Part shown: positions 1 to 64,000 of the stretch, piece by piece | Position numbering within the stretch: position 1 is the first letter of the stretch | Layout of the letters: every line of letters begins with the position of its first letter | DNA from: Fervidicoccaceae archaeon | GTDB taxonomy: Archaea; Thermoproteota; Thermoprotei_A; Sulfolobales; Fervidicoccaceae | NCBI GenBank assembly: GCA_038734945.1 | Contig: JAVYOA010000009.1 | Location: 186,001 to 250,000 of the forward strand | Length of the DNA: 64,000 nt | Reading direction: 5' to 3' | The notes under the pieces: model-generated | What the model was told of the DNA's origin: nothing | Databases searched by the model: none | Seen by the model: only the letters and a program-made list of their open reading frames with translations | Made by a program: the position numbers and the translations under genes

Positions 1-28
1 TGATGAGATCTCCAACTTTTTCCCCCAC
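1..28 (-). CDS. N-terminal fragment of a gene leaving the window (MGEKVGDLI...), possibly a CBS-domain protein
   Basis: GTG at 28-26 with GAGGTG RBS upstream on the minus strand. Only 9 codons are visible; KVGDL resembles CBS-domain starts. Confidence 0.3.
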
Positions 29-93
29 TCACATTACACCTCGTTCTTTATACTGCACGCATGAGATTATTAAGGATAATATCTTTTCAGCAG

Positions 94-1425
94 CTATCCA
101 TATAAATACACGAGAATGGAGTAGATTCCCAGCACGACAGCTGGGGGAATTGAGCACAATATCACAATTTCAACATCTTCTTTTTTCCTGGATGAAACTA
201 ACGCATAAATTATTTTGTTCGCAATAGCTGCTGATATGGAGAGAAGCGATCCTGTGCTGATTATTCTCATGTCAACAGTGTTGCCCAATGATAGAAGGGA
301 GAGGACTGTTGCCAAAGCATTGACAAGACCCCCCATGAATGATGTTATAAATATAGCATAGCTACCGAAAAACATTGCCACCAGCTTCACTACTATGAGT
401 ATAAACACGTATAATGAGACTCCAACCAGGGCAAGCTTCATATTGAGGGGGCTTGTTATTTTCATTTCTCTATCACTACCATTTCCATCTCTCAGTCTGC
501 GTGAAATGAAATACGCTAGTGAGAAAAGAATTGCTAGACTAAGCATAACTCCAATTAGGACAACTGAGGCAAACCGCACATAGTCCTTTGGTCCTAGAAA
601 CGCAAGGGCGCTTACAAGAACTGTTATTCCAACTCTTATTATCATGGCAGCATTATCTACAGCCACAACTGGCACAAGTATTTTTTCTGTCAAATTCATT
701 TTTAGCAAGTTCATCAATGTCGCTTCACTGTTTATTAGACCTCCTAGGAAGGAGACAATGGGAAGAGACTTTGAGCCAATGATTTTGTACGTCATATAGC
801 TCAAATAAGAAATGGCAAGCACTAAAGCAAAGAATATGTACAGACCCTTGAGACTTAGACCCCAAATAACATAGTTAGTACCAAATGCTAGGGGTCCAAG
901 TATGAACACTATAAATCCAAGTTCAAGTCCGGCCGATAAATCCTCATAGCTCAATTTCTCTACCGAAGCTGTTACAGCTTTCTTTATAGCAAGAATGCCG
1001 GCAATTAGGAAAGTCAAGCTCATGGAAATAATATAGAACCCATAGCCTGTTAGAAATCCAACAACGAAAGTCAATATGAAGACAAAGTAGCTCGTCAAGC
1101 CAGTCATTCCGGATACAAACATTCTATAGCGTATGTAGAAAGCGAGAACCAGCCCAATGAATACCAGACTGAGAGCAGAGAGAAAGAGACCTGAGTATTG
1201 AGAGACCTGAATCTTTCCACTGAGTACGAGAGCAATTACTGTTCCAAGCAAGCTCATTAGTCCATATGTCCTCACGCCTGGGATTTCTTCTCCAACTTTT
1301 TCCTTTTCAATATGTTCTAGCCTAACTTTATACCTCTCCAGGCCAAGTAGACCCCCTTCCAGAAATGAAATCAGAAGAGTTATTATCACATCGATATCAG
1401 TCTCGGTGACTTGGAAGGAAATCAA
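94..1425 (-). CDS. MgtC/SapB-family (DUF4010-type) multi-pass membrane protein
   Basis: 443 aa hydrophobic ORF with GGLLGLER, PGVRTYGL, GMTGLTS and GGLINSEA motifs. Confidence 0.8.
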   Translation of the reverse strand: MISFQVTETDIDVIITLLISFLEGGLLGLERYKVRLEHIEKEKVGEEIPGVRTYGLMSLLGTVIALVLSGKIQVSQYSGLFLSALSLVFIGLVLAFYIRYRMFVSGMTGLTSYFVFILTFVVGFLTGYGFYIISMSLTFLIAGILAIKKAVTASVEKLSYEDLSAGLELGFIVFILGPLAFGTNYVIWGLSLKGLYIFFALVLAISYLSYMTYKIIGSKSLPIVSFLGGLINSEATLMNLLKMNLTEKILVPVVAVDNAAMIIRVGITVLVSALAFLGPKDYVRFASVVLIGVMLSLAILFSLAYFISRRLRDGNGSDREMKITSPLNMKLALVGVSLYVFILIVVKLVAMFFGSYAIFITSFMGGLVNALATVLSLLSLGNTVDMRIISTGSLLSISAAIANKIIYALVSSRKKEDVEIVILCSIPPAVVLGIYSILVYLYG

Positions 1426-1432
1426 TTCTTAT

Positions 1433-1495
1433 CCCTCAGCTGGGATTCTTGGACTCATCCGCATATTGCGTCATAGATAGGGCAATCATCATTTT
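1433..1495 (-). ncRNA. C/D-box sRNA candidate
   Basis: Minus strand: C ATGATGA (1492-1486), guide TTGCCCTATCT, D' ATGA, hairpin CGCAATATGCG, C' CGGATGA, guide GTCCAAGAATCCCAG, D CTGA (1439-1436). Intergenic, with a TTATAA element upstream. Confidence 0.65.
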
Positions 1496-1543
1496 AAAGC
1501 TTCTCTACTAACTAAATAGAATTATAAGTTTTACTAAATATAT

Positions 1544-2053
1544 TTAGCTTTCTTTAGAAGAGGCTTCGCTTAGCTTTCTGACTTCTCTCTCGATTTCTGG
1601 AAGCAGTCTAAGAAGAGTGGAAAGGGGGAAAACGAAGAAGCTCTCTGGAATGGAGAGAGTTTGGTGGAACTTATTATTTGTATTTAAATGCATCTTCTTC
1701 TCGATTCTGAATGGAAGAACTCTGATCTTAATCTCTTTCTCAGACCTCTTCGCAACAAAAAAGGAAAAAATATTATCAGTCTCTATAAATGCTCCGGTTT
1801 GCAGTTTTCCAGCCTCCTTCCCCCAGCACTTTATATCTATTAATGAGTAGCCCTCGAGCGTGTTCTGAAGAATTTTGCCTAAAAGCTCCTCTACCCTCTC
1901 GCATTGTACATTGAATCTCACGCTTAGCAGCTTATCATCATGATAAAAATTTAAACCAGCTTCGGATAGCTTCTCTATGATCAGGGAATGAGAGAGAAAG
2001 TCTTTGGAGAAAACCGTTATCTTGTTCCAGCACAAGCACTTCATTTTGTACAC
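1544..2053 (-). CDS. hypothetical protein
   Basis: 169 aa ORF filling the gap, host-like composition; likely start is ATG 2044; no motif recognised. Confidence 0.6.
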   Translation of the reverse strand: MYKMKCLCWNKITVFSKDFLSHSLIIEKLSEAGLNFYHDDKLLSVRFNVQCERVEELLGKILQNTLEGYSLIDIKCWGKEAGKLQTGAFIETDNIFSFFVAKRSEKEIKIRVLPFRIEKKMHLNTNNKFHQTLSIPESFFVFPLSTLLRLLPEIEREVRKLSEASSKES

Positions 2054-2077
2054 CGTTTTCCTAGCTTTGACCTTTTA

Positions 2078-2143
2078 TCACTCAGGCGGGGATAACGCCT
2101 TCATTGCCAGCTGGCTCGAGCCTTCTAAGCTTCATCATCGTGA
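2078..2143 (-). ncRNA. C/D-box guide sRNA (predicted targets 23S G2446 and tRNA-Arg(UCU) U34)
   Basis: C ATGATGA (2138-2132), guide AGCTTAGAAGGC, D' TCGA, palindromic spacer GCCAGCTGGC, C' ATGAAGG, guide CGTTATCCCCGC, D CTGA (2085-2082); terminal stem TCAC/GTGA. Confidence 0.85.
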
Positions 2144-2154
2144 AGCAATTGGCA

Positions 2155-2218
2155 AAGCGCTCAGCAACACAGGCCCACATCATTCTGTCAGCTTCTTTAC
2201 ACTATCATCAACGCGCTT
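2155..2218 (-). ncRNA. C/D-box guide sRNA
   Basis: C TTGATGA (2211-2205), guide TAGTGTAAAGAAG, D' CTGA, C' ATGATGT, guide GGGCCTGTGTTG, D CTGA (2164-2161); 6-bp terminal stem AAGCGC/GCGCTT. Confidence 0.85.
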
Positions 2219-2465
2219 CCAAGATACTATTAAAGTATTTGGGTAAAAATAATTTTCACTGCCTTTGATCCTAGCTTTATTGTTCGATATCCCAGAAGAT
2301 TACGAATTTAGATTTGACGATATTGAAGCAATGAGAAAAGACTTAAAGAATAGCACTCACAATAAAAAAACCATAACCCGAAACGTCCACAATATTTGAA
2401 ATAAAAATCCTTTCAGGCTCGAAAGATCACATATGAGTAATTTAGGCACACTGAGGTAAGCTAAA

Positions 2466-2699
2466 TTGGCTATCAGGCACAAATGCATTGTATGTGGTAA
2501 GGTATTTCATGAGGGTCAGGGGTATGTACTAACGAGAGGTAATATCGTACTGGAATTTCATTCGAGCAAATGCCTTTCCAAATTCTTCTCCAGAGTTTTC
2601 TATGACTCCACCGATATCACATGTATTAATGAAACCATTAAAAAGCTCCTTGAGGAATATCGAGAGCTTGAGGAGAGAAGAGAGAAGAAGCTGGAATAG
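2466..2699 (+). CDS. small TRASH/L24e-like metal-binding protein
   Basis: CIVCGK...GQG...FHSSKC pattern; lacks the basic C-terminal tail of ribosomal L24e; GAGGT RBS. Confidence 0.65.
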   Translation: MAIRHKCIVCGKVFHEGQGYVLTRGNIVLEFHSSKCLSKFFSRVFYDSTDITCINETIKKLLEEYRELEERREKKLE

Positions 2700-2702
2700 C
2701 TG

Positions 2703-3608
2703 GTGGGCCAGGCAATGGATGATCTGAAGAATAGCTTGGAGAAGTTCTGCATAGACGAATACGTTGATAGCAAAATATATGAAGCTCTTGCCAAGCAGGA
2801 GAAGGATTCAAGGAAAAGAGAAGTTCTCCAGAGGATGAGCTTGGAGGAAAGACAGCATTATGAATTCTGGAAAAGCTTGATAGGATCAGAATGCAGGACA
2901 ACAGGAATCAAAAGAAAAATATTAACTATGCTGATGTTGAGAAAGTTATTTGGACTAACATTCACTTCGCTTTTTCTGGAAAGACATGAAGCCGAAGTTG
3001 TGGAGGCATATGAGAGCATAGCACAGAAGCTTCCACAGCAGTTCTCCAAGATGCTTGAAAAAATTATAGAGGAAGAGGAAAAGCACGAGAGGGAAACGAT
3101 ATCAGAAATAGATGAGAGGATCGTGAAATATATGAGCTTCGTTATACTAGGCCTTGCAGATGCTATTGTTGAGATCAATGGAGTGCATGCCGGTTTTCTA
3201 GGTGTTACTGAGTCCACAATAGTTACTGGCATAGCTGGCCTTGTAGTTGGATTATCTGCAGCAATATCTATGGCTTCAGCAGCCTATCTCCAAGCAAAAC
3301 ATGAAGCAGGAAAATCTCCCAAGACCTCCGCATTGATGACAGGAGTGGCTTATATACTTGCTGTCGTTGCTCTTGCTCTTCCCTATTTTATCATAAGGCA
3401 CATGCTCTCTGCTTTTGCCATCTCTGTTAGTCTAGGAATAGCTATGATAGCGGGCTTCACATTCTACGCTTCTGTCCTGCAGGACAAGAAATTTACAAGG
3501 GAATTCCTCGAATCCGTTGTTCTAATGATGGGGACGGCTCTAGCTTCTTATCTGTTTGGAGATTTGCTTGGAACTGTATTTGGAATAAGGGGCCTCTTAG
3601 GACCTTGA
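2703..3608 (+). CDS. rubrerythrin/ferritin-like domain fused to VIT1/CCC1 membrane domain (MbfA-like iron protein)
   Basis: ExxH di-iron motifs (EERQH, EEEKH); C-terminal VILGLADA...AISMA VIT1 motifs. Confidence 0.85.
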   Translation: MGQAMDDLKNSLEKFCIDEYVDSKIYEALAKQEKDSRKREVLQRMSLEERQHYEFWKSLIGSECRTTGIKRKILTMLMLRKLFGLTFTSLFLERHEAEVVEAYESIAQKLPQQFSKMLEKIIEEEEKHERETISEIDERIVKYMSFVILGLADAIVEINGVHAGFLGVTESTIVTGIAGLVVGLSAAISMASAAYLQAKHEAGKSPKTSALMTGVAYILAVVALALPYFIIRHMLSAFAISVSLGIAMIAGFTFYASVLQDKKFTREFLESVVLMMGTALASYLFGDLLGTVFGIRGLLGP

Positions 3609-3627
3609 TCGTTTTTTCATATGGAAA

Positions 3628-4710
3628 TCATCCCTTTGCTTTGCTAATTCTTTCCAATATTGAGTCAACAGCACCTTTCATTGTTCTCGGAAGCTCTGAG
3701 AAACCTGTTTCCAAAAATCCCCTTATTAGCAGTGAAATCGCCTCGTCCTCGCTGAAACCCTTTGTCTCCAAATACTCAAGCTCCTCTCTCTTTATTTTCC
3801 CTATGCTAGCCTCATGAGTTAGTTCAGCATCACTGGATCTCGAGTTAAGCTCTGGAATAGATATTACTTCCGAGCCCTCATCAAGAGTTATTCCTCTACA
3901 TTCAATGTGCCCTTTTACCATTTTTCCTGATGCAAATATCCTAGCCTTTGACCTTATTTTGCTCCTGTTCCTCGCCAAAAGCCTGGATATCATTTGGGAT
4001 GAAGATCCAGATCCGTTCAGAAAAACTTCCGTACTATAAGAAAGTGAGCTTTCCCCACTACCTGCAACAATCTGATCTATTCTCGATGCTGAGTTATTTC
4101 CATCTTGATGAATTGCTGTATTGAAGGAAATTGATTTGGCTTCAGAATAGTTTATGTACAAATCCTGATAGACACCATTATCTTCGATCTCTGCAGCAGT
4201 AAATGCCGAAACGTTTATGCCTGGAAGCCAGTTGTGAAGCATTATTTTGGTGAACTTAGCGTTCCGCATAACATGTATCTCCTCTAAGCTCGAATGAACA
4301 GCTTCATTGACTAAGGTAAAACAACCAGAGACTCCAACAGCACTTGCTCCATCATCTACAACCGTCAAGTTATATACTTTCTGAATCACCCCTCCTCTTC
4401 CAAGAACAAAGCAATTAAATATTGGCTCTTCAACAACAGTTCCCTTAGGCACATATAGAAATATCCCACTGTCAACACGCCTTAAGTCTCCCTGAATTCT
4501 CTTGAAGGCAAATTTTTCAAAGATATCCGGATGCTCCTTTTCTGCCTCATGTATTTCCATATAAATGACTCCCAGCTGCTCCAATCTCTTAGCAATTTTC
4601 TTGTAAGCGAAGGATTCGTTTAAAACAACCCCCCCTCCCTTTTCTAGGTCAAGTCCAAGCTCCTTTGCTCTGGAAATAGCATCTCTAAGCTTATTTTCTT
4701 CCCTGTTCAT
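3628..4710 (-). CDS. sufB: SufB/SufD-family Fe-S assembly protein (SmsB-like)
   Basis: C-terminal GHIECRG, IPEL, LTHEASIGKI, EAISLLIRGFL motifs. Confidence 0.85.
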   Translation of the reverse strand: MNREENKLRDAISRAKELGLDLEKGGGVVLNESFAYKKIAKRLEQLGVIYMEIHEAEKEHPDIFEKFAFKRIQGDLRRVDSGIFLYVPKGTVVEEPIFNCFVLGRGGVIQKVYNLTVVDDGASAVGVSGCFTLVNEAVHSSLEEIHVMRNAKFTKIMLHNWLPGINVSAFTAAEIEDNGVYQDLYINYSEAKSISFNTAIHQDGNNSASRIDQIVAGSGESSLSYSTEVFLNGSGSSSQMISRLLARNRSKIRSKARIFASGKMVKGHIECRGITLDEGSEVISIPELNSRSSDAELTHEASIGKIKREELEYLETKGFSEDEAISLLIRGFLETGFSELPRTMKGAVDSILERISKAKG

Positions 4711-4713
4711 TTC

Positions 4714-5442
4714 CTAACCCTCCCCCTCCACACTGAAGTTGCTGTAGCCTTCAGAAATCACGGTTCTGAGCATTTTCTTAGCATCACCGCCGGGAGAAAT
4801 CTTCCCTCCTATCATGATATATCCTCTCCCCAATTTCCTGAGAAATCTGCTCAACAATCCAGCATGTGTGACCAAGAGGACTGCTACCCCCCTTATAGCA
4901 AGATCATCTATTAACCTCGCAATTCTCTTAACAGAATCAATGTCAACTCCACTGTCGGGCTCATCTAGGAGTGCTACTTTCGGCTTTGAAAGGAGAATCG
5001 TAGCCATTTCAACTCTCTTCATCTCCCCTCCACTGAATCCAGAGAAAGCAGGTCGCTCCAAAAGATGTGGAATCATTGTTTCGGACACTATGCTTTGTAT
5101 TTCACTCTGCGTTCCATAAATATTTGAAATTTTTTCGAATAGCCAGCTAGTTTTCAGTGAGATAGGAGGAGGAGACTGGTTGGCTATTGCTATACCATTG
5201 CGAGCTCTCTCCCAGGGCGGGAGATCTGTTATGTCCTTTGAGTAAAGGAGAATTCTCCCCTCTTTAATTCTATAATTGGGCAATCCCATAATTGTCTTTA
5301 GGAGAGAGGTCTTTCCACTCCCATTCGGTCCCATGAGGACAACTATCTCGCCTGGATTCACATCTAGGCTAGCATTTCTTATTACTAGTTTCCCATTCAC
5401 CTCAACGCTGAGATTTTCAACTGCGAGGGCCCTTTGCTGCAA
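4714..5442 (-). CDS. sufC: SufC-family ABC ATPase (SmsC-like)
   Basis: Walker A GPNGSGKT, FSGGEMKR, LLDEPDSGVD; start placed at TTG 5442 after GGTGA (track ORF begins 5478). Confidence 0.85.
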   Translation of the reverse strand: MQQRALAVENLSVEVNGKLVIRNASLDVNPGEIVVLMGPNGSGKTSLLKTIMGLPNYRIKEGRILLYSKDITDLPPWERARNGIAIANQSPPPISLKTSWLFEKISNIYGTQSEIQSIVSETMIPHLLERPAFSGFSGGEMKRVEMATILLSKPKVALLDEPDSGVDIDSVKRIARLIDDLAIRGVAVLLVTHAGLLSRFLRKLGRGYIMIGGKISPGGDAKKMLRTVISEGYSNFSVEGEG

Positions 5443-5633
5443 AACCTTCACCCGGCCATCGAATAAGACTATTTCCACCTGAAGAGAATATAAGCTTCTT
5501 TCATCGTCATTCCAAAAATTTTCTGAAAAACAGCAAGTTTGCCAAATGGCTGCAGCTGTTTAAGTAAGCAAACTATAGTTTTAAATATAAACATTTAAAA
5601 ATGATATTTTATGGCAATAAAGGTGGGTATCCC

Positions 5634-7964
5634 TTGGCTTCTATTGACTTGGAAAGGCTAATGAACAAATGGCTTCAGGCATCAGAATTCTATGTGGTTG
5701 GGAAAAGGGTGGAAAGAACAGATAGTCTAGAGAAGGCTATGGGTATAACAAAATTTACCGAGGATTTCTATATGAAAGACATGCTATTTGTGAAGCAGAT
5801 CCTCAGCAAGCATCCTCATGCCAGGATAGTTTCCATAGATGATTCTGAAGCTAGAAGAGTAAATGGATTTTTGCGAATCGTCAGGGCCTCAGATATACCT
5901 GGAGAAAATCAGGTAGGTTATTCGCTCCCTGATCAACCACTTCTTGCTCACAAAAAGGTCAGATATGTTGGTGAACCAGTAGCCTTGGTGATAGCTAGAG
6001 ATTTCGAATCTGCTATAGAGGCTTCCAGGCTTGTAAGCGTAAGCTATGAACCCATTCCCTATATCATTAATGCAGAGGAGGCAATCAGAGAGAAAAACAT
6101 CCTAGTTCACGAGGAGAACGGCTCCAACATAGCATTCAGGACAAAGGTGAGGAAGGGAGACGTTGAAAAGGGATTTTCCGAATCTCATGTGGTTGTTGAA
6201 AACACATATAGAACAGCTCATCAAGAGCATGCCTATTTGGAAACTGAGGCCGCTATAGCAATTCCAGGCCTCGAAGGAAAGCTCACAATAATTTCTCCTT
6301 CTCAGTATCCTCATCTTACACAAAAAATTGTTTCCAAGGTACTTGGTCTGCCGGCGAGTTCTATAAGAGTTATCGTTCCATATTTAGGAGGGGGATTTGG
6401 TGGAAAAGACGATCAGGGCCCGCTCACATCCGCGAAGGCAGCTCTTGTTTCATATCTTACAGGAAAGCCATCCTTTATAATATATTCAAGAGAAGAGAGC
6501 ATTGCAGTTCATCCAAAAAGAGAAGCCACAACAATAAGGTACAAGAGCGGAGCAGATGCTGAAGGAAAGTTGAAGGCAATAGAAGTGGAAATAATTCATG
6601 ATACAGGGGCATATGCAAACAGAGGACCATTCATACTTTGGAGAGCCACCATGCATGCCTCAGGGCCATATGAGGTGCCCAATGCGAAGGTAGACGGTTA
6701 TTGCGTCTATACTAACAAAATCTATCAGGGATCATTCAGAGGCTTTGGAAACCCCTCGGTCCAGTTCGCAGCGGAAAGCCAAATGGACATTCTTGCTGAG
6801 AAGCTGGGAATTGATCCCCTTGACATTAGACTTAAGAATATTCTGACTCCTGGAGCAAGAACGATCACTGGGCAGGAGCTGGATTCTTCTGTAGGAATTA
6901 AGGATGCCCTAGAGGCTGTTGCAAAAAGAGCAGAATGGAGAGAAAAACGAATTGCATATTCAAGAGAGAGAGGCACACTCAGGAGGGGAATTGGAATAGG
7001 AGTGGCTTGGCATGGAATAAGTACATCTAGAGGTGTTCCCGACTGGTCTGCAGGAACTGTTAAAATAGAACCAGACGGTTCCGTTTCGGTTCTCGTAGGA
7101 ATTGTTGAAATAGGACAGGGATCTCCTTCGTCTTCACACAGACAGATAGTCGCTGAGGTGCTGGGAGCACCTCTCAACATGGTTCACGTCTACTTTGGAA
7201 CTTCAGATGCTCCCGACGGAGGTGCAACCCATGCCTCTAGAGGTACAGGCATAGGTGCTATCGGCATCTATGTTGCATCTATAGAACTTAGAGAGAGACT
7301 AAATGCTCTTGCAGCAAAGCTGTTGGAAACTGAACCAGAGGATATTTCAATTAGCGACGGGATAGTATCATCGAAATCTGATCCCTCTAAGAGGATTAGT
7401 TGGACCGAGCTTATTAAGAAAGCATATTCTAGCGGTATCAACATGACAGCTTCAGGGTATTTCTTTTTACCGAAAGGAAAGTTTTACGACGATATTGGTC
7501 AGGGATTTGCCTATATTTCCTATAGCTACATGGCATTAATAACTGAGGTCCAGGTAGATACGGAGACCGGAGAAGTGAAAGTTCTCAAAGTTTATCCAGC
7601 AATTTCTGCTGGGAAGGTGATAAATCCAGTGCAGGTAGAGGGTCAGATCGAGGGAGGGTTTGTCCAGGGCATGGGAATGGCCCTCATGGAATCTCTCTCT
7701 TTCAATGAAAGAGGAGAGATAGTGAACAAAGACCTAACTGATTATGTGATTCCATCGTCACTCGATGCTCCAGAAATAGAAGAGCCAATTTTCATAGAGG
7801 ACAGATTCAAGTATGGTCCTCTAGGAGCAAAAGGAGTCGGTGAGATGGCTCTAATACCTGCTCCCGCCTCTATAGCAAATGCCGTATCGCATGCTATTGG
7901 AAAAAGAGTAGTGGAACTACCTATTACAGCAGAAAAAGTTCTAAAATTAATAGAGGGGAGGTGA
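5634..7964 (+). CDS. xanthine dehydrogenase family molybdopterin-binding subunit (enzyme 1)
   Basis: QEHAYLE, GGGFGGK, FRGFG, EIGQG, EGQIEGG, AKGVGE motifs; TTG start after AGGTGG (track ORF starts 5601). Confidence 0.92.
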   Translation: MASIDLERLMNKWLQASEFYVVGKRVERTDSLEKAMGITKFTEDFYMKDMLFVKQILSKHPHARIVSIDDSEARRVNGFLRIVRASDIPGENQVGYSLPDQPLLAHKKVRYVGEPVALVIARDFESAIEASRLVSVSYEPIPYIINAEEAIREKNILVHEENGSNIAFRTKVRKGDVEKGFSESHVVVENTYRTAHQEHAYLETEAAIAIPGLEGKLTIISPSQYPHLTQKIVSKVLGLPASSIRVIVPYLGGGFGGKDDQGPLTSAKAALVSYLTGKPSFIIYSREESIAVHPKREATTIRYKSGADAEGKLKAIEVEIIHDTGAYANRGPFILWRATMHASGPYEVPNAKVDGYCVYTNKIYQGSFRGFGNPSVQFAAESQMDILAEKLGIDPLDIRLKNILTPGARTITGQELDSSVGIKDALEAVAKRAEWREKRIAYSRERGTLRRGIGIGVAWHGISTSRGVPDWSAGTVKIEPDGSVSVLVGIVEIGQGSPSSSHRQIVAEVLGAPLNMVHVYFGTSDAPDGGATHASRGTGIGAIGIYVASIELRERLNALAAKLLETEPEDISISDGIVSSKSDPSKRISWTELIKKAYSSGINMTASGYFFLPKGKFYDDIGQGFAYISYSYMALITEVQVDTETGEVKVLKVYPAISAGKVINPVQVEGQIEGGFVQGMGMALMESLSFNERGEIVNKDLTDYVIPSSLDAPEIEEPIFIEDRFKYGPLGAKGVGEMALIPAPASIANAVSHAIGKRVVELPITAEKVLKLIEGR

Positions 7965-8845
7965 GTAATTTGTTCTATTCACTGCCAAGCTTCGAATATA
8001 CTAGAGCAGATAGCTTAAGCGTGGCATTAGATTTACTGAAGGAAGGGAATTGGAAGCTGCTGGCAGGAGGAACAGATCTGCTAATCGATATAAAGACTGG
8101 GAGGCAAGCTCCAAAAAAACTATTGGATATATCCAGGATCAATGAGATAAGATATGTTAGGCCAAACGAAAATATAATTAGAATAGGGGGAGGCTCAAGG
8201 CTTCAGGAATTGCTCGAAAATATTGTAATCAGAGAGAGGTTGCCATTGCTGGCATCAGCTATACGAGAGATGGCGTCTTGGCAAATAAGAAACGTTGCGA
8301 CGATTGCTGGGAATCTCTGCAATGCATCTCCAGCAGCAGACTCAGCCCCTCCCCTTCTTGTCCACGAAGCAAAAGTCCGGTTGGCCTCAACAGCAGGTTC
8401 CAGAATTGTCCCTCTTAAGGACTTCTTCATAGGTCCTAGGAAAACGGTAATGAGAGATGACGAGATGCTAACAGAGATAGAAGTCCCGTCTCTTGAGGGA
8501 TATTCTTACTGGTACTATAAGCTGGGAAGGAGAAATGCTTTTACCCTCTCTGTAGTCTCTGTTGCTGTTGCCTTGAAAATAGAGGATGGGAAATTCTCAG
8601 ATGTTAGGATAGCCCTCGGATCTGTGGCACCCAAACCTGTAAGAGCCCTCAGCGTCGAGGAGGAACTGGTTGAAAGAAATGCGGATGTCTCATTAGCCTA
8701 CCGGGCAGCCGAGCTCGTCGAAAGGGACATATCGCCTATCAGCGATGTAAGGGCTTCCGCTGATTATAGAATGAAGGTTTCCAAGGTACTTATAAAAAGA
8801 GCTCTTATAGAATCGATAAAACGCTCAAGAGGTGAGCTGCTCTGA
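7961..8845 (+). CDS. xanthine dehydrogenase family FAD-binding subunit (enzyme 1)
   Basis: LAGGTDL, QIRNVATIAGNLCNASPAAD, PISDVRAS; GTGA overlap with the upstream gene. Confidence 0.92.
   Translation: MSNLFYSLPSFEYTRADSLSVALDLLKEGNWKLLAGGTDLLIDIKTGRQAPKKLLDISRINEIRYVRPNENIIRIGGGSRLQELLENIVIRERLPLLASAIREMASWQIRNVATIAGNLCNASPAADSAPPLLVHEAKVRLASTAGSRIVPLKDFFIGPRKTVMRDDEMLTEIEVPSLEGYSYWYYKLGRRNAFTLSVVSVAVALKIEDGKFSDVRIALGSVAPKPVRALSVEEELVERNADVSLAYRAAELVERDISPISDVRASADYRMKVSKVLIKRALIESIKRSRGELL
8303..8377 (+). repeat. 75-bp exact direct repeat, copy 1 (inside FAD subunit 1)
   Basis: attgctgggaatctctgc...cacgaagcaaaagtc is identical to 13461-13535. Confidence 0.92.
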
Positions 8846-9306
8846 AAGTTTCCTTTATCTTAAATGGAGAAAAAATTGAGGTCGATGTCCCTCCCAATGA
8901 AATCCTCCTGGATACATTGAGATTAAGGCTCGGGGTTAAGGGGCCAAAGAGAGGGTGTGAGAGGGCTGAGTGCGGCACATGCACTGTGCTGCTGGATGGA
9001 AAGCCCGTTTATTCATGCAATATCTTAACAGTCCAGGCTGATGGAAGGGAAATAATGACTATTGAGAAGATCTCTCAGGAAGCTCTTGGCAGAAAGATAG
9101 CAGAATCATTCTCCAGGGAAGGGGCAGTTCAGTGCGGCTTCTGCACCCCAGGGTTCGTTACTGTAGCATATGCCCTAGCTGCGTCCAATTCAAATCCGAA
9201 TGAAGCTGAAATTAGAAAGAGCATTGAAGGTAATCTATGCAGATGCACTGGCTATAAAAAAATTGTTAATGCAATAATGAAGAGCCTGTCTTCTGAGTCT
9301 AAGTGA
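8842..9306 (+). CDS. xanthine dehydrogenase family 2x[2Fe-2S] subunit (enzyme 1); probable CTG start
   Basis: GCERAECGTCTV, QCGFCTPG, GNLCRCTGY. The frame extends upstream of the track start (8917) as LKVSFILNGEKIEVDV to CTG 8842, bounded by in-frame TGA 8833-8835. Confidence 0.9.
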   Translation: MKVSFILNGEKIEVDVPPNEILLDTLRLRLGVKGPKRGCERAECGTCTVLLDGKPVYSCNILTVQADGREIMTIEKISQEALGRKIAESFSREGAVQCGFCTPGFVTVAYALAASNSNPNEAEIRKSIEGNLCRCTGYKKIVNAIMKSLSSESK

Positions 9307-10642
9307 ATTTCTTCAACTGCCTTCCAGAACCCTTCCTTCTTATTTCTCCGTTCTCCACTATTATCTCTCCTCTAAGCAACGTCTTTTCAACCTTTCCCTT
9401 CAGCTTCATTCCTATGAAGGGAGTAATGGTACTCTTTGTTATCAACCATTCCTCCTTTACAATTGTTTCTCCATTTTTATCTACTATTACTATATCTCCA
9501 TCGCTTTTTCCAGGAATCAGCTCTCCCTTCATCGGCCATATTCCCAGAAGCTTTGCTGGATTCCTTGAGAGCAATCTTGGAATGTCGGTCAGAGAGATCA
9601 GGTTATCTAGAGCCAAGTTGAGGAGAGAAGGAAGCAGCAACTGCACCCCAATGAATCCAGCCGGAACATCCCATATGCTCTCCCTGCTTTTTTCCTCAGG
9701 AGAATGTGGAGCATGATCTGAGCCCACAGAATAGATGACTCCAGACTTGATGGCCTCTAGCAATGCCTTTCTATGCTCCTCCTCTCTTATAGGAGGATTC
9801 ACCTTCAACTTACTGCCAAAAGTACTGTAATGGCTTCTATCAAAATAGAGGTAGTGGGGGCAAGTTTCCCCCGTCATTCTTACACCCTCCTCGAAAGCTT
9901 TCAATAAAAAGTCCAGAGTTCCCTTTGAGGAAATGTGAGCTACATGCGCCTTTCCCCCAGTCTCCTTTGCTATCATATAAATCTTTGCTACGGCGATTTC
10001 CTCCGTAATAGGAGGTCTTGAAAGGAGATGAGCTGAAGGATCATTCCTTCCTGATGACTTCATTCTCTCGGTGAACAGGCTAATGAGAGAACTATCCTCA
10101 GCATGAAAAACAACTGGAAAATCGTACTTTTTCGAGAGCTCCAGAGCCCTGTAAATCGTAGAATTATCCGGAGATGGAAGATTCCCAGTAGTAGGGCCAA
10201 GGAATGCCTTAAATGCGATCGCACCTTCCTTGAGCATATACTCCAATTTATTTACGCTCTCATCTGTTAGGACTCCGTAGAGAGCAAAATCAACTGTTGC
10301 CTTCTTTTTCAATAGCTCAGCTTTCTCAGCAATTCTTTCTCTACTATCAACAGGCGGTATAGTATTTGGCATCTCAGCGACAGTAGTTACTCCCCCCACA
10401 GCAGCAGCCATTGTTCCATGTTCAAAATCATCCTTATATTCAAGTCCTGGTTCCCTCATATGCACGTGCTCATCAATTATTCCCGGGAAAACAAGCTTTC
10501 CAGTAGCATCTATAACCTCATCTGTCCCTTCTCTCGATAGCTGCTTCCCAATTTTTTCGATCTTGCCATCTGAAATTAGAATATCACCATCGAATACCAG
10601 CTCTGGAGTGACTATGTGTCCACCCTTTATCAAAACATTCAT
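9299..10642 (-). CDS. dihydroorotase/allantoinase-family cyclic amidohydrolase (DHOase-type residues)
   Basis: DEHVHMREPG, EMPNT, FKAF, HAED, HVAHIS, ETCPHY, KVNPPIR, SDHAPH. Confidence 0.88.
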   Translation of the reverse strand: MNVLIKGGHIVTPELVFDGDILISDGKIEKIGKQLSREGTDEVIDATGKLVFPGIIDEHVHMREPGLEYKDDFEHGTMAAAVGGVTTVAEMPNTIPPVDSRERIAEKAELLKKKATVDFALYGVLTDESVNKLEYMLKEGAIAFKAFLGPTTGNLPSPDNSTIYRALELSKKYDFPVVFHAEDSSLISLFTERMKSSGRNDPSAHLLSRPPITEEIAVAKIYMIAKETGGKAHVAHISSKGTLDFLLKAFEEGVRMTGETCPHYLYFDRSHYSTFGSKLKVNPPIREEEHRKALLEAIKSGVIYSVGSDHAPHSPEEKSRESIWDVPAGFIGVQLLLPSLLNLALDNLISLTDIPRLLSRNPAKLLGIWPMKGELIPGKSDGDIVIVDKNGETIVKEEWLITKSTITPFIGMKLKGKVEKTLLRGEIIVENGEIRRKGSGRQLKKFT

Positions 10643-10737
10643 GCTTTCAACCTCCCCACAAAACCATAATCCATTTTTTGCTTATAAAATATAAAAATTA
10701 AATAAAAGGAGCCCACAGTTTTTTTTAGTGATAAAGA

Positions 10738-13101
10738 ATGCAGAAAGAAAAAGGAAAGTTCAAATTTATTGGGACAGATATTCCCAGAAGAGATGCTGAT
10801 AGCAAGATAAGGGGAAGCTTGACATATGCCTCCGACATATCTTTCCCGGGAATGCTCTACGGAAGAATAGTATACAGTCCCTACCCGTTTGCCGATATTG
10901 AAGAAATAGATCCTTCTGAAGCCGAAAGGATGGGAGCTGTGGTTATTACTCCAAAGGACGTTCCGAGCAAGCCCTTCAACATAAGGCTGGTTAGCATAAA
11001 CGAGGTAACATTCAAGGATTGGAGCATTCTAACTCTAACCCCAAGATATCTGGGAGATCCTGTAGCAGCAGTAGCTGCTTCATCAGAGGAGCTAGCTCAG
11101 AAAGCTGCTGAGCTCATCAAATTCAAGTTCAGAAGAATTATGGAACCGATAATCGACCCCTTTGATTCACTGAAGGAGTCATCTCCTCCAATTAGAGAAA
11201 AAATACTGAAGGGAGAAGAGGAGGTCGAAATAAAGAGAAACATAGGAGCATCCCTGAACTATTCAGAAGGAGACATAGAAAGAGGGGAAAAGGAAGCAGA
11301 GATAGTTCTCGAGAGAAATTTCAAAACAAGCAGAAGATATCATTTCCAGCTTGAGCCCAAGGTTTCGGTTTGTTTTCCTGAATCCGATGGAAGGATTTCA
11401 ATATATACAACAACACAAACAATTCACAATACAAGGATATTGGTAGGCCAAGTTTTCGGAATCCCTCTATCTCGCATAACTGTGAAGAGAATTCCAATAG
11501 GAGGATCCTTTGGATCCAGCATTCAAACCAATTTGGTAACTCTCATAAGCGTAGCTCTCTGCCTCAAAGCAAAAAAACCTGTAAAAATTTCCCTGACTAG
11601 AGAGGAAGACATGTATGATCACTCTGACTACGAGATGTATCTGAAGCTGAGAATTGGTGCTAAGAGGAGTGGGGAGCTGACGTTCGGAGAACTTGAGAAC
11701 ATAATGGACATAGGAGCGCATCAAGTCCAAGCTTATCCATTGCTTGGAACAGCGCTGGGGTGGTTTGTATCCCTATACAAATGGAAAAACATCAAATACA
11801 GAGGTCTAGCAGTTTATACAAACAAAACACCATCCTGTGCTTTCAGGGGATATGGAGCCCCCCAAATCTCTTGGGCAGTTGAAACAATTATGGATGAGCT
11901 TGCTGAGGAGCTGAAAATTGATCCTCTTGAGCTAAAGCTGAAGAACTACGTCGGTCTAGGGGATGTTTTCTGGGGGCAAGGGCCCTCAGTAAGGAGCATA
12001 ATAAAGTCGGATGGAGTCAGGGAACTTGTAGAGAGAGGAAAACAGCTAATTGGCTGGGATAGAAGACAGCCGCCTCACTTGAAAAGAGGAAGATTCAGAT
12101 CCGGAATAGGATTTGGCAGATCCTTCCACACATCCGGGGCAGGCGGTCCAATATCTGGGGAAGTGATCGATTATACTGGAGCTACTTTGAAGTTAAACGA
12201 GGATGGAAGCCTTGATTACATAACAGCACTACAGGATCACGGCGGCGGCACATTGGAAGCCCACGTAAAAATAATTGCTGAGGAGCTTGGCGTTCCTCCT
12301 TGGCTAATAAATGTAGTCCCATCTGACACAAGCATTTCCCCCTATGACGTTTGCACACATGCTTCAAGAGGGACATATGTTGGAGGAGAGGCTGCGAGGA
12401 GGGCAGCTCTTGCCGTCAAATCCAAGATATTTGAGTATGCAGCCAGAATATTATCCAAGGCTGTAAACCCCGAATCGTTCAGGTTAGGCTACGATGAAAG
12501 CCTTGAGCAAGCAGTTGTCTACATAGAAGGCATGAAGGATATGAAAATTCCTCTATCAGAAGTAGCTAGAATAGGTTGGCAGAGAAACTGGGGAACCATA
12601 GCTTCCACGATAAGCTATAGAGCAACATCAGCTCCCCCCACATTCACTGTGTTCTTCGTCGAAGTCGAAGTCGATACATATACAGGAAAGGTTATCCCTA
12701 AAAAGGTAGTAGCCGGGGCAGATCTTGGAACTGTCATCAATCCAAAGCTGGCAGAGGGTCAGCTGCATGGCGGATTCGTTATGGGATGGAGCATGGCCTA
12801 TCTGGAGGACACAGAATATGATAAGAGAACAGGAGAGCTTTTGAACAGAGGTATGGTTGTCGACTACAAGATACCAACATTCCAGGATGCTCCAAAACTG
12901 GAGGACTTCAAAGTAATTTTTGCAGAGACAAGTGAACCTACAGGCCCCTACGGAGCAAAAGGATTGGGCGAAGCAGCTTTGAATCCTGTCGCAGGAGCTG
13001 TGGCCAATGCCATCTACAACGCTATTGGCATTAGATTCTACAGGCTTCCAATAACCCCCGAGAAGATTCTTCAGTCCCTAACCGGTGGTGAGACGCAATG
13101 A
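10738..13101 (+). CDS. xanthine dehydrogenase family molybdopterin-binding subunit (enzyme 2, atypical motifs)
   Basis: FRGYGAPQ, EGQLHGG, AKGLGE; GGSFGSS in place of GGGFGGK. Confidence 0.9.
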   Translation: MQKEKGKFKFIGTDIPRRDADSKIRGSLTYASDISFPGMLYGRIVYSPYPFADIEEIDPSEAERMGAVVITPKDVPSKPFNIRLVSINEVTFKDWSILTLTPRYLGDPVAAVAASSEELAQKAAELIKFKFRRIMEPIIDPFDSLKESSPPIREKILKGEEEVEIKRNIGASLNYSEGDIERGEKEAEIVLERNFKTSRRYHFQLEPKVSVCFPESDGRISIYTTTQTIHNTRILVGQVFGIPLSRITVKRIPIGGSFGSSIQTNLVTLISVALCLKAKKPVKISLTREEDMYDHSDYEMYLKLRIGAKRSGELTFGELENIMDIGAHQVQAYPLLGTALGWFVSLYKWKNIKYRGLAVYTNKTPSCAFRGYGAPQISWAVETIMDELAEELKIDPLELKLKNYVGLGDVFWGQGPSVRSIIKSDGVRELVERGKQLIGWDRRQPPHLKRGRFRSGIGFGRSFHTSGAGGPISGEVIDYTGATLKLNEDGSLDYITALQDHGGGTLEAHVKIIAEELGVPPWLINVVPSDTSISPYDVCTHASRGTYVGGEAARRAALAVKSKIFEYAARILSKAVNPESFRLGYDESLEQAVVYIEGMKDMKIPLSEVARIGWQRNWGTIASTISYRATSAPPTFTVFFVEVEVDTYTGKVIPKKVVAGADLGTVINPKLAEGQLHGGFVMGWSMAYLEDTEYDKRTGELLNRGMVVDYKIPTFQDAPKLEDFKVIFAETSEPTGPYGAKGLGEAALNPVAGAVANAIYNAIGIRFYRLPITPEKILQSLTGGETQ

Positions 13102-14003
13102 GCGTGCTCAATAGGATCAACACGAGAGTTATACCAGCATCCTTTGAATACCATGAACCAAAAACCCTCGATGAAGCTCTGAAGCTCTTGAATGAACTTG
13201 GAGATGCTGCTAGGATTCTAGCTGGTGGAACAGATCTGCTGGTCAAGATGAAGAGCAGGTCAATCGAGCCAAAACACATCATTAACATAAAGAGAATTGA
13301 GGGACTTAGATACATATCTGAGGAAGGAGGACTTATAAAGATAGGAGCTCTAACAACATGGAGAGATCTTGAGAGATCCCAGCAGATTAGACAGAAGCTT
13401 CCAGCTCTCTACGATGCTGTTAAATCAATGGGGAGTGTTCAAGTAAGGAGTATGGCCACAATTGCTGGGAATCTCTGCAATGCATCTCCAGCAGCAGACT
13501 CAGCCCCTCCCCTTCTTGTCCACGAAGCAAAAGTCATCGCTGTCAGCCTTAGGGGGAAGAGAACCATTCCAATAGATCAGCTCTTCCTATCTCCAGGTAA
13601 AACTTCTCTATTGCCAAGTGAAATGCTCATTGAGATAGATATACCGCTTCCTCCTTACAACAGCTCCTCATCGTTCCTGAAACTGGCAAGGACTTCCATG
13701 GATCTTGCTAAAGCCAGTGCAGCAGTGTATATAAAAATGAATGGGGATGTGGTGGAAGATGCAAAGATAGCATTGGGTTCCGTGGCACCAACTCCAATCT
13801 TGGCTAAGAAAGCTGCTGCTGAGCTAATCGGAAAGAAAGCTTCAGAAGAGGTAATTTCAAAAGCTTCCAGCATTGTCGCAAGTGAAATTTCCCCAATTGA
13901 TGATATACGGTCAACGGCATTCTATAGAAGAAAAGTTTCTCCTATCTTGGTTTCCGATGCAATTCACATGGCAATTTCTAGACTTCGAGGTGATGGAGCT
14001 TGA
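13098..14003 (+). CDS. xanthine dehydrogenase family FAD-binding subunit (enzyme 2)
   Basis: LAGGTDLL, QVRSMATIAGNLCNASPAAD, PIDDIRST; ATGA overlap. Confidence 0.92.
   Translation: MSVLNRINTRVIPASFEYHEPKTLDEALKLLNELGDAARILAGGTDLLVKMKSRSIEPKHIINIKRIEGLRYISEEGGLIKIGALTTWRDLERSQQIRQKLPALYDAVKSMGSVQVRSMATIAGNLCNASPAADSAPPLLVHEAKVIAVSLRGKRTIPIDQLFLSPGKTSLLPSEMLIEIDIPLPPYNSSSSFLKLARTSMDLAKASAAVYIKMNGDVVEDAKIALGSVAPTPILAKKAAAELIGKKASEEVISKASSIVASEISPIDDIRSTAFYRRKVSPILVSDAIHMAISRLRGDGA
13461..13535 (+). repeat. 75-bp exact direct repeat, copy 2 (inside FAD subunit 2)
   Basis: Identical to 8303-8377; flanks diverge. Confidence 0.92.
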
Positions 14004-14464
14004 TGATCAGTTTTAATCTCGATGGAAGAAAAGTCTCGATTGACATTGAGCCGAATGAGCTTCTACTGAATGTCCTCAGAGATAGGCTTGGAGTCAACGT
14101 TCCCAAATATTCCTGTGGGATAGGAGAGTGTGGGGCATGCACTGTTCTCATAGACGGAGAACCCCATCTTTCTTGTTTAACTCTGGCTGTGGACGTCAAT
14201 GGAAAGGATGTCAGGACGGCTTCAGGATTGGATGAAAAAGATCTCTCTATAATTTCGAAGACCTTTGCTGAGGAGGGAGCAGTGCAGTGCGGCTACTGTT
14301 CCCCAGGAATCGCTGTTATGACGTACAGTCTTCTGCAAGAAAAAGAGAAAGTAAGTGAAGATGAAGTGAGAGAGTATTTGAGAGGAAATCTCTGCAGATG
14401 CACCGGCTATGTAAATATCGTGAGAGCTGTTCTAAAGGCAGCTGAAATGAGGGGAAAAAAATGA
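14000..14464 (+). CDS. xanthine dehydrogenase family 2x[2Fe-2S] subunit (enzyme 2)
   Basis: CGIGECGACTV, QCGYCSPG, GNLCRCTGY. Confidence 0.92.
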   Translation: MMISFNLDGRKVSIDIEPNELLLNVLRDRLGVNVPKYSCGIGECGACTVLIDGEPHLSCLTLAVDVNGKDVRTASGLDEKDLSIISKTFAEEGAVQCGYCSPGIAVMTYSLLQEKEKVSEDEVREYLRGNLCRCTGYVNIVRAVLKAAEMRGKK

Positions 14465-15384
14465 AAGAGCTAAAGGGAAGAGACATACTTTCATCATTTG
14501 ACTTCGATAGAGAAACTGTAGAGCATCTATTTGCCGTTGCTGATTATCTGAAAAAAGAGCTCAGTGAGAGAAAGCTCAAAATTGCTGAGGGAAGAATACT
14601 GGCAACAGTTTTCTTGGAGCCAAGCACGAGAACTAAGCTGAGCTTCCAGATGGCAATGCTCAAGCTCGGAGGGAGTTACATAGACTTTCTACCTGAAACG
14701 AGCTCCCTCCAGAAGGGAGAAAGCGACATCGATACACTGAAGATCATAGATAACTACGACCCGGATCTGATAGTGTTGAGGCAAAGCAAGCCGTTCTTTC
14801 CACACAAAATCAAGGATGAGCTGAGAGCACCTATCATAAATGGGGGAGATGGCACTAATGAGCATCCGACGCAGGCATTGCTGGATGCCTATACTATTTG
14901 GAAAGAGATAGGATCGCTCGATGGTTTGAAGATCGGCTTCATGGGAGATCTGAAGTATGGTAGAACCGCACCGTCTCTCTCATATCTTCTCTCTTTCTTC
15001 AAGGGAGTAAAGATCTTCTACATTTCTCCGAAGGAGCTGAGAATAAGAGACGAGGTAAAGGAAAAAATCAAATCAAGGGTAACTTTTCAGGAGTTCGAAA
15101 GATTAGAGGAAATCTGCGAGGACCTTGACGTTCTCTATGTAACTAGACTGCAAAAGGAGAGGTTCAGCAATCAGGAAGACTATGAAAGGCTAAAATCAAG
15201 CTATATTGTGGATCGAAGAACTCTGTTAAAATTGAAAAGAATTCCAATAATAATGCATCCCCTCCCAAGAGTTTGGGAGTTGGCAACAGATGTGGACTCC
15301 CTTCCTCAGGCTAAGTACTTTGAGCAGGCTAGAAATGGGATGTTTATTAGAGCAGCCCTTATCAAAGAAATTTTAGGTCTGTAA
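14461..15384 (+). CDS. pyrB: aspartate carbamoyltransferase catalytic subunit-like protein
   Basis: FLEPSTRT, KGES, HPTQALLD, GDLKYGRT, TRLQKER, MHPLPR; no pyrI adjacent. Confidence 0.88.
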   Translation: MKELKGRDILSSFDFDRETVEHLFAVADYLKKELSERKLKIAEGRILATVFLEPSTRTKLSFQMAMLKLGGSYIDFLPETSSLQKGESDIDTLKIIDNYDPDLIVLRQSKPFFPHKIKDELRAPIINGGDGTNEHPTQALLDAYTIWKEIGSLDGLKIGFMGDLKYGRTAPSLSYLLSFFKGVKIFYISPKELRIRDEVKEKIKSRVTFQEFERLEEICEDLDVLYVTRLQKERFSNQEDYERLKSSYIVDRRTLLKLKRIPIIMHPLPRVWELATDVDSLPQAKYFEQARNGMFIRAALIKEILGL

Positions 15385-15640
15385 TTTCATGAAAAGCGTA
15401 ATACTGAAGGATTAAAAAAGGAAAGCAGAAAGAAGCATATGTTGCTTAGACTCCTTTTCATAAATTTTTTAAAATAATTATAGAATGAGCTCTTTTCTGC
15501 ATTATATTAGCTAATTTTTAAATTATAAACTAACACATGATCAACATATCATATTATTGAATTTCTTCGCTTCTTCTTTCGGAACAGATTTAGTTGCTCA
15601 GGTCATAAGTTATGATCCTCGTTCGAGGGTGAAACGTTAA

Positions 15641-17101
15641 ATGAGCCTCTCAAACATGCTGAATAGATTCTTCGAAATCGATAAAAGAAATACAACCATA
15701 AAAATTGAAATAATAGCAGGAATAACTACTTTCCTGTCTATGGCATACATACTTTTTGTCAATCCTACAATACTTACAGAAGGTTTTTCAATTGCTCTTC
15801 ATCAGTCGCTTGGAATACCAATTGGGGATCCTCTGCCTGAACAATATCTCAATCTCCTCTATAATGTCAGATTGGGATTTACAGCGGCTACTGCTATTTC
15901 TGCTGCTGTTGCCACGCTAGTTATGGCTCTATACGCGAGACTGCCTTTTGCCCTTGCCCCAGGAATGGGAGAAAACGCATTTGTGGCCTACACGATAATC
16001 CCTCTATTCAACGAACTCATTCTCTCTAGCGGGGCAGTTCAAGGACCGGCTGCTTCTCAGCTTGCTATATATTTGGCCTTAATATCTGTTCTCTTCAACG
16101 GAATTCTATTTTTAATTTTCTCAATAGGAAAAATCAGAGAATTCATAATAAACTCCGTTCCCGAATCTCTCAAGCTAGGAATCGGCATTGGAATAGGTCT
16201 TTTCATAACGCTAATAGGATTTGCTGATGTTGGGATCGTCAAGGGGGGAATAGCTACTCCAATAACATTCAACTCAAGTGCTCTAACGAGCCTTCCCTTC
16301 TATATAGGAATGCTCAGCTTCTTAGTCGCCTCAGTACTTCTAGTAAAAAAGGTAATAGGAGGATTCATAATAGCAATCCTATCATCGACATTTGTAGCAG
16401 CCCTCCTTGGAATGATCTCCCTACCATCTTCAATTGTTGTAGCCCCCTCCCTTACAACATCTATTCTAAACGAGCTGCCAAAATCATTTTATCTCTATCT
16501 ATCTCTATTCGGCATAGGTTTTCCAATAGCCTTCTCTCTCTTCCTAGTTGATTTCTTCGATGGCATAGGAACGATAACAGGACTCGCTACCAAGGCAAAT
16601 CTTCTTGAGAACGGAAGAATAGTAGGAATAAACAGGGCTCTTATAACTGATGCTTTTGCATCAATACTAGCGCCATTCTTTGGCACATCTACGGTAGTTA
16701 TCTACATAGAGAGCGCTTCCGGAATAGAGCAAGGAGGAAGGACAGGTCTCACTGCCTTGGTTGTGTCATTGCTCTTCTTCATCTCTGTACTGCTTACTCC
16801 ACTGTTCACTGCAATACCATCCTACGCTACTGGAGGAGTTCTTATGCTGGTGGGCTTGCTTTTTCTTTCCCTATCTGGCAATCTTGCTAAGCTAGAGGAC
16901 TACAGCGAGCTTATCCCAGCATTTGTCACAATAACATCAATTCCGTTCTCGTACAGCATTACTACTGGAATAGGGCTTGGCTTCATAACATATACGCTCA
17001 TTAAGCTGCTCTCGGGCAAATTCAGAGACTTGAAACCGGGAGTGCTGATAATAACCCTGCTCTTCGCGATCTTCTTCGTGCTCACGGCAAAGGGGTTCTA
17101 G
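15641..17101 (+). CDS. NCS2-family nucleobase permease (AzgA/PbuG-like)
   Basis: EIIAGITTFLSMAYILFVNP, LAPGMGENAF, YIESASG..GGRTGLTA. Confidence 0.92.
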   Translation: MSLSNMLNRFFEIDKRNTTIKIEIIAGITTFLSMAYILFVNPTILTEGFSIALHQSLGIPIGDPLPEQYLNLLYNVRLGFTAATAISAAVATLVMALYARLPFALAPGMGENAFVAYTIIPLFNELILSSGAVQGPAASQLAIYLALISVLFNGILFLIFSIGKIREFIINSVPESLKLGIGIGIGLFITLIGFADVGIVKGGIATPITFNSSALTSLPFYIGMLSFLVASVLLVKKVIGGFIIAILSSTFVAALLGMISLPSSIVVAPSLTTSILNELPKSFYLYLSLFGIGFPIAFSLFLVDFFDGIGTITGLATKANLLENGRIVGINRALITDAFASILAPFFGTSTVVIYIESASGIEQGGRTGLTALVVSLLFFISVLLTPLFTAIPSYATGGVLMLVGLLFLSLSGNLAKLEDYSELIPAFVTITSIPFSYSITTGIGLGFITYTLIKLLSGKFRDLKPGVLIITLLFAIFFVLTAKGF

Positions 17102-17154
17102 TTTTCTAAATACAAATATTTTTTCCTCTTTTTGTTAGTGTAAGATGATGGCAA

Positions 17155-18285
17155 ATGAAGAGAATAGCTCTCATTGTTAATCCCGTGGCAGGCATAGGAG
17201 GACCATTGTCCTTGAAAGGAAGCGATGGAGTATCCTGGGGAGAAATTGGCGTTTACATGGGCCCTTCTTTTAAGACTTCCATTATCTTTGCCAGGGAGAT
17301 CAAAAAAGCTCTCTTCAAAGCCAGAGAAAGCTTTGAGCTTCTTGCTCCTAGGGGCTTGATGGGAGAGATTTCGGCTAGGGAGATAGGAATCGATCCCAGG
17401 ATAATATGCAGACCTAAATATCCAAGCAAAGCTGAAGATACGAAGATCTGTTCACAATCGGCATATAGAGAAAAGGCAGATCTAATAGTATTTGTAGGTG
17501 GAGATGGGACTGCTTGGGACATTTACGATGGAGCAAATGGAGAAATTCCAATTTTCGGGGTTCCTGGGGGAACCAAAATTTACAGCTCGATATTCGCCAA
17601 GAGCATCAATGCAGCAACAAGGCTATTTCTCTCCTTTGTAAATGATAGCTACTATATAGCTGAGGGGGAGATAATTGTTGTGGATGAAGATAAGCTGAGA
17701 AGAAGCGGACAATTCTCCATAGTGAGGTCAGCTCTAGCTAAAACAATTGAATCAAGAGAAGAAACCCTTCATCAGCATAGCAAGGATCCATATGCTTCAA
17801 GAGAAGATGAAATAGAGGAATTGGCAGAATGTATAGCAGAAGAGATTGACAATAGCATTCCACTTATAATCGGTCCTGGAAGAACAGCTGGAGCAATAGC
17901 TGAGAAGCTGAAAATAAGAAGAAAAGATATTCTGAGCGTTTCAGCTGGATGGAAGGGGAAAACGTACTGTGATGATTGCTCTTCCCAGGATCTTCTCAGA
18001 TTTCTAGAAGAGATAAAGGATCCAGAGATGCTTAGAATAATTGTTTCACCTTTGGGAAGCTCTGGTTTCCTCCTTGGCAGAGGAAACCAGCAAATACCTC
18101 TAGCACTTCTGAGGATTGTGAGCCTCAATAATTTTATAATAGTTTCCACTAGGTCTAAGGCCATGCGTCTGAAAAATCTTCTAGTTGATTTAAAGGACGA
18201 CAGGCTCGAGCAAAAGTTTTCTAATTATGTGAGAGTTAGAACAGGATGCAATGAGGAAACGATCATGAAAATAATTCCAGCTTAA
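17155..18285 (+). CDS. ATP-NAD kinase-family protein
   Basis: VNPVAGIGG..LKGSDG, GGDGTA, GVPGGTKIYS, GFLLGRGNQQ. Confidence 0.82.
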   Translation: MKRIALIVNPVAGIGGPLSLKGSDGVSWGEIGVYMGPSFKTSIIFAREIKKALFKARESFELLAPRGLMGEISAREIGIDPRIICRPKYPSKAEDTKICSQSAYREKADLIVFVGGDGTAWDIYDGANGEIPIFGVPGGTKIYSSIFAKSINAATRLFLSFVNDSYYIAEGEIIVVDEDKLRRSGQFSIVRSALAKTIESREETLHQHSKDPYASREDEIEELAECIAEEIDNSIPLIIGPGRTAGAIAEKLKIRRKDILSVSAGWKGKTYCDDCSSQDLLRFLEEIKDPEMLRIIVSPLGSSGFLLGRGNQQIPLALLRIVSLNNFIIVSTRSKAMRLKNLLVDLKDDRLEQKFSNYVRVRTGCNEETIMKIIPA

Positions 18286-18390
18286 AACTCTTCTTCTCAT
18301 TGAGGCAATTTTACCGTATTACCTCTTTTACATGAGAAAATAAACAATCTTTGTAAAAGCAATATTAGAGAGAAAATTAAGATCTGCTTA

Positions 18391-21117
18391 TTGAAAGGTA
18401 AAGGCAAAATGACCTATGCTGCTAAGAAAAAAAGAAACAACACCACCCTCATGGATTTCATCAGGAAAGATGAAGAGAAAAAAATAGGAGGAGATGCCAA
18501 AGCAATAGCAATGGAACTAGCTAACAGCAGCAAGGAAAAAAGCAACTCTCCTTCTGCAATTGAATCTAAAAATGAAGAGAAAAATGAGAGAGGCAAATTT
18601 ATAGTTTGGTTCAGCATTGTAGATGAGGCCATTGTGGAGGAAGGGCATCTTCTATCATATTACTATGACCCAGATAGAAATGCTGCTCTTCTATGCTTCT
18701 ATGACGAGAAGAGGAAGAGATTGGCATATTGGTACGATAAGACCCAGCATAAGCCGTACTTCATTGTAGCAGAAGAACCTGAAGAAGTGGAAAGAAAACT
18801 GCTCAGAGAAAAATCAAAGGAAGCAGTTTATGCTATCGAGAGAATTGAGAAGATTAATCCTCTAACTATGAAGAGAGAGAAGTTCACAAAGATAGTAGTT
18901 AATGACCCACTGGCTGTGAGAGAGCTTAGAGGAATTTTCAAGGAAAGTTGGGAAAGCAAGATAAAATATCATCAGAACTTCATTTATGACAGAGGGCTCA
19001 TACCAGGATATAAATACAAAGTCAGTGGAAAAACTCTCTCTCCAGTTGAGGTAAGCATCTCATCTAAGGATGAGCTCAAGAAGGTCTTCGAGGGGGAGAG
19101 CGAGGAGGTCAAGAGGTTTGCTGAGGAATTGAGCACACTGTTTGAGCTTTCCCCTCCTCTTCCCTCGATGGTGGCAATTGACGTTGAAGTCTTTTCCCCA
19201 TATGCAAATAGACTACCTAATGTTGCTACTGCCCCATACCCAATACTCTCAATAGCTTTAGTTGGCAATGATGGTAGGAAAAAAGTCCTTGCCCTCGCAT
19301 ATCCGCATGCTTCAAAATCTCCAATTAGAAGCAGGATATCAGCTGATGCTGACATTGAAGTATTCGACAGCGAGCGCGCAATGCTCCTTGAGGCCTTTAG
19401 AATAATTGGACAGTATCAAGTTATTTATTCCTACAACGGAGACAACTTCGACTTGCCTTATATGAGGAATAGAGCAAGAGTTCTCGGTTTTAAACCGCAA
19501 GAGGTTCCAATAAAGGAATTTCAAGAATACTATACATTGAAAGGAGGAATACACATAGATCTCTACAAGGTCTTCGAAAACAAAGCCCTTAAAACTTATG
19601 CATTCGGTGGAAATTACAGAGAGAACACCCTTGACAGTGTGGCTCAAAGCATTATAGGAATTGGAAAGGTTAAGATCGACGAAAATCCAGGCATGCTGGG
19701 AATATCAAAGCTGATTGAGTACAACCTAAGAGATGCCGAGATAACTCTTTCTCTGGCAACATGGAAAAGTAATTTAACGTGGAAACTTCTGATTCTTCTC
19801 TCCCGTCTCACGAAGACTGGAATTGAGGAGCTGAGCAGAACACAGATAAGCAACTGGATAAGAAACATGCTCTATTGGGAGCACAGAAGGAGGAACTATC
19901 TAATACCTAGACAGGAAGATATCCTGCAGTACAAAAGAGAAATAAAGAGCAAGGCCGTCATAAAGGGAAAGAAATACGCTGGAGCAATAGTACTGGATCC
20001 CCCTGTGGGAGTATTTTTCAATATTCTTGTTCTTGACTTTGCAAGTCTGTATCCATCTATAATGAAGGTATGGAATCTGAGCTATGAGACTGTGAACCCC
20101 TCATATGATTGTAAGAATAAGAAGGAGATTCCAGATGTGAAACATGTTGTATGCATGGATAAAAAGGGGATGACCTCCCTCATAATAGGGACGATGAGAG
20201 ATCTGAGAGTAAAAGTTTATAAGAAGAAAGGCAAGGAGAAAGGTCTCAGCGCTGAGCAAAAAGAATGGTACAATGCTGTTCAATCGGCATTGAAGGTACT
20301 TCTGAATGCCAGCTATGGCGTGTTTGGAAGCGATGCTTTCTCTCTTTATGCACCTCCAGTGGCTGAGAGCGTGACAGCAATTGGAAGGTTCACGATTATG
20401 AGCACAATAAAGAAGGCCGTTTCTCTTGGTCTGAAGGTTCTCTACGGCGACACCGATAGCATGTTCATATGGAATCCTGAAAAGGAATCTTTGTCAAGGC
20501 TGATAAGCGAGGTAGAGAAGGAATTTTCTTTGGACTTGGATGTTGACAAGGAATTCAGATATGTTGCTTTTTCTGGCCTGAAGAAGAACTATCTCGCAGT
20601 AACACCCGGAGACGAGATTGTCATAAAGGGACTGCTTGGAAAGAAAAGGAACCAGCCTGAATTTCTCAAGAACTCTTTTAACGAAGTAATATCATTGCTG
20701 AAGGAGATAAAAGCTCCAAGCGACTTCACAAAAGTACACGAGCAAATAAGAGGAAAAGTGAAGGATATATATAGAAAGCTCAAAGGCATGGGATTCATGC
20801 TAGACGAATTGGCATTCAATGTTATGCTCAATAAGGACATTGATGGTTATGTCAAGAATACCCCGCAGCACGTTAAGGCTGCTATGCTACTGAAGAACTT
20901 CGATAAAAAGCTCGTCAAGGGGGACATAATCTCTTATGTCAAGGTAAAGGGAAAAGATGGAGTAAAGCCCGTTTCCCTAGCAAAGCTCTCAGAAGTCGAT
21001 GTTGACAAATATTTAGAAATAACGAAGACAACGTTCGAGCAGGTGCTTCGAACAATAAACATTAGCTGGGAAGATATCGAGGGAATGGCAAGGCTCGAGA
21101 GCTTCTTTAATAAATAG
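18391..21117 (+). CDS. polB1: family B DNA polymerase PolB1
   Basis: Exo DVEV, YNGDNFD, YNLRDA; Pol DFASLYPS, KVLLNASYGVFG, YGDTDS; PIP-like TTLMDF (N-term) and LESFF (C-term); no intein; start may be ATG 18409. Confidence 0.95.
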   Translation: MKGKGKMTYAAKKKRNNTTLMDFIRKDEEKKIGGDAKAIAMELANSSKEKSNSPSAIESKNEEKNERGKFIVWFSIVDEAIVEEGHLLSYYYDPDRNAALLCFYDEKRKRLAYWYDKTQHKPYFIVAEEPEEVERKLLREKSKEAVYAIERIEKINPLTMKREKFTKIVVNDPLAVRELRGIFKESWESKIKYHQNFIYDRGLIPGYKYKVSGKTLSPVEVSISSKDELKKVFEGESEEVKRFAEELSTLFELSPPLPSMVAIDVEVFSPYANRLPNVATAPYPILSIALVGNDGRKKVLALAYPHASKSPIRSRISADADIEVFDSERAMLLEAFRIIGQYQVIYSYNGDNFDLPYMRNRARVLGFKPQEVPIKEFQEYYTLKGGIHIDLYKVFENKALKTYAFGGNYRENTLDSVAQSIIGIGKVKIDENPGMLGISKLIEYNLRDAEITLSLATWKSNLTWKLLILLSRLTKTGIEELSRTQISNWIRNMLYWEHRRRNYLIPRQEDILQYKREIKSKAVIKGKKYAGAIVLDPPVGVFFNILVLDFASLYPSIMKVWNLSYETVNPSYDCKNKKEIPDVKHVVCMDKKGMTSLIIGTMRDLRVKVYKKKGKEKGLSAEQKEWYNAVQSALKVLLNASYGVFGSDAFSLYAPPVAESVTAIGRFTIMSTIKKAVSLGLKVLYGDTDSMFIWNPEKESLSRLISEVEKEFSLDLDVDKEFRYVAFSGLKKNYLAVTPGDEIVIKGLLGKKRNQPEFLKNSFNEVISLLKEIKAPSDFTKVHEQIRGKVKDIYRKLKGMGFMLDELAFNVMLNKDIDGYVKNTPQHVKAAMLLKNFDKKLVKGDIISYVKVKGKDGVKPVSLAKLSEVDVDKYLEITKTTFEQVLRTINISWEDIEGMARLESFFNK

Positions 21118-21128
21118 CTTTCAGGACT

Positions 21129-22214
21129 TTATAAGATTCTGAGCTCCAGGGGATACTCTCCGACCAGATCGATCCCTTTCTTCCAAGCAATCAGATCCAC
21201 CTCGAGCCTGATGCCGAATTTTCCTGCATAATACACTCCTGGCTCAACAGTGAAAACGCTTCTCTCTTCTATTGTATCCAACGATGCTGGTGCTATGTTT
21301 GGGAGCTCATGAACTTCTATTCCCAATCCATGGCCTGTTCTGTGAGTGAAGAAATTTTCCATCCCATTTCTTCTAATTTCCTCTCTCACAGCCGAATCCA
21401 CAACATTTCCCTGGAGTCCAACCTTGACTGAGCTCATTCCCTTCTCTACTGCACTACTCACAACTTCAAATGTTCTCCTTACTTCCTCACTGGGTTCCCC
21501 TAAGGAATAGACTCTTGTCAAGTCGGCATAATATCCATCGACTGAGAGAGCCAAATCGAGCAATACCAAATCACCCCTCTTCATAACCCTATCAGAATAT
21601 TCATGGTGAGGAAGAGCAGTGTTTGGTCCGCTCTGAACAGAGAAGAGCTGCGATTCATCGGCACCAAGCTTACTTGAGAGGAGAATTAAATTCATGTAAA
21701 CTTCAGCTTCAGTTACCCCCTCAGAAATCATGCTTTCTGCCTCCTTGAAAAGTCTATCCAATATTGAAGAGGCTTTTACTATGCTCTCCAGCTCATAGTC
21801 ATCCTTTTTCATTCTCTCATATAGGATAGCTTCTTTGGCGCTAACCAGGGAAAAATCCGAAAGTACCCTCGCAACGCTGAAGTAGGTATCAATATTCATA
21901 TTCGGATCTAGACCAATTTTGTCCTTGCTCCTTATCCCTAAGGACCTTGTTTCTGGAGAGAGAAAAAAGAAGGGATCTTCGCCATCCTTATATAAAATAG
22001 TATCCCCACAGTTTATGTCAGCGATTCTCTCTTCTTCAAATTTTGGAGCTACAACTAGACAGTCATCTCTCGTTGCCAAGAGAAGCAACGGTCTCTCAAA
22101 GCTTTTTATATTTTTTCCCGTCAGATAGAAAAAGTTAGGACCTGCTACTACTAAAACTGCAGAGAGATCGTGAGAGAGAATCCGTCTCGCTCTAGCCTTT
22201 TCAAATCCAACCAA
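21129..22214 (-). CDS. M24B Xaa-Pro peptidase family protein
   Basis: LLDL..DGYYADLTR, HRTGHGLGIEVHE, FTVEPGVY, GIRLE. Confidence 0.9.
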   Translation of the reverse strand: MVGFEKARARRILSHDLSAVLVVAGPNFFYLTGKNIKSFERPLLLLATRDDCLVVAPKFEEERIADINCGDTILYKDGEDPFFFLSPETRSLGIRSKDKIGLDPNMNIDTYFSVARVLSDFSLVSAKEAILYERMKKDDYELESIVKASSILDRLFKEAESMISEGVTEAEVYMNLILLSSKLGADESQLFSVQSGPNTALPHHEYSDRVMKRGDLVLLDLALSVDGYYADLTRVYSLGEPSEEVRRTFEVVSSAVEKGMSSVKVGLQGNVVDSAVREEIRRNGMENFFTHRTGHGLGIEVHELPNIAPASLDTIEERSVFTVEPGVYYAGKFGIRLEVDLIAWKKGIDLVGEYPLELRIL

Positions 22215-22277
22215 CTTTTAACCCTCTCTCTTAACATCCAATAAGATAACTTCATCTTTAATTAAAAGGATAAAAAA

Positions 22278-24107
22278 CTAATTTATTCTGCCCTTCTGAA
22301 TAGCAGTTACCAGGAAGGCTGACATATATAGAAGAGAGGAAAGCACTGCTATCAATGCTATTTCCACCTGACTCAAGGACTTGGTAGCAGTAGTAGTTCC
22401 AGAAAGCAACTCTGCTCTCTTCTCTGGGAAAACCTGTATGGTCCTGAGATCAATGGAATATCCATAGAGCATTACGCCTTCTCCTCTTGCCTGTGGCCAA
22501 TCAACATAGTAGCTTTGATATGCGTGCTTTTCTAGCTGCTCAAATGTAAATATGGTTGGGACCAAATCTATTATGTACTGCTGAATTTGATAGTACTTCT
22601 GATATCTTTCAGTTTGATTTATAGTTCTCAGAGCATCCATTATCATTGAATCTAACTTTGTGTCCATCAGCCACTCATTCTGCTCCCACGTCCCTAGGCT
22701 CTGACTCGAATATCTTGCAAGGAGCAAAGGACCGATATCATAAATAACTGGACCATCAAAAATTGAGACGATGTTGGGGGAAGTTGATAAGTTTGCCATT
22801 TCCTGCACTACTGAGAGCCATGGCTTCTTCACAACGTTGACTGTTATCCCGAGCTGTTGCATATTTGCTTTGAAGAGTAGGGCAACTTTTTCTTCATCTG
22901 GAACTTCTGCTACCCAATGATATTCTACGGGATACTTGTCCAGCTGTCCATAGTACTTGCTCTGCTTAAGTGCTTCAAGAGCCTTCTCTGGATTGTATGT
23001 ATAACAAGTTGCATTAGGGAGAGAACCGGGGAGACTCGGAGCAATAGGCCCGCAGGCTCTTGGGCTTCCTGGAAATATCTGATTGATAACTGTGTTGTAA
23101 TCGAATCCCCATGCCATTGCTTTCCTGAAGTTTATGTCATCAGTTGGTGGAAGCTTTGTATTAAGCATGAGATAGAAGACGTCTCCAGAGGGGATGTTGG
23201 CTATACTTATTCCAGCAACATTAGAAAGGAAATCGTAGTTCTCCTTTGGTTGCCATTGATCACTTATCTCCAGCTCTCTCTTCATCATCAAGGTTCTAAT
23301 AGTTGATGGATCCGTAGTGCCTATGAAGATAGCTGTATCTGGGGAGTTTGGTTTGAGACCTGCCCAGTACTTGTCGAATTTCTGAAGAATTATCTGCGAT
23401 TCGAGCTGAAAGCTTTTGACCATATATGGCCCACTCCCTGCATCATGCGTGAGAAGCCAGTTCCTTCCGTAATCTCCATATTGACCATAATTGTACTGAG
23501 TACTATTGTAAATTATATGCTGCATGACCAGCTTGCTGTTTAAAATGTAGAATCTGGTAAGAGAGTCGAGAAATGGACCATAGGGGGCCTTCAGCTTGAA
23601 AACTACAGTATAGTTGTCGATCGCACTTACAGAATCGACATATGGGAGGAAGAGATAGGAGAAACCCTCCTTAATTGTCAATAGTCTGTTCATGCTGAAG
23701 ACAACATCGTTGGCTGTGAGCTCAGAACCATCATGAAACAGTATACCCTTCCTTATGTGAAATGTCCAAGTTAGACCATCACTGCTAACATTCCAGCTTT
23801 CTGCTACCCATGGTATGACTCCTCCTCCTGGTTTGGGATATACGAGTGGATCATATAGGTTGTTTATAGTTGTTGCACTTGCGTAGTCATTTCCCACTGC
23901 TGGATCAATATAGTTTGGCCATGCAAATGAGACTCTGAGAACGCTGCCTCCTGTTGGTTGGGTTGTGGTGTTTGAAACCGCAGTATTAGTAGTGGTTGTA
24001 GTTTGCTGGCCCCCTCTGTTGATTACGAGCAATGTAGCAGCTATGACAATTACAACTGCCAGGGCAACACCAAGAATTAACTTTGAAGAAGGCATCCAGA
24101 ATATCAC
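22278..24107 (-). CDS. peptide ABC transporter substrate-binding protein (family 5)
   Basis: N-terminal hydrophobic segment and Thr-rich linker, AESWNVSSDGLTWTFHIRKG..FHDG, GSGPY, C-terminal anchor; likely start ATG 24095. Confidence 0.92.
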   Translation of the reverse strand: MIFWMPSSKLILGVALAVVIVIAATLLVINRGGQQTTTTTNTAVSNTTTQPTGGSVLRVSFAWPNYIDPAVGNDYASATTINNLYDPLVYPKPGGGVIPWVAESWNVSSDGLTWTFHIRKGILFHDGSELTANDVVFSMNRLLTIKEGFSYLFLPYVDSVSAIDNYTVVFKLKAPYGPFLDSLTRFYILNSKLVMQHIIYNSTQYNYGQYGDYGRNWLLTHDAGSGPYMVKSFQLESQIILQKFDKYWAGLKPNSPDTAIFIGTTDPSTIRTLMMKRELEISDQWQPKENYDFLSNVAGISIANIPSGDVFYLMLNTKLPPTDDINFRKAMAWGFDYNTVINQIFPGSPRACGPIAPSLPGSLPNATCYTYNPEKALEALKQSKYYGQLDKYPVEYHWVAEVPDEEKVALLFKANMQQLGITVNVVKKPWLSVVQEMANLSTSPNIVSIFDGPVIYDIGPLLLARYSSQSLGTWEQNEWLMDTKLDSMIMDALRTINQTERYQKYYQIQQYIIDLVPTIFTFEQLEKHAYQSYYVDWPQARGEGVMLYGYSIDLRTIQVFPEKRAELLSGTTTATKSLSQVEIALIAVLSSLLYMSAFLVTAIQKGRIN

Positions 24108-24270
24108 CTGCTCTTTAAAGTTCTGTAATGGGATAATCCATATAGTATTTAAATTTAATGTTACAATTAGAACATTTTTTTAAAATTATTCTAATTAATT
24201 TATAATATAAAAAACATTTAAAAGTGTTTTATCCCACATGCATAAAAGTCAACTCGGAGGTCACTTCAAT

Positions 24271-26340
24271 TTGCTCTCTAAACCCATCAGAATAGGAGTC
24301 GATATTGGGGGCGCATTCACGGATCTTGTAGCCTACAACGAGGAGACAGGAGAGCTTACATGGAAAAAGGTCGAGACCACCCCAAACGACCCATCTGAAG
24401 GAGTGATTGAAGCGATCGTGAAGAGCGGAATAGACATTTCCAAGGCCTATGCATTCATCCACGGTCAAACTCTCGTCATAAATACCATCTTGACAAGAAG
24501 CGGTGCGAAGGTTGGGCTACTTACTACCAAAGGATTCAGAGATGTTCTCGAACTACAGAGATCCAATAGGAGGGATATGTACAACTTCAGATACAGAAAG
24601 CCAGAACCATTTGTCCCCAGATACCTCAGGAGAGAAATTAGCGAGAGGATTTCGAGCGATGGATCAGTGATAACTCCTCTTAACGAAAATGAACTGAGAA
24701 AGGAGGTTGAAGTCTTGTTGAGAGAAGGAGTAGAATCGATAGCAATATCCTTCTTCAACTCATATGCTAATCCAAAGCATGAAAAGGAAGCGATGTATTG
24801 GATAAAGTCAAACTATCCAGAGATCCCTGTAACAACAAGCTATGATATTACTAGAGAATGGAGAGAGTATGAAAGAACTTCAACAGCAGTATTGAACGCG
24901 TATGTGAAGCCAAAAATGAAGAGATATCTGGAGAAACTGGAAAAATCCCTGAAGTCCTTGGGCTTTCTTGGAACTTCATATGCAATGCTGAGCAATGGAG
25001 GGATGGGTACTTTTTCCTATGTGGCAGAATATCCTATTACCAGCGTTGAGTCAGGACCTGTCGCCGGAGTTATTGGCGCTATTCAGATAGCAAAGTTGGT
25101 AGGAGAGAGAAATATCATAGCACTTGACGGAGGTAGTACGACGACCAAAGCAAGTTTGGTTGAAGGACTGGTTCCAAAGGTAACTACTGAGTACTTCGTG
25201 GAGAGGGATCGATGGAGAGCCGGCTATCCAATTCGCGTTCCAGTTGTCGAAACCGTTGAGGTTGGAAGCGGTGGAACTAGCATAGCTTGGATAGATGAAA
25301 TTGGCAACCTGAGGGTTGGGCCAAAAGCAGCAGGCGCCCTCCCCGGTCCTGCTTGCTACATGAAAGGAGGAACCGAGCCCACAGTTACCGATGCTTACGT
25401 GGTAGCTGGCATTTTGAATCCAAGCTATTTGTTGGCTGGTGAGCTGAAGATTAGCAGGGAAGCTGCCATACAGGCAGTCAACAAAATAGCAACTTTCTTC
25501 AATGTATCAACCGAAGAAGCCGCTTGGGGAATAATCAGGATAGCGAATGAGAATGCTTCCAACATTATAAGAATAATAAGCATACAGAAGGGGTATGATC
25601 CCAGGGATTTTGCATTAGTAGCATATGGAGGTTCTGGCCCTCTATTTGCTCCATTCATCGCGAGAGAGCTTGAAATAAGGAAAATAATAGTTCCAGCGAT
25701 ACCTCCAGGAGTGTTTTCAGCTTGGGGTCTGCTCGCTACTGATATTAGGCATGATGCAGTGAAAACCGATGTTGTGCCCCTTGTTGAGGAAAAAACAGAG
25801 AAAATAGAGGAGAGCTTCAGAGAGCTAGAAGAAAGTCTGTACAATATATTTGAGCAAGAAGGACTTAAGGGGAGAGAGGTAGTTATTGTAAGGAATGCTG
25901 ATCTAAGATATTACGGCCAAGAGCACACTGTAAAAGTCACATTACCGTTCAAAAAAATTGAGAAGAACGACATTGAAAGAATAAGAAAAATATTTCACGA
26001 AGCACATAGGAAAGAGTATGAGTTCTCCCTCCCAGACAATCCAATTGAGATAGTTAATTTCCACGTTACGGGCTATGTCATTGTAAAGAAGGTTCAGCTA
26101 TCCGAAATAAAAGATACAAGAGCGTCTACTCTAGAGGAAGCAGTTTCCGGCGAAAGGAAAGCATTCGTAGATGGCGAAACAATCAGCATCCCCGTTTACT
26201 ACAAACCACTTATTCCTCCAGAGAAGGATATATTCGGACCGGCTATTATTGAGGATCCAACCTCAACTATGCTGGTTCTGAGGGAAATGAAAGTACACTC
26301 GGACAAATACGGGAATCTGATAGCGAGGTGGTTGCAATGA
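24271..26340 (+). CDS. hydantoinase A / 5-oxoprolinase ATP-binding subunit
   Basis: DIGGAFTD, EWREYERTST, ESGPVAG, GPACY..GG..PTVTDA, GYDPRDF; TTG start after GGAGGT (track starts 24238). Confidence 0.92.
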   Translation: MLSKPIRIGVDIGGAFTDLVAYNEETGELTWKKVETTPNDPSEGVIEAIVKSGIDISKAYAFIHGQTLVINTILTRSGAKVGLLTTKGFRDVLELQRSNRRDMYNFRYRKPEPFVPRYLRREISERISSDGSVITPLNENELRKEVEVLLREGVESIAISFFNSYANPKHEKEAMYWIKSNYPEIPVTTSYDITREWREYERTSTAVLNAYVKPKMKRYLEKLEKSLKSLGFLGTSYAMLSNGGMGTFSYVAEYPITSVESGPVAGVIGAIQIAKLVGERNIIALDGGSTTTKASLVEGLVPKVTTEYFVERDRWRAGYPIRVPVVETVEVGSGGTSIAWIDEIGNLRVGPKAAGALPGPACYMKGGTEPTVTDAYVVAGILNPSYLLAGELKISREAAIQAVNKIATFFNVSTEEAAWGIIRIANENASNIIRIISIQKGYDPRDFALVAYGGSGPLFAPFIARELEIRKIIVPAIPPGVFSAWGLLATDIRHDAVKTDVVPLVEEKTEKIEESFRELEESLYNIFEQEGLKGREVVIVRNADLRYYGQEHTVKVTLPFKKIEKNDIERIRKIFHEAHRKEYEFSLPDNPIEIVNFHVTGYVIVKKVQLSEIKDTRASTLEEAVSGERKAFVDGETISIPVYYKPLIPPEKDIFGPAIIEDPTSTMLVLREMKVHSDKYGNLIARWLQ

Positions 26341-28088
26341 TTGATCCTTTCACATTGGAAATTCTGAAGAGGAATCTAGTAGTATCAGCTGAGGAAATGT
26401 TCTATGCTTTTGGCAGAACTGCAATGAGTCCCGTAATATACGAAGTCCTGGACTATGCTGTTGGAATAGCAGATAGCAAGGGAGAACTTGTGGCCCAAGC
26501 TCCAGGAGTCCCAGGCTTTTCCGGTGTTCTGGATTTCGTAGCAGCTGAAGTGCTAAGAAAATTTGGAAGAGACTTGAAAGAAGGAGACGTCATAGCGAGC
26601 AATGTTCCCTACGAATCAGGAACCCACCTGAACGATGTGGCCTTAACTCTGCCAGTATTTCATAAAGATGAGCTCATAGCGCTAGTCATCAACAAAGGTC
26701 ACTGGAGCGAGGTCGGCGGAATGCACTTCGGTAGTTGGACAAGCGACAGCACAGAGATCTTCCAGGAAGGGCTTCTACTTCCCTCAATAAAGATCTACTC
26801 AGAGGGAAAACCAAACAGAGATGTTCTCGATCTGATATTTGCTAACAATAGATTGCCTAGACTCACGAGAGGAGATATGGAAGCTCAGATCGCTAGCATG
26901 AGAGTAGCAGCAAGAAGAATAAAAGGACTAATTGAAAAGTACGGAATAGATTCTGTCAGGCTGGCAATGAGAAAGATCCTGGATGATGGGGAGAGAGCTG
27001 CTAAGCTAAAGCTAAGGGAGCTCCCAAAGGGCACCTTCGAAGCCGAAGATTACATAGACGACGATGGGTTTGGAAATAGCGAAGTTTATGTTAAAGTAAG
27101 AGTTACAATAGATGAGGAAAAATTTGTAGCTGACTTCACAGGCAGCAGCCAGCAGGTCAAGGGGTCAATAAACAGTCCATATCCAGCAACAGTATCAGCA
27201 GTGAGAGAGACCTACATGGCTGTAACTGATCCTCATGCTGAGCCTAACGGGGGATTCTTCAGGCCAATAAGAGTAATAGCACCAAAGGGCAGCATCTTCA
27301 ATCCAGTTTTTCCTGCTCCAACATCTACCTATTGGGAAAGCATGGCCTATGCCACCGATCTTGTCTGGAAGGCTCTTGCCCCACACATACCTCAGAAGCT
27401 CTCAGCAGGACACTTCCTCTCAATCTTAGCTACGATACTAGGAGGAATTGATGATAGAACAGGGGAACCATTCGCTATTGTAGAGCCTCAGCCGGGAGGA
27501 TGGGGAGCATGGGATGGAGGGGATGGAGAAAGTGGACTAGTTGCATGTGGTGACGGAGAAACCTACATTGCTAGCAACGAAGTTTATGAGAGAAGGCATC
27601 CGATAAGAGTGGAGAGATTCGAGCTCAATGTTTCCGATGGAACAGGTCATGGAAAGTATAGAGGAGGTTTTGGAGTAATAAAGGACTACAGAGTTCTATC
27701 GAGCAAAGCATATTTAACTCTCTCCATTGGTAGGAGCAAGTTCCCACCATGGGGTGTAAATGGTGGGATGCAGGGCACTCCAAACTATGCTGTGATTATT
27801 GGGAAGGACGGCAGTGAGAGAAAAGTCAGGAGGATTGCTAATCATGAGATGCAGAAAGGAGAGCTTGTAAGTTTGAGAAGTGGGGGAGGAGGTGGATGGG
27901 GAGATCCTCTTGAGAGGGATCCAAGGTTAGTAGCTATGGATGTTAAGAATGAGTACATAACCTTAGAAACTGCGAGGGAAGTCTACGGTGTAGTGCTCAA
28001 TCCAACAACCCTTGAGGTGGATTTTGAACTAACTGATAGACTCAGACAACAGAAGAGAAGGCTAAAGGAAATGGGGGTGGAGAAGTGA
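26337..28088 (+). CDS. hydantoinase B / 5-oxoprolinase catalytic subunit
   Basis: DPFTLEI, GTHLND, GHWSEVGG, EIFQEGL, GGGGWGDPLERD; ATGA overlap. Confidence 0.92.
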   Translation: MIDPFTLEILKRNLVVSAEEMFYAFGRTAMSPVIYEVLDYAVGIADSKGELVAQAPGVPGFSGVLDFVAAEVLRKFGRDLKEGDVIASNVPYESGTHLNDVALTLPVFHKDELIALVINKGHWSEVGGMHFGSWTSDSTEIFQEGLLLPSIKIYSEGKPNRDVLDLIFANNRLPRLTRGDMEAQIASMRVAARRIKGLIEKYGIDSVRLAMRKILDDGERAAKLKLRELPKGTFEAEDYIDDDGFGNSEVYVKVRVTIDEEKFVADFTGSSQQVKGSINSPYPATVSAVRETYMAVTDPHAEPNGGFFRPIRVIAPKGSIFNPVFPAPTSTYWESMAYATDLVWKALAPHIPQKLSAGHFLSILATILGGIDDRTGEPFAIVEPQPGGWGAWDGGDGESGLVACGDGETYIASNEVYERRHPIRVERFELNVSDGTGHGKYRGGFGVIKDYRVLSSKAYLTLSIGRSKFPPWGVNGGMQGTPNYAVIIGKDGSERKVRRIANHEMQKGELVSLRSGGGGGWGDPLERDPRLVAMDVKNEYITLETAREVYGVVLNPTTLEVDFELTDRLRQQKRRLKEMGVEK

Positions 28089-29110
28089 GCTGGGTAAAGT
28101 ATTTACTCAAGAGAGCACTCAGCTTAGCGTTCGTTCTTCTAGGACTTTCCATTCTGATCTTCGTCATATCAAGAGTTTTACCAGGGGATCCCGCTAGGCT
28201 AGCGCTTGGACCGAGGGCTAGCGAGGAGGCAGTAGAAGCTCTTAGGAAGCAGCTTCATCTCGATCAACCATATCTAGTTCAGTACTTCTATTGGTTGAAG
28301 GACGCTCTGAGTGGAAGCTTGGGACAGTCCCTCTATACATTTAGAGATGTATCTCAGGATATAAGGGAATTTTATCCAGCCACACTTGAATTGGTACTCT
28401 ATGCTGCCATATTCAATGCAATAGGAGCTATAACATTGGGAGTCCTAGCTGGCAGGCACGCTGGAAAGCTTCTTGACCATATAACTAGAATATTTTCTTA
28501 TGTAAGTGTTGCCGTTCCCAGCTTTATCTTCGCCATATTATTCCAGCTCATATTTTCCTATTATCTGAACATTTTCCCAGCCTACGGCAGGCTGTCAAAC
28601 AACATTGCTCCTCCTCATACGATTACAGGTCTCATCACAATAGACTCTCTTTTGACTGGAAACTTTCCAGCATTCATAGATGCTTTGAAGCACTTGCTCC
28701 TTCCAAGCATTTCGCTGGCCCTTGGGATGATGGGACAGGAGGCCAGAATAACGAGATCAAGCATTGTAGATAATTCCACTAAGGACTTCATAATCAACAT
28801 GGAGAGCCACGGCGTGTCGGAGAGGAAGATAATGTTCAAATATCTTTTGAAACCAAGCATCATTCCCACAGTTTCAGTCATGGGTCTTGATGTAGCTGGG
28901 ACAATAGCAAATGCTTTCCTGGTGGAGACAATTTTCAATTGGCCAGGATTTTCAAGGTATGGAGTCAACGTTATGCTGAGAAAGGACTTGAACGGCATCG
29001 TTGGTGTGGTAATGGTAGTCGGCATAACTTTCGCAGTGATAAACCTCCTCGTCGATCTCTTCGTGGCTTACTTAGATCCCAGAATAAGATATTCCGAGGA
29101 AGGGAGGTAG
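28085..29110 (+). CDS. peptide ABC transporter permease (DppB-like)
   Basis: PGDPA, PATLEL, VETIFNWPG, YLDPRI. Confidence 0.92.
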   Translation: MSWVKYLLKRALSLAFVLLGLSILIFVISRVLPGDPARLALGPRASEEAVEALRKQLHLDQPYLVQYFYWLKDALSGSLGQSLYTFRDVSQDIREFYPATLELVLYAAIFNAIGAITLGVLAGRHAGKLLDHITRIFSYVSVAVPSFIFAILFQLIFSYYLNIFPAYGRLSNNIAPPHTITGLITIDSLLTGNFPAFIDALKHLLLPSISLALGMMGQEARITRSSIVDNSTKDFIINMESHGVSERKIMFKYLLKPSIIPTVSVMGLDVAGTIANAFLVETIFNWPGFSRYGVNVMLRKDLNGIVGVVMVVGITFAVINLLVDLFVAYLDPRIRYSEEGR

Positions 29111-29118
29111 CTCTGGAG

Positions 29119-30000
29119 ATGTTGAGCATTATAACGAAGAGAGCAAGCATGGAAAGAAAAGAGGTTCTGAGAAGGAGATGGTATAAATTCAGAAGCAATC
29201 CTCTCTCTCTTCTCGGCCTCTTCATTGTATCAACCGTAATCTTTGGGGCTATATTCGCTCCATACATTATCCCATATCCAGAGAGCGTTGGTCTCTACAT
29301 GAATTTTTCACAGGCATTTCAGCCTCCAAGCCTGAAGCATCCATTTGGAACTGATGACTATGGAAGGGATGTTTTCAGTAGAACAATATATGGCTTCCGC
29401 TACAGCCTTCTTCTTGCTGCTGTTGTTCTAAGCATAGTCGTTGTTCCCGGAACTTTGCTTGGGATGATTGCTGGATATTTCAGAGATACAAAGATTGAGC
29501 TGGCAATTATGAGAATAACAGACATATTTCTCGGAGTACCCCCATTGATATTAGCATTGGCAATAGCTAGTGTTCTCTCTCCAAATTTAGTGAACTCAAT
29601 GTTAGCAATTACTCTCATGTGGTGGCCATGGTACACAAGACTAGCATACAGCTCAACTAGTGCAGTTATAAACGAACCATTTGTGAAAGCAGCACAATTG
29701 ATAGGAGCAGGTCTAAAGCACATACTGTTCAGAGAGATAGCTCCGAACATAATGGGAAGCATACTAACCAAAGTCACTCTGGATGTTGGATGGGTAATTC
29801 TGATTGGAGCCAGCTTGAGTTTCCTTGGTCTTGGAGCTCAGCCCCCAACACCAGATTTGGGAACAATGGTTGCAGAGGGAGCAAAGTATCTTCCATATTA
29901 CTGGTGGATCTCTCTATTCCCAGCAGGTGCTATAGTCTACATAATCCTGGGTTTCAATCTGCTAGGAGACGGTCTGAAGGATGCATTTTTCAGCGAGTGA
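29119..30000 (+). CDS. peptide ABC transporter permease (DppC-like)
   Basis: HPFGTDDYGRD, LSFLGLG..PP.PDLG, FNLLGDGL; start set at ATG 29119 after GGAGG (track ORF begins 28939 inside dppB). Confidence 0.9.
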   Translation: MLSIITKRASMERKEVLRRRWYKFRSNPLSLLGLFIVSTVIFGAIFAPYIIPYPESVGLYMNFSQAFQPPSLKHPFGTDDYGRDVFSRTIYGFRYSLLLAAVVLSIVVVPGTLLGMIAGYFRDTKIELAIMRITDIFLGVPPLILALAIASVLSPNLVNSMLAITLMWWPWYTRLAYSSTSAVINEPFVKAAQLIGAGLKHILFREIAPNIMGSILTKVTLDVGWVILIGASLSFLGLGAQPPTPDLGTMVAEGAKYLPYYWWISLFPAGAIVYIILGFNLLGDGLKDAFFSE

Positions 30001-30012
30001 GGTTGTTGGAAA

Positions 30013-31002
30013 ATGGGAGAAACCCTTCTGGAGATCAAGGGGCTTCACGTCTCATACACAGTGTATGGTCGCAGATATCATGTTCTGAACGGGATAGGAC
30101 TCAGAGTTGAAAGGGGAGAAAAAGTTGGAATAATTGGAGAAAGCGGATGTGGAAAAACAACAACATTGAAGTCCATATTGAGAATTCTTCCCCAAAATGC
30201 TGTAATTGAAGGTGGAGACATTCTCTTCAATTCAAGGAGCATCTTGAAGATGAGTAGAGATGAACTGAGGAAAATCAGGAGAACAAGAATCTCAATGATA
30301 TTTCAGGATCCTACAGCTGCTCTCAACCCAGTTTTCAGGATAGGGGAGCAGCTTTCCGATATAATAAGAGCAAAGTATGAAGAAGAGGGGAGGCGGATAA
30401 ACAAGAAGGAGCTACAGCAAGAATCAGAGGAACTCATTAGGCAGGTTATGCTCCCAGAGCCAGAGAGAATACTTCGCAGCTATCCTTTTCAGCTCAGCGG
30501 AGGAATGAGGCAGAGGGTTATGATAGCAATGGCACTTGCTTCAGGAAAAGATCTTCTTCTGGCAGATGAGCCAACAACCAATCTAGATGTCACAATTCAG
30601 GACCAGATTCTCAAGCTAATTCACAAGATTGTAACTGAAAAAAAGCTCTCAATTGTTCTAGTCTCTCATGCTCTCGGAGCAGTGAGAAGAATGGTGGACA
30701 GAGTATATGTTATGTATGCGGGGACTATTGTTGAGGAGGGAAAAACTGAGAAGGTCTTTGGAAATCCTCAGCATCCTTACACTAGAATGCTGCTGGCTAG
30801 CGCTCCAAAGCTGAGTGGAGGAGGGATTTCAGAGGGAATTCCTGGAAGAGTTCCTGACTATGCCTCTCCTCCTTTTGGCTGCAGGTTCAATCCCAGGTGT
30901 CCCCATGTTATGCCTGCCTGTAGATATAAGCCTCCCAGAATGGTGGAAGTTGAAAATGATCACAGAGTAGCGTGCTATTTATATGATTTGGAGATGAAAT
31001 AG
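30013..31002 (+). CDS. peptide ABC transporter ATPase (DppD-like)
   Basis: GESGCGKT, LSGGMRQR, DEPTT, HPYT, GCRFNPRC. Confidence 0.93.
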   Translation: MGETLLEIKGLHVSYTVYGRRYHVLNGIGLRVERGEKVGIIGESGCGKTTTLKSILRILPQNAVIEGGDILFNSRSILKMSRDELRKIRRTRISMIFQDPTAALNPVFRIGEQLSDIIRAKYEEEGRRINKKELQQESEELIRQVMLPEPERILRSYPFQLSGGMRQRVMIAMALASGKDLLLADEPTTNLDVTIQDQILKLIHKIVTEKKLSIVLVSHALGAVRRMVDRVYVMYAGTIVEEGKTEKVFGNPQHPYTRMLLASAPKLSGGGISEGIPGRVPDYASPPFGCRFNPRCPHVMPACRYKPPRMVEVENDHRVACYLYDLEMK

Positions 31003-31003
31003 C

Positions 31004-32008
31004 ATGAGCGAAATTCTCAGCGTTATATCTCTTACAAAGCACTTCAAGACCCCAAAAGGTATAGTTCATGCTGTAGATGACATCACTTTCTCGGTGAAGG
31101 AGGGAAGGACACTTGGATTGGTGGGAGAAAGTGGTAGCGGAAAAAGCACTACTGGACATGTTATAGCGGGCATATACCCCCCAACAAGAGGAAAAGTGAT
31201 TTTCAATGGAGTTGATATAAGCACTGATGCAAGAAGGAGGCCTCTTTTCATTAAGAAGCAAATAGGAATGGTATTTCAGGATCCCAGTACAAGTCTTAAT
31301 CCAAAGCAAACTATTGAGGAAATTCTATCGCTTCCCCTGAAAGTTCACATGAAGATAACAAGATATGAGGAATTGAGAAAGGCAACAAAGGAACTACTGG
31401 AGAAAGTTCAGCTCCCATCAGATTATGTGAGCAGATATCCAAGAGATCTTGGAGGGGGAGAGAGACAGCTAGTAGCTATAGCGAGAGCCCTCGCTAGTGA
31501 GCCAAGGCTGATAATTCTCGATGAACCTACCAGTGCTCTGGATGTTAGCGTGCAGGCAAAAATAATCACAACTCTCATGAAGCTCCAGAAGGAAATGGGG
31601 CTGACATATATATTCATAACTCATGATTTAAGCCTGATGAGAAACGTAGCTGATGAGGTTGCTATAATGTACCTAGGGAAAATATACGAGCTTTCAGAAA
31701 CAAGAGAGTTCTTCGAGAGGCCTCTGCATCCATATACAATGATGCTGATTTCCTCAATTCCAACTCTGTCTGAGGAGGAGGAGAAACTCAAGCCACCAGG
31801 GATTGAATCGAAAGGAGAGATACCAAGTGCTGTTGATCCACCGAAGGGATGCCGGTTCAACACAAGATGTCCATTTGCTAGTGAAAAATGCAGAGAAATT
31901 GAACCTGAATTCGAAGCAGTTAATGGAAGCAGAAAAGTTGCTTGTCACTATTGGAGGGAAATAGCTGGGAAACTGAGAAATCATGGAGGAGGACATAGGA
32001 GCGGTTAA
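31004..32008 (+). CDS. peptide ABC transporter ATPase (DppF-like)
   Basis: GESGSGKS, GGGERQ, DEPTSALDVSVQ, GCRFNTRC. Confidence 0.93.
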   Translation: MSEILSVISLTKHFKTPKGIVHAVDDITFSVKEGRTLGLVGESGSGKSTTGHVIAGIYPPTRGKVIFNGVDISTDARRRPLFIKKQIGMVFQDPSTSLNPKQTIEEILSLPLKVHMKITRYEELRKATKELLEKVQLPSDYVSRYPRDLGGGERQLVAIARALASEPRLIILDEPTSALDVSVQAKIITTLMKLQKEMGLTYIFITHDLSLMRNVADEVAIMYLGKIYELSETREFFERPLHPYTMMLISSIPTLSEEEEKLKPPGIESKGEIPSAVDPPKGCRFNTRCPFASEKCREIEPEFEAVNGSRKVACHYWREIAGKLRNHGGGHRSG

Positions 32009-32799
32009 AAGTAGTTTACCCTAACTTTTCTCAGCATTGCAGCTTTCTCTATCTGTTCTCTGAATATCCTGTTTCCAGCCTTCTTCTCCACATATGCGCT
32101 CTCTATTCCCTCATAGTTTTTGTCGAACATTTCTGAAAGGACCTTCTCGCTCAACCCCTCCCTAATCGCATGCTTAGGCGCTATATGGCCAAAACATACC
32201 CCCCTTGTCAAAGTGAGCTCAGTATGCCTTTCACTGTAGTGGCCACCCCCAAATCCAATTGCCTTCTCACATTCAGGCAGGCTATTCTCTGTGAGCAGCT
32301 CGTGAGCCTCATAGACTGTTTCGGCTACAAGAAAATGGAGATCTTCCCTTTTCCACATACTTTCATCGCTTCCAATCTCAATGAATGTTATTGGTTTGTT
32401 TAGGTTGCTTGGACCATGATGCGTAGCTTCATATGTAACTCTCAGCTCTCCCAGCAGTCCAGCCTTCTCAGCCCTCCTTCTCAACCCCTTCAGAAGAAAG
32501 CCATTGAGTCTGGGGAAGCTCATTGAGAGCTCTTCCCCCCTTCCTCCAAGAATTGCAGTCTTCAGGAGATTTCCTGTAGAGTGTACAGTCAGACATGGAA
32601 TCTTCGACTCACTTCTGTGTCTCGATAGAATGAGGAAAGAATCAAATTCCTTGAAATTCTCCAGAAAGCTGAACTCAACAACGCTTTCCGCAAACCCTCT
32701 AACAGCTTCATCACCTACCATTCCCTTCAAGCTCTTGGCAATTCCAACTCCAGCTATGTCCTGCTCGCTATATGCATAAAGGATCCTCATCCCGAGCAC
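32005..32799 (-). CDS. dtdA: D-aminoacyl-tRNA deacylase (archaeal DTD2)
   Basis: LSRHRS, LTVHSTGN, EATHHGP, FIEIGS, GFGGGHY. Confidence 0.92.
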   Translation of the reverse strand: MLGMRILYAYSEQDIAGVGIAKSLKGMVGDEAVRGFAESVVEFSFLENFKEFDSFLILSRHRSESKIPCLTVHSTGNLLKTAILGGRGEELSMSFPRLNGFLLKGLRRRAEKAGLLGELRVTYEATHHGPSNLNKPITFIEIGSDESMWKREDLHFLVAETVYEAHELLTENSLPECEKAIGFGGGHYSERHTELTLTRGVCFGHIAPKHAIREGLSEKVLSEMFDKNYEGIESAYVEKKAGNRIFREQIEKAAMLRKVRVNYF

Positions 32800-32851
32800 C
32801 TAAGGAAAGCTTTTTTCCCCGAGCTTAAGAGCTTATCCATAAGGATCTAAA

Positions 32852-33766
32852 ATGATAGAGGGTTTTATAGGTAGATTGAAGAGCAGCTATTGGATTGCAA
32901 GAACTTACTATGATATATCTGGCAAGAGATTAGTTATCCCAAGATATCTTGAGAAGATGGGCTCTCTTACCGCTATTAAGGAAGCAGAGGAATCAATTTC
33001 TATCGCAGAGAAAATTCTTCCAACTGGACTGGAGCTTTCTGAGTGTTTTGGAAGGCTAGTCCCCCTGCTATTTCCCTCTTCATTCGATGAAATCCTGGAT
33101 CCTAGATCAGGACCGAAAATAAAAAGCGACAAGGTTGCTATGAGAGCCCTTGAGCTCATGAAAAGGCTGAGGGATTTAAGCGGAAGTGAGGATATTGGTG
33201 TTACTGGAGGCCTATTGGTGGGAAAAAGGACAGAAGATATAGATATCGTAGTCTATGGAAGAAGAACCTGCGAGCAAATATACGGCATCTTGGAAAGAGA
33301 AAATTTACTGGAAAAATATTCTGAGAGAGAAGCTTTTGAGCTCCTTATTAAGAGAGGACAAAAGCCAATAACAATGGAACTTATAGATAGAGAAGCTAGA
33401 AAGAGACTTCAGGGCAAGTACAGGGGAATTGATGTCTACATAAGGCTCATTCCAGCAATACCAGAGAAGCCCCTTGAATGCCAAAGAAAAGTGAGAAAGA
33501 TTGGGGAGGTTGAAAGAAAGGTAAAAATTCTTGATGCCAGAGCAAATTATCTATATCCATGCAAATATATTGCCGAGGAAATCTCAACTGGTGCTAGGAT
33601 ATCAATACAATCCGATAGAGGAAGATTCTGCGAGCTGTTCGAAGAGGATGAGATAGCACTAGTTAAAGGCGAGCTTGAAGTTGTCAGTGAGGAGAACAAG
33701 AATGAGCTCTCGATATATTTATGGAGGAAGGAGCACTTCATGATTCCATTTAGGAAGGTTGTTTGA
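32852..33766 (+). CDS. predicted nucleotidyltransferase (Pol-beta superfamily)
   Basis: IGVTGGLLVG....DIDIVVYG motif; C-terminal beta-rich, OB-like segment. Confidence 0.65.
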   Translation: MIEGFIGRLKSSYWIARTYYDISGKRLVIPRYLEKMGSLTAIKEAEESISIAEKILPTGLELSECFGRLVPLLFPSSFDEILDPRSGPKIKSDKVAMRALELMKRLRDLSGSEDIGVTGGLLVGKRTEDIDIVVYGRRTCEQIYGILERENLLEKYSEREAFELLIKRGQKPITMELIDREARKRLQGKYRGIDVYIRLIPAIPEKPLECQRKVRKIGEVERKVKILDARANYLYPCKYIAEEISTGARISIQSDRGRFCELFEEDEIALVKGELEVVSEENKNELSIYLWRKEHFMIPFRKVV

Positions 33767-34388
33767 AATGAAGCAGCTATCTTCTCCAGGAAAATGGAGA
33801 AACGAACTGAAGGGATTCTATGTGGAATCTCTTGCTCTGCATAGGGCATTGGGAAACAGGCCTGCCTTTCTTGGAGTAAAAATCCTATCTGAGAAAGAAG
33901 GAGAAGCAAACGTCTATCCAGGAAGCAGAATTTATTCTTTGCTCCTTTCGAATTTCGGTTTAGTAGAGAAAGAAATTTTCCTCAACTTCACCAGCTCTCC
34001 AGGGCTTCTGCTAAATGCTTTTGAGGGCAGCAGAGTGAAGATCCATTGGGAAGAATATCCTCCAAGGATAGAAGGAGCATATATGATTGTCAGAGCTGTC
34101 GTAGAATCAGCTGCAATGGGGGATCCTGCTAAAATCATCTTGTCTCTAGAAGAAGAGTGGATAGATGAAAACAGCGTTTTTCCCCTCACGAGAGCTACTG
34201 GGTTAATGATTGAAGCTCTAATAGAAGCAAGCAGATTCGACATAGGAAGAAGAGAAGAGAGGATAAGAAATTTCCTTTTCTTCATCGATAGATTGAAGAG
34301 GGTTGCCGAAGATGAGACCTTGCTTTCAGCACTTGAGAAAATCGAAGGGAGAGCAAGAAAAAATGAAGAACATCGAGAGAAAGATTGA
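33759..34388 (+). CDS. DUF447-like protein
   Basis: ES....NRPAFLGV, VYPGS, FLNFT, LTRATGLMIEALIEASR resemble DUF447; start may be ATG 33768. Confidence 0.55.
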   Translation: MFEMKQLSSPGKWRNELKGFYVESLALHRALGNRPAFLGVKILSEKEGEANVYPGSRIYSLLLSNFGLVEKEIFLNFTSSPGLLLNAFEGSRVKIHWEEYPPRIEGAYMIVRAVVESAAMGDPAKIILSLEEEWIDENSVFPLTRATGLMIEALIEASRFDIGRREERIRNFLFFIDRLKRVAEDETLLSALEKIEGRARKNEEHREKD

Positions 34389-35169
34389 GAGGGCAATTGC
34401 TCTAGCAGTCATGCTGGAACCTACAGGTTGGGGTGTAGCCTTGAACGTTTCGAGGAAAAGAGATCATGACGACAAGAAGCTCCAGGATTTCGTGGTTTTC
34501 GGATATGATCTGGGAAGCATGATTATGGAGAAGCTCTACTCCGAGGATGGCAGCGGAAAAGGGTTCACAGAAATTGTTGAAGAGCAGAGCAAAATGTTTG
34601 GTACAAACTTAGCTTTTGGAGAGATCTTTTTGCTCTACCTGAATTCCTATGGAGCTCTATTCAATAGCAGCCTGAGTCCGGATACAGCAGCAGAAGGTGG
34701 GACAAGCCTTCTATATACAATGGACCCTGAGAACTATATCAAGGCAATAAGAATCTCATCCCCAAGCTTTATTGGAAGATTCTCATCTTCTATTATTCCC
34801 TCTGTCCTACAGATGTTTGAAGCAAAGGAAAGAAGAATGAGATTGGTTGATATCTTGAGGCTCAATCCATTTGATCCTGTATCATTTGAGACATCGAGAG
34901 GATTTCCATATACGCGATCTCTCTCAGCTAGCTTAGTAAAAAAACTATCTTGTCGAATACCAAGTTCGTCTGCTCTGGATTCTCTATTTTCCAGCCTTTG
35001 CTGCATTTTCACAGATTACCTAACTTATAGGAGAAAGGGGATAGAAAGAGCCGAAATCGCCTCAAGAGATTGCTGCTATAGCAATTCGGCAAATGAGTCC
35101 CTCGGATCGATCTCAGATCTGGTTGCTTTAACTCTCTTTTACTATTTTCTAAAGTGCTCCGGAGGGTGA
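34363..35169 (+). CDS. divergent CitG-like (triphosphoribosyl-dephospho-CoA synthase family) protein
   Basis: A..LE...NVSR..D.D...DF, TNL..G..LL, SLGSISDLVA resemble CitG motifs in degenerate form; ATG 34363. Confidence 0.5.
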   Translation: MKNIERKIERAIALAVMLEPTGWGVALNVSRKRDHDDKKLQDFVVFGYDLGSMIMEKLYSEDGSGKGFTEIVEEQSKMFGTNLAFGEIFLLYLNSYGALFNSSLSPDTAAEGGTSLLYTMDPENYIKAIRISSPSFIGRFSSSIIPSVLQMFEAKERRMRLVDILRLNPFDPVSFETSRGFPYTRSLSASLVKKLSCRIPSSSALDSLFSSLCCIFTDYLTYRRKGIERAEIASRDCCYSNSANESLGSISDLVALTLFYYFLKCSGG

Positions 35170-35175
35170 GAGAAC

Positions 35176-35682
35176 ATGGTAAGGAAAACGCTGAAGGAAT
35201 TCACGGATGTGAAAAGTGAGGAAGATGAATGCTGCCGCGAAGTTCTGAAAAAGCTTGAAGAAATTGAGCAAAGTATCTTTGCAATTGAGAAAAGACTAGA
35301 AGGATTGGAAGGAACTATAAAGGAAATGAAATCACCATTTTCCTCTAAAATTACTGATGAAATGGATGAAGCTCTAAAGCTACTTAAAGAAAGGGGGTTC
35401 GTGAGAGAGAGCGTCGACTTAGCTAAAACAAAGCAGGGCAGAAGGATAAGCGAGAGGCTCAGAGCTCTTGGAGCAATCGAGCTAAAGGGAAGCAGTGAGA
35501 CGTATCTGATTCATCCAAGGAAATTCGAAGAGCTCTTGAAGCAGATAGAGAGCATCGATGAGAGCGATCCAATTTTGGCGTCGGAAAAAATGAAAGAGCT
35601 AAGGGATCTTTTCCTAGAGATGCAGAGAACTGGAGTAATATATTTCGATGCTAAGGAGAGAAGATGGAAACTCATATCCTAG
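35176..35682 (+). CDS. hypothetical protein (coiled coil plus possible winged helices)
   Basis: 168 aa ORF with GGGTGA RBS; ends GVIYFD....WKL. Confidence 0.7.
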   Translation: MVRKTLKEFTDVKSEEDECCREVLKKLEEIEQSIFAIEKRLEGLEGTIKEMKSPFSSKITDEMDEALKLLKERGFVRESVDLAKTKQGRRISERLRALGAIELKGSSETYLIHPRKFEELLKQIESIDESDPILASEKMKELRDLFLEMQRTGVIYFDAKERRWKLIS

Positions 35683-36080
35683 AAAGGAGAAGGATTTCCC
35701 TCTACATACACGAATAGCCTTGTGCCCTTAAAGAGGGGATCTTTCTTAAGAGACCAGAGTAATAATTCATCATCGTCGTGAACTTCACAAATATGCTCTT
35801 CCTCTGCCAGATTTCTCAGAGTCCTTAGCTTCCAACTTCTTGGATCCTCATCTTCTGTTCTGAAAATGAACTGATAAACATCACCTGGACTGAGACCTCT
35901 GCTTTTCAGTTCATCCATGATTCTTCTTCTCTCCTTGAGAGGCCTCCCAGTTATTACAACTATTTTTCCTTTCTTCGCTCTCTCCTTGAGCAATAGCATT
36001 CCCTGAACAGGATCCTTTTCTTTTTCTTTCCCTAGAAGAACCCCATCCACATCAAATATATAGAGGCACTCATCCATCAT
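35679..36080 (-). CDS. minimal HAD-family phosphatase
   Basis: FDVDGVL (motif I), ITGR (II), K (III), HDDD (IV). Confidence 0.8.
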   Translation of the reverse strand: MMDECLYIFDVDGVLLGKEKEKDPVQGMLLLKERAKKGKIVVITGRPLKERRRIMDELKSRGLSPGDVYQFIFRTEDEDPRSWKLRTLRNLAEEEHICEVHDDDELLLWSLKKDPLFKGTRLFVYVEGNPSPF

Positions 36081-36676
36081 AGCAACACCGGCAAAACAAA
36101 AACATCTTTCCCATCGCTCGAAACAATTTCAATAACCTTTCCAAATAGCAGCATGATTCCCACAATGCAGCAAGCAGCTGCATCTGCATAGTCCTTGCTC
36201 AGCTTAAGGGTCAATATCTTCTCCGCCATTTCTCTTGCATCGTGAAACCCCATAGCTCTGGCTGCACTTCTGGGATGAGTTTCAACAACTATTGCATCTT
36301 TTCGTAATTTTTTCATTACTTTGGAAATTTCGATCCCCCTCTTTGCCAGTTCCCTAATGCTTGGAAACGATACAGGAAGAACTTTTCCTCCAATCATGGT
36401 AACCAGCCTATCTAGATCTCTATATTTCTTCTCAACTGATAAGGGAGCGTCAATAACCACGATTATTCTATACCTTTTGGACTTTGCAATTGAATATTGA
36501 ATTATATCATCGTTGCTCATTGCCTTTCTAAAAATGAACTTCCTCCCTCCCCAATGATATATGCATAAATAAGTTTCTCTACGAAGTGAGAGATCTATTC
36601 CAACTATTACGGCTCTTTCTCCCCAATTTGCTTTATTTCTCTTTCGGCCTGAGCTCATCCACAGGCGCCTTCTCAA
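36077..36676 (-). CDS. DUF429-like RNase H-fold protein
   Basis: VGIDLS, IDAPLS, R..DR, VETHP, DA..C. Confidence 0.7.
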   Translation of the reverse strand: MRRRLWMSSGRKRNKANWGERAVIVGIDLSLRRETYLCIYHWGGRKFIFRKAMSNDDIIQYSIAKSKRYRIIVVIDAPLSVEKKYRDLDRLVTMIGGKVLPVSFPSIRELAKRGIEISKVMKKLRKDAIVVETHPRSAARAMGFHDAREMAEKILTLKLSKDYADAAACCIVGIMLLFGKVIEIVSSDGKDVFVLPVLL

Positions 36677-38012
36677 TAGGTTCCAAGTACTTTCTCAGGA
36701 CCTTTGGTATTATCACTCTCCCATCTGCTTCCTGGAAGTTCTCAAGGATGGCAGTTATTGCCCTTGATGTTGGTATTCCCGTACCATTAAGCGTATGGAG
36801 ATACTCTCTCCTTCCATCAGCAGCTCTTAGATACGTCAAATTAGCCCTGAAGGCTTGCCAGTCCAGCACTTGGCTAATACTTGCTATTTCCCTGTACTTT
36901 CCCTGAGATGGATACCAGACTTCAATATCATATTTCTTTGCAGCTGGAAGCCCAAGTTCACCACTCACAACATTCACAACCCTATAGGGAAGTTCGAGTC
37001 CTCTCAATATTTCCTCAGTATTTTCAACCATTTCATCCAGATGCTTCCAGCTGTTTTCTGGATGGGCAAATATGAATTGCTCTATCTTGTGAAACTGATG
37101 AACTCTGAATATCCCCTTTATATCTCTATTTCCAGCTCCTGCCTCTTTTCTGAAGCAAGGGCTCCAACCAACAAGCTTTAAAGGAAGCTCCTGTTCCTTC
37201 AGAGGATTTTCAAAGGCGAGGGCCATGAGAGGATGCTCTGCAGTTCCTATCAGGTTAAGATCTTCTCCCTCAATCTTATATATCATATCCTTGAATGAGG
37301 AATAGTCAATTGCTCCCTCAAGCACCTCGGTTCTAAGCATGTATGGAGGAATAACGGGAGTGAAGCCCTTTCTTGTAAGCAAATCAAGAGCATACATGCT
37401 TATAGCGAAATCCAGCCAAACTATATCCCCAATAAGATAATAGAATCTGGATCCAGCAACCTTTGCTGCCTGAAGAGTATCCCCCATCTTCAGAACTTTT
37501 TCTAGCATATCTGCATGTCCTACTATTTTCCTATTCTCAATTAATTCATACTCAATTTCAAAACCCCACCTTTTTGTCTGATTTAAGAATTCCTCTAGGC
37601 TTTCTCTCATAACTTTTGGCTTTCCCCAGAACCTAACAGGCACATTTTCTTCATCGGAAAAACCTACTGGAACATCATCTGCTAATATATTGGGGAGTTT
37701 CTTCATTGTCTCCATCCACTTGCTCTCTATCTCTGCCAGCTCTCTTTCCTTCATGGCAACTTTTTCCTCAATACTTTTGGCCCTCTGCAAAAGATCCTTT
37801 CTTGTACTTTCATCTTTGCTCTTGGAGATCTCCCTGCTGAGGAGATTATGCTCTTTCCTTAATTGCTCTATTTCTTTCATGAATTCTCTTCGCTTACTAT
37901 CTATATCGATAGCTTCATGAACTATTGAAACATCCATTCCTCTTTTTCTGACCATTTCCATGTATTTTTCCGGAGAGCTTCTTATTACTTCTATTACTGT
38001 CCATCTGGGCAT
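36633..38012 (-). CDS. serS: seryl-tRNA synthetase
   Basis: GTAEHP, CFRKEAG, GIFRVHQFHKIE, KKYDIEVW, HTLNGT, ILENFQ. Confidence 0.97.
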   Translation of the reverse strand: MPRWTVIEVIRSSPEKYMEMVRKRGMDVSIVHEAIDIDSKRREFMKEIEQLRKEHNLLSREISKSKDESTRKDLLQRAKSIEEKVAMKERELAEIESKWMETMKKLPNILADDVPVGFSDEENVPVRFWGKPKVMRESLEEFLNQTKRWGFEIEYELIENRKIVGHADMLEKVLKMGDTLQAAKVAGSRFYYLIGDIVWLDFAISMYALDLLTRKGFTPVIPPYMLRTEVLEGAIDYSSFKDMIYKIEGEDLNLIGTAEHPLMALAFENPLKEQELPLKLVGWSPCFRKEAGAGNRDIKGIFRVHQFHKIEQFIFAHPENSWKHLDEMVENTEEILRGLELPYRVVNVVSGELGLPAAKKYDIEVWYPSQGKYREIASISQVLDWQAFRANLTYLRAADGRREYLHTLNGTGIPTSRAITAILENFQEADGRVIIPKVLRKYLEPIEKAPVDELRPKEK

Positions 38013-38193
38013 TGGAATGCACCTCTTCCTATGAATAATAGATGAGCATTTTTTGCTGAAATTTCATTTTTAATGCGAGCACTTATCATTGCTATGCACG
38101 CTCACATTCATGGAGCTCACTTGAACGGTATTCCTAATAAGCTTTTTAGCAAGGTTAAAAATAGCTGATCGAAGTACTTTAAATCAGTTTACT

Positions 38194-38799
38194 TTATGGT
38201 TTAGAGATCACGAATTTTGCTGCTTCTCTCAAAATGCTATCGAGATCGTTGAGAACGCTTATAGATGAGGATTTGAATTCAACAAATAGTATTTTATTCT
38301 CATAGCTTATTCGTAAAAAGTCCTTCTGATTCCTCAGAAATCCCAGCATATTGAAAAGCTTTCCAGCATCTTTCCCGCACATCGTGAAGTTCTTTCCCGC
38401 ATATCTAATTTTTTCTCCCTCCTTACAGAACTTCTTTTTTCTCTCTATTGTGCTTGGCTTCAAATCCAAGTTCTCCACATACTCCACTTTAAGAATAAGC
38501 TTATCGTATCTCGAAGTAATTTTGGAAATCGGATAGTAGACCAGAGAGTGCCTGGGCAAGAGGAGGAGAACGGCTTCTGCTCTCTTTATTCCATCTCTAT
38601 CCAGCCTATAAAGTGCTCGGAACCCGAGAGAAGTTCCCAGCAAAGTGTATATCTTATCTTTAGGCTTTAGCATTTTCTCTAGTCCTTCACTTATCTCCTT
38701 CATTTTCCTAACGTTCCTATTGTGCTCTCTAAAGAAAACAATCGGCATGAGAATGGCCAAAATTACTATGATAGCAAGAAGTACATATTCTATGTTCAT
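38194..38799 (-). CDS. membrane-anchored hypothetical protein of the cstA/arsA operon
   Basis: N-terminal TM helix, PKDKIYTLLG..LGFRA, LLPRHS..YYP; ATGA overlap with the ATPase gene. Confidence 0.75.
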   Translation of the reverse strand: MNIEYVLLAIIVILAILMPIVFFREHNRNVRKMKEISEGLEKMLKPKDKIYTLLGTSLGFRALYRLDRDGIKRAEAVLLLLPRHSLVYYPISKITSRYDKLILKVEYVENLDLKPSTIERKKKFCKEGEKIRYAGKNFTMCGKDAGKLFNMLGFLRNQKDFLRISYENKILFVEFKSSSISVLNDLDSILREAAKFVISKP

Positions 38800-39710
38800 T
38801 CTATCACCTTCACTTCTCTCAAGAGGTGAAGTAATCTCTCCTTACCAATAATATTCGAGCTATCATGAGACGGAATCAAGACTATTGGGATACCTTGATA
38901 TTGACTTCTAATTCTCTCTAAAACATCTCTGTCTCTGCTTTCATTATACTTGTTTAGCACGATTCCGATAATTTTCACCATTTTCTTTTTTAGCTCTACA
39001 ATTAATCTTTCCATATCCAAAAGAGGTAACCTTTCAGGAATTGTCACTACAAAAACTCCAAACTCTTTTGAGTCTCTCAGCAAATTTATTTTTGTGGAGA
39101 CTTCTTCCCTCATTTTCAATAGCTCATACAATATTTTATCGTCAATCTCTACTTTTTTTCCCATCTTTATAGAGTCGATGGACTCCTTCAACCCAACTAT
39201 TTTGGCTCTAAGCTCAATGAGCTTCTGTAACCACATTTCCTGGATCCACGGAAAGCTCAAAATCCTTAGGGTAGGTCCCGTTGGTGGAGTATCCACAATT
39301 GTAACCACATCTTCCTTGAAATAGGAAAACAAGTGCTCAGCAACTGCCTCCTCCTCAATCCCAGGTGCATACTTCAAAACATCAAAGAACTTCTCCAGAT
39401 TCAACGCACTGGTTGCTTTGTAAGTTCTTTTGAGAAACTCGCTTTCCTTTCTTAAGTAATTTTCAACCAGAATATCCATATTCAACTCGGCAGCTCTTAA
39501 ATTATCGAGAATTTTCCTTTCTTCGTGACTGAGCTCTGTCTCAAGAACGTCTCCCAAGTGATGAGAGGGATCTATTGAAACAACACGAACATCTTTTTCA
39601 TATGGTGCTATTGCAAGGGAAAGAAGGGCAGAAAATGTTGTTTTTCCCACACCCCCCTTTCCTGTTACCAATATTACCCTGCTCAAGCCCTCCTTCGAGC
39701 TCAGCAGCAA
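38796..39710 (-). CDS. ArsA/Get3-family ATPase
   Basis: GKGGVGKTT, SIDPSHHLGD, PGIEE, DTPPTG, PE.LP, LNK. Confidence 0.88.
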   Translation of the reverse strand: MLLSSKEGLSRVILVTGKGGVGKTTFSALLSLAIAPYEKDVRVVSIDPSHHLGDVLETELSHEERKILDNLRAAELNMDILVENYLRKESEFLKRTYKATSALNLEKFFDVLKYAPGIEEEAVAEHLFSYFKEDVVTIVDTPPTGPTLRILSFPWIQEMWLQKLIELRAKIVGLKESIDSIKMGKKVEIDDKILYELLKMREEVSTKINLLRDSKEFGVFVVTIPERLPLLDMERLIVELKKKMVKIIGIVLNKYNESRDRDVLERIRSQYQGIPIVLIPSHDSSNIIGKERLLHLLREVKVIE

Positions 39711-39714
39711 AATC

Positions 39715-40002
39715 TCAAGCCTCCATATTCAGTATACCGAACAAATCTCCAAACTCATCATCCAGGCGATTTGCCTTCGCTATCATGTGTTTTATATCTT
39801 CATTCAGCAGTGGGATCAATCTGATTGTTATTGAAGCAGGAACAGGAAGACCCACGAAGCTTCCAATAGCAATAACGGAAAAAATATTCACAAGCTCTGA
39901 ATACATTCCTTCTAGAGAGGAGATCGCTTGTTGTCCTGAATAAATTCTAAAAAAACTAACTAAAGAGGAAAAAAAGAGCTTAATTTTTTTAAGCAGTAGC
40001 AT
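39715..40002 (-). CDS. small CstA-associated protein
   Basis: ATG 40002 after GGAGG; central hydrophobic GSFVGLPVP..TIRLIP; between cstA and the ArsA-type gene. Confidence 0.7.
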   Translation of the reverse strand: MLLLKKIKLFFSSLVSFFRIYSGQQAISSLEGMYSELVNIFSVIAIGSFVGLPVPASITIRLIPLLNEDIKHMIAKANRLDDEFGDLFGILNMEA

Positions 40003-41746
40003 TTTTATTTTTCCTCCTTTTTGCAGCAACATTTAGGAATTCTGCCATCAGCATTAGGTCGAGAGCTACTAGTATAATCACTATAACAGTCAGAGCTAAT
40101 CCCATGTACATCGTTGACATATTGCCAGCAGCTAATCCCTTTGTGAAAGTTGGATATGCTACATTCAGCAGATACCAAACTAAAGCCGTTGTCACAGTTC
40201 CCCAGAGGAAGAATGCTGGTATGAATATTGCTAGTGCTACCTTCATAGGCTTTTTCAATACGTAAAAGACCCACGAGGATGTAGTAATTAGAGCAAGAGC
40301 AGCTAATAGCTGGTTTGCTCCCGAGAAAGCTGGCCAAACATATGAGATCGATCCTGTATATGCGAGGCTACCCCCTATTGCCAGTGGAATCAGAGATGCT
40401 ATATATCGATTGTTCAATATAGAATGCAGCGTCGGTGTTCTATTTCTAAGAGGCTCAATGATCTCCATCCATGTGAACCTTGCTAATCTATTAGCGGTAT
40501 CAAGCACAGCGAAATCAAAAGTTGCAAACCATAGACCAGCAAATATTGCTCCGTATATTATGTCAATACCGAAGGCATTGTGAACAACAATTCCGTATCC
40601 TTGGGTGAATGCTCCTAGAGTATTAGCAACAACAAACGTGAATGGATTTTTATCAACTCCAGCTGGCCAAGATGTTGTTGACGAGAGCATTTGAAAACTT
40701 TGGGGAAGAGTGCTGGCAACGGAAAAAGCGACTACCAGAGCTACTAGACCCTCAGTGAACATCCCCCCATATCCTATCATGAGGGCATCGAGTTCGCTGC
40801 TCAACTGTCTTGCTGTGGTTCCAGAAGCTACTAAACTATGGAAACCTGAGAGAGCTCCACATGCTATAACGAGGACAATTACAGGCCATACTGGAGATGG
40901 CTTGTATCCTACAAGAGGTTGAGTTAGTGATGTTACTGCAGGTATTTGTATACTAGCCATTGATACAATCAATGCAACGGCTCCAATTATTATCCCTCCC
41001 CACATTATGTATACGTTCAGGAAGTCCCTCGGTTGCAGCAGATACCAAAGTGGAAGCCACCCAGCTAGCCATCCAAATATAAGCAGGAGAGTTACCCATA
41101 CATTGTAGTTTGTAATGACCAACGGAATGTGGTATCCAACGTAAATAGCTCCAATAATTAGCAGAAGTCCTACTGCAACAGCATAGGGCAGGGGAAAGTT
41201 CAGCTTATAAATTAGCACTCCAACAATTATGGCTATTGGCATGAAAAGCATAATCGCTGTAGCAACCTGAGGCCTAGTCATAAAAACATTAACATCAAAG
41301 ATGACGAAAGCAGCAATAATAAGAATTAACGAGAACAGCATAAACCAAAGGAATATGTACTTAACTCTGTCTGAGAGAACCTTTCCAGCAACAGTTCCTA
41401 TGGTCTTAGATTCATATCTAATCGAGGACATCAAAGCAAGATAGTCATGAACAGCTCCTATAACTGCATTAGCAAGAAGGATCCACAGGAAAGCCGGCAA
41501 CCATCCCCAAGCCATTGCCATAGTGGGTCCCGCAATGGGCCCAGTTCCTGCTATTGCTCCTACATGATGTCCGTAGAGCACATATTTGTTGGCAGGAACG
41601 TAATCAATACCATCAAAAAGCCTATGAGCAGGTGTTATGTTTTTGTCGTCAGCATTTACTACTCTTTTTTGTAGAAAACGACCATACGTAAAATAAAAAG
41701 CAATATACCAAACAACAGCTACCAATAAAAGAAGCAAGACATTCAT
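39989..41746 (-). CDS. cstA: carbon starvation protein CstA family transporter
   Basis: TPAH...DG.DYVP, GHH..IAG.GPI.GP, LLQPRD, IACGALSGFHSLVASGTT, WP.F..ANQLLAAL. Confidence 0.93.
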   Translation of the reverse strand: MNVLLLLLVAVVWYIAFYFTYGRFLQKRVVNADDKNITPAHRLFDGIDYVPANKYVLYGHHVGAIAGTGPIAGPTMAMAWGWLPAFLWILLANAVIGAVHDYLALMSSIRYESKTIGTVAGKVLSDRVKYIFLWFMLFSLILIIAAFVIFDVNVFMTRPQVATAIMLFMPIAIIVGVLIYKLNFPLPYAVAVGLLLIIGAIYVGYHIPLVITNYNVWVTLLLIFGWLAGWLPLWYLLQPRDFLNVYIMWGGIIIGAVALIVSMASIQIPAVTSLTQPLVGYKPSPVWPVIVLVIACGALSGFHSLVASGTTARQLSSELDALMIGYGGMFTEGLVALVVAFSVASTLPQSFQMLSSTTSWPAGVDKNPFTFVVANTLGAFTQGYGIVVHNAFGIDIIYGAIFAGLWFATFDFAVLDTANRLARFTWMEIIEPLRNRTPTLHSILNNRYIASLIPLAIGGSLAYTGSISYVWPAFSGANQLLAALALITTSSWVFYVLKKPMKVALAIFIPAFFLWGTVTTALVWYLLNVAYPTFTKGLAAGNMSTMYMGLALTVIVIILVALDLMLMAEFLNVAAKRRKNKNATA

Positions 41747-42000
41747 TTTTGCTCCCCTTCCTTAGCTCCAAGTGCCTCTTTCCTCACTCTTGAAAGTACT
41801 TCCTTTGGAACCTCACCGAGCCAATATCCTGGGCCTGCTATGAGCAAATAAGTTCCAACAATGAAGGTTAGAGAGTCCTCCCCAAAAATTCCTCTCGGAT
41901 TGTGGGTCAATCCTATGTAGAGGCCATGAAGGAGAAGCACTGCCCCCAGAAAAGTCATTATCATTCCTAGTATATTCTTCAATCCCAAACAGCACTTCAC
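41743..42000 (-). CDS. small two-TM membrane protein upstream of cstA
   Basis: Two hydrophobic helices; ATGA overlap with cstA; start probably TTG 41988 after GGGGTGA. Confidence 0.65.
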   Translation of the reverse strand: MKCCLGLKNILGMIMTFLGAVLLLHGLYIGLTHNPRGIFGEDSLTFIVGTYLLIAGPGYWLGEVPKEVLSRVRKEALGAKEGEQK

Positions 42001-42208
42001 CCCCTATTTTTCAAGTTAAGATAAAATATTATTAAAAAAATTTAAATATATAAAGTTATCTCAAATTTTTTAATAATATTTCAAATAAAATTCTATCATT
42101 ATATACCTAATATACCTATAATTTTTATTCTAATTTTTATTTTTAACCTAATTTAGAAAATCATTTAGGGTTTAAATTTTCAGTATAAGAAAAATATTTT
42201 AATAAGAA

Positions 42209-42283
<75 letters not shown>

Positions 42284-42311
42284 ACTTTCGGTTATGAATT
42301 TCTTTGCTTCC

Positions 42312-42325
42312 TAATTATCTTTTCG
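42312..42325 (-). promoter_or_regulatory. BRE/TATA-like promoter of tRNA-Thr(GGT)
   Basis: CGAAAAGATAATTA about 29-42 nt upstream of the tRNA 5' end. Confidence 0.4.
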
Positions 42326-42385
42326 TTGTTAATTTAATAAGTCATAATAACCTATCATCTATTTTGTGAGAAAGGTGGGAACAGA

Positions 42386-43177
42386 ATGTCAAACTTCAAT
42401 ATAAACGGCACAAGAGTTCTCGTTACAGCTTCGACAAGAGGGATAGGCTTTGGGATTTCAAAGGTACTATTGGAAAATGGAGCTAGAGTTGTTATAAACG
42501 GAAGAACAAAAGAAGGGGTTTCCAAGGCACTTGATAGATTGCCAGAAACACACAGGAGCAGAGCGATTGGAGTAGTAGCTGATATAACAAAGAAGGAAGA
42601 AATCAGTAGGCTCGTTAGAGAAACTGCTCAGAACTTAGATGGACTTGATTCATTAGTTTACGTCACAGGACCTCCAAGGCCGGGATACTTCAGCGATCTA
42701 AGCTATGAAGACTGGGAAGAGGGGATAAAGCTACTTGTTACTTCGGCAATTTTCTTGGCAAGGGAGACTATACCATATCTGAAAAAATCAAGTAATCCCT
42801 CCATGGTATTTTTAAGCAGTATAGCAGTGAAGGAACCCATACCCAACATTGCCCTTTCAAACGTTCTGAGGATAACTGTTCATGGTCTTGTGAAGACCCT
42901 ATCCAGAGAGCTTGCTCAATATGGGATAAGGGTCAATGCTGTCCTTCCAGGTCACATAGAAACGGAAAGATCTATTCAACTTGCAGCCGATAGAGCCAGG
43001 AGAGAGGGAAGAAAAATAGATGAAGTTCTAGCTGAAATGAGCAAGGAAATTCCGCTCGGTAGGCTAGGAAGACCAGAGGAAGTAGGCTATGCAGTAGCAT
43101 TTTTGATAAGCCCCTTTGCCTCCTACATAACAGGTGCCTTCATCCCAGTAGATGGAGGAATTCTGAGATCACTTTAA
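42386..43177 (+). CDS. SDR-family oxidoreductase
   Basis: VTASTRGIG, GPP.PG, LSNVLR, RVNAVLPG, PLGRLG.PEE, VDGG. Confidence 0.9.
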   Translation: MSNFNINGTRVLVTASTRGIGFGISKVLLENGARVVINGRTKEGVSKALDRLPETHRSRAIGVVADITKKEEISRLVRETAQNLDGLDSLVYVTGPPRPGYFSDLSYEDWEEGIKLLVTSAIFLARETIPYLKKSSNPSMVFLSSIAVKEPIPNIALSNVLRITVHGLVKTLSRELAQYGIRVNAVLPGHIETERSIQLAADRARREGRKIDEVLAEMSKEIPLGRLGRPEEVGYAVAFLISPFASYITGAFIPVDGGILRSL

Positions 43178-43408
43178 GTTATTTTTTCCTGTGAGATAGA
43201 TCAAACATAAGTTAATTTTCCTGGCAAAGCGGTTTATTGATCTAATAGAATAAGTTCTCAAAAATTTTTGAAATATTTTTTCACATATTCATTTTATTGC
43301 GAGAACCATTTTTCTTTTAGCTTGAAAATTTAAATTCACTAGCGTTAGAATACTATATGGAGAAAAAAATAATAATATCTATACTGATTGTCCATAAGGA
43401 GGTAAAAA

Positions 43409-43699
43409 TTGATGGTTAGAGACAAAGCAATTGGTATATCATTGCTTGCCATTTCTGCCCTAGTTATAGTTCTTTATGCATACCTTGTATTCCTTACCAC
43501 TTATGACATTTTACTTCTAAAATTGACAGGATTTCTTGCTATTGCTGGAATATTTGGAATTCTCGCTTGGATCGGATATACCCTAGCTACAACTCCACCT
43601 CCAAAGCCAATTGAAGAGATAGAGAAGGAAATAGAGAATGAGCTCAAAAAGCTCGATGAAGAAAGCAAGAAGGAAGAGCAGGAGAAAGGGCAATCATAA
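43409..43699 (+). CDS. small two-TM membrane protein with PPPKP motif and acidic tail
   Basis: GGAGGT RBS; DKAIG..., WIGYTLATTPPPKPIEEIE. Confidence 0.75.
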   Translation: MMVRDKAIGISLLAISALVIVLYAYLVFLTTYDILLLKLTGFLAIAGIFGILAWIGYTLATTPPPKPIEEIEKEIENELKKLDEESKKEEQEKGQS

Positions 43700-43731
43700 A
43701 ATAATTCAGCATGTTCTCTAAAATAAAGAGA

Positions 43732-43843
43732 AGCCGCCGGCGGGGATCGAACCCGCGGCCCCCGGCTTTCTCTGGCGACCTCCTTTCTATTTTACTACTT
43801 CACCGTACGAGGCCGGTGCTCTACCGGGCTGAGCTACGGCGGC
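43732..43843 (-). tRNA. tRNA-Thr(CGT) with a 38-nt intron at position 37/38 (43805-43768)
   Basis: GCCGCCGTAGCTCAGCCCGGTAGAGCACCGGC-CT-CGT-A|intron|A-GCCGGGGGCCGCGGGTTCGATCCCCGCCGGCGGCT; relaxed BHB motif. Confidence 0.93.
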
Positions 43844-43925
43844 AGACAGATCAATTAATTCCTCTTTTCTCTTAGAGAATCAAAAAAATTATAAAGCTTT
43901 GCTTAGAACAAAGAGCTGGAGCAAG

Positions 43926-44186
43926 ATGATCGAGATGGCTCCCCTGACTGCCTTCATATTAATAAACACAAAAATCGGAAAGGAGGATATAGTCTCTCAG
44001 GAAATAAATGAACTTATTAAGAATTCACATGATCTCAAGGAAGGAAAGGCTTATTCTTTATTTGGAGAATATGACCTAATTGTTGTTATAAGTGCTGAGA
44101 GAATAGAATCAGTAGAGAAGTTCGTCTCAGCTCTGAGAAAGATGGAGAATGTAACTAGAACTACTACGCTTGTTTCAAGCACATAA
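43926..44186 (+). CDS. Lrp/AsnC ligand-binding (RAM) domain protein
   Basis: AFILINT..GKE, LFGEYDLIV, V.RT.TLV. Confidence 0.85.
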   Translation: MIEMAPLTAFILINTKIGKEDIVSQEINELIKNSHDLKEGKAYSLFGEYDLIVVISAERIESVEKFVSALRKMENVTRTTTLVSST

Positions 44187-44285
44187 TAAAAATAACTTAG
44201 CACTCAGATTAATCAACGATTTTCAGATATTAATACTAATAATTTATTTATATTATTCTTGATTAATTGATTATAGGTGATTTTA

Positions 44286-45095
44286 ATGAGCTGGGTAGGC
44301 GAATCTCTCGAGAAGCTCAGAGAAAAGAGGCCTCTCGTTCACAACATAACAAATTACGTTGTAATGAATACTACAGCAAATGCGCTTCTAGCAATAGGGG
44401 CTTCTCCCATAATGGCCCATTCTCCGGAGGAGCTCAATGATATAGTTTCCATGGCCGATGCTATAGTTATCAATATTGGAACACTTGATGAAAGATGGAT
44501 CTACTCTATGCTCAAGGCAGCTAGAATAGCTAGCGAGAACAAGAAGCCTGTAATTCTAGATCCAGTTGGAGCAGGTGCCACAAAGCTTAGAACAGAAATA
44601 TCTCTTATGCTGCTAAGCAGCGGAAATATCAGCGTTGTGAAGGGCAACTATGGAGAAATCCTTTCACTTCTCGGAGAAATGGGAAAGACCAAGGGAGTAG
44701 ATTCAGCTGCTTATGTACCTGAAAGAGCAAAGAGCATAGTGAAGGAAGTAGCAGAAAAGTACAATGTTGTTGCTGGAATAACGGGGCCCATAGATTTTGT
44801 AAGTGATGGGAAGGAAGTCTATTCAATACAAAATGAGATAACCAAGGTAAGAAATGTTATCGACAGAGTTACAGGCTTAGGATGCATGGTTTCCGCCATT
44901 ATTGGTGCTTTCCTTGCAGTTGACACTCCTCTGAGAGCAACGATTGGAGGGATGGCAGCATTCAAGGCTGCATCTACTTTGGCAGCCACGGAAACCCAGC
45001 TGCCAGGAAGCTTCCACATAAAGCTATATGATTGGTTATTTAAGATTGACGGAGAATCCATAAATAATACAGTCAAAATAAACAAAATTCTCTAG
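44286..45095 (+). CDS. thiM: hydroxyethylthiazole kinase
   Basis: PLVHNITNYV, GASPIMA, INIGT, LDPVGAGA, VTGLGC. Confidence 0.95.
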   Translation: MSWVGESLEKLREKRPLVHNITNYVVMNTTANALLAIGASPIMAHSPEELNDIVSMADAIVINIGTLDERWIYSMLKAARIASENKKPVILDPVGAGATKLRTEISLMLLSSGNISVVKGNYGEILSLLGEMGKTKGVDSAAYVPERAKSIVKEVAEKYNVVAGITGPIDFVSDGKEVYSIQNEITKVRNVIDRVTGLGCMVSAIIGAFLAVDTPLRATIGGMAAFKAASTLAATETQLPGSFHIKLYDWLFKIDGESINNTVKINKIL

Positions 45096-45108
45096 CTTTT
45101 ACCAAACC

Positions 45109-45141
45109 GAAAGCCTCTCCTTTAGGACAGGAGGAAGTCAG
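45109..45141 (+). mobile_element. IS200/IS605-family right-end relic
   Basis: GAAAGCCTCTCCTTTAGGACAGGAGGAAGTCAG: hairpin with TTTA loop followed by GAGGAAGTCAG, like archaeal IS605 right ends; no tnpA/tnpB nearby. Confidence 0.6.
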
Positions 45142-45274
45142 AAGGATCTTTTCCCCAGATATGAAAATTTCAAAAATCCTATTATCATGAAATCAAAGAA
45201 TTTAATCCTAATACCTTCCAAGCTGCGAGAAAGATTTTCTTTATATATGAAAAAAGGCTGAAAAATCATTAAGG

Positions 45275-45580
45275 ATGATTAATTTGCCAGAGCTAATAAG
45301 AATAGAGGGAGTCTCGGTCAAACCTCTGCCAGGTAAGCCTGGAAGCTATACAGTAAGAGTTTTTATAAAGAATGTTGGCGATGAAATCTCAGAAATAAAT
45401 AGTGTGTACGTTTTCAATATATATGGAAACGTTTATTGCGCGGACATTTTTCAACTAAAGCTCTCACCGGGAGAAGTTAACTCAATTACGCTAGAATGCG
45501 AGCTGGAGAAGATGGCTCAATATTTTGTGAAAGCTTCTACTAAGAAAGGCTACGAATCTCTCTATTCAATATCTCTTTGA
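45275..45580 (+). CDS. hypothetical protein resembling an archaeal pilin-type globular domain
   Basis: E.IRIEGV...V.IKNVG...I.SVYV...L.PGEV...Y.VK..T..G pattern; no signal or TM segment. Confidence 0.45.
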   Translation: MINLPELIRIEGVSVKPLPGKPGSYTVRVFIKNVGDEISEINSVYVFNIYGNVYCADIFQLKLSPGEVNSITLECELEKMAQYFVKASTKKGYESLYSISL

Positions 45581-45699
45581 AATAAAAGAGAACTCATATT
45601 AATATATCGCTTTATTTCAGATCATCTGATAAGTAAAAATAAAGATATTGAAGGTTTTAATAGGCTAGTTTGAGAAAAAATTAGGGAGTGATCATTAAA

Positions 45700-46956
45700 A
45701 TGAAAATTTACCTAATACAACATGCTATTGGAACATTTGCTGTCAAAGAGGACGGCTCTCTTGCTGATTATGAGCATGAGGCAAAGGACATCGATGAAAA
45801 CGTAGAACAGCTCCTCAAATACGAAGCAGGACAGCCAACGAGCAGCATGATCAGGCTCATTGAGCGAATGAATAGGAGCGATGAGATACTTGTAGAGATA
45901 GAGGGAATTGCTAGGGCACTTAGCACGAGCTATCAGGGTCTTCAGATATATGTAAGGCCGCATGAGGAGATTTTCAGAAAATTCAGACAAAGCATTGAAG
46001 AAATAGCCGTTCAAACAGGATACTTTAAAACGAAGGAAGAATATAGAAGCTTCATGCACCTTCTATCAATGGAGTATACTAGGAGGAAGCTTAGAAAGGC
46101 TGCACAGAAAAGAGATCAACTAGCAGCACAGGCGATAAGAGCAATTGATGATTTGGATAAGACTTACAATCTATACGTCATCAGGTTGAGAGAGTGGTAC
46201 AGCGTTCATTTCCCTGAGCTCGATAGTCTAATTCCAAATCATGAGCAATACGTGAAGCTAGTCATGGAGCTAGGTCACAGGGAGAACTTCACGGGCGAGA
46301 ACCTTTTAAGATTGGGCATATCGCAGGACAAGGTTGAAAAAATAGAGAGTGCAGCAAAAGAAAGCATTGGAGCTGATCTCAGTGACTTTGACATAAAACC
46401 AGTTCAAACGCTAGCTAGAATGGCTTGGGATATATATACGCTGAGGCAAGAGCTTGCCGATTACATAGATGGAGTTATGAAGGAAGTTGCTCCAAATATA
46501 ACTGCTTTGGTAGGAAGCCTCCTAGGAGCCAGACTTATAAGTTTAGCAGGAAGCCTTGAATCCCTAGCCAGGCTTCCAGCTAGCACCATACAGGTTCTAG
46601 GGGCAGAGAAGGCGCTTTTCAGATCGCTGAAAACGGGAACAAAACCGCCTAAGCACGGAATCATTTTCCAATATCCTGAAATCCACAAGGCGCCAAGGTG
46701 GCAGAGAGGTAAAATGGCTAGAACTCTAGCAGCTAAGCTAGCAATAGCAGCCAAGGTCGATGCGTTCACAGGAAGATGGATCGGAGATAAGCTTGTTGAA
46801 GATCTCACGCGGAGAATAGAGGAGATAAAAAAGCTCTACGCTAAACCCCCACTCAGAGCAGCAGCCCCCCAAAAGGAAGCAGTCAGGCCTCATAGGAAGG
46901 AGGAAAGGAGAGGAAAAGGAGGAAAGGAAAGGAAAAAGAAATTTGGAGGTAGATGA
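45700..46956 (+). CDS. nop5: C/D-box RNP protein Nop5 (Nop56/58)
   Basis: RLREWYSVHFPEL, PASTIQVLGAEKALF, PKHGIIFQ, basic tail. Confidence 0.96.
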   Translation: MKIYLIQHAIGTFAVKEDGSLADYEHEAKDIDENVEQLLKYEAGQPTSSMIRLIERMNRSDEILVEIEGIARALSTSYQGLQIYVRPHEEIFRKFRQSIEEIAVQTGYFKTKEEYRSFMHLLSMEYTRRKLRKAAQKRDQLAAQAIRAIDDLDKTYNLYVIRLREWYSVHFPELDSLIPNHEQYVKLVMELGHRENFTGENLLRLGISQDKVEKIESAAKESIGADLSDFDIKPVQTLARMAWDIYTLRQELADYIDGVMKEVAPNITALVGSLLGARLISLAGSLESLARLPASTIQVLGAEKALFRSLKTGTKPPKHGIIFQYPEIHKAPRWQRGKMARTLAAKLAIAAKVDAFTGRWIGDKLVEDLTRRIEEIKKLYAKPPLRAAAPQKEAVRPHRKEERRGKGGKERKKKFGGR

Positions 46957-47663
46957 AAATGAGCGAACCAGTAAAAATTAGAGAGCTCGAGATCAATAGG
47001 AGAATATATGAAATAGAGTTCGACGATGGCTCGAGAAAGCTATCAACGATGAACCTTGTTCCTGGAAAAAGGGTCTATGGCGAAAGACTCTATAGGATAG
47101 CGGGTGTAGAGTACAGGGAGTGGATCCCATATAGAAGCAAGCTAGCAGGGGCAATATTGAAAGGTCTCTCAGCCGTTCCAATAGAAGAAGGCAGCAAGGT
47201 TCTCTACTTGGGAGCTGCTGCAGGAACGACACCGAGCCATGTTAGCGATATAGTTGGAAACAACGGGATAGTGTATTCTGTCGAATTTGCCCCAAGAGTA
47301 ATGAGAGAGTTTCTTCTTGTGGCGAAGGATCGAAGGAATCTAGTGCCAATCCTAGCAGATGCTAGATTACCCTCAACTTACTCTCACATCGTTGATCTAT
47401 GTGATGTCATTTACGCTGATGTGGCTCAACCAGAACAGGCATCTCTTGTCATAGAGAATGCCAAATGGTTCTTGAAGGATGGAGGGCACGTTTTCCTTGC
47501 TATAAAAGCGAGGAGCATTGATGTCACGAAGGAACCTACAGAAGTGTTTAAGCGTGAGATATCCACTCTTGAAAAGGGAGGATTTGAGACGATAAGCGTC
47601 GTTCATCTAGACCCATATGATAAGGATCACGCTATGGTTCTCGCTAAATACAAGGGAAAGTAG
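46953..47663 (+). CDS. flpA: fibrillarin-like 2'-O-methyltransferase
   Basis: VYGE, EYREW.P.RSKL, VLYLGAAAGTT.SHVSD, DVAQPEQ. Confidence 0.97.
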   Translation: MKMSEPVKIRELEINRRIYEIEFDDGSRKLSTMNLVPGKRVYGERLYRIAGVEYREWIPYRSKLAGAILKGLSAVPIEEGSKVLYLGAAAGTTPSHVSDIVGNNGIVYSVEFAPRVMREFLLVAKDRRNLVPILADARLPSTYSHIVDLCDVIYADVAQPEQASLVIENAKWFLKDGGHVFLAIKARSIDVTKEPTEVFKREISTLEKGGFETISVVHLDPYDKDHAMVLAKYKGK

Positions 47664-47678
47664 GTGCAGGATCTGTAG

Positions 47679-48107
47679 ATGGAAGGAATACATGACAGCA
47701 ATGCAATAGCTAAAATAGAAATGAAAGTATTGGAGGATCTGAAAAGGATAAATGATGATGTTGTTGAGTACATAACATTAGAAAATGCTAATAATAAGGA
47801 CATGGAAATAGCATTGAAGTCTGGGGAAAAAATAATACTCAGATGCGAAGACATTGAAAAACTGAAGAGAAAAATACCAGGTCATCTCAGGTCCAAATTG
47901 AAGCTTCCAATTGAGATAAATATAATAATCAGCGAAGAGCAGATCATGTATAGAATTAATGGAGATCTATGGCAGATTAGGATGGTGAATTACATAAGGA
48001 ACGAGAAGCTAATGTGGAAACCATCCGAAGAAATCAATGCGGAATATCTCTCAGACCTTATCACTAACTATCCCTCGCTGATCAGGTTAAAGCTGGTGAT
48101 GAGGTGA
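47679..48107 (+). CDS. DUF61-like hypothetical protein
   Basis: L..IN.....TL, LKLPI pattern; conserved-looking position after flpA. Confidence 0.55.
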   Translation: MEGIHDSNAIAKIEMKVLEDLKRINDDVVEYITLENANNKDMEIALKSGEKIILRCEDIEKLKRKIPGHLRSKLKLPIEINIIISEEQIMYRINGDLWQIRMVNYIRNEKLMWKPSEEINAEYLSDLITNYPSLIRLKLVMR

Positions 48108-48112
48108 TAAAA

Positions 48113-49078
48113 ATGAAGCTGAGCGAAGAAATATCTGCTAGACTACTCAGAGATATCTTCGAGGAAGTTCATAATGAGCTGAAAAAGTCAAATTTTAGAT
48201 ATGTAAAGATCGAAAGGCCCGAGAGATCGGATAAAAGGAGCATCGACATAATAGCATGGTCTCAGAACGATAACAAAAAGAGGATACACCTAAAAATAAC
48301 TGTGGATAGTGCTCAGATCAGCGGGGATGAGTTGAGAGATCTCAAGGCAATGAGCAGAGCCTCGAGCTCTAAGCCTCTTATCATAGGAGAGTTTGAGAGG
48401 AAAATCGATCTGCATGATGAAGTAATATACATGAAAGACGATGTTCCAGTGATAAATCCAACAACTCTCAGCAGGTTACTGGAAAAATCAAAAGATTTGT
48501 ACATAATATCAAGGAGAGGCGAATTCGTAGTGAAGATAAAGGGAGAAAAGCTTAGGAAGAAGAGAGAAGAATTGGGTTACAGCCTGGGTGAAGTCGCAGA
48601 AAGATTGGGAGTTTCCAGAAAAGCAATATACGAGTACGAGAGGAATACGTTTGGAGTTAGAATTGATTATGCGGAAGATCTTCTTGATATGTTTGGTGAG
48701 GACATAGCAGAGCCATTCGACATATTCTCACATGAGCCCAAAATTGTTCCATCTCAGGAGAAAGTGGAGAGCAGAGTTGAAAGGGAAATAGCTGAAGTTT
48801 TGAGAAGCTTGGGAGCAGATATCTATAGTACTAAGAAAACATTTTTTGATTTAGCGGCAAAGGTTGGAAGCAAGGGACTCTTGATAGGCTATGAGAGAGC
48901 CTCATCTCCACTTAGCATAAGAGAAAAAGCAGAGGAGCTTGCCAAAATCAGCGAGTTTGATGATATAATGGGGATCATTGTCCTTAGAGAGGGAAGCGAG
49001 AAAATGAGGGAGCTGAGCGAAGGAGAAGTGAAATATGTTGAGGAGAGAAGAATTGGGAGTATAAAGGAACTCATATGA
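48113..49078 (+). CDS. HTH-type transcriptional regulator with restriction-endonuclease-like domains
   Basis: LRKKREELGYSLGEVAERLGVSRKAIYEYE; SIDIIA and FDLAA motifs. Confidence 0.85.
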   Translation: MKLSEEISARLLRDIFEEVHNELKKSNFRYVKIERPERSDKRSIDIIAWSQNDNKKRIHLKITVDSAQISGDELRDLKAMSRASSSKPLIIGEFERKIDLHDEVIYMKDDVPVINPTTLSRLLEKSKDLYIISRRGEFVVKIKGEKLRKKREELGYSLGEVAERLGVSRKAIYEYERNTFGVRIDYAEDLLDMFGEDIAEPFDIFSHEPKIVPSQEKVESRVEREIAEVLRSLGADIYSTKKTFFDLAAKVGSKGLLIGYERASSPLSIREKAEELAKISEFDDIMGIIVLREGSEKMRELSEGEVKYVEERRIGSIKELI

Positions 49079-49174
49079 AGAATGTGAATTTCAGGCTCTA
49101 GTTCTCTCTCATTTATATACTAAATCCTCAATTCAAGTGAGGAAAAGTCTAAGGAGCAGTCATTTCATTCTACG

Positions 49175-49738
49175 GTGATTAAATTGGTTGTGAAAATATT
49201 CATCACAGGTCCTCCTCGCTCTGGAAAGACTACGCTAATAAGAAGACTTCTCTCATTCATGAATGAGCACAATATATCATATTCTGGATTTTTCACTCCA
49301 GAAATTAGAAAGAATGGCTTCAGAGCAGGTTTCCAGCTCGTCTTCCTTCCATCTTGGAGAACAGTAGAGCTGGCTTCAATAGAGAAAAAACCTGGATATG
49401 AAATGAGGCATGGAAAGTATTGGCTAAATCCAGCAGCTGGAGGAGAAATTTTATCTGCTCTGAGCTCCGCTATTGAGAGTAGCAGCGTCCAGGTCATTGT
49501 CATAGATGAAATAGGCCCTATGGAGCTTGTATATCACAAAGCAGAAGAAGCCTTTTTGGAGGCAATTATTTCAGATAAGAATCTTCTTTCCACATTTCAC
49601 ATTTCATTGAAATTTCGCAGTCCAAGACTATATGCAGAAATAAAAGAAAAGGGAAATATAATAAACCTCGGCGAGATGGAAGCAGAGAAGGCATATTCAG
49701 TTGCCTCAACCCAGCTTAGTTCATTAGGGAGGCAATGA
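49175..49738 (+). CDS. nucleoside triphosphatase (THEP1 family)
   Basis: FITGPPRSGKTT, GFFTPEIR..G.R.GF, IVIDEIGPMEL. Confidence 0.9.
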   Translation: MIKLVVKIFITGPPRSGKTTLIRRLLSFMNEHNISYSGFFTPEIRKNGFRAGFQLVFLPSWRTVELASIEKKPGYEMRHGKYWLNPAAGGEILSALSSAIESSSVQVIVIDEIGPMELVYHKAEEAFLEAIISDKNLLSTFHISLKFRSPRLYAEIKEKGNIINLGEMEAEKAYSVASTQLSSLGRQ

Positions 49739-50964
49739 GAGCATTTGTAAGAACATCTTCAGCTCAAACTCAAAAAGGGGAAAATGAATTGATGGAGAAA
49801 ATAGCGAGGGAGGGAAAAGCGCTATTTTTCATTCCAATTTCTCCCTCATTCATGAGACGGGATGGAAAAATAGAACCTTCTTGGATGCCTTTCTTCTACA
49901 ATCCATATTCTGTGCTTAATAGAGATCTGACAGTTCTAGCAATTAGGGCCTACCGCAGGAAAGAGGGAAGAATAAGGACTTTTGTTGAACCTCTTTCAGG
50001 TATTTGTGTGAGATCTATCAGAGTTCTTCTGGAAGCATCTGAAGAAGAAACAATGGCCTACGCTTCAGACATAAACCCACTAGCAATCGAACAGTGCAGA
50101 AGAAATGCAGAGCTAAATCATCTTCGAACTAGGATGTTTGCAGAGAGAAACGATGCTAGACTCTTCCTACTTTCACTTGATAGCAACGGCGTTCCAGTTG
50201 ACTCCATTGACATAGATCCCTATGGAAGTCCAATATACTATTTTGAATCTGCTCTTAAGGCCATTGGAAAAAAGGGAATAGTGAGCGTAACTGCTACAGA
50301 TCTAGGCGCTTTAACAGGAAGGTACAAAGATGTAGCTCTCCGAAGATATGGTTCCAATCTAACAAGAACACAGTTTTCAAGAGAAGTAGGAACTAGAGTT
50401 CTCATAGGATCCTTTGTTCGCACATCTTCATATTTGGATAGAGCAGCTCACCCTCTTTTCTCTTTTTACCATGAGCACTTCCTCAAAGTGCTATTTCTTG
50501 TTAGAAGGGAGAGAAATGGAGCTACAAGAGCAATGGAGAAACTGGGCTACTTATGCATAAATGAGGAAGGGGGCATCTCTTCAATCATCAACTTGAACGA
50601 TTTTGGAACAGATGAGTGCAAAAAAGCAATAGGGCCTCTCTGGATAGATAACATTTGGAATGAAGAATTTACTGAGCAAATGAAGAATGAGCTGAAGGAC
50701 TCACAATATCTTTCTAGTGAATTGAAGAGAACCCTCTCTTTGATAGAAAGAGAAATCAAAGTAAATTCCATCGGCTACTATAGAATCGATGAAGTGTGCT
50801 CAGCGATGAGAAAAAACATTCCCCCCTTCTCAGTCTTGATAAACGAACTGGAGAAAATGGGATACAGGGCTTCACGAACACATTTTGATAAAAGGGGAAT
50901 TAGAACAAATGCTCCACTAGAAGACCTGAAAAGGGCAATTGAAGAAGCTTCAAGCAGATTATAA
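49735..50964 (+). CDS. trm1: tRNA (guanine-26-N2)-dimethyltransferase
   Basis: FYNP...NRD, RSIR, DIDPYGSP, VTATD, GPLW, SRTHF...IRTNAP. Confidence 0.93.
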   Translation: MRAFVRTSSAQTQKGENELMEKIAREGKALFFIPISPSFMRRDGKIEPSWMPFFYNPYSVLNRDLTVLAIRAYRRKEGRIRTFVEPLSGICVRSIRVLLEASEEETMAYASDINPLAIEQCRRNAELNHLRTRMFAERNDARLFLLSLDSNGVPVDSIDIDPYGSPIYYFESALKAIGKKGIVSVTATDLGALTGRYKDVALRRYGSNLTRTQFSREVGTRVLIGSFVRTSSYLDRAAHPLFSFYHEHFLKVLFLVRRERNGATRAMEKLGYLCINEEGGISSIINLNDFGTDECKKAIGPLWIDNIWNEEFTEQMKNELKDSQYLSSELKRTLSLIEREIKVNSIGYYRIDEVCSAMRKNIPPFSVLINELEKMGYRASRTHFDKRGIRTNAPLEDLKRAIEEASSRL

Positions 50965-51045
50965 TGATATAGGGCAAAATCTTGAAAAAAATTCGAAGCA
51001 GAAATTTGACAAAAAGTTTTTTCTGCATTGAGAGAAAATAACATT

Positions 51046-51103
51046 GAGCGGATGAGGTAGGGAAAAATCTGAATGGTGAGGAAAAGGCATTTGTCCGACG
51101 CTC
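51046..51103 (+). ncRNA. C/D-box guide sRNA (predicted target 23S A1938)
   Basis: Stem GAGCG/CGCTC; C CGGATGA, guide GGTAGGGAAAAAT, D' CTGA (51069-72), C' GTGAGGA, guide AAAGGCATTTGT, D CCGA (51095-98). Confidence 0.8.
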
Positions 51104-51108
51104 GGTTA

Positions 51109-53037
51109 TTACTTATTTTCTCCAAGCATTTTCCTGAGCTCCTCATCTATCAATCTTGCAACGAGCTCTCCAGGAGCTTTTCCTCTCAACTCCCTCATTG
51201 CCAATCCCATCAAAACGTTTTTCGCCTTTCTTTCCTTCTCCCTAATAACATTCTCATTCTCTCTAATTATCCTTCTAACAAATGCCCTCACTTCCTCCTC
51301 GCTCATACTCAGAAGTCCTGCCCTCCTTGCAAGCTCCATTGGGTCGCTTCCAGGTTCCTGTGCTAGAAGCTTTACAAGCTCTGGGAGTCCCTCCTTAGTT
51401 ATCTTACCATCAGCCAAGAGCAGGAGAGAGTCCAAAAGCTCCTTCTCCCCAACTCTTTCTACCGGTACTCCCTCCCTCTTCAGAGAGATCATGTGAACCA
51501 TGAGAAGTGAAGCAACAGTGGTAGCATCAACCTTTCCATTTAACCTCTCAATAAGCCTTTCAAAAAGCTCCTGTTGCTCTCCTCCAACAAGCCTTTCAGC
51601 TAAGCTTAGGCTCAGGCCTAGGTTCTCCACGTAATACTTCAACTTCTTTTCTGGGGTTGGGGGGCGAAGTGATTCAGCCTCTCTAATTATTTCATCTGTG
51701 ACAACAATAGGTGCTATATCCGTCTCCGGATACATTCTCGCAGCTCCCGGCTGGGGTCTCATGAATTTGCTTGTTCCGTCGGGAAGAACAGCACGTGTTT
51801 CTTTTGGAACCCCCTCTAGAGCCGCTTTAATTCGTTCAACAGCCGCTTTAAGTGAGCGAAGAGCTTTATTCTCTTCATCTACAATTAAGATGAAGCTGTC
51901 CTCGCTTGGATTCCCCCCTATAGTTTCATAAATTTTTTCAACCTCTTGCTCTGTTATTCCATATCCAGGTAGCTCATCTCCATGGAATAAACCCATGACA
52001 TCCCCATAGAATCTAGCATAATCGGCCAGTTCAGTTCCAAAGCGTCTATTCGGTTGAAGCTCATACTTTAGTAGCCCTTTGAATTTACGTAGAAGCACAG
52101 CGTATGCTTTTCCTCCTGGCTTTGATAGGTTCTTTTCCACTATTTTGCTCTTTGACTCTTTTAGTATATGTGAAACATCGATTGGAACGAATGAAATTTC
52201 TCCCTTATTTATTCCTCTCTTCCTCATCTCTTCTCTTAGCTCAAGAAGTCTCATCTGTCTAAGTGCCTCATATGCGATAGCCTTTGGAAGCAGTTCCAGC
52301 TCTTGGACTCCTTTTATCTCTACTTTTTCCCCTCCCTCTATCGAAACGTTAAGATCTTGCCTTATGCTTCCGATTCCTCTCCTGACATTTCCAGTGAGCC
52401 TGAGAAGAGTGCCTATCCAAGAAGCAACTTCTTGTGCTTCCTCTGGACTCTCTATGTCTGGAGCAGTCGAAATTTCTATCAAGGGAATTCCAAGCCTATC
52501 AAGAATATAGGAAGTTCTATCTCCTTTTTCCTCTCCTTTTCTAGCGGCATCTTCTTCAACACAAATGGTCTGAATCTTATGCTTTTTCCCCTTTACCTCG
52601 AATTCCCCTCCTATGGAAACAAGAGCAGTTCTCTGAAAACCTGTTGTGTTCGAACCATCAATGACAATCTTTCTCATCACATGAATTTCGTCGACGGGTG
52701 TTGAATTAAGAGCCAGGGCTATGCCAAGAGAAATTTTGATAGCTTCCAAATTCATCTGATGAGGCGGCTCTTCATCTGCCTCAACCAGACATGATGCTTG
52801 TCTTGGGGCATGATACTCATAGCTTTTTCCTTTCTGCCATTCAAAATAAGCAGCTATGTCCACTTCTCCAAGCTCACTTCTTGTTGGTCTCAATCTTCGT
52901 TCGAACACCTCCTCTTCTCCGCCTTCTATTAATACTGCAGGACAGTTGCAGAATAGCTTTCTATGCGTGTGGAGTTGCTGATGAATTTCCAATCCTACTT
53001 TCAGTCCCAGCTTTTTCCAATCAATAGCATTTTCCAT
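51109..53037 (-). CDS. gatE: Glu-tRNA(Gln) amidotransferase subunit E
   Basis: GLEIHQQL, DEEPPH, MRKIVIDGSNTTGFQRT, RQDLNVSI, RMYPETD; start set at ATG 53037 after GAGGTG. Confidence 0.96.
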   Translation of the reverse strand: MENAIDWKKLGLKVGLEIHQQLHTHRKLFCNCPAVLIEGGEEEVFERRLRPTRSELGEVDIAAYFEWQKGKSYEYHAPRQASCLVEADEEPPHQMNLEAIKISLGIALALNSTPVDEIHVMRKIVIDGSNTTGFQRTALVSIGGEFEVKGKKHKIQTICVEEDAARKGEEKGDRTSYILDRLGIPLIEISTAPDIESPEEAQEVASWIGTLLRLTGNVRRGIGSIRQDLNVSIEGGEKVEIKGVQELELLPKAIAYEALRQMRLLELREEMRKRGINKGEISFVPIDVSHILKESKSKIVEKNLSKPGGKAYAVLLRKFKGLLKYELQPNRRFGTELADYARFYGDVMGLFHGDELPGYGITEQEVEKIYETIGGNPSEDSFILIVDEENKALRSLKAAVERIKAALEGVPKETRAVLPDGTSKFMRPQPGAARMYPETDIAPIVVTDEIIREAESLRPPTPEKKLKYYVENLGLSLSLAERLVGGEQQELFERLIERLNGKVDATTVASLLMVHMISLKREGVPVERVGEKELLDSLLLLADGKITKEGLPELVKLLAQEPGSDPMELARRAGLLSMSEEEVRAFVRRIIRENENVIREKERKAKNVLMGLAMRELRGKAPGELVARLIDEELRKMLGENK

Positions 53038-53047
53038 TTTCGACACC

Positions 53048-54382
53048 TCAATCATGCTTCCACTTGGGGAAATAGGAAGGAAGCTCCCTATCTTCGATCT
53101 CTCCAGCAATATTTTTCAACAGAACTTCCTTCACTTCTTCATCTCTGAAGTTTCCGAGAGCCCAAGAGAGCTTCACCAGAGCTGTTTCAGGTATCATGTT
53201 CCCCAGTCCAATTACTCCAGCTTTTAGTAGAAGCCTGCCCGTGCTGTACACATTTAGGTTAACAGAACCAAAAATGCATTGAGAAGTCATAACAACAGTA
53301 ACTCCTTTTTCCACTGCATTCTTTATACCTTCAATGAGCCCCTCATTTACATGACCTAGTCCAGTTCCCTCAATTACTAACCCCTTAATACCTCTTTCTA
53401 CGAGGAAATCTAAGATTTCACTTCTCATACCTGGATAGAATTTCAGAAGTGCCACCCTGTCGGAGAAGTGCAGCTTCACTTCTTCCTGGGGATACTCTCT
53501 TTTATTACCGCACTTTCTAGCATCATTCCTCAACTGAACAATTTTGCCAGAATAGGGATAGATTTTTGCTATTGGAAGCGAGGAGATGCTCTGGAATGCA
53601 TCTCTCCTACTCGTATGCATCTTTCTCACTCTTGTCCCCCTGTGAGCTAGGGCATACGTATCACCACTTTCCCCATGCATTACTGCAGCAACTTCACATA
53701 TGTCTGCGCTTGTGTATATAGACCCAGCTATTAGGTTGAAAGCTGAATCGCTGCTAGGCCTATCGCTGCTTCTCTGAGAGCCCAGAATAGCTACAGGAGA
53801 GGGTATCTTACCAAGCGCAAAGCTTAAGGCTGCTGCTGTATAGCCAAGAGTATCTGTTCCATGAGTTATAACCACTCCCTTTTCAGGATCATTCTTTAGA
53901 ATCTCGTGAACATGACGTGAAATGATTTCCCAGTGCTTGGGTTCCATATTTTCACTGAAAATGCTCATTAGAATCTCGCTGGAAATTTCCGCTATTTCTC
54001 CCAGTTCGGGAATCATCTCCAAGAGCTCCTCAGTGCTGAGGACTGGTGTTACTCCTCCTGTAATGTAATCAATTTTGCTTGCTATTGTACCTCCAGTTGC
54101 TATGATGTGCACTCTTTTGCCTCTCTTTTTTCCTCCCGCAGGTGCCTCAAGCTCAAATCCTTCAGCTCTTACCCTTTTGCCTTCAGGAAGCTCCTCCACT
54201 TTAAGTATGTTGTTAATTTTTATTCCTACATTGTAGCCATTGTCAAGTTTTATAGTCACATAGCCAGGATCGAAAATCTCATATCTTTGTAACACCAGAC
54301 CCTCAAGAACTAAGCCATTCTTTGTCTCAATTTTTACTCTTTTCCCAGGAACAAGCAATGAGTCTTTCTCAGCTCTATCCAA
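53048..54382 (-). CDS. gatD: Glu-tRNA(Gln) amidotransferase subunit D
   Basis: KLDNGYNVG, TGGTIAS, HGTDT, GSQRSSDRPSSD, KMHTSRRDAF. Confidence 0.96.
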   Translation of the reverse strand: MDRAEKDSLLVPGKRVKIETKNGLVLEGLVLQRYEIFDPGYVTIKLDNGYNVGIKINNILKVEELPEGKRVRAEGFELEAPAGGKKRGKRVHIIATGGTIASKIDYITGGVTPVLSTEELLEMIPELGEIAEISSEILMSIFSENMEPKHWEIISRHVHEILKNDPEKGVVITHGTDTLGYTAAALSFALGKIPSPVAILGSQRSSDRPSSDSAFNLIAGSIYTSADICEVAAVMHGESGDTYALAHRGTRVRKMHTSRRDAFQSISSLPIAKIYPYSGKIVQLRNDARKCGNKREYPQEEVKLHFSDRVALLKFYPGMRSEILDFLVERGIKGLVIEGTGLGHVNEGLIEGIKNAVEKGVTVVMTSQCIFGSVNLNVYSTGRLLLKAGVIGLGNMIPETALVKLSWALGNFRDEEVKEVLLKNIAGEIEDRELPSYFPKWKHD

Positions 54383-54499
54383 ACTGAACCCCTCTATTCA
54401 ATACTGCTCTCCTCTAACATAATTTTTTGAACTAAATATTATCAATGCTCTACTTGAAGAAAAAAGATTCGAAATAGAATTGATTGAATTGAGGAAGAG

Positions 54500-55408
54500 C
54501 TATTTTTTCTGCATCTCTTCCGAGCTATCTTCTGTGCCGCTGTAGAGAGCTATTAAATCTTCAAAGGTGATCCTTCCCTTTGTCTTAAGCTTCTCCTCGG
54601 CTTCTTTTCTTTTCTTCTCTAAAATTTCACTCTCTCTCTTCTTGTAGATGCTCTCTCTTATTGCAGCGCTTCTTTCCTGAAGCTTCTTGAGTTCCTCATA
54701 TTTCTGATCGATCTTTTCCTTCAGAGAGTTCAGAGTACTGCTCTTCTCTGTTATCTGCTTCCCCAGTTCATTTATTTTTGGAGAGATCTCATCCATCCTC
54801 TCCGAAAGCTCTTTTAGCTTCTTTCTTACACTATCCAGCTGTGCTATTTTCCCTCTCATCCTCTCCTTGACATCCCTCATCTTTATCTTGAGGCTTGCTA
54901 GCTCTGCCTTCAGTTCCATGTTAACTGAATCAAGTTCCTTGGCCTTCATCAGCTTCTCATATAGCTGTGTTAACCGCTCTATTTCTAGCAACAGCTTTTT
55001 TTCATCCTCTACTGAAAGAGGTGTAGTTTGCTGTTTCCAAGTAAGCTGATCGATCTTCCTTTTCAGTGCGCCTAGAGAAGTCCTATTTCCATCCTTTTCT
55101 GCGCTCAGTTTAACTTCATTGTTCTTCCTCAACAGCTCTGCTATCTCTTCGTACCTCTTGTTTATTTTCTCCTTCTCCTCTTTGAGTTCTCTCAGCTCAA
55201 CCAGCAGCTTATTCTTTTCCTCTCTCTGTTTTTTTACCTGGGCTGAAATTTCCTTGCTTTTTTCGATTAGATTCGCTCTTTCTCCTCTCAGCTCTTGAAG
55301 TTCTTGAATGAGCCTCATTCTTTCTTCCTTGAGCTTAACTATCTCTTCCTTCAGCTGATGAATTTGATCGCTGATTTTTTCGAGCTCTTCTGAGGCAGTT
55401 GATTCCAT
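54500..55408 (-). CDS. archaeal long coiled-coil protein
   Basis: E/K/L heptads throughout; QQTTPLS.E.EK and KG.ITFEDL. Confidence 0.8.
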   Translation of the reverse strand: MESTASEELEKISDQIHQLKEEIVKLKEERMRLIQELQELRGERANLIEKSKEISAQVKKQREEKNKLLVELRELKEEKEKINKRYEEIAELLRKNNEVKLSAEKDGNRTSLGALKRKIDQLTWKQQTTPLSVEDEKKLLLEIERLTQLYEKLMKAKELDSVNMELKAELASLKIKMRDVKERMRGKIAQLDSVRKKLKELSERMDEISPKINELGKQITEKSSTLNSLKEKIDQKYEELKKLQERSAAIRESIYKKRESEILEKKRKEAEEKLKTKGRITFEDLIALYSGTEDSSEEMQKK

Positions 55409-55433
55409 TACATAGGTACACCTTTTCCGCTAT

Positions 55434-56138
55434 TCACATATTGAGAATAAATCTCGCATCTACTGCGAATGCACCTTTATCGTAAACTATAACAGGATTT
55501 ATGTCCATTTCCTTCAGCTCTTGATTCTCGTAAATGAGTTTAGCAGCCTTCACAATTATCTCAGCTATGGCTTTCTTGTCCTTAGGTGTATCTCCTCTAT
55601 ATCCTTCTAATAGGCTTTTTGACTTGATTTCGTCAATCATATCGAGAGCCTCTTTTTCTTTCAGAGGAGCTATTCTGAATGAAACGTCTCTGAAAATTTC
55701 AACAAAAATTCCTCCAAGTCCGAACATTATTGTGGCATCAAAAACAGGATCCCTTATTCCTCCTACTATTACTTCTATTCCTCCTTTTGGTAGCATCTTC
55801 TGTGCTAAGAAGCCTGCTATCTGAGCGCCCGGCTTATTCTTCTCCACGTTTTCCTTAATCTTATTCACAGCATTTTTCATTTCCTCTAGGCTGTTAATTC
55901 CTATAATGACTCCGCCAACATCTGACTTATGAACGATATCAGGAGATACTATTTTGAGAACAGCTGGGAATCCAACCTTTTCTGCTGCTTTTACTACATC
56001 TTTTTCATCTTTAATGAAAAAATAAGGAGCTACGGGTATATCATAGGCCTCAAGAAGGGCCATAGATTCATGTTCAAGAAGCTTTTTTCTACCCTGTTTT
56101 TTTGCCTCAGCAATTATATCCTTAACCTTTTCTGACAT
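55434..56138 (-). CDS. ADP-forming acyl-CoA synthetase beta subunit
   Basis: GFP.VLKIVSPDIVHKSDVGGV, FGLGGIFVE, EMDINP, VDAR. Confidence 0.93.
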   Translation of the reverse strand: MSEKVKDIIAEAKKQGRKKLLEHESMALLEAYDIPVAPYFFIKDEKDVVKAAEKVGFPAVLKIVSPDIVHKSDVGGVIIGINSLEEMKNAVNKIKENVEKNKPGAQIAGFLAQKMLPKGGIEVIVGGIRDPVFDATIMFGLGGIFVEIFRDVSFRIAPLKEKEALDMIDEIKSKSLLEGYRGDTPKDKKAIAEIIVKAAKLIYENQELKEMDINPVIVYDKGAFAVDARFILNM

Positions 56139-56278
56139 TCGTTATCCCTCTAGCCAGATCTAGCTTGAGTTCCATTTTAAAGCTAAAAATCGTTTTTCTG
56201 TTCTTCATCAAGGAATAAAATACTTTTGCCCCACCTTTTTTTAGGGTTTTTTCAGAATATTTTTTTGTGGTGAAGCGA

Positions 56279-56545
56279 GTGAGTGATAACGATGCTATAG
56301 CAATAAAAAGAATTTTAAAAGCTCTCCATGAGAAAGGAGCTGCTAATGCCGGAGATATAGTTAATGCTACAGGTCTTCCGAGATACTATGTATTAGCAGC
56401 TTTTCAGATTCTTCACGAGCTCGGTTACATAAACCTAATCTACAGCAAGGGGTCACACAAAGTATATGAGATAAGTGAAAGGGGAAGAGAATTTCTCGAA
56501 GAAAAAATTGAGGGATCTCATGAGGAAGAAAAGGCAGAAACCTAA
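56279..56545 (+). CDS. small winged-helix DNA-binding protein
   Basis: ILKAL...GLPRY.V...L.ELGYI...YEISERG.EFL. Confidence 0.75.
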   Translation: MSDNDAIAIKRILKALHEKGAANAGDIVNATGLPRYYVLAAFQILHELGYINLIYSKGSHKVYEISERGREFLEEKIEGSHEEEKAET

Positions 56546-57723
56546 TATTTCAGAAGCTCAAGAAACTTCTGCTTCATTACGTCCATCAACTGCTGATCTA
56601 AATCCCATTCCTTCAATTCTCTATTATACGATATAAAAGGAATTGTATAGGATGCTACCGAGTTCTTATTTAGTATTCCAATGAAATAATTTTTCCCCAG
56701 AATTTCCCCAAAAATTTTATGCAGATGCTTATCCAATTTCTCCATATCCTCGTTTTTAATCATAAAAAGCACAATGTAGTCAGCGGTTCTTGAGTTATAT
56801 AACATGGAAATAAATTCCCAAGTTTTAGAAATGTATCTGGCAACTATACGCAACAGAGAAACGCTTTCAGCCTTTCCCTTTATTATGATGATGAGATTTG
56901 CTGGGTCGTTCAAATTCATTGTCCTTCTTTTCAATGAATTGCCCTCAATTATTCTTTGTCCGATTAGATGGGTCTGTAAATGCCTATTTACTTTACTTAC
57001 GCTTATACCTAGAGTTCTAGCTATCTCGCTCATCGAAGTAAGTGAATTATTTTGTAGCTTTGCAAGGATCACTATATCAATGAGATCTATATGCTTCAGC
57101 TCTTGCTCTCTTCCTATATCATCCTGGTTGCTTACGTTATTTGTTTTTTCGATATCCCCCATAATCTTATTAAGAACGTTTTTCCATCTTTTTTCTCTGT
57201 CATTGTATAAGGCATCCTCCCTTAAATCAAGATTATCATATACCGTAATATCGAACTCTATTACTTCTTCTATCTCAGGCAGACCATTTTTCGTGAGAAG
57301 TTTAATGAAGTTTTCCCTCACATCGATGTTGAACGGTGTATAGAAGAGAGCAATTCCCCACGGCCTCGGTAAATTTACATTGCCTCTCCATCTGAGAATG
57401 TATGAGAGGTTCTCGTCCAATCCCTTTATTCTAGTCTTTGAATCGAGCAATATTGGTTGTCTAAAGAAGATCCCAAGCGTTGAAAGGCCAACCTTCCTCA
57501 TATCGAAGTTTGTTCTGAACCCCAAACCAGCTTTTTCCAGCTTTTTCAGCCTTCTCCTCACATAGTCCTCAGTTACCCCCATTTCCTTTGCAACATTCCT
57601 TATCTTAATTGGGGGAAGTTGATGCTTCATAGCGTTAATTAGCTCAATTATATCATAGCGTGATGCTATCTTTTGGGGATCCTTGCTGATTTCTCTCCTC
57701 ATACTATCAACAGCAACCGCCAT
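56542..57723 (-). CDS. AsnC/Lrp-like regulator with two HTH modules
   Basis: NVAKEMGVTEDYVRRRLKKL and IDLIDIVILAKLQ.NSL.SMSEIARTLGIS. Confidence 0.7.
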   Translation of the reverse strand: MAVAVDSMRREISKDPQKIASRYDIIELINAMKHQLPPIKIRNVAKEMGVTEDYVRRRLKKLEKAGLGFRTNFDMRKVGLSTLGIFFRQPILLDSKTRIKGLDENLSYILRWRGNVNLPRPWGIALFYTPFNIDVRENFIKLLTKNGLPEIEEVIEFDITVYDNLDLREDALYNDREKRWKNVLNKIMGDIEKTNNVSNQDDIGREQELKHIDLIDIVILAKLQNNSLTSMSEIARTLGISVSKVNRHLQTHLIGQRIIEGNSLKRRTMNLNDPANLIIIIKGKAESVSLLRIVARYISKTWEFISMLYNSRTADYIVLFMIKNEDMEKLDKHLHKIFGEILGKNYFIGILNKNSVASYTIPFISYNRELKEWDLDQQLMDVMKQKFLELLKY

Positions 57724-58235
57724 ATAAGTTTAAATAGAAATTATGTTTTTTCAAATAAAAATTTTACTTTCTTCAGAACTTCCAAGAAAAGATCTCCTTT
57801 TGCAAATCTATGATCCTTAATCAGCAAAAATATAACAAACCTCATCCAAGATGATGACTTAAGCTTAAACTATTTTTGGTATCTTGCTACTTTCTAAAAA
57901 TAAAAACAGCTATGACTGCATCAAATAAAGCTCTTCTCATTGTAGTTGAAAAAACTTGAGAAAAATTTTAAAACCTCTTTCAATTTAGAAAGCTATATCA
58001 TCCCTCTCCCAGTTGAGCATCCCTTTTCCCCTCCTAAATGCTTTTAAATGCGCGATCGGAGTAATAGCAGGCTCGAAAACACCCGCATTATGGGCGGGTG
58101 ATCCACGCTTTGATACTGCCAAACATAGCACCAAACAATAAAATGCAGAAAATGCACTTTGGTTTTTCTTCAATGAAAAGAAAAAACTATGATGCATTTT
58201 TTTCATTATATGAAAAATAGATAGGTGAAAATGAT

Positions 58236-59063
58236 TTGTATAGTAAGCGGAACATGAAAGGCATCGCTTTACTTCCAGCAGCAAGAATTAGAAAAATAAT
58301 AAATGAAATCTGCTATATTATTGAGGTCGTAGATGCTATAAATCCCGAAGGAACAAGATCACTCACACTTGAAAGAATTATTGGAAAATATAGAAAGCCA
58401 TTTATTCTTGTTCTAAATAAAATCGATCTTCTTCCAAGAAAAGCGAGAGAGGCTTGGATTAATTATTATAAATCAAAGGGAATTGATCCCATTCCTGTTT
58501 CAGCAAAGAAGGGCAAAGGAAAAAAAGAACTAATTGATGCAATTCTCTCTCTTGCGGATAAATGCGAAGGAAAGAAGGCTATCGGCATGGTATGTGGAGT
58601 TCCAAAGACAGGCAAGTCATCCATAATCAACATGCTGAAAAAGAAAGAGTCCGCTCAGACAAGCCCATATCCTGGGAAGCCTGGATATACAAAATCGATA
58701 ACATTATACAAAATCACAGGAAACGTATACATTTATGATTCCCCGGGCATATTCCCAGATCCAAGAGATCCCATAGAGAAAATCATTCGCTCCAGATCTC
58801 CTGAGAAGATAGAGGATCCAGTGAAGCCAGCAATCAGTATATTGAAGAGCGCAATATCCTCGCGACCTGAAGTTATAGCAGAGCTCTATGATTTAGAGAG
58901 CTTTACAACAGAATATGAAATTCTCGAAAAAATAGCAATAAAAAGGGGATGGGTTGAGAGGATTTCCAAGGATCCCTTAATAGATCTTGCAGCTGTCAGG
59001 GTTATAATGGACTATCTTAGCGGAAAGCTCAGAGTTTATAGGCTACCTCCCACAAGCCTTTAA
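58236..59063 (+). CDS. circularly permuted YlqF/RbgA-family GTPase
   Basis: G4 LNKID, G5 SAK, G1 GVPKTGKSS, G2 PGYT, G3 DSPG in permuted order. Confidence 0.9.
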   Translation: MYSKRNMKGIALLPAARIRKIINEICYIIEVVDAINPEGTRSLTLERIIGKYRKPFILVLNKIDLLPRKAREAWINYYKSKGIDPIPVSAKKGKGKKELIDAILSLADKCEGKKAIGMVCGVPKTGKSSIINMLKKKESAQTSPYPGKPGYTKSITLYKITGNVYIYDSPGIFPDPRDPIEKIIRSRSPEKIEDPVKPAISILKSAISSRPEVIAELYDLESFTTEYEILEKIAIKRGWVERISKDPLIDLAAVRVIMDYLSGKLRVYRLPPTSL

Positions 59064-60199
59064 ATCTTTGAGATCTCTCTTCTCAGATTTTCCAGGAATC
59101 TGAGCCTCTTCGGAGTGGATGGGTGTGAGCTGAACAACTCAAGGAAAGCACTCTCCTTCTTCTTCATTAGCTCCTCTACAGCCGCATCTATATCTATATC
59201 TTTGGGGGGAACATAGGTCTTTCTTCTATTAGGGAACCAATACTCTGAAGGCTCAAAGGCGAATCCCCCTGTCATTGATATGAAGTAATTTACTATAAAT
59301 AGCATCGCTGCTGATTTGTTGATCTCTTCCCCCATTCTCGGATTGTTCTCGTAAATCAGCGTGAGCCTAGCCAAACCTCTCTGCAACAACCGCGGATTTC
59401 CAGTGAGCTTTGCACTGAAAGAATCAGCAAAGTATTCCCTTAATCTGCTGAAATGCGTAACTAGAAACTGGAATAGAAAGCCGGCTACAAATAAAATTGC
59501 TCCTATTGCCACATAAAGGAGAGGTCCATTGCTTCTCTCTCTCCCATTACCAGCCAGCCAACCCCAAGTTAACAACATCCTTCCTAAGAAGAAAATAGCA
59601 GAAGGTATTAAGCTTATTGCCAAGAGTGCAGCAACATCCCGATGCTTCAGATGTCCTAGTTCATGTCCAAGAACGGCCTCTATTTCCTCTCTAGGGAGGA
59701 GATTCAGGAGTCCTCTTGTTACAGCAACATAGTTTCCTGAAAGTGGTGCTCCAAAGGCGAAAGCATTTGGAGCAGAAACTTCAGCTATTAAAACTCTCGG
59801 AGCCTCCTTCAGACCAGCCTTTTTGCTTAGGTCAGCAACAGAATTAACGAGCCAGACTTCCTCGCTCTTTGGGGTCCTTGTATGATAAATTGCTTTGATA
59901 AGTATAGGGCTCATTAGCCACTGAAGCACCATGAAAATGGCAACAAGAGCTACTGTTGAATAGAGCCAGTCTGCTCCCAATCCGAAATACGCCCCTACAA
60001 GATATATTACTGCTATGCTCCCCATGAAAGTCACTACAACTGTTGTGAGCATTGATGCTTTCAGCCCCATCAATGACTTTGGTGGGCCTCTCACTATTTT
60101 GTCGGCAGAGACAGCCAAAATACCAATAATGACAGCAGCTAGCAGCGAAGCCAATAACATACCGAACATTAAGAATGTGGGAGAGTATATGAGCAGCAT
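59060..60199 (-). CDS. htpX: zinc metalloprotease HtpX (M48)
   Basis: PNAFA.G, AVLGHELGH, SRLREYFAD, FSSHP. Confidence 0.93.
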   Translation of the reverse strand: MLLIYSPTFLMFGMLLASLLAAVIIGILAVSADKIVRGPPKSLMGLKASMLTTVVVTFMGSIAVIYLVGAYFGLGADWLYSTVALVAIFMVLQWLMSPILIKAIYHTRTPKSEEVWLVNSVADLSKKAGLKEAPRVLIAEVSAPNAFAFGAPLSGNYVAVTRGLLNLLPREEIEAVLGHELGHLKHRDVAALLAISLIPSAIFFLGRMLLTWGWLAGNGRERSNGPLLYVAIGAILFVAGFLFQFLVTHFSRLREYFADSFSAKLTGNPRLLQRGLARLTLIYENNPRMGEEINKSAAMLFIVNYFISMTGGFAFEPSEYWFPNRRKTYVPPKDIDIDAAVEELMKKKESAFLELFSSHPSTPKRLRFLENLRREISKI

Positions 60200-60404
60200 T
60201 TTATTCCCCTTGGTATCGTCTTCTTTTTTTAATATTAGAAAGCACAGACAGTTATAAACTTATACTGAAGTTCACTGTCCACATTAACAGAGTTTATAAT
60301 TGTACGCATGCGAATATATACTATCAACCTATTAAACGATAAACAATTTTAAAAAATAATTGATAAAACGAACAATGATTATAAAAAATTTTGAGGTGCC
60401 GTTC

Positions 60405-61010
60405 TTGTCGAATATTAACAATGAGGAAATGATAGAGATAACCTGGTTAGGAAGAGGGGGACAGGGTGCTGTTACAGCGGCAGAGCTCTTAGCAATTGCT
60501 GCTATAGGAGAGGGAAAAGCAGCCGTTGCTATTCCAGAGTTCGGAGCAGAGAGAAGAGGGGCTCCAGTGAGAGCCTATAACAGGCTTTCCTCCTCTATGA
60601 AGGAGCTTCCAAAAACCCCCATAGTTTCCCCAAACATTCTGGTAGTCATAGATCCAAGCTTGGTAACAAAGGCAGAGCAGTATGTTAATTTTGAGAGATT
60701 GCGCTATGTAGTTTCCAATACAAGCATGTCCAGAGAGGATCTAAATCGCTTCTATGGTGGGAGGCTCTCCAATAAGGAGATATTCACAGTTGATGCATCT
60801 AAGATTGCTCTAGAAATATTCGGAAGACCCATTTACAACACCATAATGCTAGGAGCACTTGTGGGTTCAATCCCGCTTGTTAAAATTGAGAACCTTGAAA
60901 ACGTCATAAAGAAGAACTTTTCCGGAAAACTCGTTGAATTGAACATGAAGGCCGTCTCTTCAGGTATAAACATGGTGAAGAGAACAGTTTCTGCAGGTGG
61001 TGGAATTTGA
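60405..61010 (+). CDS. porG: 2-oxoacid:ferredoxin oxidoreductase gamma subunit
   Basis: GRGGQGAVTA, FGAERRGAPV, NTIMLGA; start uncertain (60360/60405/60429). Confidence 0.92.
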   Translation: MSNINNEEMIEITWLGRGGQGAVTAAELLAIAAIGEGKAAVAIPEFGAERRGAPVRAYNRLSSSMKELPKTPIVSPNILVVIDPSLVTKAEQYVNFERLRYVVSNTSMSREDLNRFYGGRLSNKEIFTVDASKIALEIFGRPIYNTIMLGALVGSIPLVKIENLENVIKKNFSGKLVELNMKAVSSGINMVKRTVSAGGGI

Positions 61011-61321
61011 AGGAATTTAAGAGCTGGAAGGATTATCCCATCGGAGGAATCATTAGTGAGCCAGGAAGCACTCTTGAATTAGACGTTAGTGGATGGAGAA
61101 ACGAGAGGCCGCAGATCGATCAGGAGAAATGTATTAGGTGCAGAATATGCTGGATTTTCTGTCCAGATGCTGCTATTATAGAAGAAGAAAAGCCATACAC
61201 GACTAAAACAGGTAAGAGCTATAGGCTCACATACAGCGTTGATTATGTTCATTGCAAGGGCTGTGGTATATGTGCTCAGGAGTGCCCTGCCAAAGCTATA
61301 CAAATGATTCCGGAGGTGTGA
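61007..61321 (+). CDS. porD: 2-oxoacid:ferredoxin oxidoreductase delta subunit
   Basis: WR..RP, CIRCRICWIFCPD, CKGCGICAQECP. Confidence 0.93.
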   Translation: MKEFKSWKDYPIGGIISEPGSTLELDVSGWRNERPQIDQEKCIRCRICWIFCPDAAIIEEEKPYTTKTGKSYRLTYSVDYVHCKGCGICAQECPAKAIQMIPEV

Positions 61322-61324
61322 GAA

Positions 61325-62533
61325 ATGACAGCGGTTATCGAAAGAAGGAAAGAAATGAAGGCACTGTCAACCAACAAGGCAGTAGCTGAAGCAGTCAAGG
61401 ACTCAGATGTAGATGTTGTTGCTGCATATCCTATAACTCCTCAGACAACAGTTGTCGAGAGAATTGCTGAGCTAATAGGAGAAGGCCAGCTTGAAGCCGA
61501 GATCATTCATGTAGAAAGTGAGCATAGCGCCCTAAGTGCCGTTATCGGAGCATCTGCAGTTGGAGCAAGGGTCTTCACAGCAACAGCAAGTCAAGGGCTA
61601 GCTCTCATGCATGAGGTTCTTCATATAACCAGTGGCTTGAGACTTCCAGTTGTAATGAGTGTTGCCATGAGATCTCTCTCTGCTCCGATAAGCATTTTCA
61701 ACGACCACAGTGATGTAATGAACCAGAGAGATAGTGGATGGATAATGATCTTTGCTAGCACTGCTCAAGAAGCCTATGATTCAATAATACAGGCATATAG
61801 AATAGCTGAGAATCCAGAGGTACTCTTGCCTGTCATGGTGACATATGATGGGTACCTGATGAGCCATACAATCGAGCCTGTTGAAGTTCTTGGCAAATAT
61901 GTGAGCGAGGAATACATACCAAAGAAACAAACGTGGAATGTCTTAGATCCAGACAAACCTATTACCATGGGGACAATAACATCACCTGACTACTACTACG
62001 AGTTCAAATATTCGCAGGCAGTAGCGCTAGAGGGATCACTTCCTCACATTATAAAAGCAGACGAGGATTTCAGAAAACTGTATGGAAGAGGCTATGGAGT
62101 TGTGGACAGCTACAGATTAGAGGATGCTGAAATAGCAGTTCTAGCAACATCTTCATACTATATCAACCTAAAGTATGCTGTAGATGAGGTAAGGAAGAGA
62201 GGAATAAAGGCGGGAGCAATAAAGCTGAGGGTTTACAGACCTTTCCCAAGAGAGCAATTGTACTCAATGATCAAAGGGCTGAGTGCACTAGGAGTAATTG
62301 ATAGATCTGTTAGCTTCGGCATGACTCCGAGTGGACCAATTGCACTGGACATAATGTCCTCCTACAGATACAGAGATGCTCCTCCCGTTCAGAGTTTCAT
62401 AGCTGGTCTTGGGCAGAGAAGGATGCTTATTGAGGATTTCGTAAAAATATTCGAGATATTGGAGAAGAGAGCTGCAACCAATTCAATTTCTGAGAAGAGC
62501 ATATTCTATGGGGTGAAGGGAGTTGAGCTTTGA
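61325..62533 (+). CDS. porA: 2-oxoacid:ferredoxin oxidoreductase alpha subunit
   Basis: AYPITPQT, VESEHSA, TATASQGL, RPFP. Confidence 0.95.
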   Translation: MTAVIERRKEMKALSTNKAVAEAVKDSDVDVVAAYPITPQTTVVERIAELIGEGQLEAEIIHVESEHSALSAVIGASAVGARVFTATASQGLALMHEVLHITSGLRLPVVMSVAMRSLSAPISIFNDHSDVMNQRDSGWIMIFASTAQEAYDSIIQAYRIAENPEVLLPVMVTYDGYLMSHTIEPVEVLGKYVSEEYIPKKQTWNVLDPDKPITMGTITSPDYYYEFKYSQAVALEGSLPHIIKADEDFRKLYGRGYGVVDSYRLEDAEIAVLATSSYYINLKYAVDEVRKRGIKAGAIKLRVYRPFPREQLYSMIKGLSALGVIDRSVSFGMTPSGPIALDIMSSYRYRDAPPVQSFIAGLGQRRMLIEDFVKIFEILEKRAATNSISEKSIFYGVKGVEL

Positions 62534-63479
62534 GGAAACCAGAATAAAAACACTGTGGGACATACCTAAAGAGGAGCACTTCGTTGGAGGGCATTCTCTC
62601 TGTGCTGGATGCACTGCTTCAACAATAGTAAGACATCTTCTCAAAGTAGCAGGACGAAACACAATCGTTGTCAATGCCACAGGCTGTGTAGAGGTCTCAA
62701 CCACTTCATTCCCATATACAGCCTGGAGAGTTCCGTGGCTTCATGTAGCTTTCGAAAATGCTGGAGCTGTTGCCTCAGGAGTTGAATCGGCAATAAAGGC
62801 GATGAAAGCCAAGGGAATGATTCCCTTCGAGAAGGAAATAAACGTTATAGCTCTTGCTGGGGATGGAGGCAGCTTTGATATTGGATTCCAGGCACTGAGC
62901 GGTCTCATGGAAAGAGGCCACAAAGTGATGTTCGTCATCTATGATAATGAGGCATACATGAACACGGGGATTCAGAGAAGCGGTGCCACTCCATTTGGAG
63001 CTTGGACAACAACAACACCTGTGACAAGGAGAATAAGGGGTGAATGGAGGACAAAGAAGGACATGTTCGATATAGCTATAGCACATGGGCTGGATTATGT
63101 TGCTACAGCTAATCCAGCATACCCAGTGGACATGGATGTTAAGTTCCAGAAGGGTCTCAACACCGATGGCCCTTCCTTAGTTCACGTGATCATGCCATGC
63201 ACCACAGGTTGGAGATTCGAGCCAAGATATGGAATAACCATAGCGAAGCTAGCTACAGAAACTGCCGTGTGGATAAACATGGAATATGATAGGGGTAACT
63301 TCAGCGTAACTGTACCAGTGAGAAAGAGGAAGCACGTGAGAGAATATCTGAAGCTGCAAGGAAGATACTCTCACCTGAGCGATTTAGAAATAGAGCTCAT
63401 TCAGCAGCAGATCGATAGAAAAGTGGAGGAAATAAACAGAAGAGCCGGAAAGGAAGTTATCGGCCCCCTCGAGGCTTAA
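62523..63479 (+). CDS. porB: 2-oxoacid:ferredoxin oxidoreductase beta subunit
   Basis: GH.LCAGC, TGC, AGDGG, YDNEAYMNTG.QRS, PC.TGW. Confidence 0.95.
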   Translation: MSFEETRIKTLWDIPKEEHFVGGHSLCAGCTASTIVRHLLKVAGRNTIVVNATGCVEVSTTSFPYTAWRVPWLHVAFENAGAVASGVESAIKAMKAKGMIPFEKEINVIALAGDGGSFDIGFQALSGLMERGHKVMFVIYDNEAYMNTGIQRSGATPFGAWTTTTPVTRRIRGEWRTKKDMFDIAIAHGLDYVATANPAYPVDMDVKFQKGLNTDGPSLVHVIMPCTTGWRFEPRYGITIAKLATETAVWINMEYDRGNFSVTVPVRKRKHVREYLKLQGRYSHLSDLEIELIQQQIDRKVEEINRRAGKEVIGPLEA

Positions 63480-64000
63480 ACCCTCCTTTTTTGTTTATAT
63501 TCATCTATTCTTTTAGCTAAAAGCTCATAGGTTTCCTTCGGATCAGCCTTCTTGTTGGTAGCTTCCATCACCTTTCCAATCAAAAATTGGATAGCCCTTG
63601 GATTGTTAATAGCATCTTCGACAGCCTTTCTGTTTTCGGAAACTATCTTTTCAATAACTTTGGAGAGCTCCTCACCACTAACTTTCCCGATCCAACCTCT
63701 TGCATTGAGAATATCCTCCAATCTCTTTCCAGAGACTAACTCAGGAATTACTTCCTTAGCAATTTTTATGGAAATAGCTTCAGTTCTTAAGAGCTCTAAC
63801 AGTTTGGCCATTTCGGACGGAGGAACAACATTTCCTATCTCCTTGATTCTCTCAGCACCTATCCACCCAACTAGATCATTGGCTATAAGCGCTGCTGCTC
63901 TTTCAGCATTTATAGTAGTACCCTTCATCACCTCCTCAAAATATTCAGCCAATCTTCTGTTAGAAGAGATTGCATGAGCCAAGTATTCGCTAATCCCATA
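63476..64000 (-). CDS. gatB: Asp-tRNA(Asn) amidotransferase subunit B, C-terminal part (starts beyond the window)
   Basis: Frame is open to the window edge (YGISEYLAHAI...); YqeY-like tail FLIGKVMEAT..KADP. Confidence 0.85.
   Translation of the reverse strand, partial: YGISEYLAHAISSNRRLAEYFEEVMKGTTINAERAAALIANDLVGWIGAERIKEIGNVVPPSEMAKLLELLRTEAISIKIAKEVIPELVSGKRLEDILNARGWIGKVSGEELSKVIEKIVSENRKAVEDAINNPRAIQFLIGKVMEATNKKADPKETYELLAKRIDEYKQKRRV

Follow-up and report, generated by a model that had tools for sequence, protein, structure and literature searches.

Two xanthine dehydrogenase-family operons linked to an aspartate carbamoyltransferase and a cyclic amidohydrolase in a Fervidicoccaceae archaeon: a candidate catabolic module

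Organization of the locus

The window, by which we mean the whole 64,000-nucleotide stretch of DNA that was analyzed, comes from a Fervidicoccaceae archaeon whose genome is 99.95% complete. It carries two different L/M/S operons of the xanthine dehydrogenase (XDH) family, an inverted gene for a cyclic amidohydrolase (AH), a PyrB-like gene, and a permease gene, an arrangement noted in the original prediction and borne out by gene layout and by Pfam and NCBIfam domains (Pfam names in parentheses).

5601 to 7964, forward: L1, molybdopterin subunit of XDH-family operon 1, 787 residues (Ald_Xan_dh_C, MoCoBD_1, and MoCoBD_2)
7961 to 8845, forward: M1, FAD subunit of operon 1, 294 residues (FAD_binding_5 and CO_deh_flav_C), with a 4-base overlap with L1
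8842 to 9306 (8917 to 9306 according to the ORF tool), forward: S1, 2x[2Fe-2S] subunit of operon 1 (Fer2_2)
9299 to 10642, reverse: AH, cyclic amidohydrolase, 447 residues (Amidohydro_1), convergent with S1 with an 8-base overlap
10643 to 10737: AT-rich divergent intergenic region of 95 bp between AH and operon 2
10738 to 13101, forward: L2, molybdopterin subunit of XDH-family operon 2, 787 residues (Ald_Xan_dh_C, MoCoBD_1, and MoCoBD_2)
13098 to 14003, forward: M2, FAD subunit of operon 2, 301 residues (FAD_binding_5 and CO_deh_flav_C)
14000 to 14464, forward: S2, 2x[2Fe-2S] subunit of operon 2, 154 residues (Fer2_2)
14461 to 15384, forward: PyrB, predicted PyrI-less aspartate carbamoyltransferase (ATCase), 307 residues (OTCace_N and OTCace), ATGA-coupled to S2
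15641 to 17101, forward: AzgA-type NCS2 permease, 486 residues (Xan_ur_permease, 87.7 bits), 256 bp after PyrB

The locus had been taken to start at 5634, a position that lies inside the ORF opening at ATG 5601; the rest of that observation stood, including the 95-bp divergent spacer and the ATGA overlap, in which S2 and PyrB share 14461–14464. The start of S1 is probably a CTG at 8842 that overlaps the M1 stop (cTGA): an N-terminal ferredoxin domain is encoded in frame 5' of 8917, and the orthologues in two relatives from the same genus (G001 and G002) have ATG at the aligned codon.

Identity of the encoded proteins

The two molybdopterin subunits are distinct paralogues (~31–34% identity), and two further XDH-family L paralogues are encoded elsewhere in the genome. 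L1 gives its best NCBIfam matches to pucD (507.7 bits) and XdhA (505.2 bits), neither score reaching the equivalog cut-off. Aligned to bovine xanthine oxidase, at active-site positions placed by what we take to be the bovine residue numbers, it retains the Gln, the Arg of FRGFG, and the Glu of GVGE, with Asp in place of the Glu of GGKE. L2 belongs to a distinct subfamily, with XdhA as its best NCBIfam match (477 bits; cut-off 780) and 4-hydroxybenzoyl-CoA reductase as its best PDB match (267 bits); it retains the Arg of FRGYG and the Glu of GLGE, with Gln replaced by Arg and the GGKE Glu by Ile. The permease is of the adenine/guanine/hypoxanthine type, its best PDB matches being the adenine/guanine permeases AZG2 and AZG1 and its Atlas name “putative guanine permease” (score 0.98).

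The label “PyrB-like” proved too weak. PyrB scores 325.5 bits on TIGR00670 (cut-off 236.95), its best PDB matches are the ATCases of M. jannaschii and P. abyssi, and all four diagnostic motifs are present (STRT55, HPTQ135, HPLP266, and RLQ229), so that, judged against Table 1 in the available text of PMC4016543, its sequence is that of a genuine ATCase and not a pseudo-ATCase. AH is the sole DHOase-class gene of the genome. It exceeds the cut-offs of both pyrC_multi (356.6; cut-off 279) and the allantoinase model TIGR03178 (364.1; cut-off 357.85) and reaches 302 bits, below cut-off, on the model for the hydantoin-5-propionate amidohydrolase ErtD. Its closest solved relative is the Aquifex DHOase (3d6n_A, 245 bits), with which the motifs HVHMR, MPNT, FHAED, HVAHIS, and SDHAPH align. 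Its predicted class is a borderline one, DHOase type I/hydantoinase/allantoinase.

Loss of the pyrimidine pathway

Whole-genome family searches found no pyrI, pyrE, pyrF, pyrD proper, or carB (CPSase large subunit), and, as already noted, domains of pyrI, pyrD, pyrE, pyrF, or carB type were absent from ORFs of at least 100 residues in the window compared with Pfam and NCBIfam. Searched by tblastn with the canonical operon pyrF-E-B-I-(K)-C-D from G004, which like G005 is a member of the host's own family, the genome likewise returned no pyrE, pyrF, or pyrI. The sole OMPdecase-fold gene is of the hexulose-6-phosphate synthase type, and the sole DHO_dh gene is PreA-like. Pyrimidine salvage is possible, since Upp is present (218.9 bits; cut-off 208.35). 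Also encoded are OTC and the carbamate kinase ArcC (382 bits; cut-off 358), for which a search had been proposed. Thus, an archaeon unable to make pyrimidines still retains intact ATCase and DHOase-type genes together with two molybdenum hydroxylases.

Conservation of the cluster

XDH1, AH, XDH2, and PyrB are linked, in three gene orders, in five of the seven relatives with the same ATCase type (G001, G002, G024, G014, and G037), and the four-part cluster was seen in other Desulfurococcales, in Bathyarchaeia, and in Atribacterota. Orthologues of L2 (46–84% identity) were found at 50 public loci. Where the flanks were complete (L2 orthologue of at least 55% identity with at least 3 kb on each side; n = 11, including the Bathyarchaeia L056 and L057), AH was present at 10 loci, PyrB at nine, and a second XDH at 10. 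The linkage exceeds chance and is conserved across families and phyla, as the original prediction would have it. The XDH-linked ATCases form a single PyrI-less clade (support 100/100) distinct from the ATCases that accompany PyrI in the same order, those of G004 and G005 included; PyrI occurs in 27 of 41 relatives and in none of the eight genomes with an L2 orthologue. With pyrD, pyrE, pyrF, pyrI, and carB absent and the xdh linkage conserved, in place of the complete de novo UMP synthesis and unconserved linkage that would have spoken against the original prediction, it is plausible that PyrB/PyrC-type enzymes are used here for catabolism.

The neighbors of the cluster elsewhere are varied. 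Carbamate kinase directly adjoins it at L055, L077, and L060, and a class I aminotransferase lies beside PyrB or AH at six loci. In two Atribacterota genomes, a single strand carries, in order, indolepyruvate oxidoreductase-type genes (IOR alpha/beta), ADP-forming acyl-CoA synthetase (ACS alpha/beta), XDH2 followed by XDH1, genes for Mo-cofactor maturation, an ABC transporter, an ATCase that has the four motifs, AH, and finally PEPCK; between the transporter and the ATCase, G043 alone was found to have carbamate kinase as well. Sister clusters contain irreversible N-carbamoyl-amino-acid hydrolases (CN_hydrolase at L056, M20 at L057, and an M20 protein of the hydantoinase/carbamoylase family at L076). 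The M20 hydrolase of the Bacillota sister cluster scores 310 bits on ErtE, below the equivalog cut-off. An AH paralogue adjoins an Asp/Glu/hydantoin racemase at L083, and HisD lies near XDH2 at L058. The host genome contains IOR and ACS genes, neither adjoining the cluster, and searches of it found no hydantoin racemase or HutH.

Selection and function in relatives

PyrB and AH are under strong purifying selection in lineages lacking pyrD, pyrE, and pyrF. Between the host (G000) and G002/G001, where dS is saturated, dN is 0.155–0.186 for PyrB versus 0.152 for PolB; between G024 and G014, the latter 100% complete and without pyrD/E/F, PyrB has an ω of 0.023 and AH one of 0.068. In G024 and G037, which have pyrD/E/F, no intact ATCase or DHOase-family gene exists besides the cluster orthologues, and the only ATCase of G031, also a pyrD/E/F carrier, is the PyrB orthologue. 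From this gene content, the orthologues are certainly to be assigned an ordinary biosynthetic function, as true PyrB and PyrC in G024 and G037 and as PyrB alone in G031, and the notion of a dedicated catabolic pair of PyrB/PyrC-like paralogues must be given up. Instead, both enzymes may be bifunctional, biosynthetic and catabolic, in relatives that retain pyrD/E/F, and we propose that the catabolic role alone can remain in the host and G014, from which these genes have been lost.

A possible catabolic module

Our preferred reading, held tentatively and at somewhat less than an even chance, is that the cluster converts a ring compound via N-carbamoyl-aspartate to aspartate and carbamoyl phosphate. 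XDH1 and XDH2 would each place one water-derived oxygen on a C-H adjacent to nitrogen in an N-heteroaromatic acid, yielding a cyclic ureide. This would be opened to N-carbamoyl-L-aspartate by AH, and the PyrI-less ATCase, operating in reverse, would use phosphate to release aspartate and carbamoyl phosphate. The latter could give ATP, CO2, and NH3 through carbamate kinase, encoded outside the cluster, and aspartate could pass onward via class I aminotransferase and PEPCK. Several points weigh against this reading: the orthologues are biosynthetic in G024, G037, and G031, pyrF-pyrE or pyrD-pyrE adjoin the cluster at some loci, the equilibrium of ATCase lies toward synthesis, and carbamate kinase, aminotransferase, and PEPCK beside an ATCase suit the anabolic direction equally, from PEP through oxaloacetate and aspartate to carbamoyl-aspartate.

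As to the ring compound, nothing shows it to be a nucleobase, as originally predicted. The context in other phyla, with IOR and acyl-CoA synthetase, hydantoin racemase, HisD, and N-carbamoyl-amino-acid hydrolases, suggests a 4-substituted imidazole instead. Of the candidates, imidazole-4-acetate fits best, though at well under an even chance; the available text of PMC9986279 and PMC3942289 documents it as a product of histidine fermentation by hyperthermophilic peptide fermenters. It might arise through an aminotransferase, an IOR-type oxidoreductase, and the ADP-forming acyl-CoA synthetase; were it then hydroxylated at C2 and C5, hydantoin-5-acetate (5-carboxymethylhydantoin) would result, hydrolysis of which would give N-carbamoyl-aspartate. 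Against the imidazole, the type of the permease and the retention of most purine-XDH residues in L1 favor a purine substrate, and the host has neither a hydantoin racemase nor IOR or ACS genes adjoining the cluster.

Alternative explanations

The nucleobase catabolism first proposed is in our view unlikely. In this scheme the permease would import a nucleobase, whether purine or pyrimidine (hypoxanthine, xanthine, urate, orotate, or uracil), the XDHs would hydroxylate it, AH would open its pyrimidine-type ring, and phosphorolysis of the resulting ureido compound by the transferase would yield carbamoyl phosphate. The scheme would account for the purine permease downstream, for the leading pucD and XdhA matches of L1 with its purine-XDH Gln, Arg, and catalytic Glu, and for PucR and an NCS1 permease in the Bacillota sister cluster, and it has a precedent in the reductive urate pathway, which the available text of PMC12507026 and 10.1101/2025.04.24.650524 describes as combining XDH, amidohydrolase, carbamoyltransferase, and carbamate kinase. 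However, none of the aspartate-specific motifs is missing from the transferase, which makes N-carbamoyl-aspartate the expected product of ring opening; no purine gives this compound, and a route from orotate needs a reductase, which G014 lacks. L2 is missing the purine-type Glu and Gln, and a YgeW-type transferase is absent from the genome, both of whose OTCace-family genes are accounted for as ATCase and OTC. The permease adjoins the cluster in only one of the two genus relatives (G002, not G001) and in no other family, and IOR and ACS, hydantoin racemase, and HisD of the sister clusters are left unexplained.

We also consider it improbable that ordinary pyrB and pyrC lie by chance beside unrelated Mo-hydroxylase operons (aldehyde or purine-salvage oxidoreductases) in a horizontally spread block, being leftovers of a decaying pathway in the host or having no pathway link to the XDHs. 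Genuine ATCase and DHOase motifs, the sole-copy status of these genes in pyrD/E/F-bearing relatives, and the additional L paralogues would fit such an arrangement, as would the nesting of Bathyarchaeal ATCases within the Desulfurococcales clade, which shows the block to have been transferred. Yet the linkage survives at least three rearrangements across Thermoproteota, Bathyarchaeia, and Atribacterota, and selection on PyrB and AH is not relaxed in two independent pyrDEF-less lineages. Furthermore, pyrB is coupled to S2 by ATGA in the window, the S2-PyrB adjacency recurs within the genus, and at L051 AH lies between the two XDH operons, with all of them on a single strand.

A role in anabolism or salvage is highly unlikely. 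Here the two XDHs and AH would turn a scavenged heterocycle into N-carbamoyl-aspartate for pyrimidine synthesis in organisms that have no CPSase, or an XDH would replace PyrD, with ATCase, carbamate kinase, aminotransferase, and PEPCK running in the synthetic direction. Such a role would suit the absence of CPSase from the host, the adjacency of the latter three genes (PEP to carbamoyl-aspartate), and the neighboring pyrF-pyrE (L047 and L051) or pyrD-pyrE (L056 and L057), but neither the host nor G014 has pyrE or pyrF, which leaves UMP unreachable by a known route, we know of no Mo-hydroxylase that dehydrogenates dihydroorotate, and the irreversible carbamoyl-amino-acid hydrolases of sister clusters indicate breakdown.

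Relation to known systems

The proposed module resembles the reductive (2,8-dioxopurine) urate pathway of E. coli and Clostridium (XdhD/XdhAC, YgfK, SsnA, HyuA, YgeW, YgeY, YgeX, and YqeA) in being anaerobic and in joining an XDH-family enzyme to cyclic amidohydrolases, a phosphorolytic carbamoyltransferase, and carbamate kinase to yield ATP. That pathway, as described in the available text of PMC12507026 and bioRxiv 10.1101/2025.04.24.650524, depends on a knotted YgeW, on a flavin/Se reductase, and on a diaminopropionate lyase, and ends in pyruvate, whereas the archaeal cluster has two hydroxylases, no reductase, and an ATCase genuine by its motifs, with aspartate as the expected product. Another related system is the pseudo-ATCase/ureidoglycine carbamoyltransferase of Rubrobacter xylanophilus, for which Barba et al. 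(2013), with their concept of a “reaction module,” proposed a catabolic direction; according to the available text (PMC4016543), this ATCase-family enzyme also has carbamate kinase, xdh genes, and an amidohydrolase of the allantoinase type beside it. Pseudo-ATCases, as described there, have lost RXQ, have an altered HP[LG]P, and occur alongside a true PyrB, unlike the cluster PyrB, which retains the four motifs and has no other ATCase beside it in the genome.

In the hydantoin-5-propionate route of ergothioneine/histidine, known here from the models NF058538/9 and NF058540, an AH-like enzyme (ErtD) likewise opens an imidazole-derived 5-substituted hydantoin to an N-carbamoyl amino acid. This route is one carbon longer (propionate to glutamate), and decarbamoylation by ErtE, an N-carbamoyl-L-glutamate amidohydrolase, is hydrolytic; the AH and M20 scores fall below the equivalog cut-offs. 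The aerobic pathway of Pseudomonas also degrades imidazole-4-acetate to aspartate, as proposed for the archaeal cluster, via imidazoleacetate monooxygenase, formiminoaspartate, and formylaspartate, but its flavin monooxygenase requires O2 and performs a single oxygenation; that pathway involves neither hydantoin nor carbamoyl phosphate and gains no ATP. Orotate fermentation by Clostridium oroticum employs an NADH orotate reductase, dihydroorotase, 5-carboxymethylhydantoinase (EC 3.5.2.4), and ureidosuccinase, with N-carbamoyl-aspartate as a hub that interconverts with dihydroorotate and 5-carboxymethylhydantoin. It shares with the proposed module this hub and the reversal of pyrimidine-biosynthetic chemistry, but its substrate is orotate, it has no Mo-hydroxylases, and the carbamoyl group is removed by hydrolysis rather than phosphorolysis.

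Finally, the pairing of a PyrI-less ATCase with a type I DHOase has a structural parallel in the DHOase-ATCase complex of Aquifex aeolicus (3d6n), which differs in being biosynthetic and without a link to Mo-hydroxylases. In the alignment of AH to 3d6n, Lys occupies the position of an Aquifex Asp that we take to be the bridging Asp.

Gene organization

An open reading frame map and domain scans bore out the layout described in the original prediction: two complete operons of the xanthine dehydrogenase (XDH) family, each encoding large molybdopterin (L), FAD (M), and [2Fe-2S] (S) subunits; a cyclic amidohydrolase (AH) inverted between them and separated from operon 2 by a 95-bp divergent spacer; an OTCace-family gene (PyrB) whose ATG overlaps the stop codon of S2 as ATGA; and a permease.

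5601-7964, + strand, L subunit of XDH operon 1 (L1)
7961-8845, + strand, M subunit of operon 1 (M1)
ends 9306, + strand, S subunit of operon 1 (S1)
9299-10642, opposite strand, AH
10738-13101, L subunit of XDH operon 2 (L2)
13098-14003, M subunit of operon 2 (M2)
14000-14464, S subunit of operon 2 (S2)
14461-15384, OTCace-family gene (PyrB)
15641-17101, NCS2 permease, a further 256 bp past PyrB

Genes inside each operon overlap by 4 bases. L1 and L2 are only ~31-34% identical, and XDH1 and XDH2 are therefore two different enzymes. As called, the S1 reading frame is without its first ferredoxin domain, which lies in frame upstream. At the start position there stands a CTG, at 8842 (window 8836-8925), which overlaps the M1 stop as cTGA and aligns with the ATG of the orthologues in two congeners, G002 and G001; it marks either non-canonical initiation or reinitiation, or else a mutated start codon. 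Directly upstream of operon 1, and adjoining sufB/D and sufC (3628-5478), is a rubrerythrin-VIT1 fusion of the MbfA-like iron exporter type (2703-3608).

Hydroxylases, amidohydrolase, and permease

Judged by sequence, L1 and L2 are both Mo-hydroxylases, in which the catalytic Glu and the Arg of the FRG(F/Y)G motif are kept. Neither attains any equivalog cut-off; against XDH equivalog models L1 scores 505-508 bits (cut-offs 780-784) and L2 477 bits (cut-off 780). In bovine XO numbering (Glu802, Arg880, Gln767), L1 also keeps the Gln767-type Gln and has Asp at the Glu802 position, whereas L2 has Ile at the Glu802 position and Arg in place of the Gln. Two more XDH-family large-subunit paralogues (30-35% identity to L2; G000:C9:101031-103349 and G000:C1:18489-20846) bring the Mo-hydroxylases of the genome to four. 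The NCS2 permease is an AzgA-type (adenine/guanine/hypoxanthine) transporter.

AH, the sole dihydroorotase (DHOase)-class gene of the genome, scores above the cut-off of TIGR00857 (pyrC_multi; 356.6 versus 279.05) and reaches no DHOase equivalog cut-off. It passes the allantoinase AllB model TIGR03178 only barely (364.1 versus 357.85), and no uricase or allantoate genes were seen within the window. Hydantoin-5-propionate amidohydrolase models match it strongly (302 bits), yet below cut-off. The closest solved relative is the DHOase of Aquifex, which forms a complex with a PyrI-less aspartate carbamoyltransferase (ATCase), and the metal and substrate motifs HxHxR (here HVHMR), MPNT, His, His, and DHAPH align. 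The names given to AH orthologues in public records are inconsistent, namely allantoinase AllB, dihydroorotase, or "dihydroorotase family protein."

The carbamoyltransferase

PyrB exceeds the curated equivalog cut-off of TIGR00670 (325.5 bits versus 236.95) and that of NF002032 (291.5 versus 263), and its top solved relatives are archaeal ATCases. Four motifs, S[TR]RT, HP[ST]Q, HP[LG]P, and RXQ, tell genuine ATCases from the "pseudo-ATCases" of purine-catabolic clusters, in which RXQ is replaced by AIA, GXS, or VXP, HP[LG]P is altered, and a true PyrB coexists (Barba et al., PMC4016543, Table 1). All four are kept here (STRT at 55, HPTQ at 135, RLQ at 229, and HPLP at 266), which, together with the TIGR00670 score, identifies PyrB by its motifs as a genuine ATCase. 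A pseudo-ATCase/UGTCase identity (Barba 2013) is ruled out by the intact RXQ and HP[LG]P and by the lack of a second ATCase in the genome. Likewise rejected is a YgeW-type knotted carbamoyltransferase: the only two OTCace-family genes of the genome are this ATCase and an OTC, and YgeW models score 26-30 bits on PyrB. PyrI (PF01948) has no match in the genome, and the archaeal-type holoenzyme with a regulatory chain is thus not found.

Pyrimidine metabolism in the rest of the genome

The assembly (1.34 Mb, 9 contigs) is 99.95% complete, and PyrB is not set in a complete de novo UMP pathway. Whole-genome searches found neither the CPSase large subunit (carB) nor pyrE, and a second pyrB/pyrI/pyrC set was sought and not found. 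The apparent "pyrF" (PF00215), a single OMPdecase-fold gene, is of the hexulose-6-phosphate-synthase type, and the apparent "pyrD" (PF01180), the only DHO_dh gene, is PreA-like. G004, of the same family, has the canonical pyrF-pyrE-pyrB-pyrI-(pyrK)-pyrC-pyrD operon, and tblastn with it against the genome recovered no pyrE, pyrF, or pyrI. Upp is present (218.9 versus a cut-off of 208.35). With pyrI, pyrE, pyrF, and carB absent, the organism is a pyrimidine salvager that still keeps an ATCase and a DHOase-type enzyme.

The PreA-like gene (G000:C1:96196-99255; L030 7196-10255) carries a C-terminal 2x[4Fe-4S] domain and forms a divergent pair with EtfB/EtfA-like genes; a dihydropyrimidine or dihydroorotate dehydrogenase would not usually have such a partner.

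Distribution within the order

ATCase homologues were compared among 41 genomes of the order, in which relatives are non-independent samples. They fall into a high-identity group (55-78%; G001, G002, G024, G014, G031, G037, and G017) and another at 36-49%. Five of the 7 high-identity genomes have XDH1, AH, XDH2, and PyrB all clustered, and three different gene orders occur among them. PyrI is present in 27 of the 41 genomes, but the 8 whose L2 orthologue reaches 63% identity all lack it. A branch of length 0.72 with 100/100 support divides a maximum-likelihood tree of 30 ATCases (hits below 285 aa were left out, as were L031 and L032, duplicates of L013 and L014): all 18 XDH-linked sequences and those of G017 and G031 fall to one side, and all 8 PyrI-linked sequences, including members of the same family as our genome, to the other. 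Bathyarchaeal sequences are nested within the XDH-linked side, which argues that the block moved horizontally as a unit.

One explanation for the cluster is that it holds plain pyrB and pyrC genes beside unrelated XDHs. Separate pyrF-pyrE-pyrD clusters occur in G024, G037, G017, and G031, where the XDH-clade ATCase is the only ATCase, and G024 and G017 have no DHOase-family gene besides the AH orthologue. In G037 a canonical-type pyrC (G037:C1:784093-785413) is split into two frames of 300 and 178 aa, consistent with its replacement by the XDH-linked AH. The XDH-clade proteins thus serve as the real PyrB and PyrC in such genomes, a complication for any purely catabolic reading. G017, a candidate clean case of AH and PyrB standing alone as pyrC and pyrB, is a weak witness because its PyrB (L019 9514-10434) has one in-frame TAG at about codon 18. 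Its OTC (G017:C4:119267-120184) likewise has one in-frame TAG, and sequencing error, pseudogenes, or TAG read-through could account for both. Conversely, pyrD, pyrE, and pyrF are absent from our genome and from G001, G002, and G014, the last 100% complete. The genes there are not decaying: omega for the G024/G014 pair is 0.023 for PyrB and 0.068 for AH, and within the genus, where saturated dS led us to use dN and this pair in place of dN/dS, dN is 0.155-0.186 for PyrB versus 0.152 for PolB. A function independent of pyrD, pyrE, and pyrF must therefore be under selection. We consider simple pyrB/pyrC genes with chance neighbors unlikely.

A PRTase beside PyrB in G017 was set aside, being no orthologue of our genome's XPRT-like PRTase; its top NCBIfam match is an adenine PRTase model, below cut-off. 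A TrpB-like PLP enzyme (TrpB2 family, NF009057, 665-682 bits) adjoins AH/PyrB in both g15 genomes (L018 11606-12892 and L019 12009-13370).

Wider distribution

Fifty public loci were found to hold an L2 orthologue (46-84% identity), and they span Desulfurococcales, Bathyarchaeia, Caldarchaeales, Hadarchaeota, Atribacterota, Caldisericota, and Bacillota. Contig ends truncate many of them; 25 of the 50 also hold a second XDH L subunit, 14 a PyrB of at least 50% identity, and 19 an AH orthologue with 45% identity or more, 2 others having one at 35-37%. For the 11 loci in which L2 reaches 55% identity and both flanks extend 3 kb or more, AH occurs in 10, PyrB in 9, and a second XDH in 10. The cluster is a well supported conserved genomic unit. 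The linkage proposed in the original prediction thus extends from close relatives to other phyla, and the contrary outcome that it had named, the only pyrB and pyrC of an otherwise complete pathway in a linkage not conserved, fails on both counts. The carbamate kinase for which it advised a search is encoded outside the window (arcC, G000:C1:170780-171754; TIGR00746 382 versus a cut-off of 358.25). Its surroundings, like those of the PreA-like gene, give no pathway hint.

In other loci, carbamate kinase directly adjoins the cluster in three (L055, L077, and L060), and a class I aminotransferase stands beside PyrB or AH in six. Two Bathyarchaeia loci (L056 and L057) add a CN_hydrolase or M20 hydrolase of the N-carbamoyl-amino-acid type and an amino-acid permease, as well as pyrD and pyrE. 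The Bacillota locus L076 has PucR, an NCS1 permease, an AH-like amidohydrolase, and an M20 protein of the hydantoinase/carbamoylase family. Loci of the Zestosphaera type have pyrF-pyrE 2 kb upstream and an FmdA/AmdA amidase after XDH1; a Caldarchaeales locus has HisD close to XDH2, and in a Caldisericota locus XDH2 is followed by PEPCK. In two Atribacterota genomes a single strand carries, in this order, 2-oxoacid oxidoreductase (IOR) alpha/beta, ADP-forming acyl-CoA synthetase (ACS) alpha/beta, XDH2, XDH1, Mo-cofactor maturation genes, and an ABC transporter; next come an ATCase bearing all four motifs, an AH homologue, and GTP-PEPCK, preceded in G043 alone by carbamate kinase. A third has an AH paralogue beside an Asp/Glu/hydantoin racemase.

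A possible pathway

Mo-hydroxylases put water-derived oxygen on a C-H adjoining a ring nitrogen, and a set of two hydroxylases, a cyclic amidohydrolase, and then a decarbamoylating enzyme is classical for anaerobic heterocycle breakdown. Since a genuine ATCase fills the last of these roles here, ring opening should yield N-carbamoyl-L-aspartate. That the cluster breaks down some ring compound to N-carbamoyl-aspartate, and this to aspartate and carbamoyl phosphate, is a real possibility that falls somewhat short of an even chance. Chemical reasoning narrows the substrate: imidazole-4-acetate is the only common heteroaromatic acid we found that would give N-carbamoyl-aspartate after two hydroxylations and no reduction. 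XDH1 and XDH2 would oxygenate it at C2 and C5 to hydantoin-5-acetate, which AH would open by hydantoinase-type hydrolysis to N-carbamoyl-aspartate; ATCase in reverse would release aspartate and carbamoyl phosphate, and carbamate kinase would convert the latter into ATP, yielding one ATP. In Bacillota, a variant one carbon longer with ErtD/ErtE-like enzymes might lead from imidazole propionate through hydantoin-5-propionate to N-carbamoyl-glutamate.

Hyperthermophilic peptide fermenters are known to end their fermentation of histidine at imidazole-4-acetate, which they make via an aminotransferase, a 2-oxoacid:ferredoxin oxidoreductase, and a dedicated ADP-forming synthetase (PMC9986279, PMC3942289). 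The IOR and ACS genes joined to the XDH pair in Atribacterota match this route. Our genome has IOR, ACS, and KOR genes, and a search of it found no histidine ammonia-lyase.

Several points count against the scheme. The equilibrium of ATCase favors synthesis; adjacency to carbamate kinase, aminotransferase, and PEPCK and, in some lineages, the pyrD/E/F neighborhood are no less compatible with the synthetic direction. The five-membered hydantoin is only a putative substrate for a DHOase-type enzyme such as AH. A widespread anaerobic imidazole-4-acetate pathway, with two Mo-hydroxylases, a DHOase-type enzyme and an ATCase moonlighting in reverse, and ATP from carbamate kinase, is offered as a tentative and somewhat doubtful proposal. 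The purine-type permease in the window and an L1 that appears rather XDH-like also weigh against it, and they sit more easily with the nucleobase catabolism of the original prediction; set beside an ATCase that should act on N-carbamoyl-aspartate, that reading seems to us unlikely, on a par with plain pyrB/pyrC. An anabolic role of the XDH pair is very unlikely.

Relation to known systems and significance

The imidazole-4-acetate proposal shares with known routes a hydroxylase or reductase, a cyclic amidohydrolase, decarbamoylation, and sometimes carbamate kinase. Four systems are near: orotate fermentation in Clostridium oroticum, the hydantoin-5-propionate (ErtD/ErtE) route, the reductive urate (YgeW) pathway, and the Rubrobacter pseudo-ATCase route. 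The present cluster differs from all four in combining two hydroxylases, and no reductase, with a DHOase-type enzyme and a genuine ATCase present as the sole copy. The YgeW/YqeA step of the urate pathway parallels ATCase in reverse plus carbamate kinase (PMC12507026; 10.1101/2025.04.24.650524), as does the OTC step of the arginine deiminase pathway; the Rubrobacter route (PMC4016543) has a pseudo-ATCase where this cluster has a genuine, sole-copy ATCase instead. Our search of literature outside subscription-only papers found no description of the XDH/AH/PyrB linkage, nor of an anaerobic Mo-dependent imidazoleacetate or hydantoin-5-acetate route.

If the proposal is true, ATCase and DHOase, textbook biosynthetic enzymes, have a second, energy-yielding life in a new route of substrate-level phosphorylation, and the puzzling retention of pyrB/pyrC in pyrimidine-auxotrophic archaea is explained. 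It would also give a first function to a Mo-hydroxylase pair widespread among uncultured lineages of the subsurface and of hot springs (Desulfurococcales, Bathyarchaeia, Atribacterota, and others), complete archaeal histidine fermentation, whose open end is the dead-end product imidazole-4-acetate, and correct the inconsistent annotation of AH (allantoinase versus dihydroorotase). Should the guess at the substrate prove wrong, the conserved cluster would still offer a clearly defined target for tests.

Other loci of possibly related function

Tandem divergent carbamoyltransferases (25-30% identity to PyrB, ~350-370 aa) occur in G009:C1:18975-20842, G010:C4:31856-34080, G031:C34:8758-10468, G027, and G037, with a ~408-aa protein matching only the C-terminal half of DHO_dh a few kb away. 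These loci, absent from our genome, are possibly another uncharacterised ureide-catabolic cluster.

Elsewhere in the window, an ACS beta subunit (ATP-grasp_5; 55434-56138) and a four-part 2-oxoacid:ferredoxin oxidoreductase (60360-63479) are peptide-fermentation machinery that could make arylacetates. One block at 21129-32008 holds an M24 prolidase-type peptidase, an Opp/Dpp-type ABC transporter (SBP_bac_5, two permeases, and two ATPases), and HyuA/HyuB (24238-28088), an ATP-dependent hydantoinase/oxoprolinase pair and thus a second, different "hydantoinase" system near the cluster.
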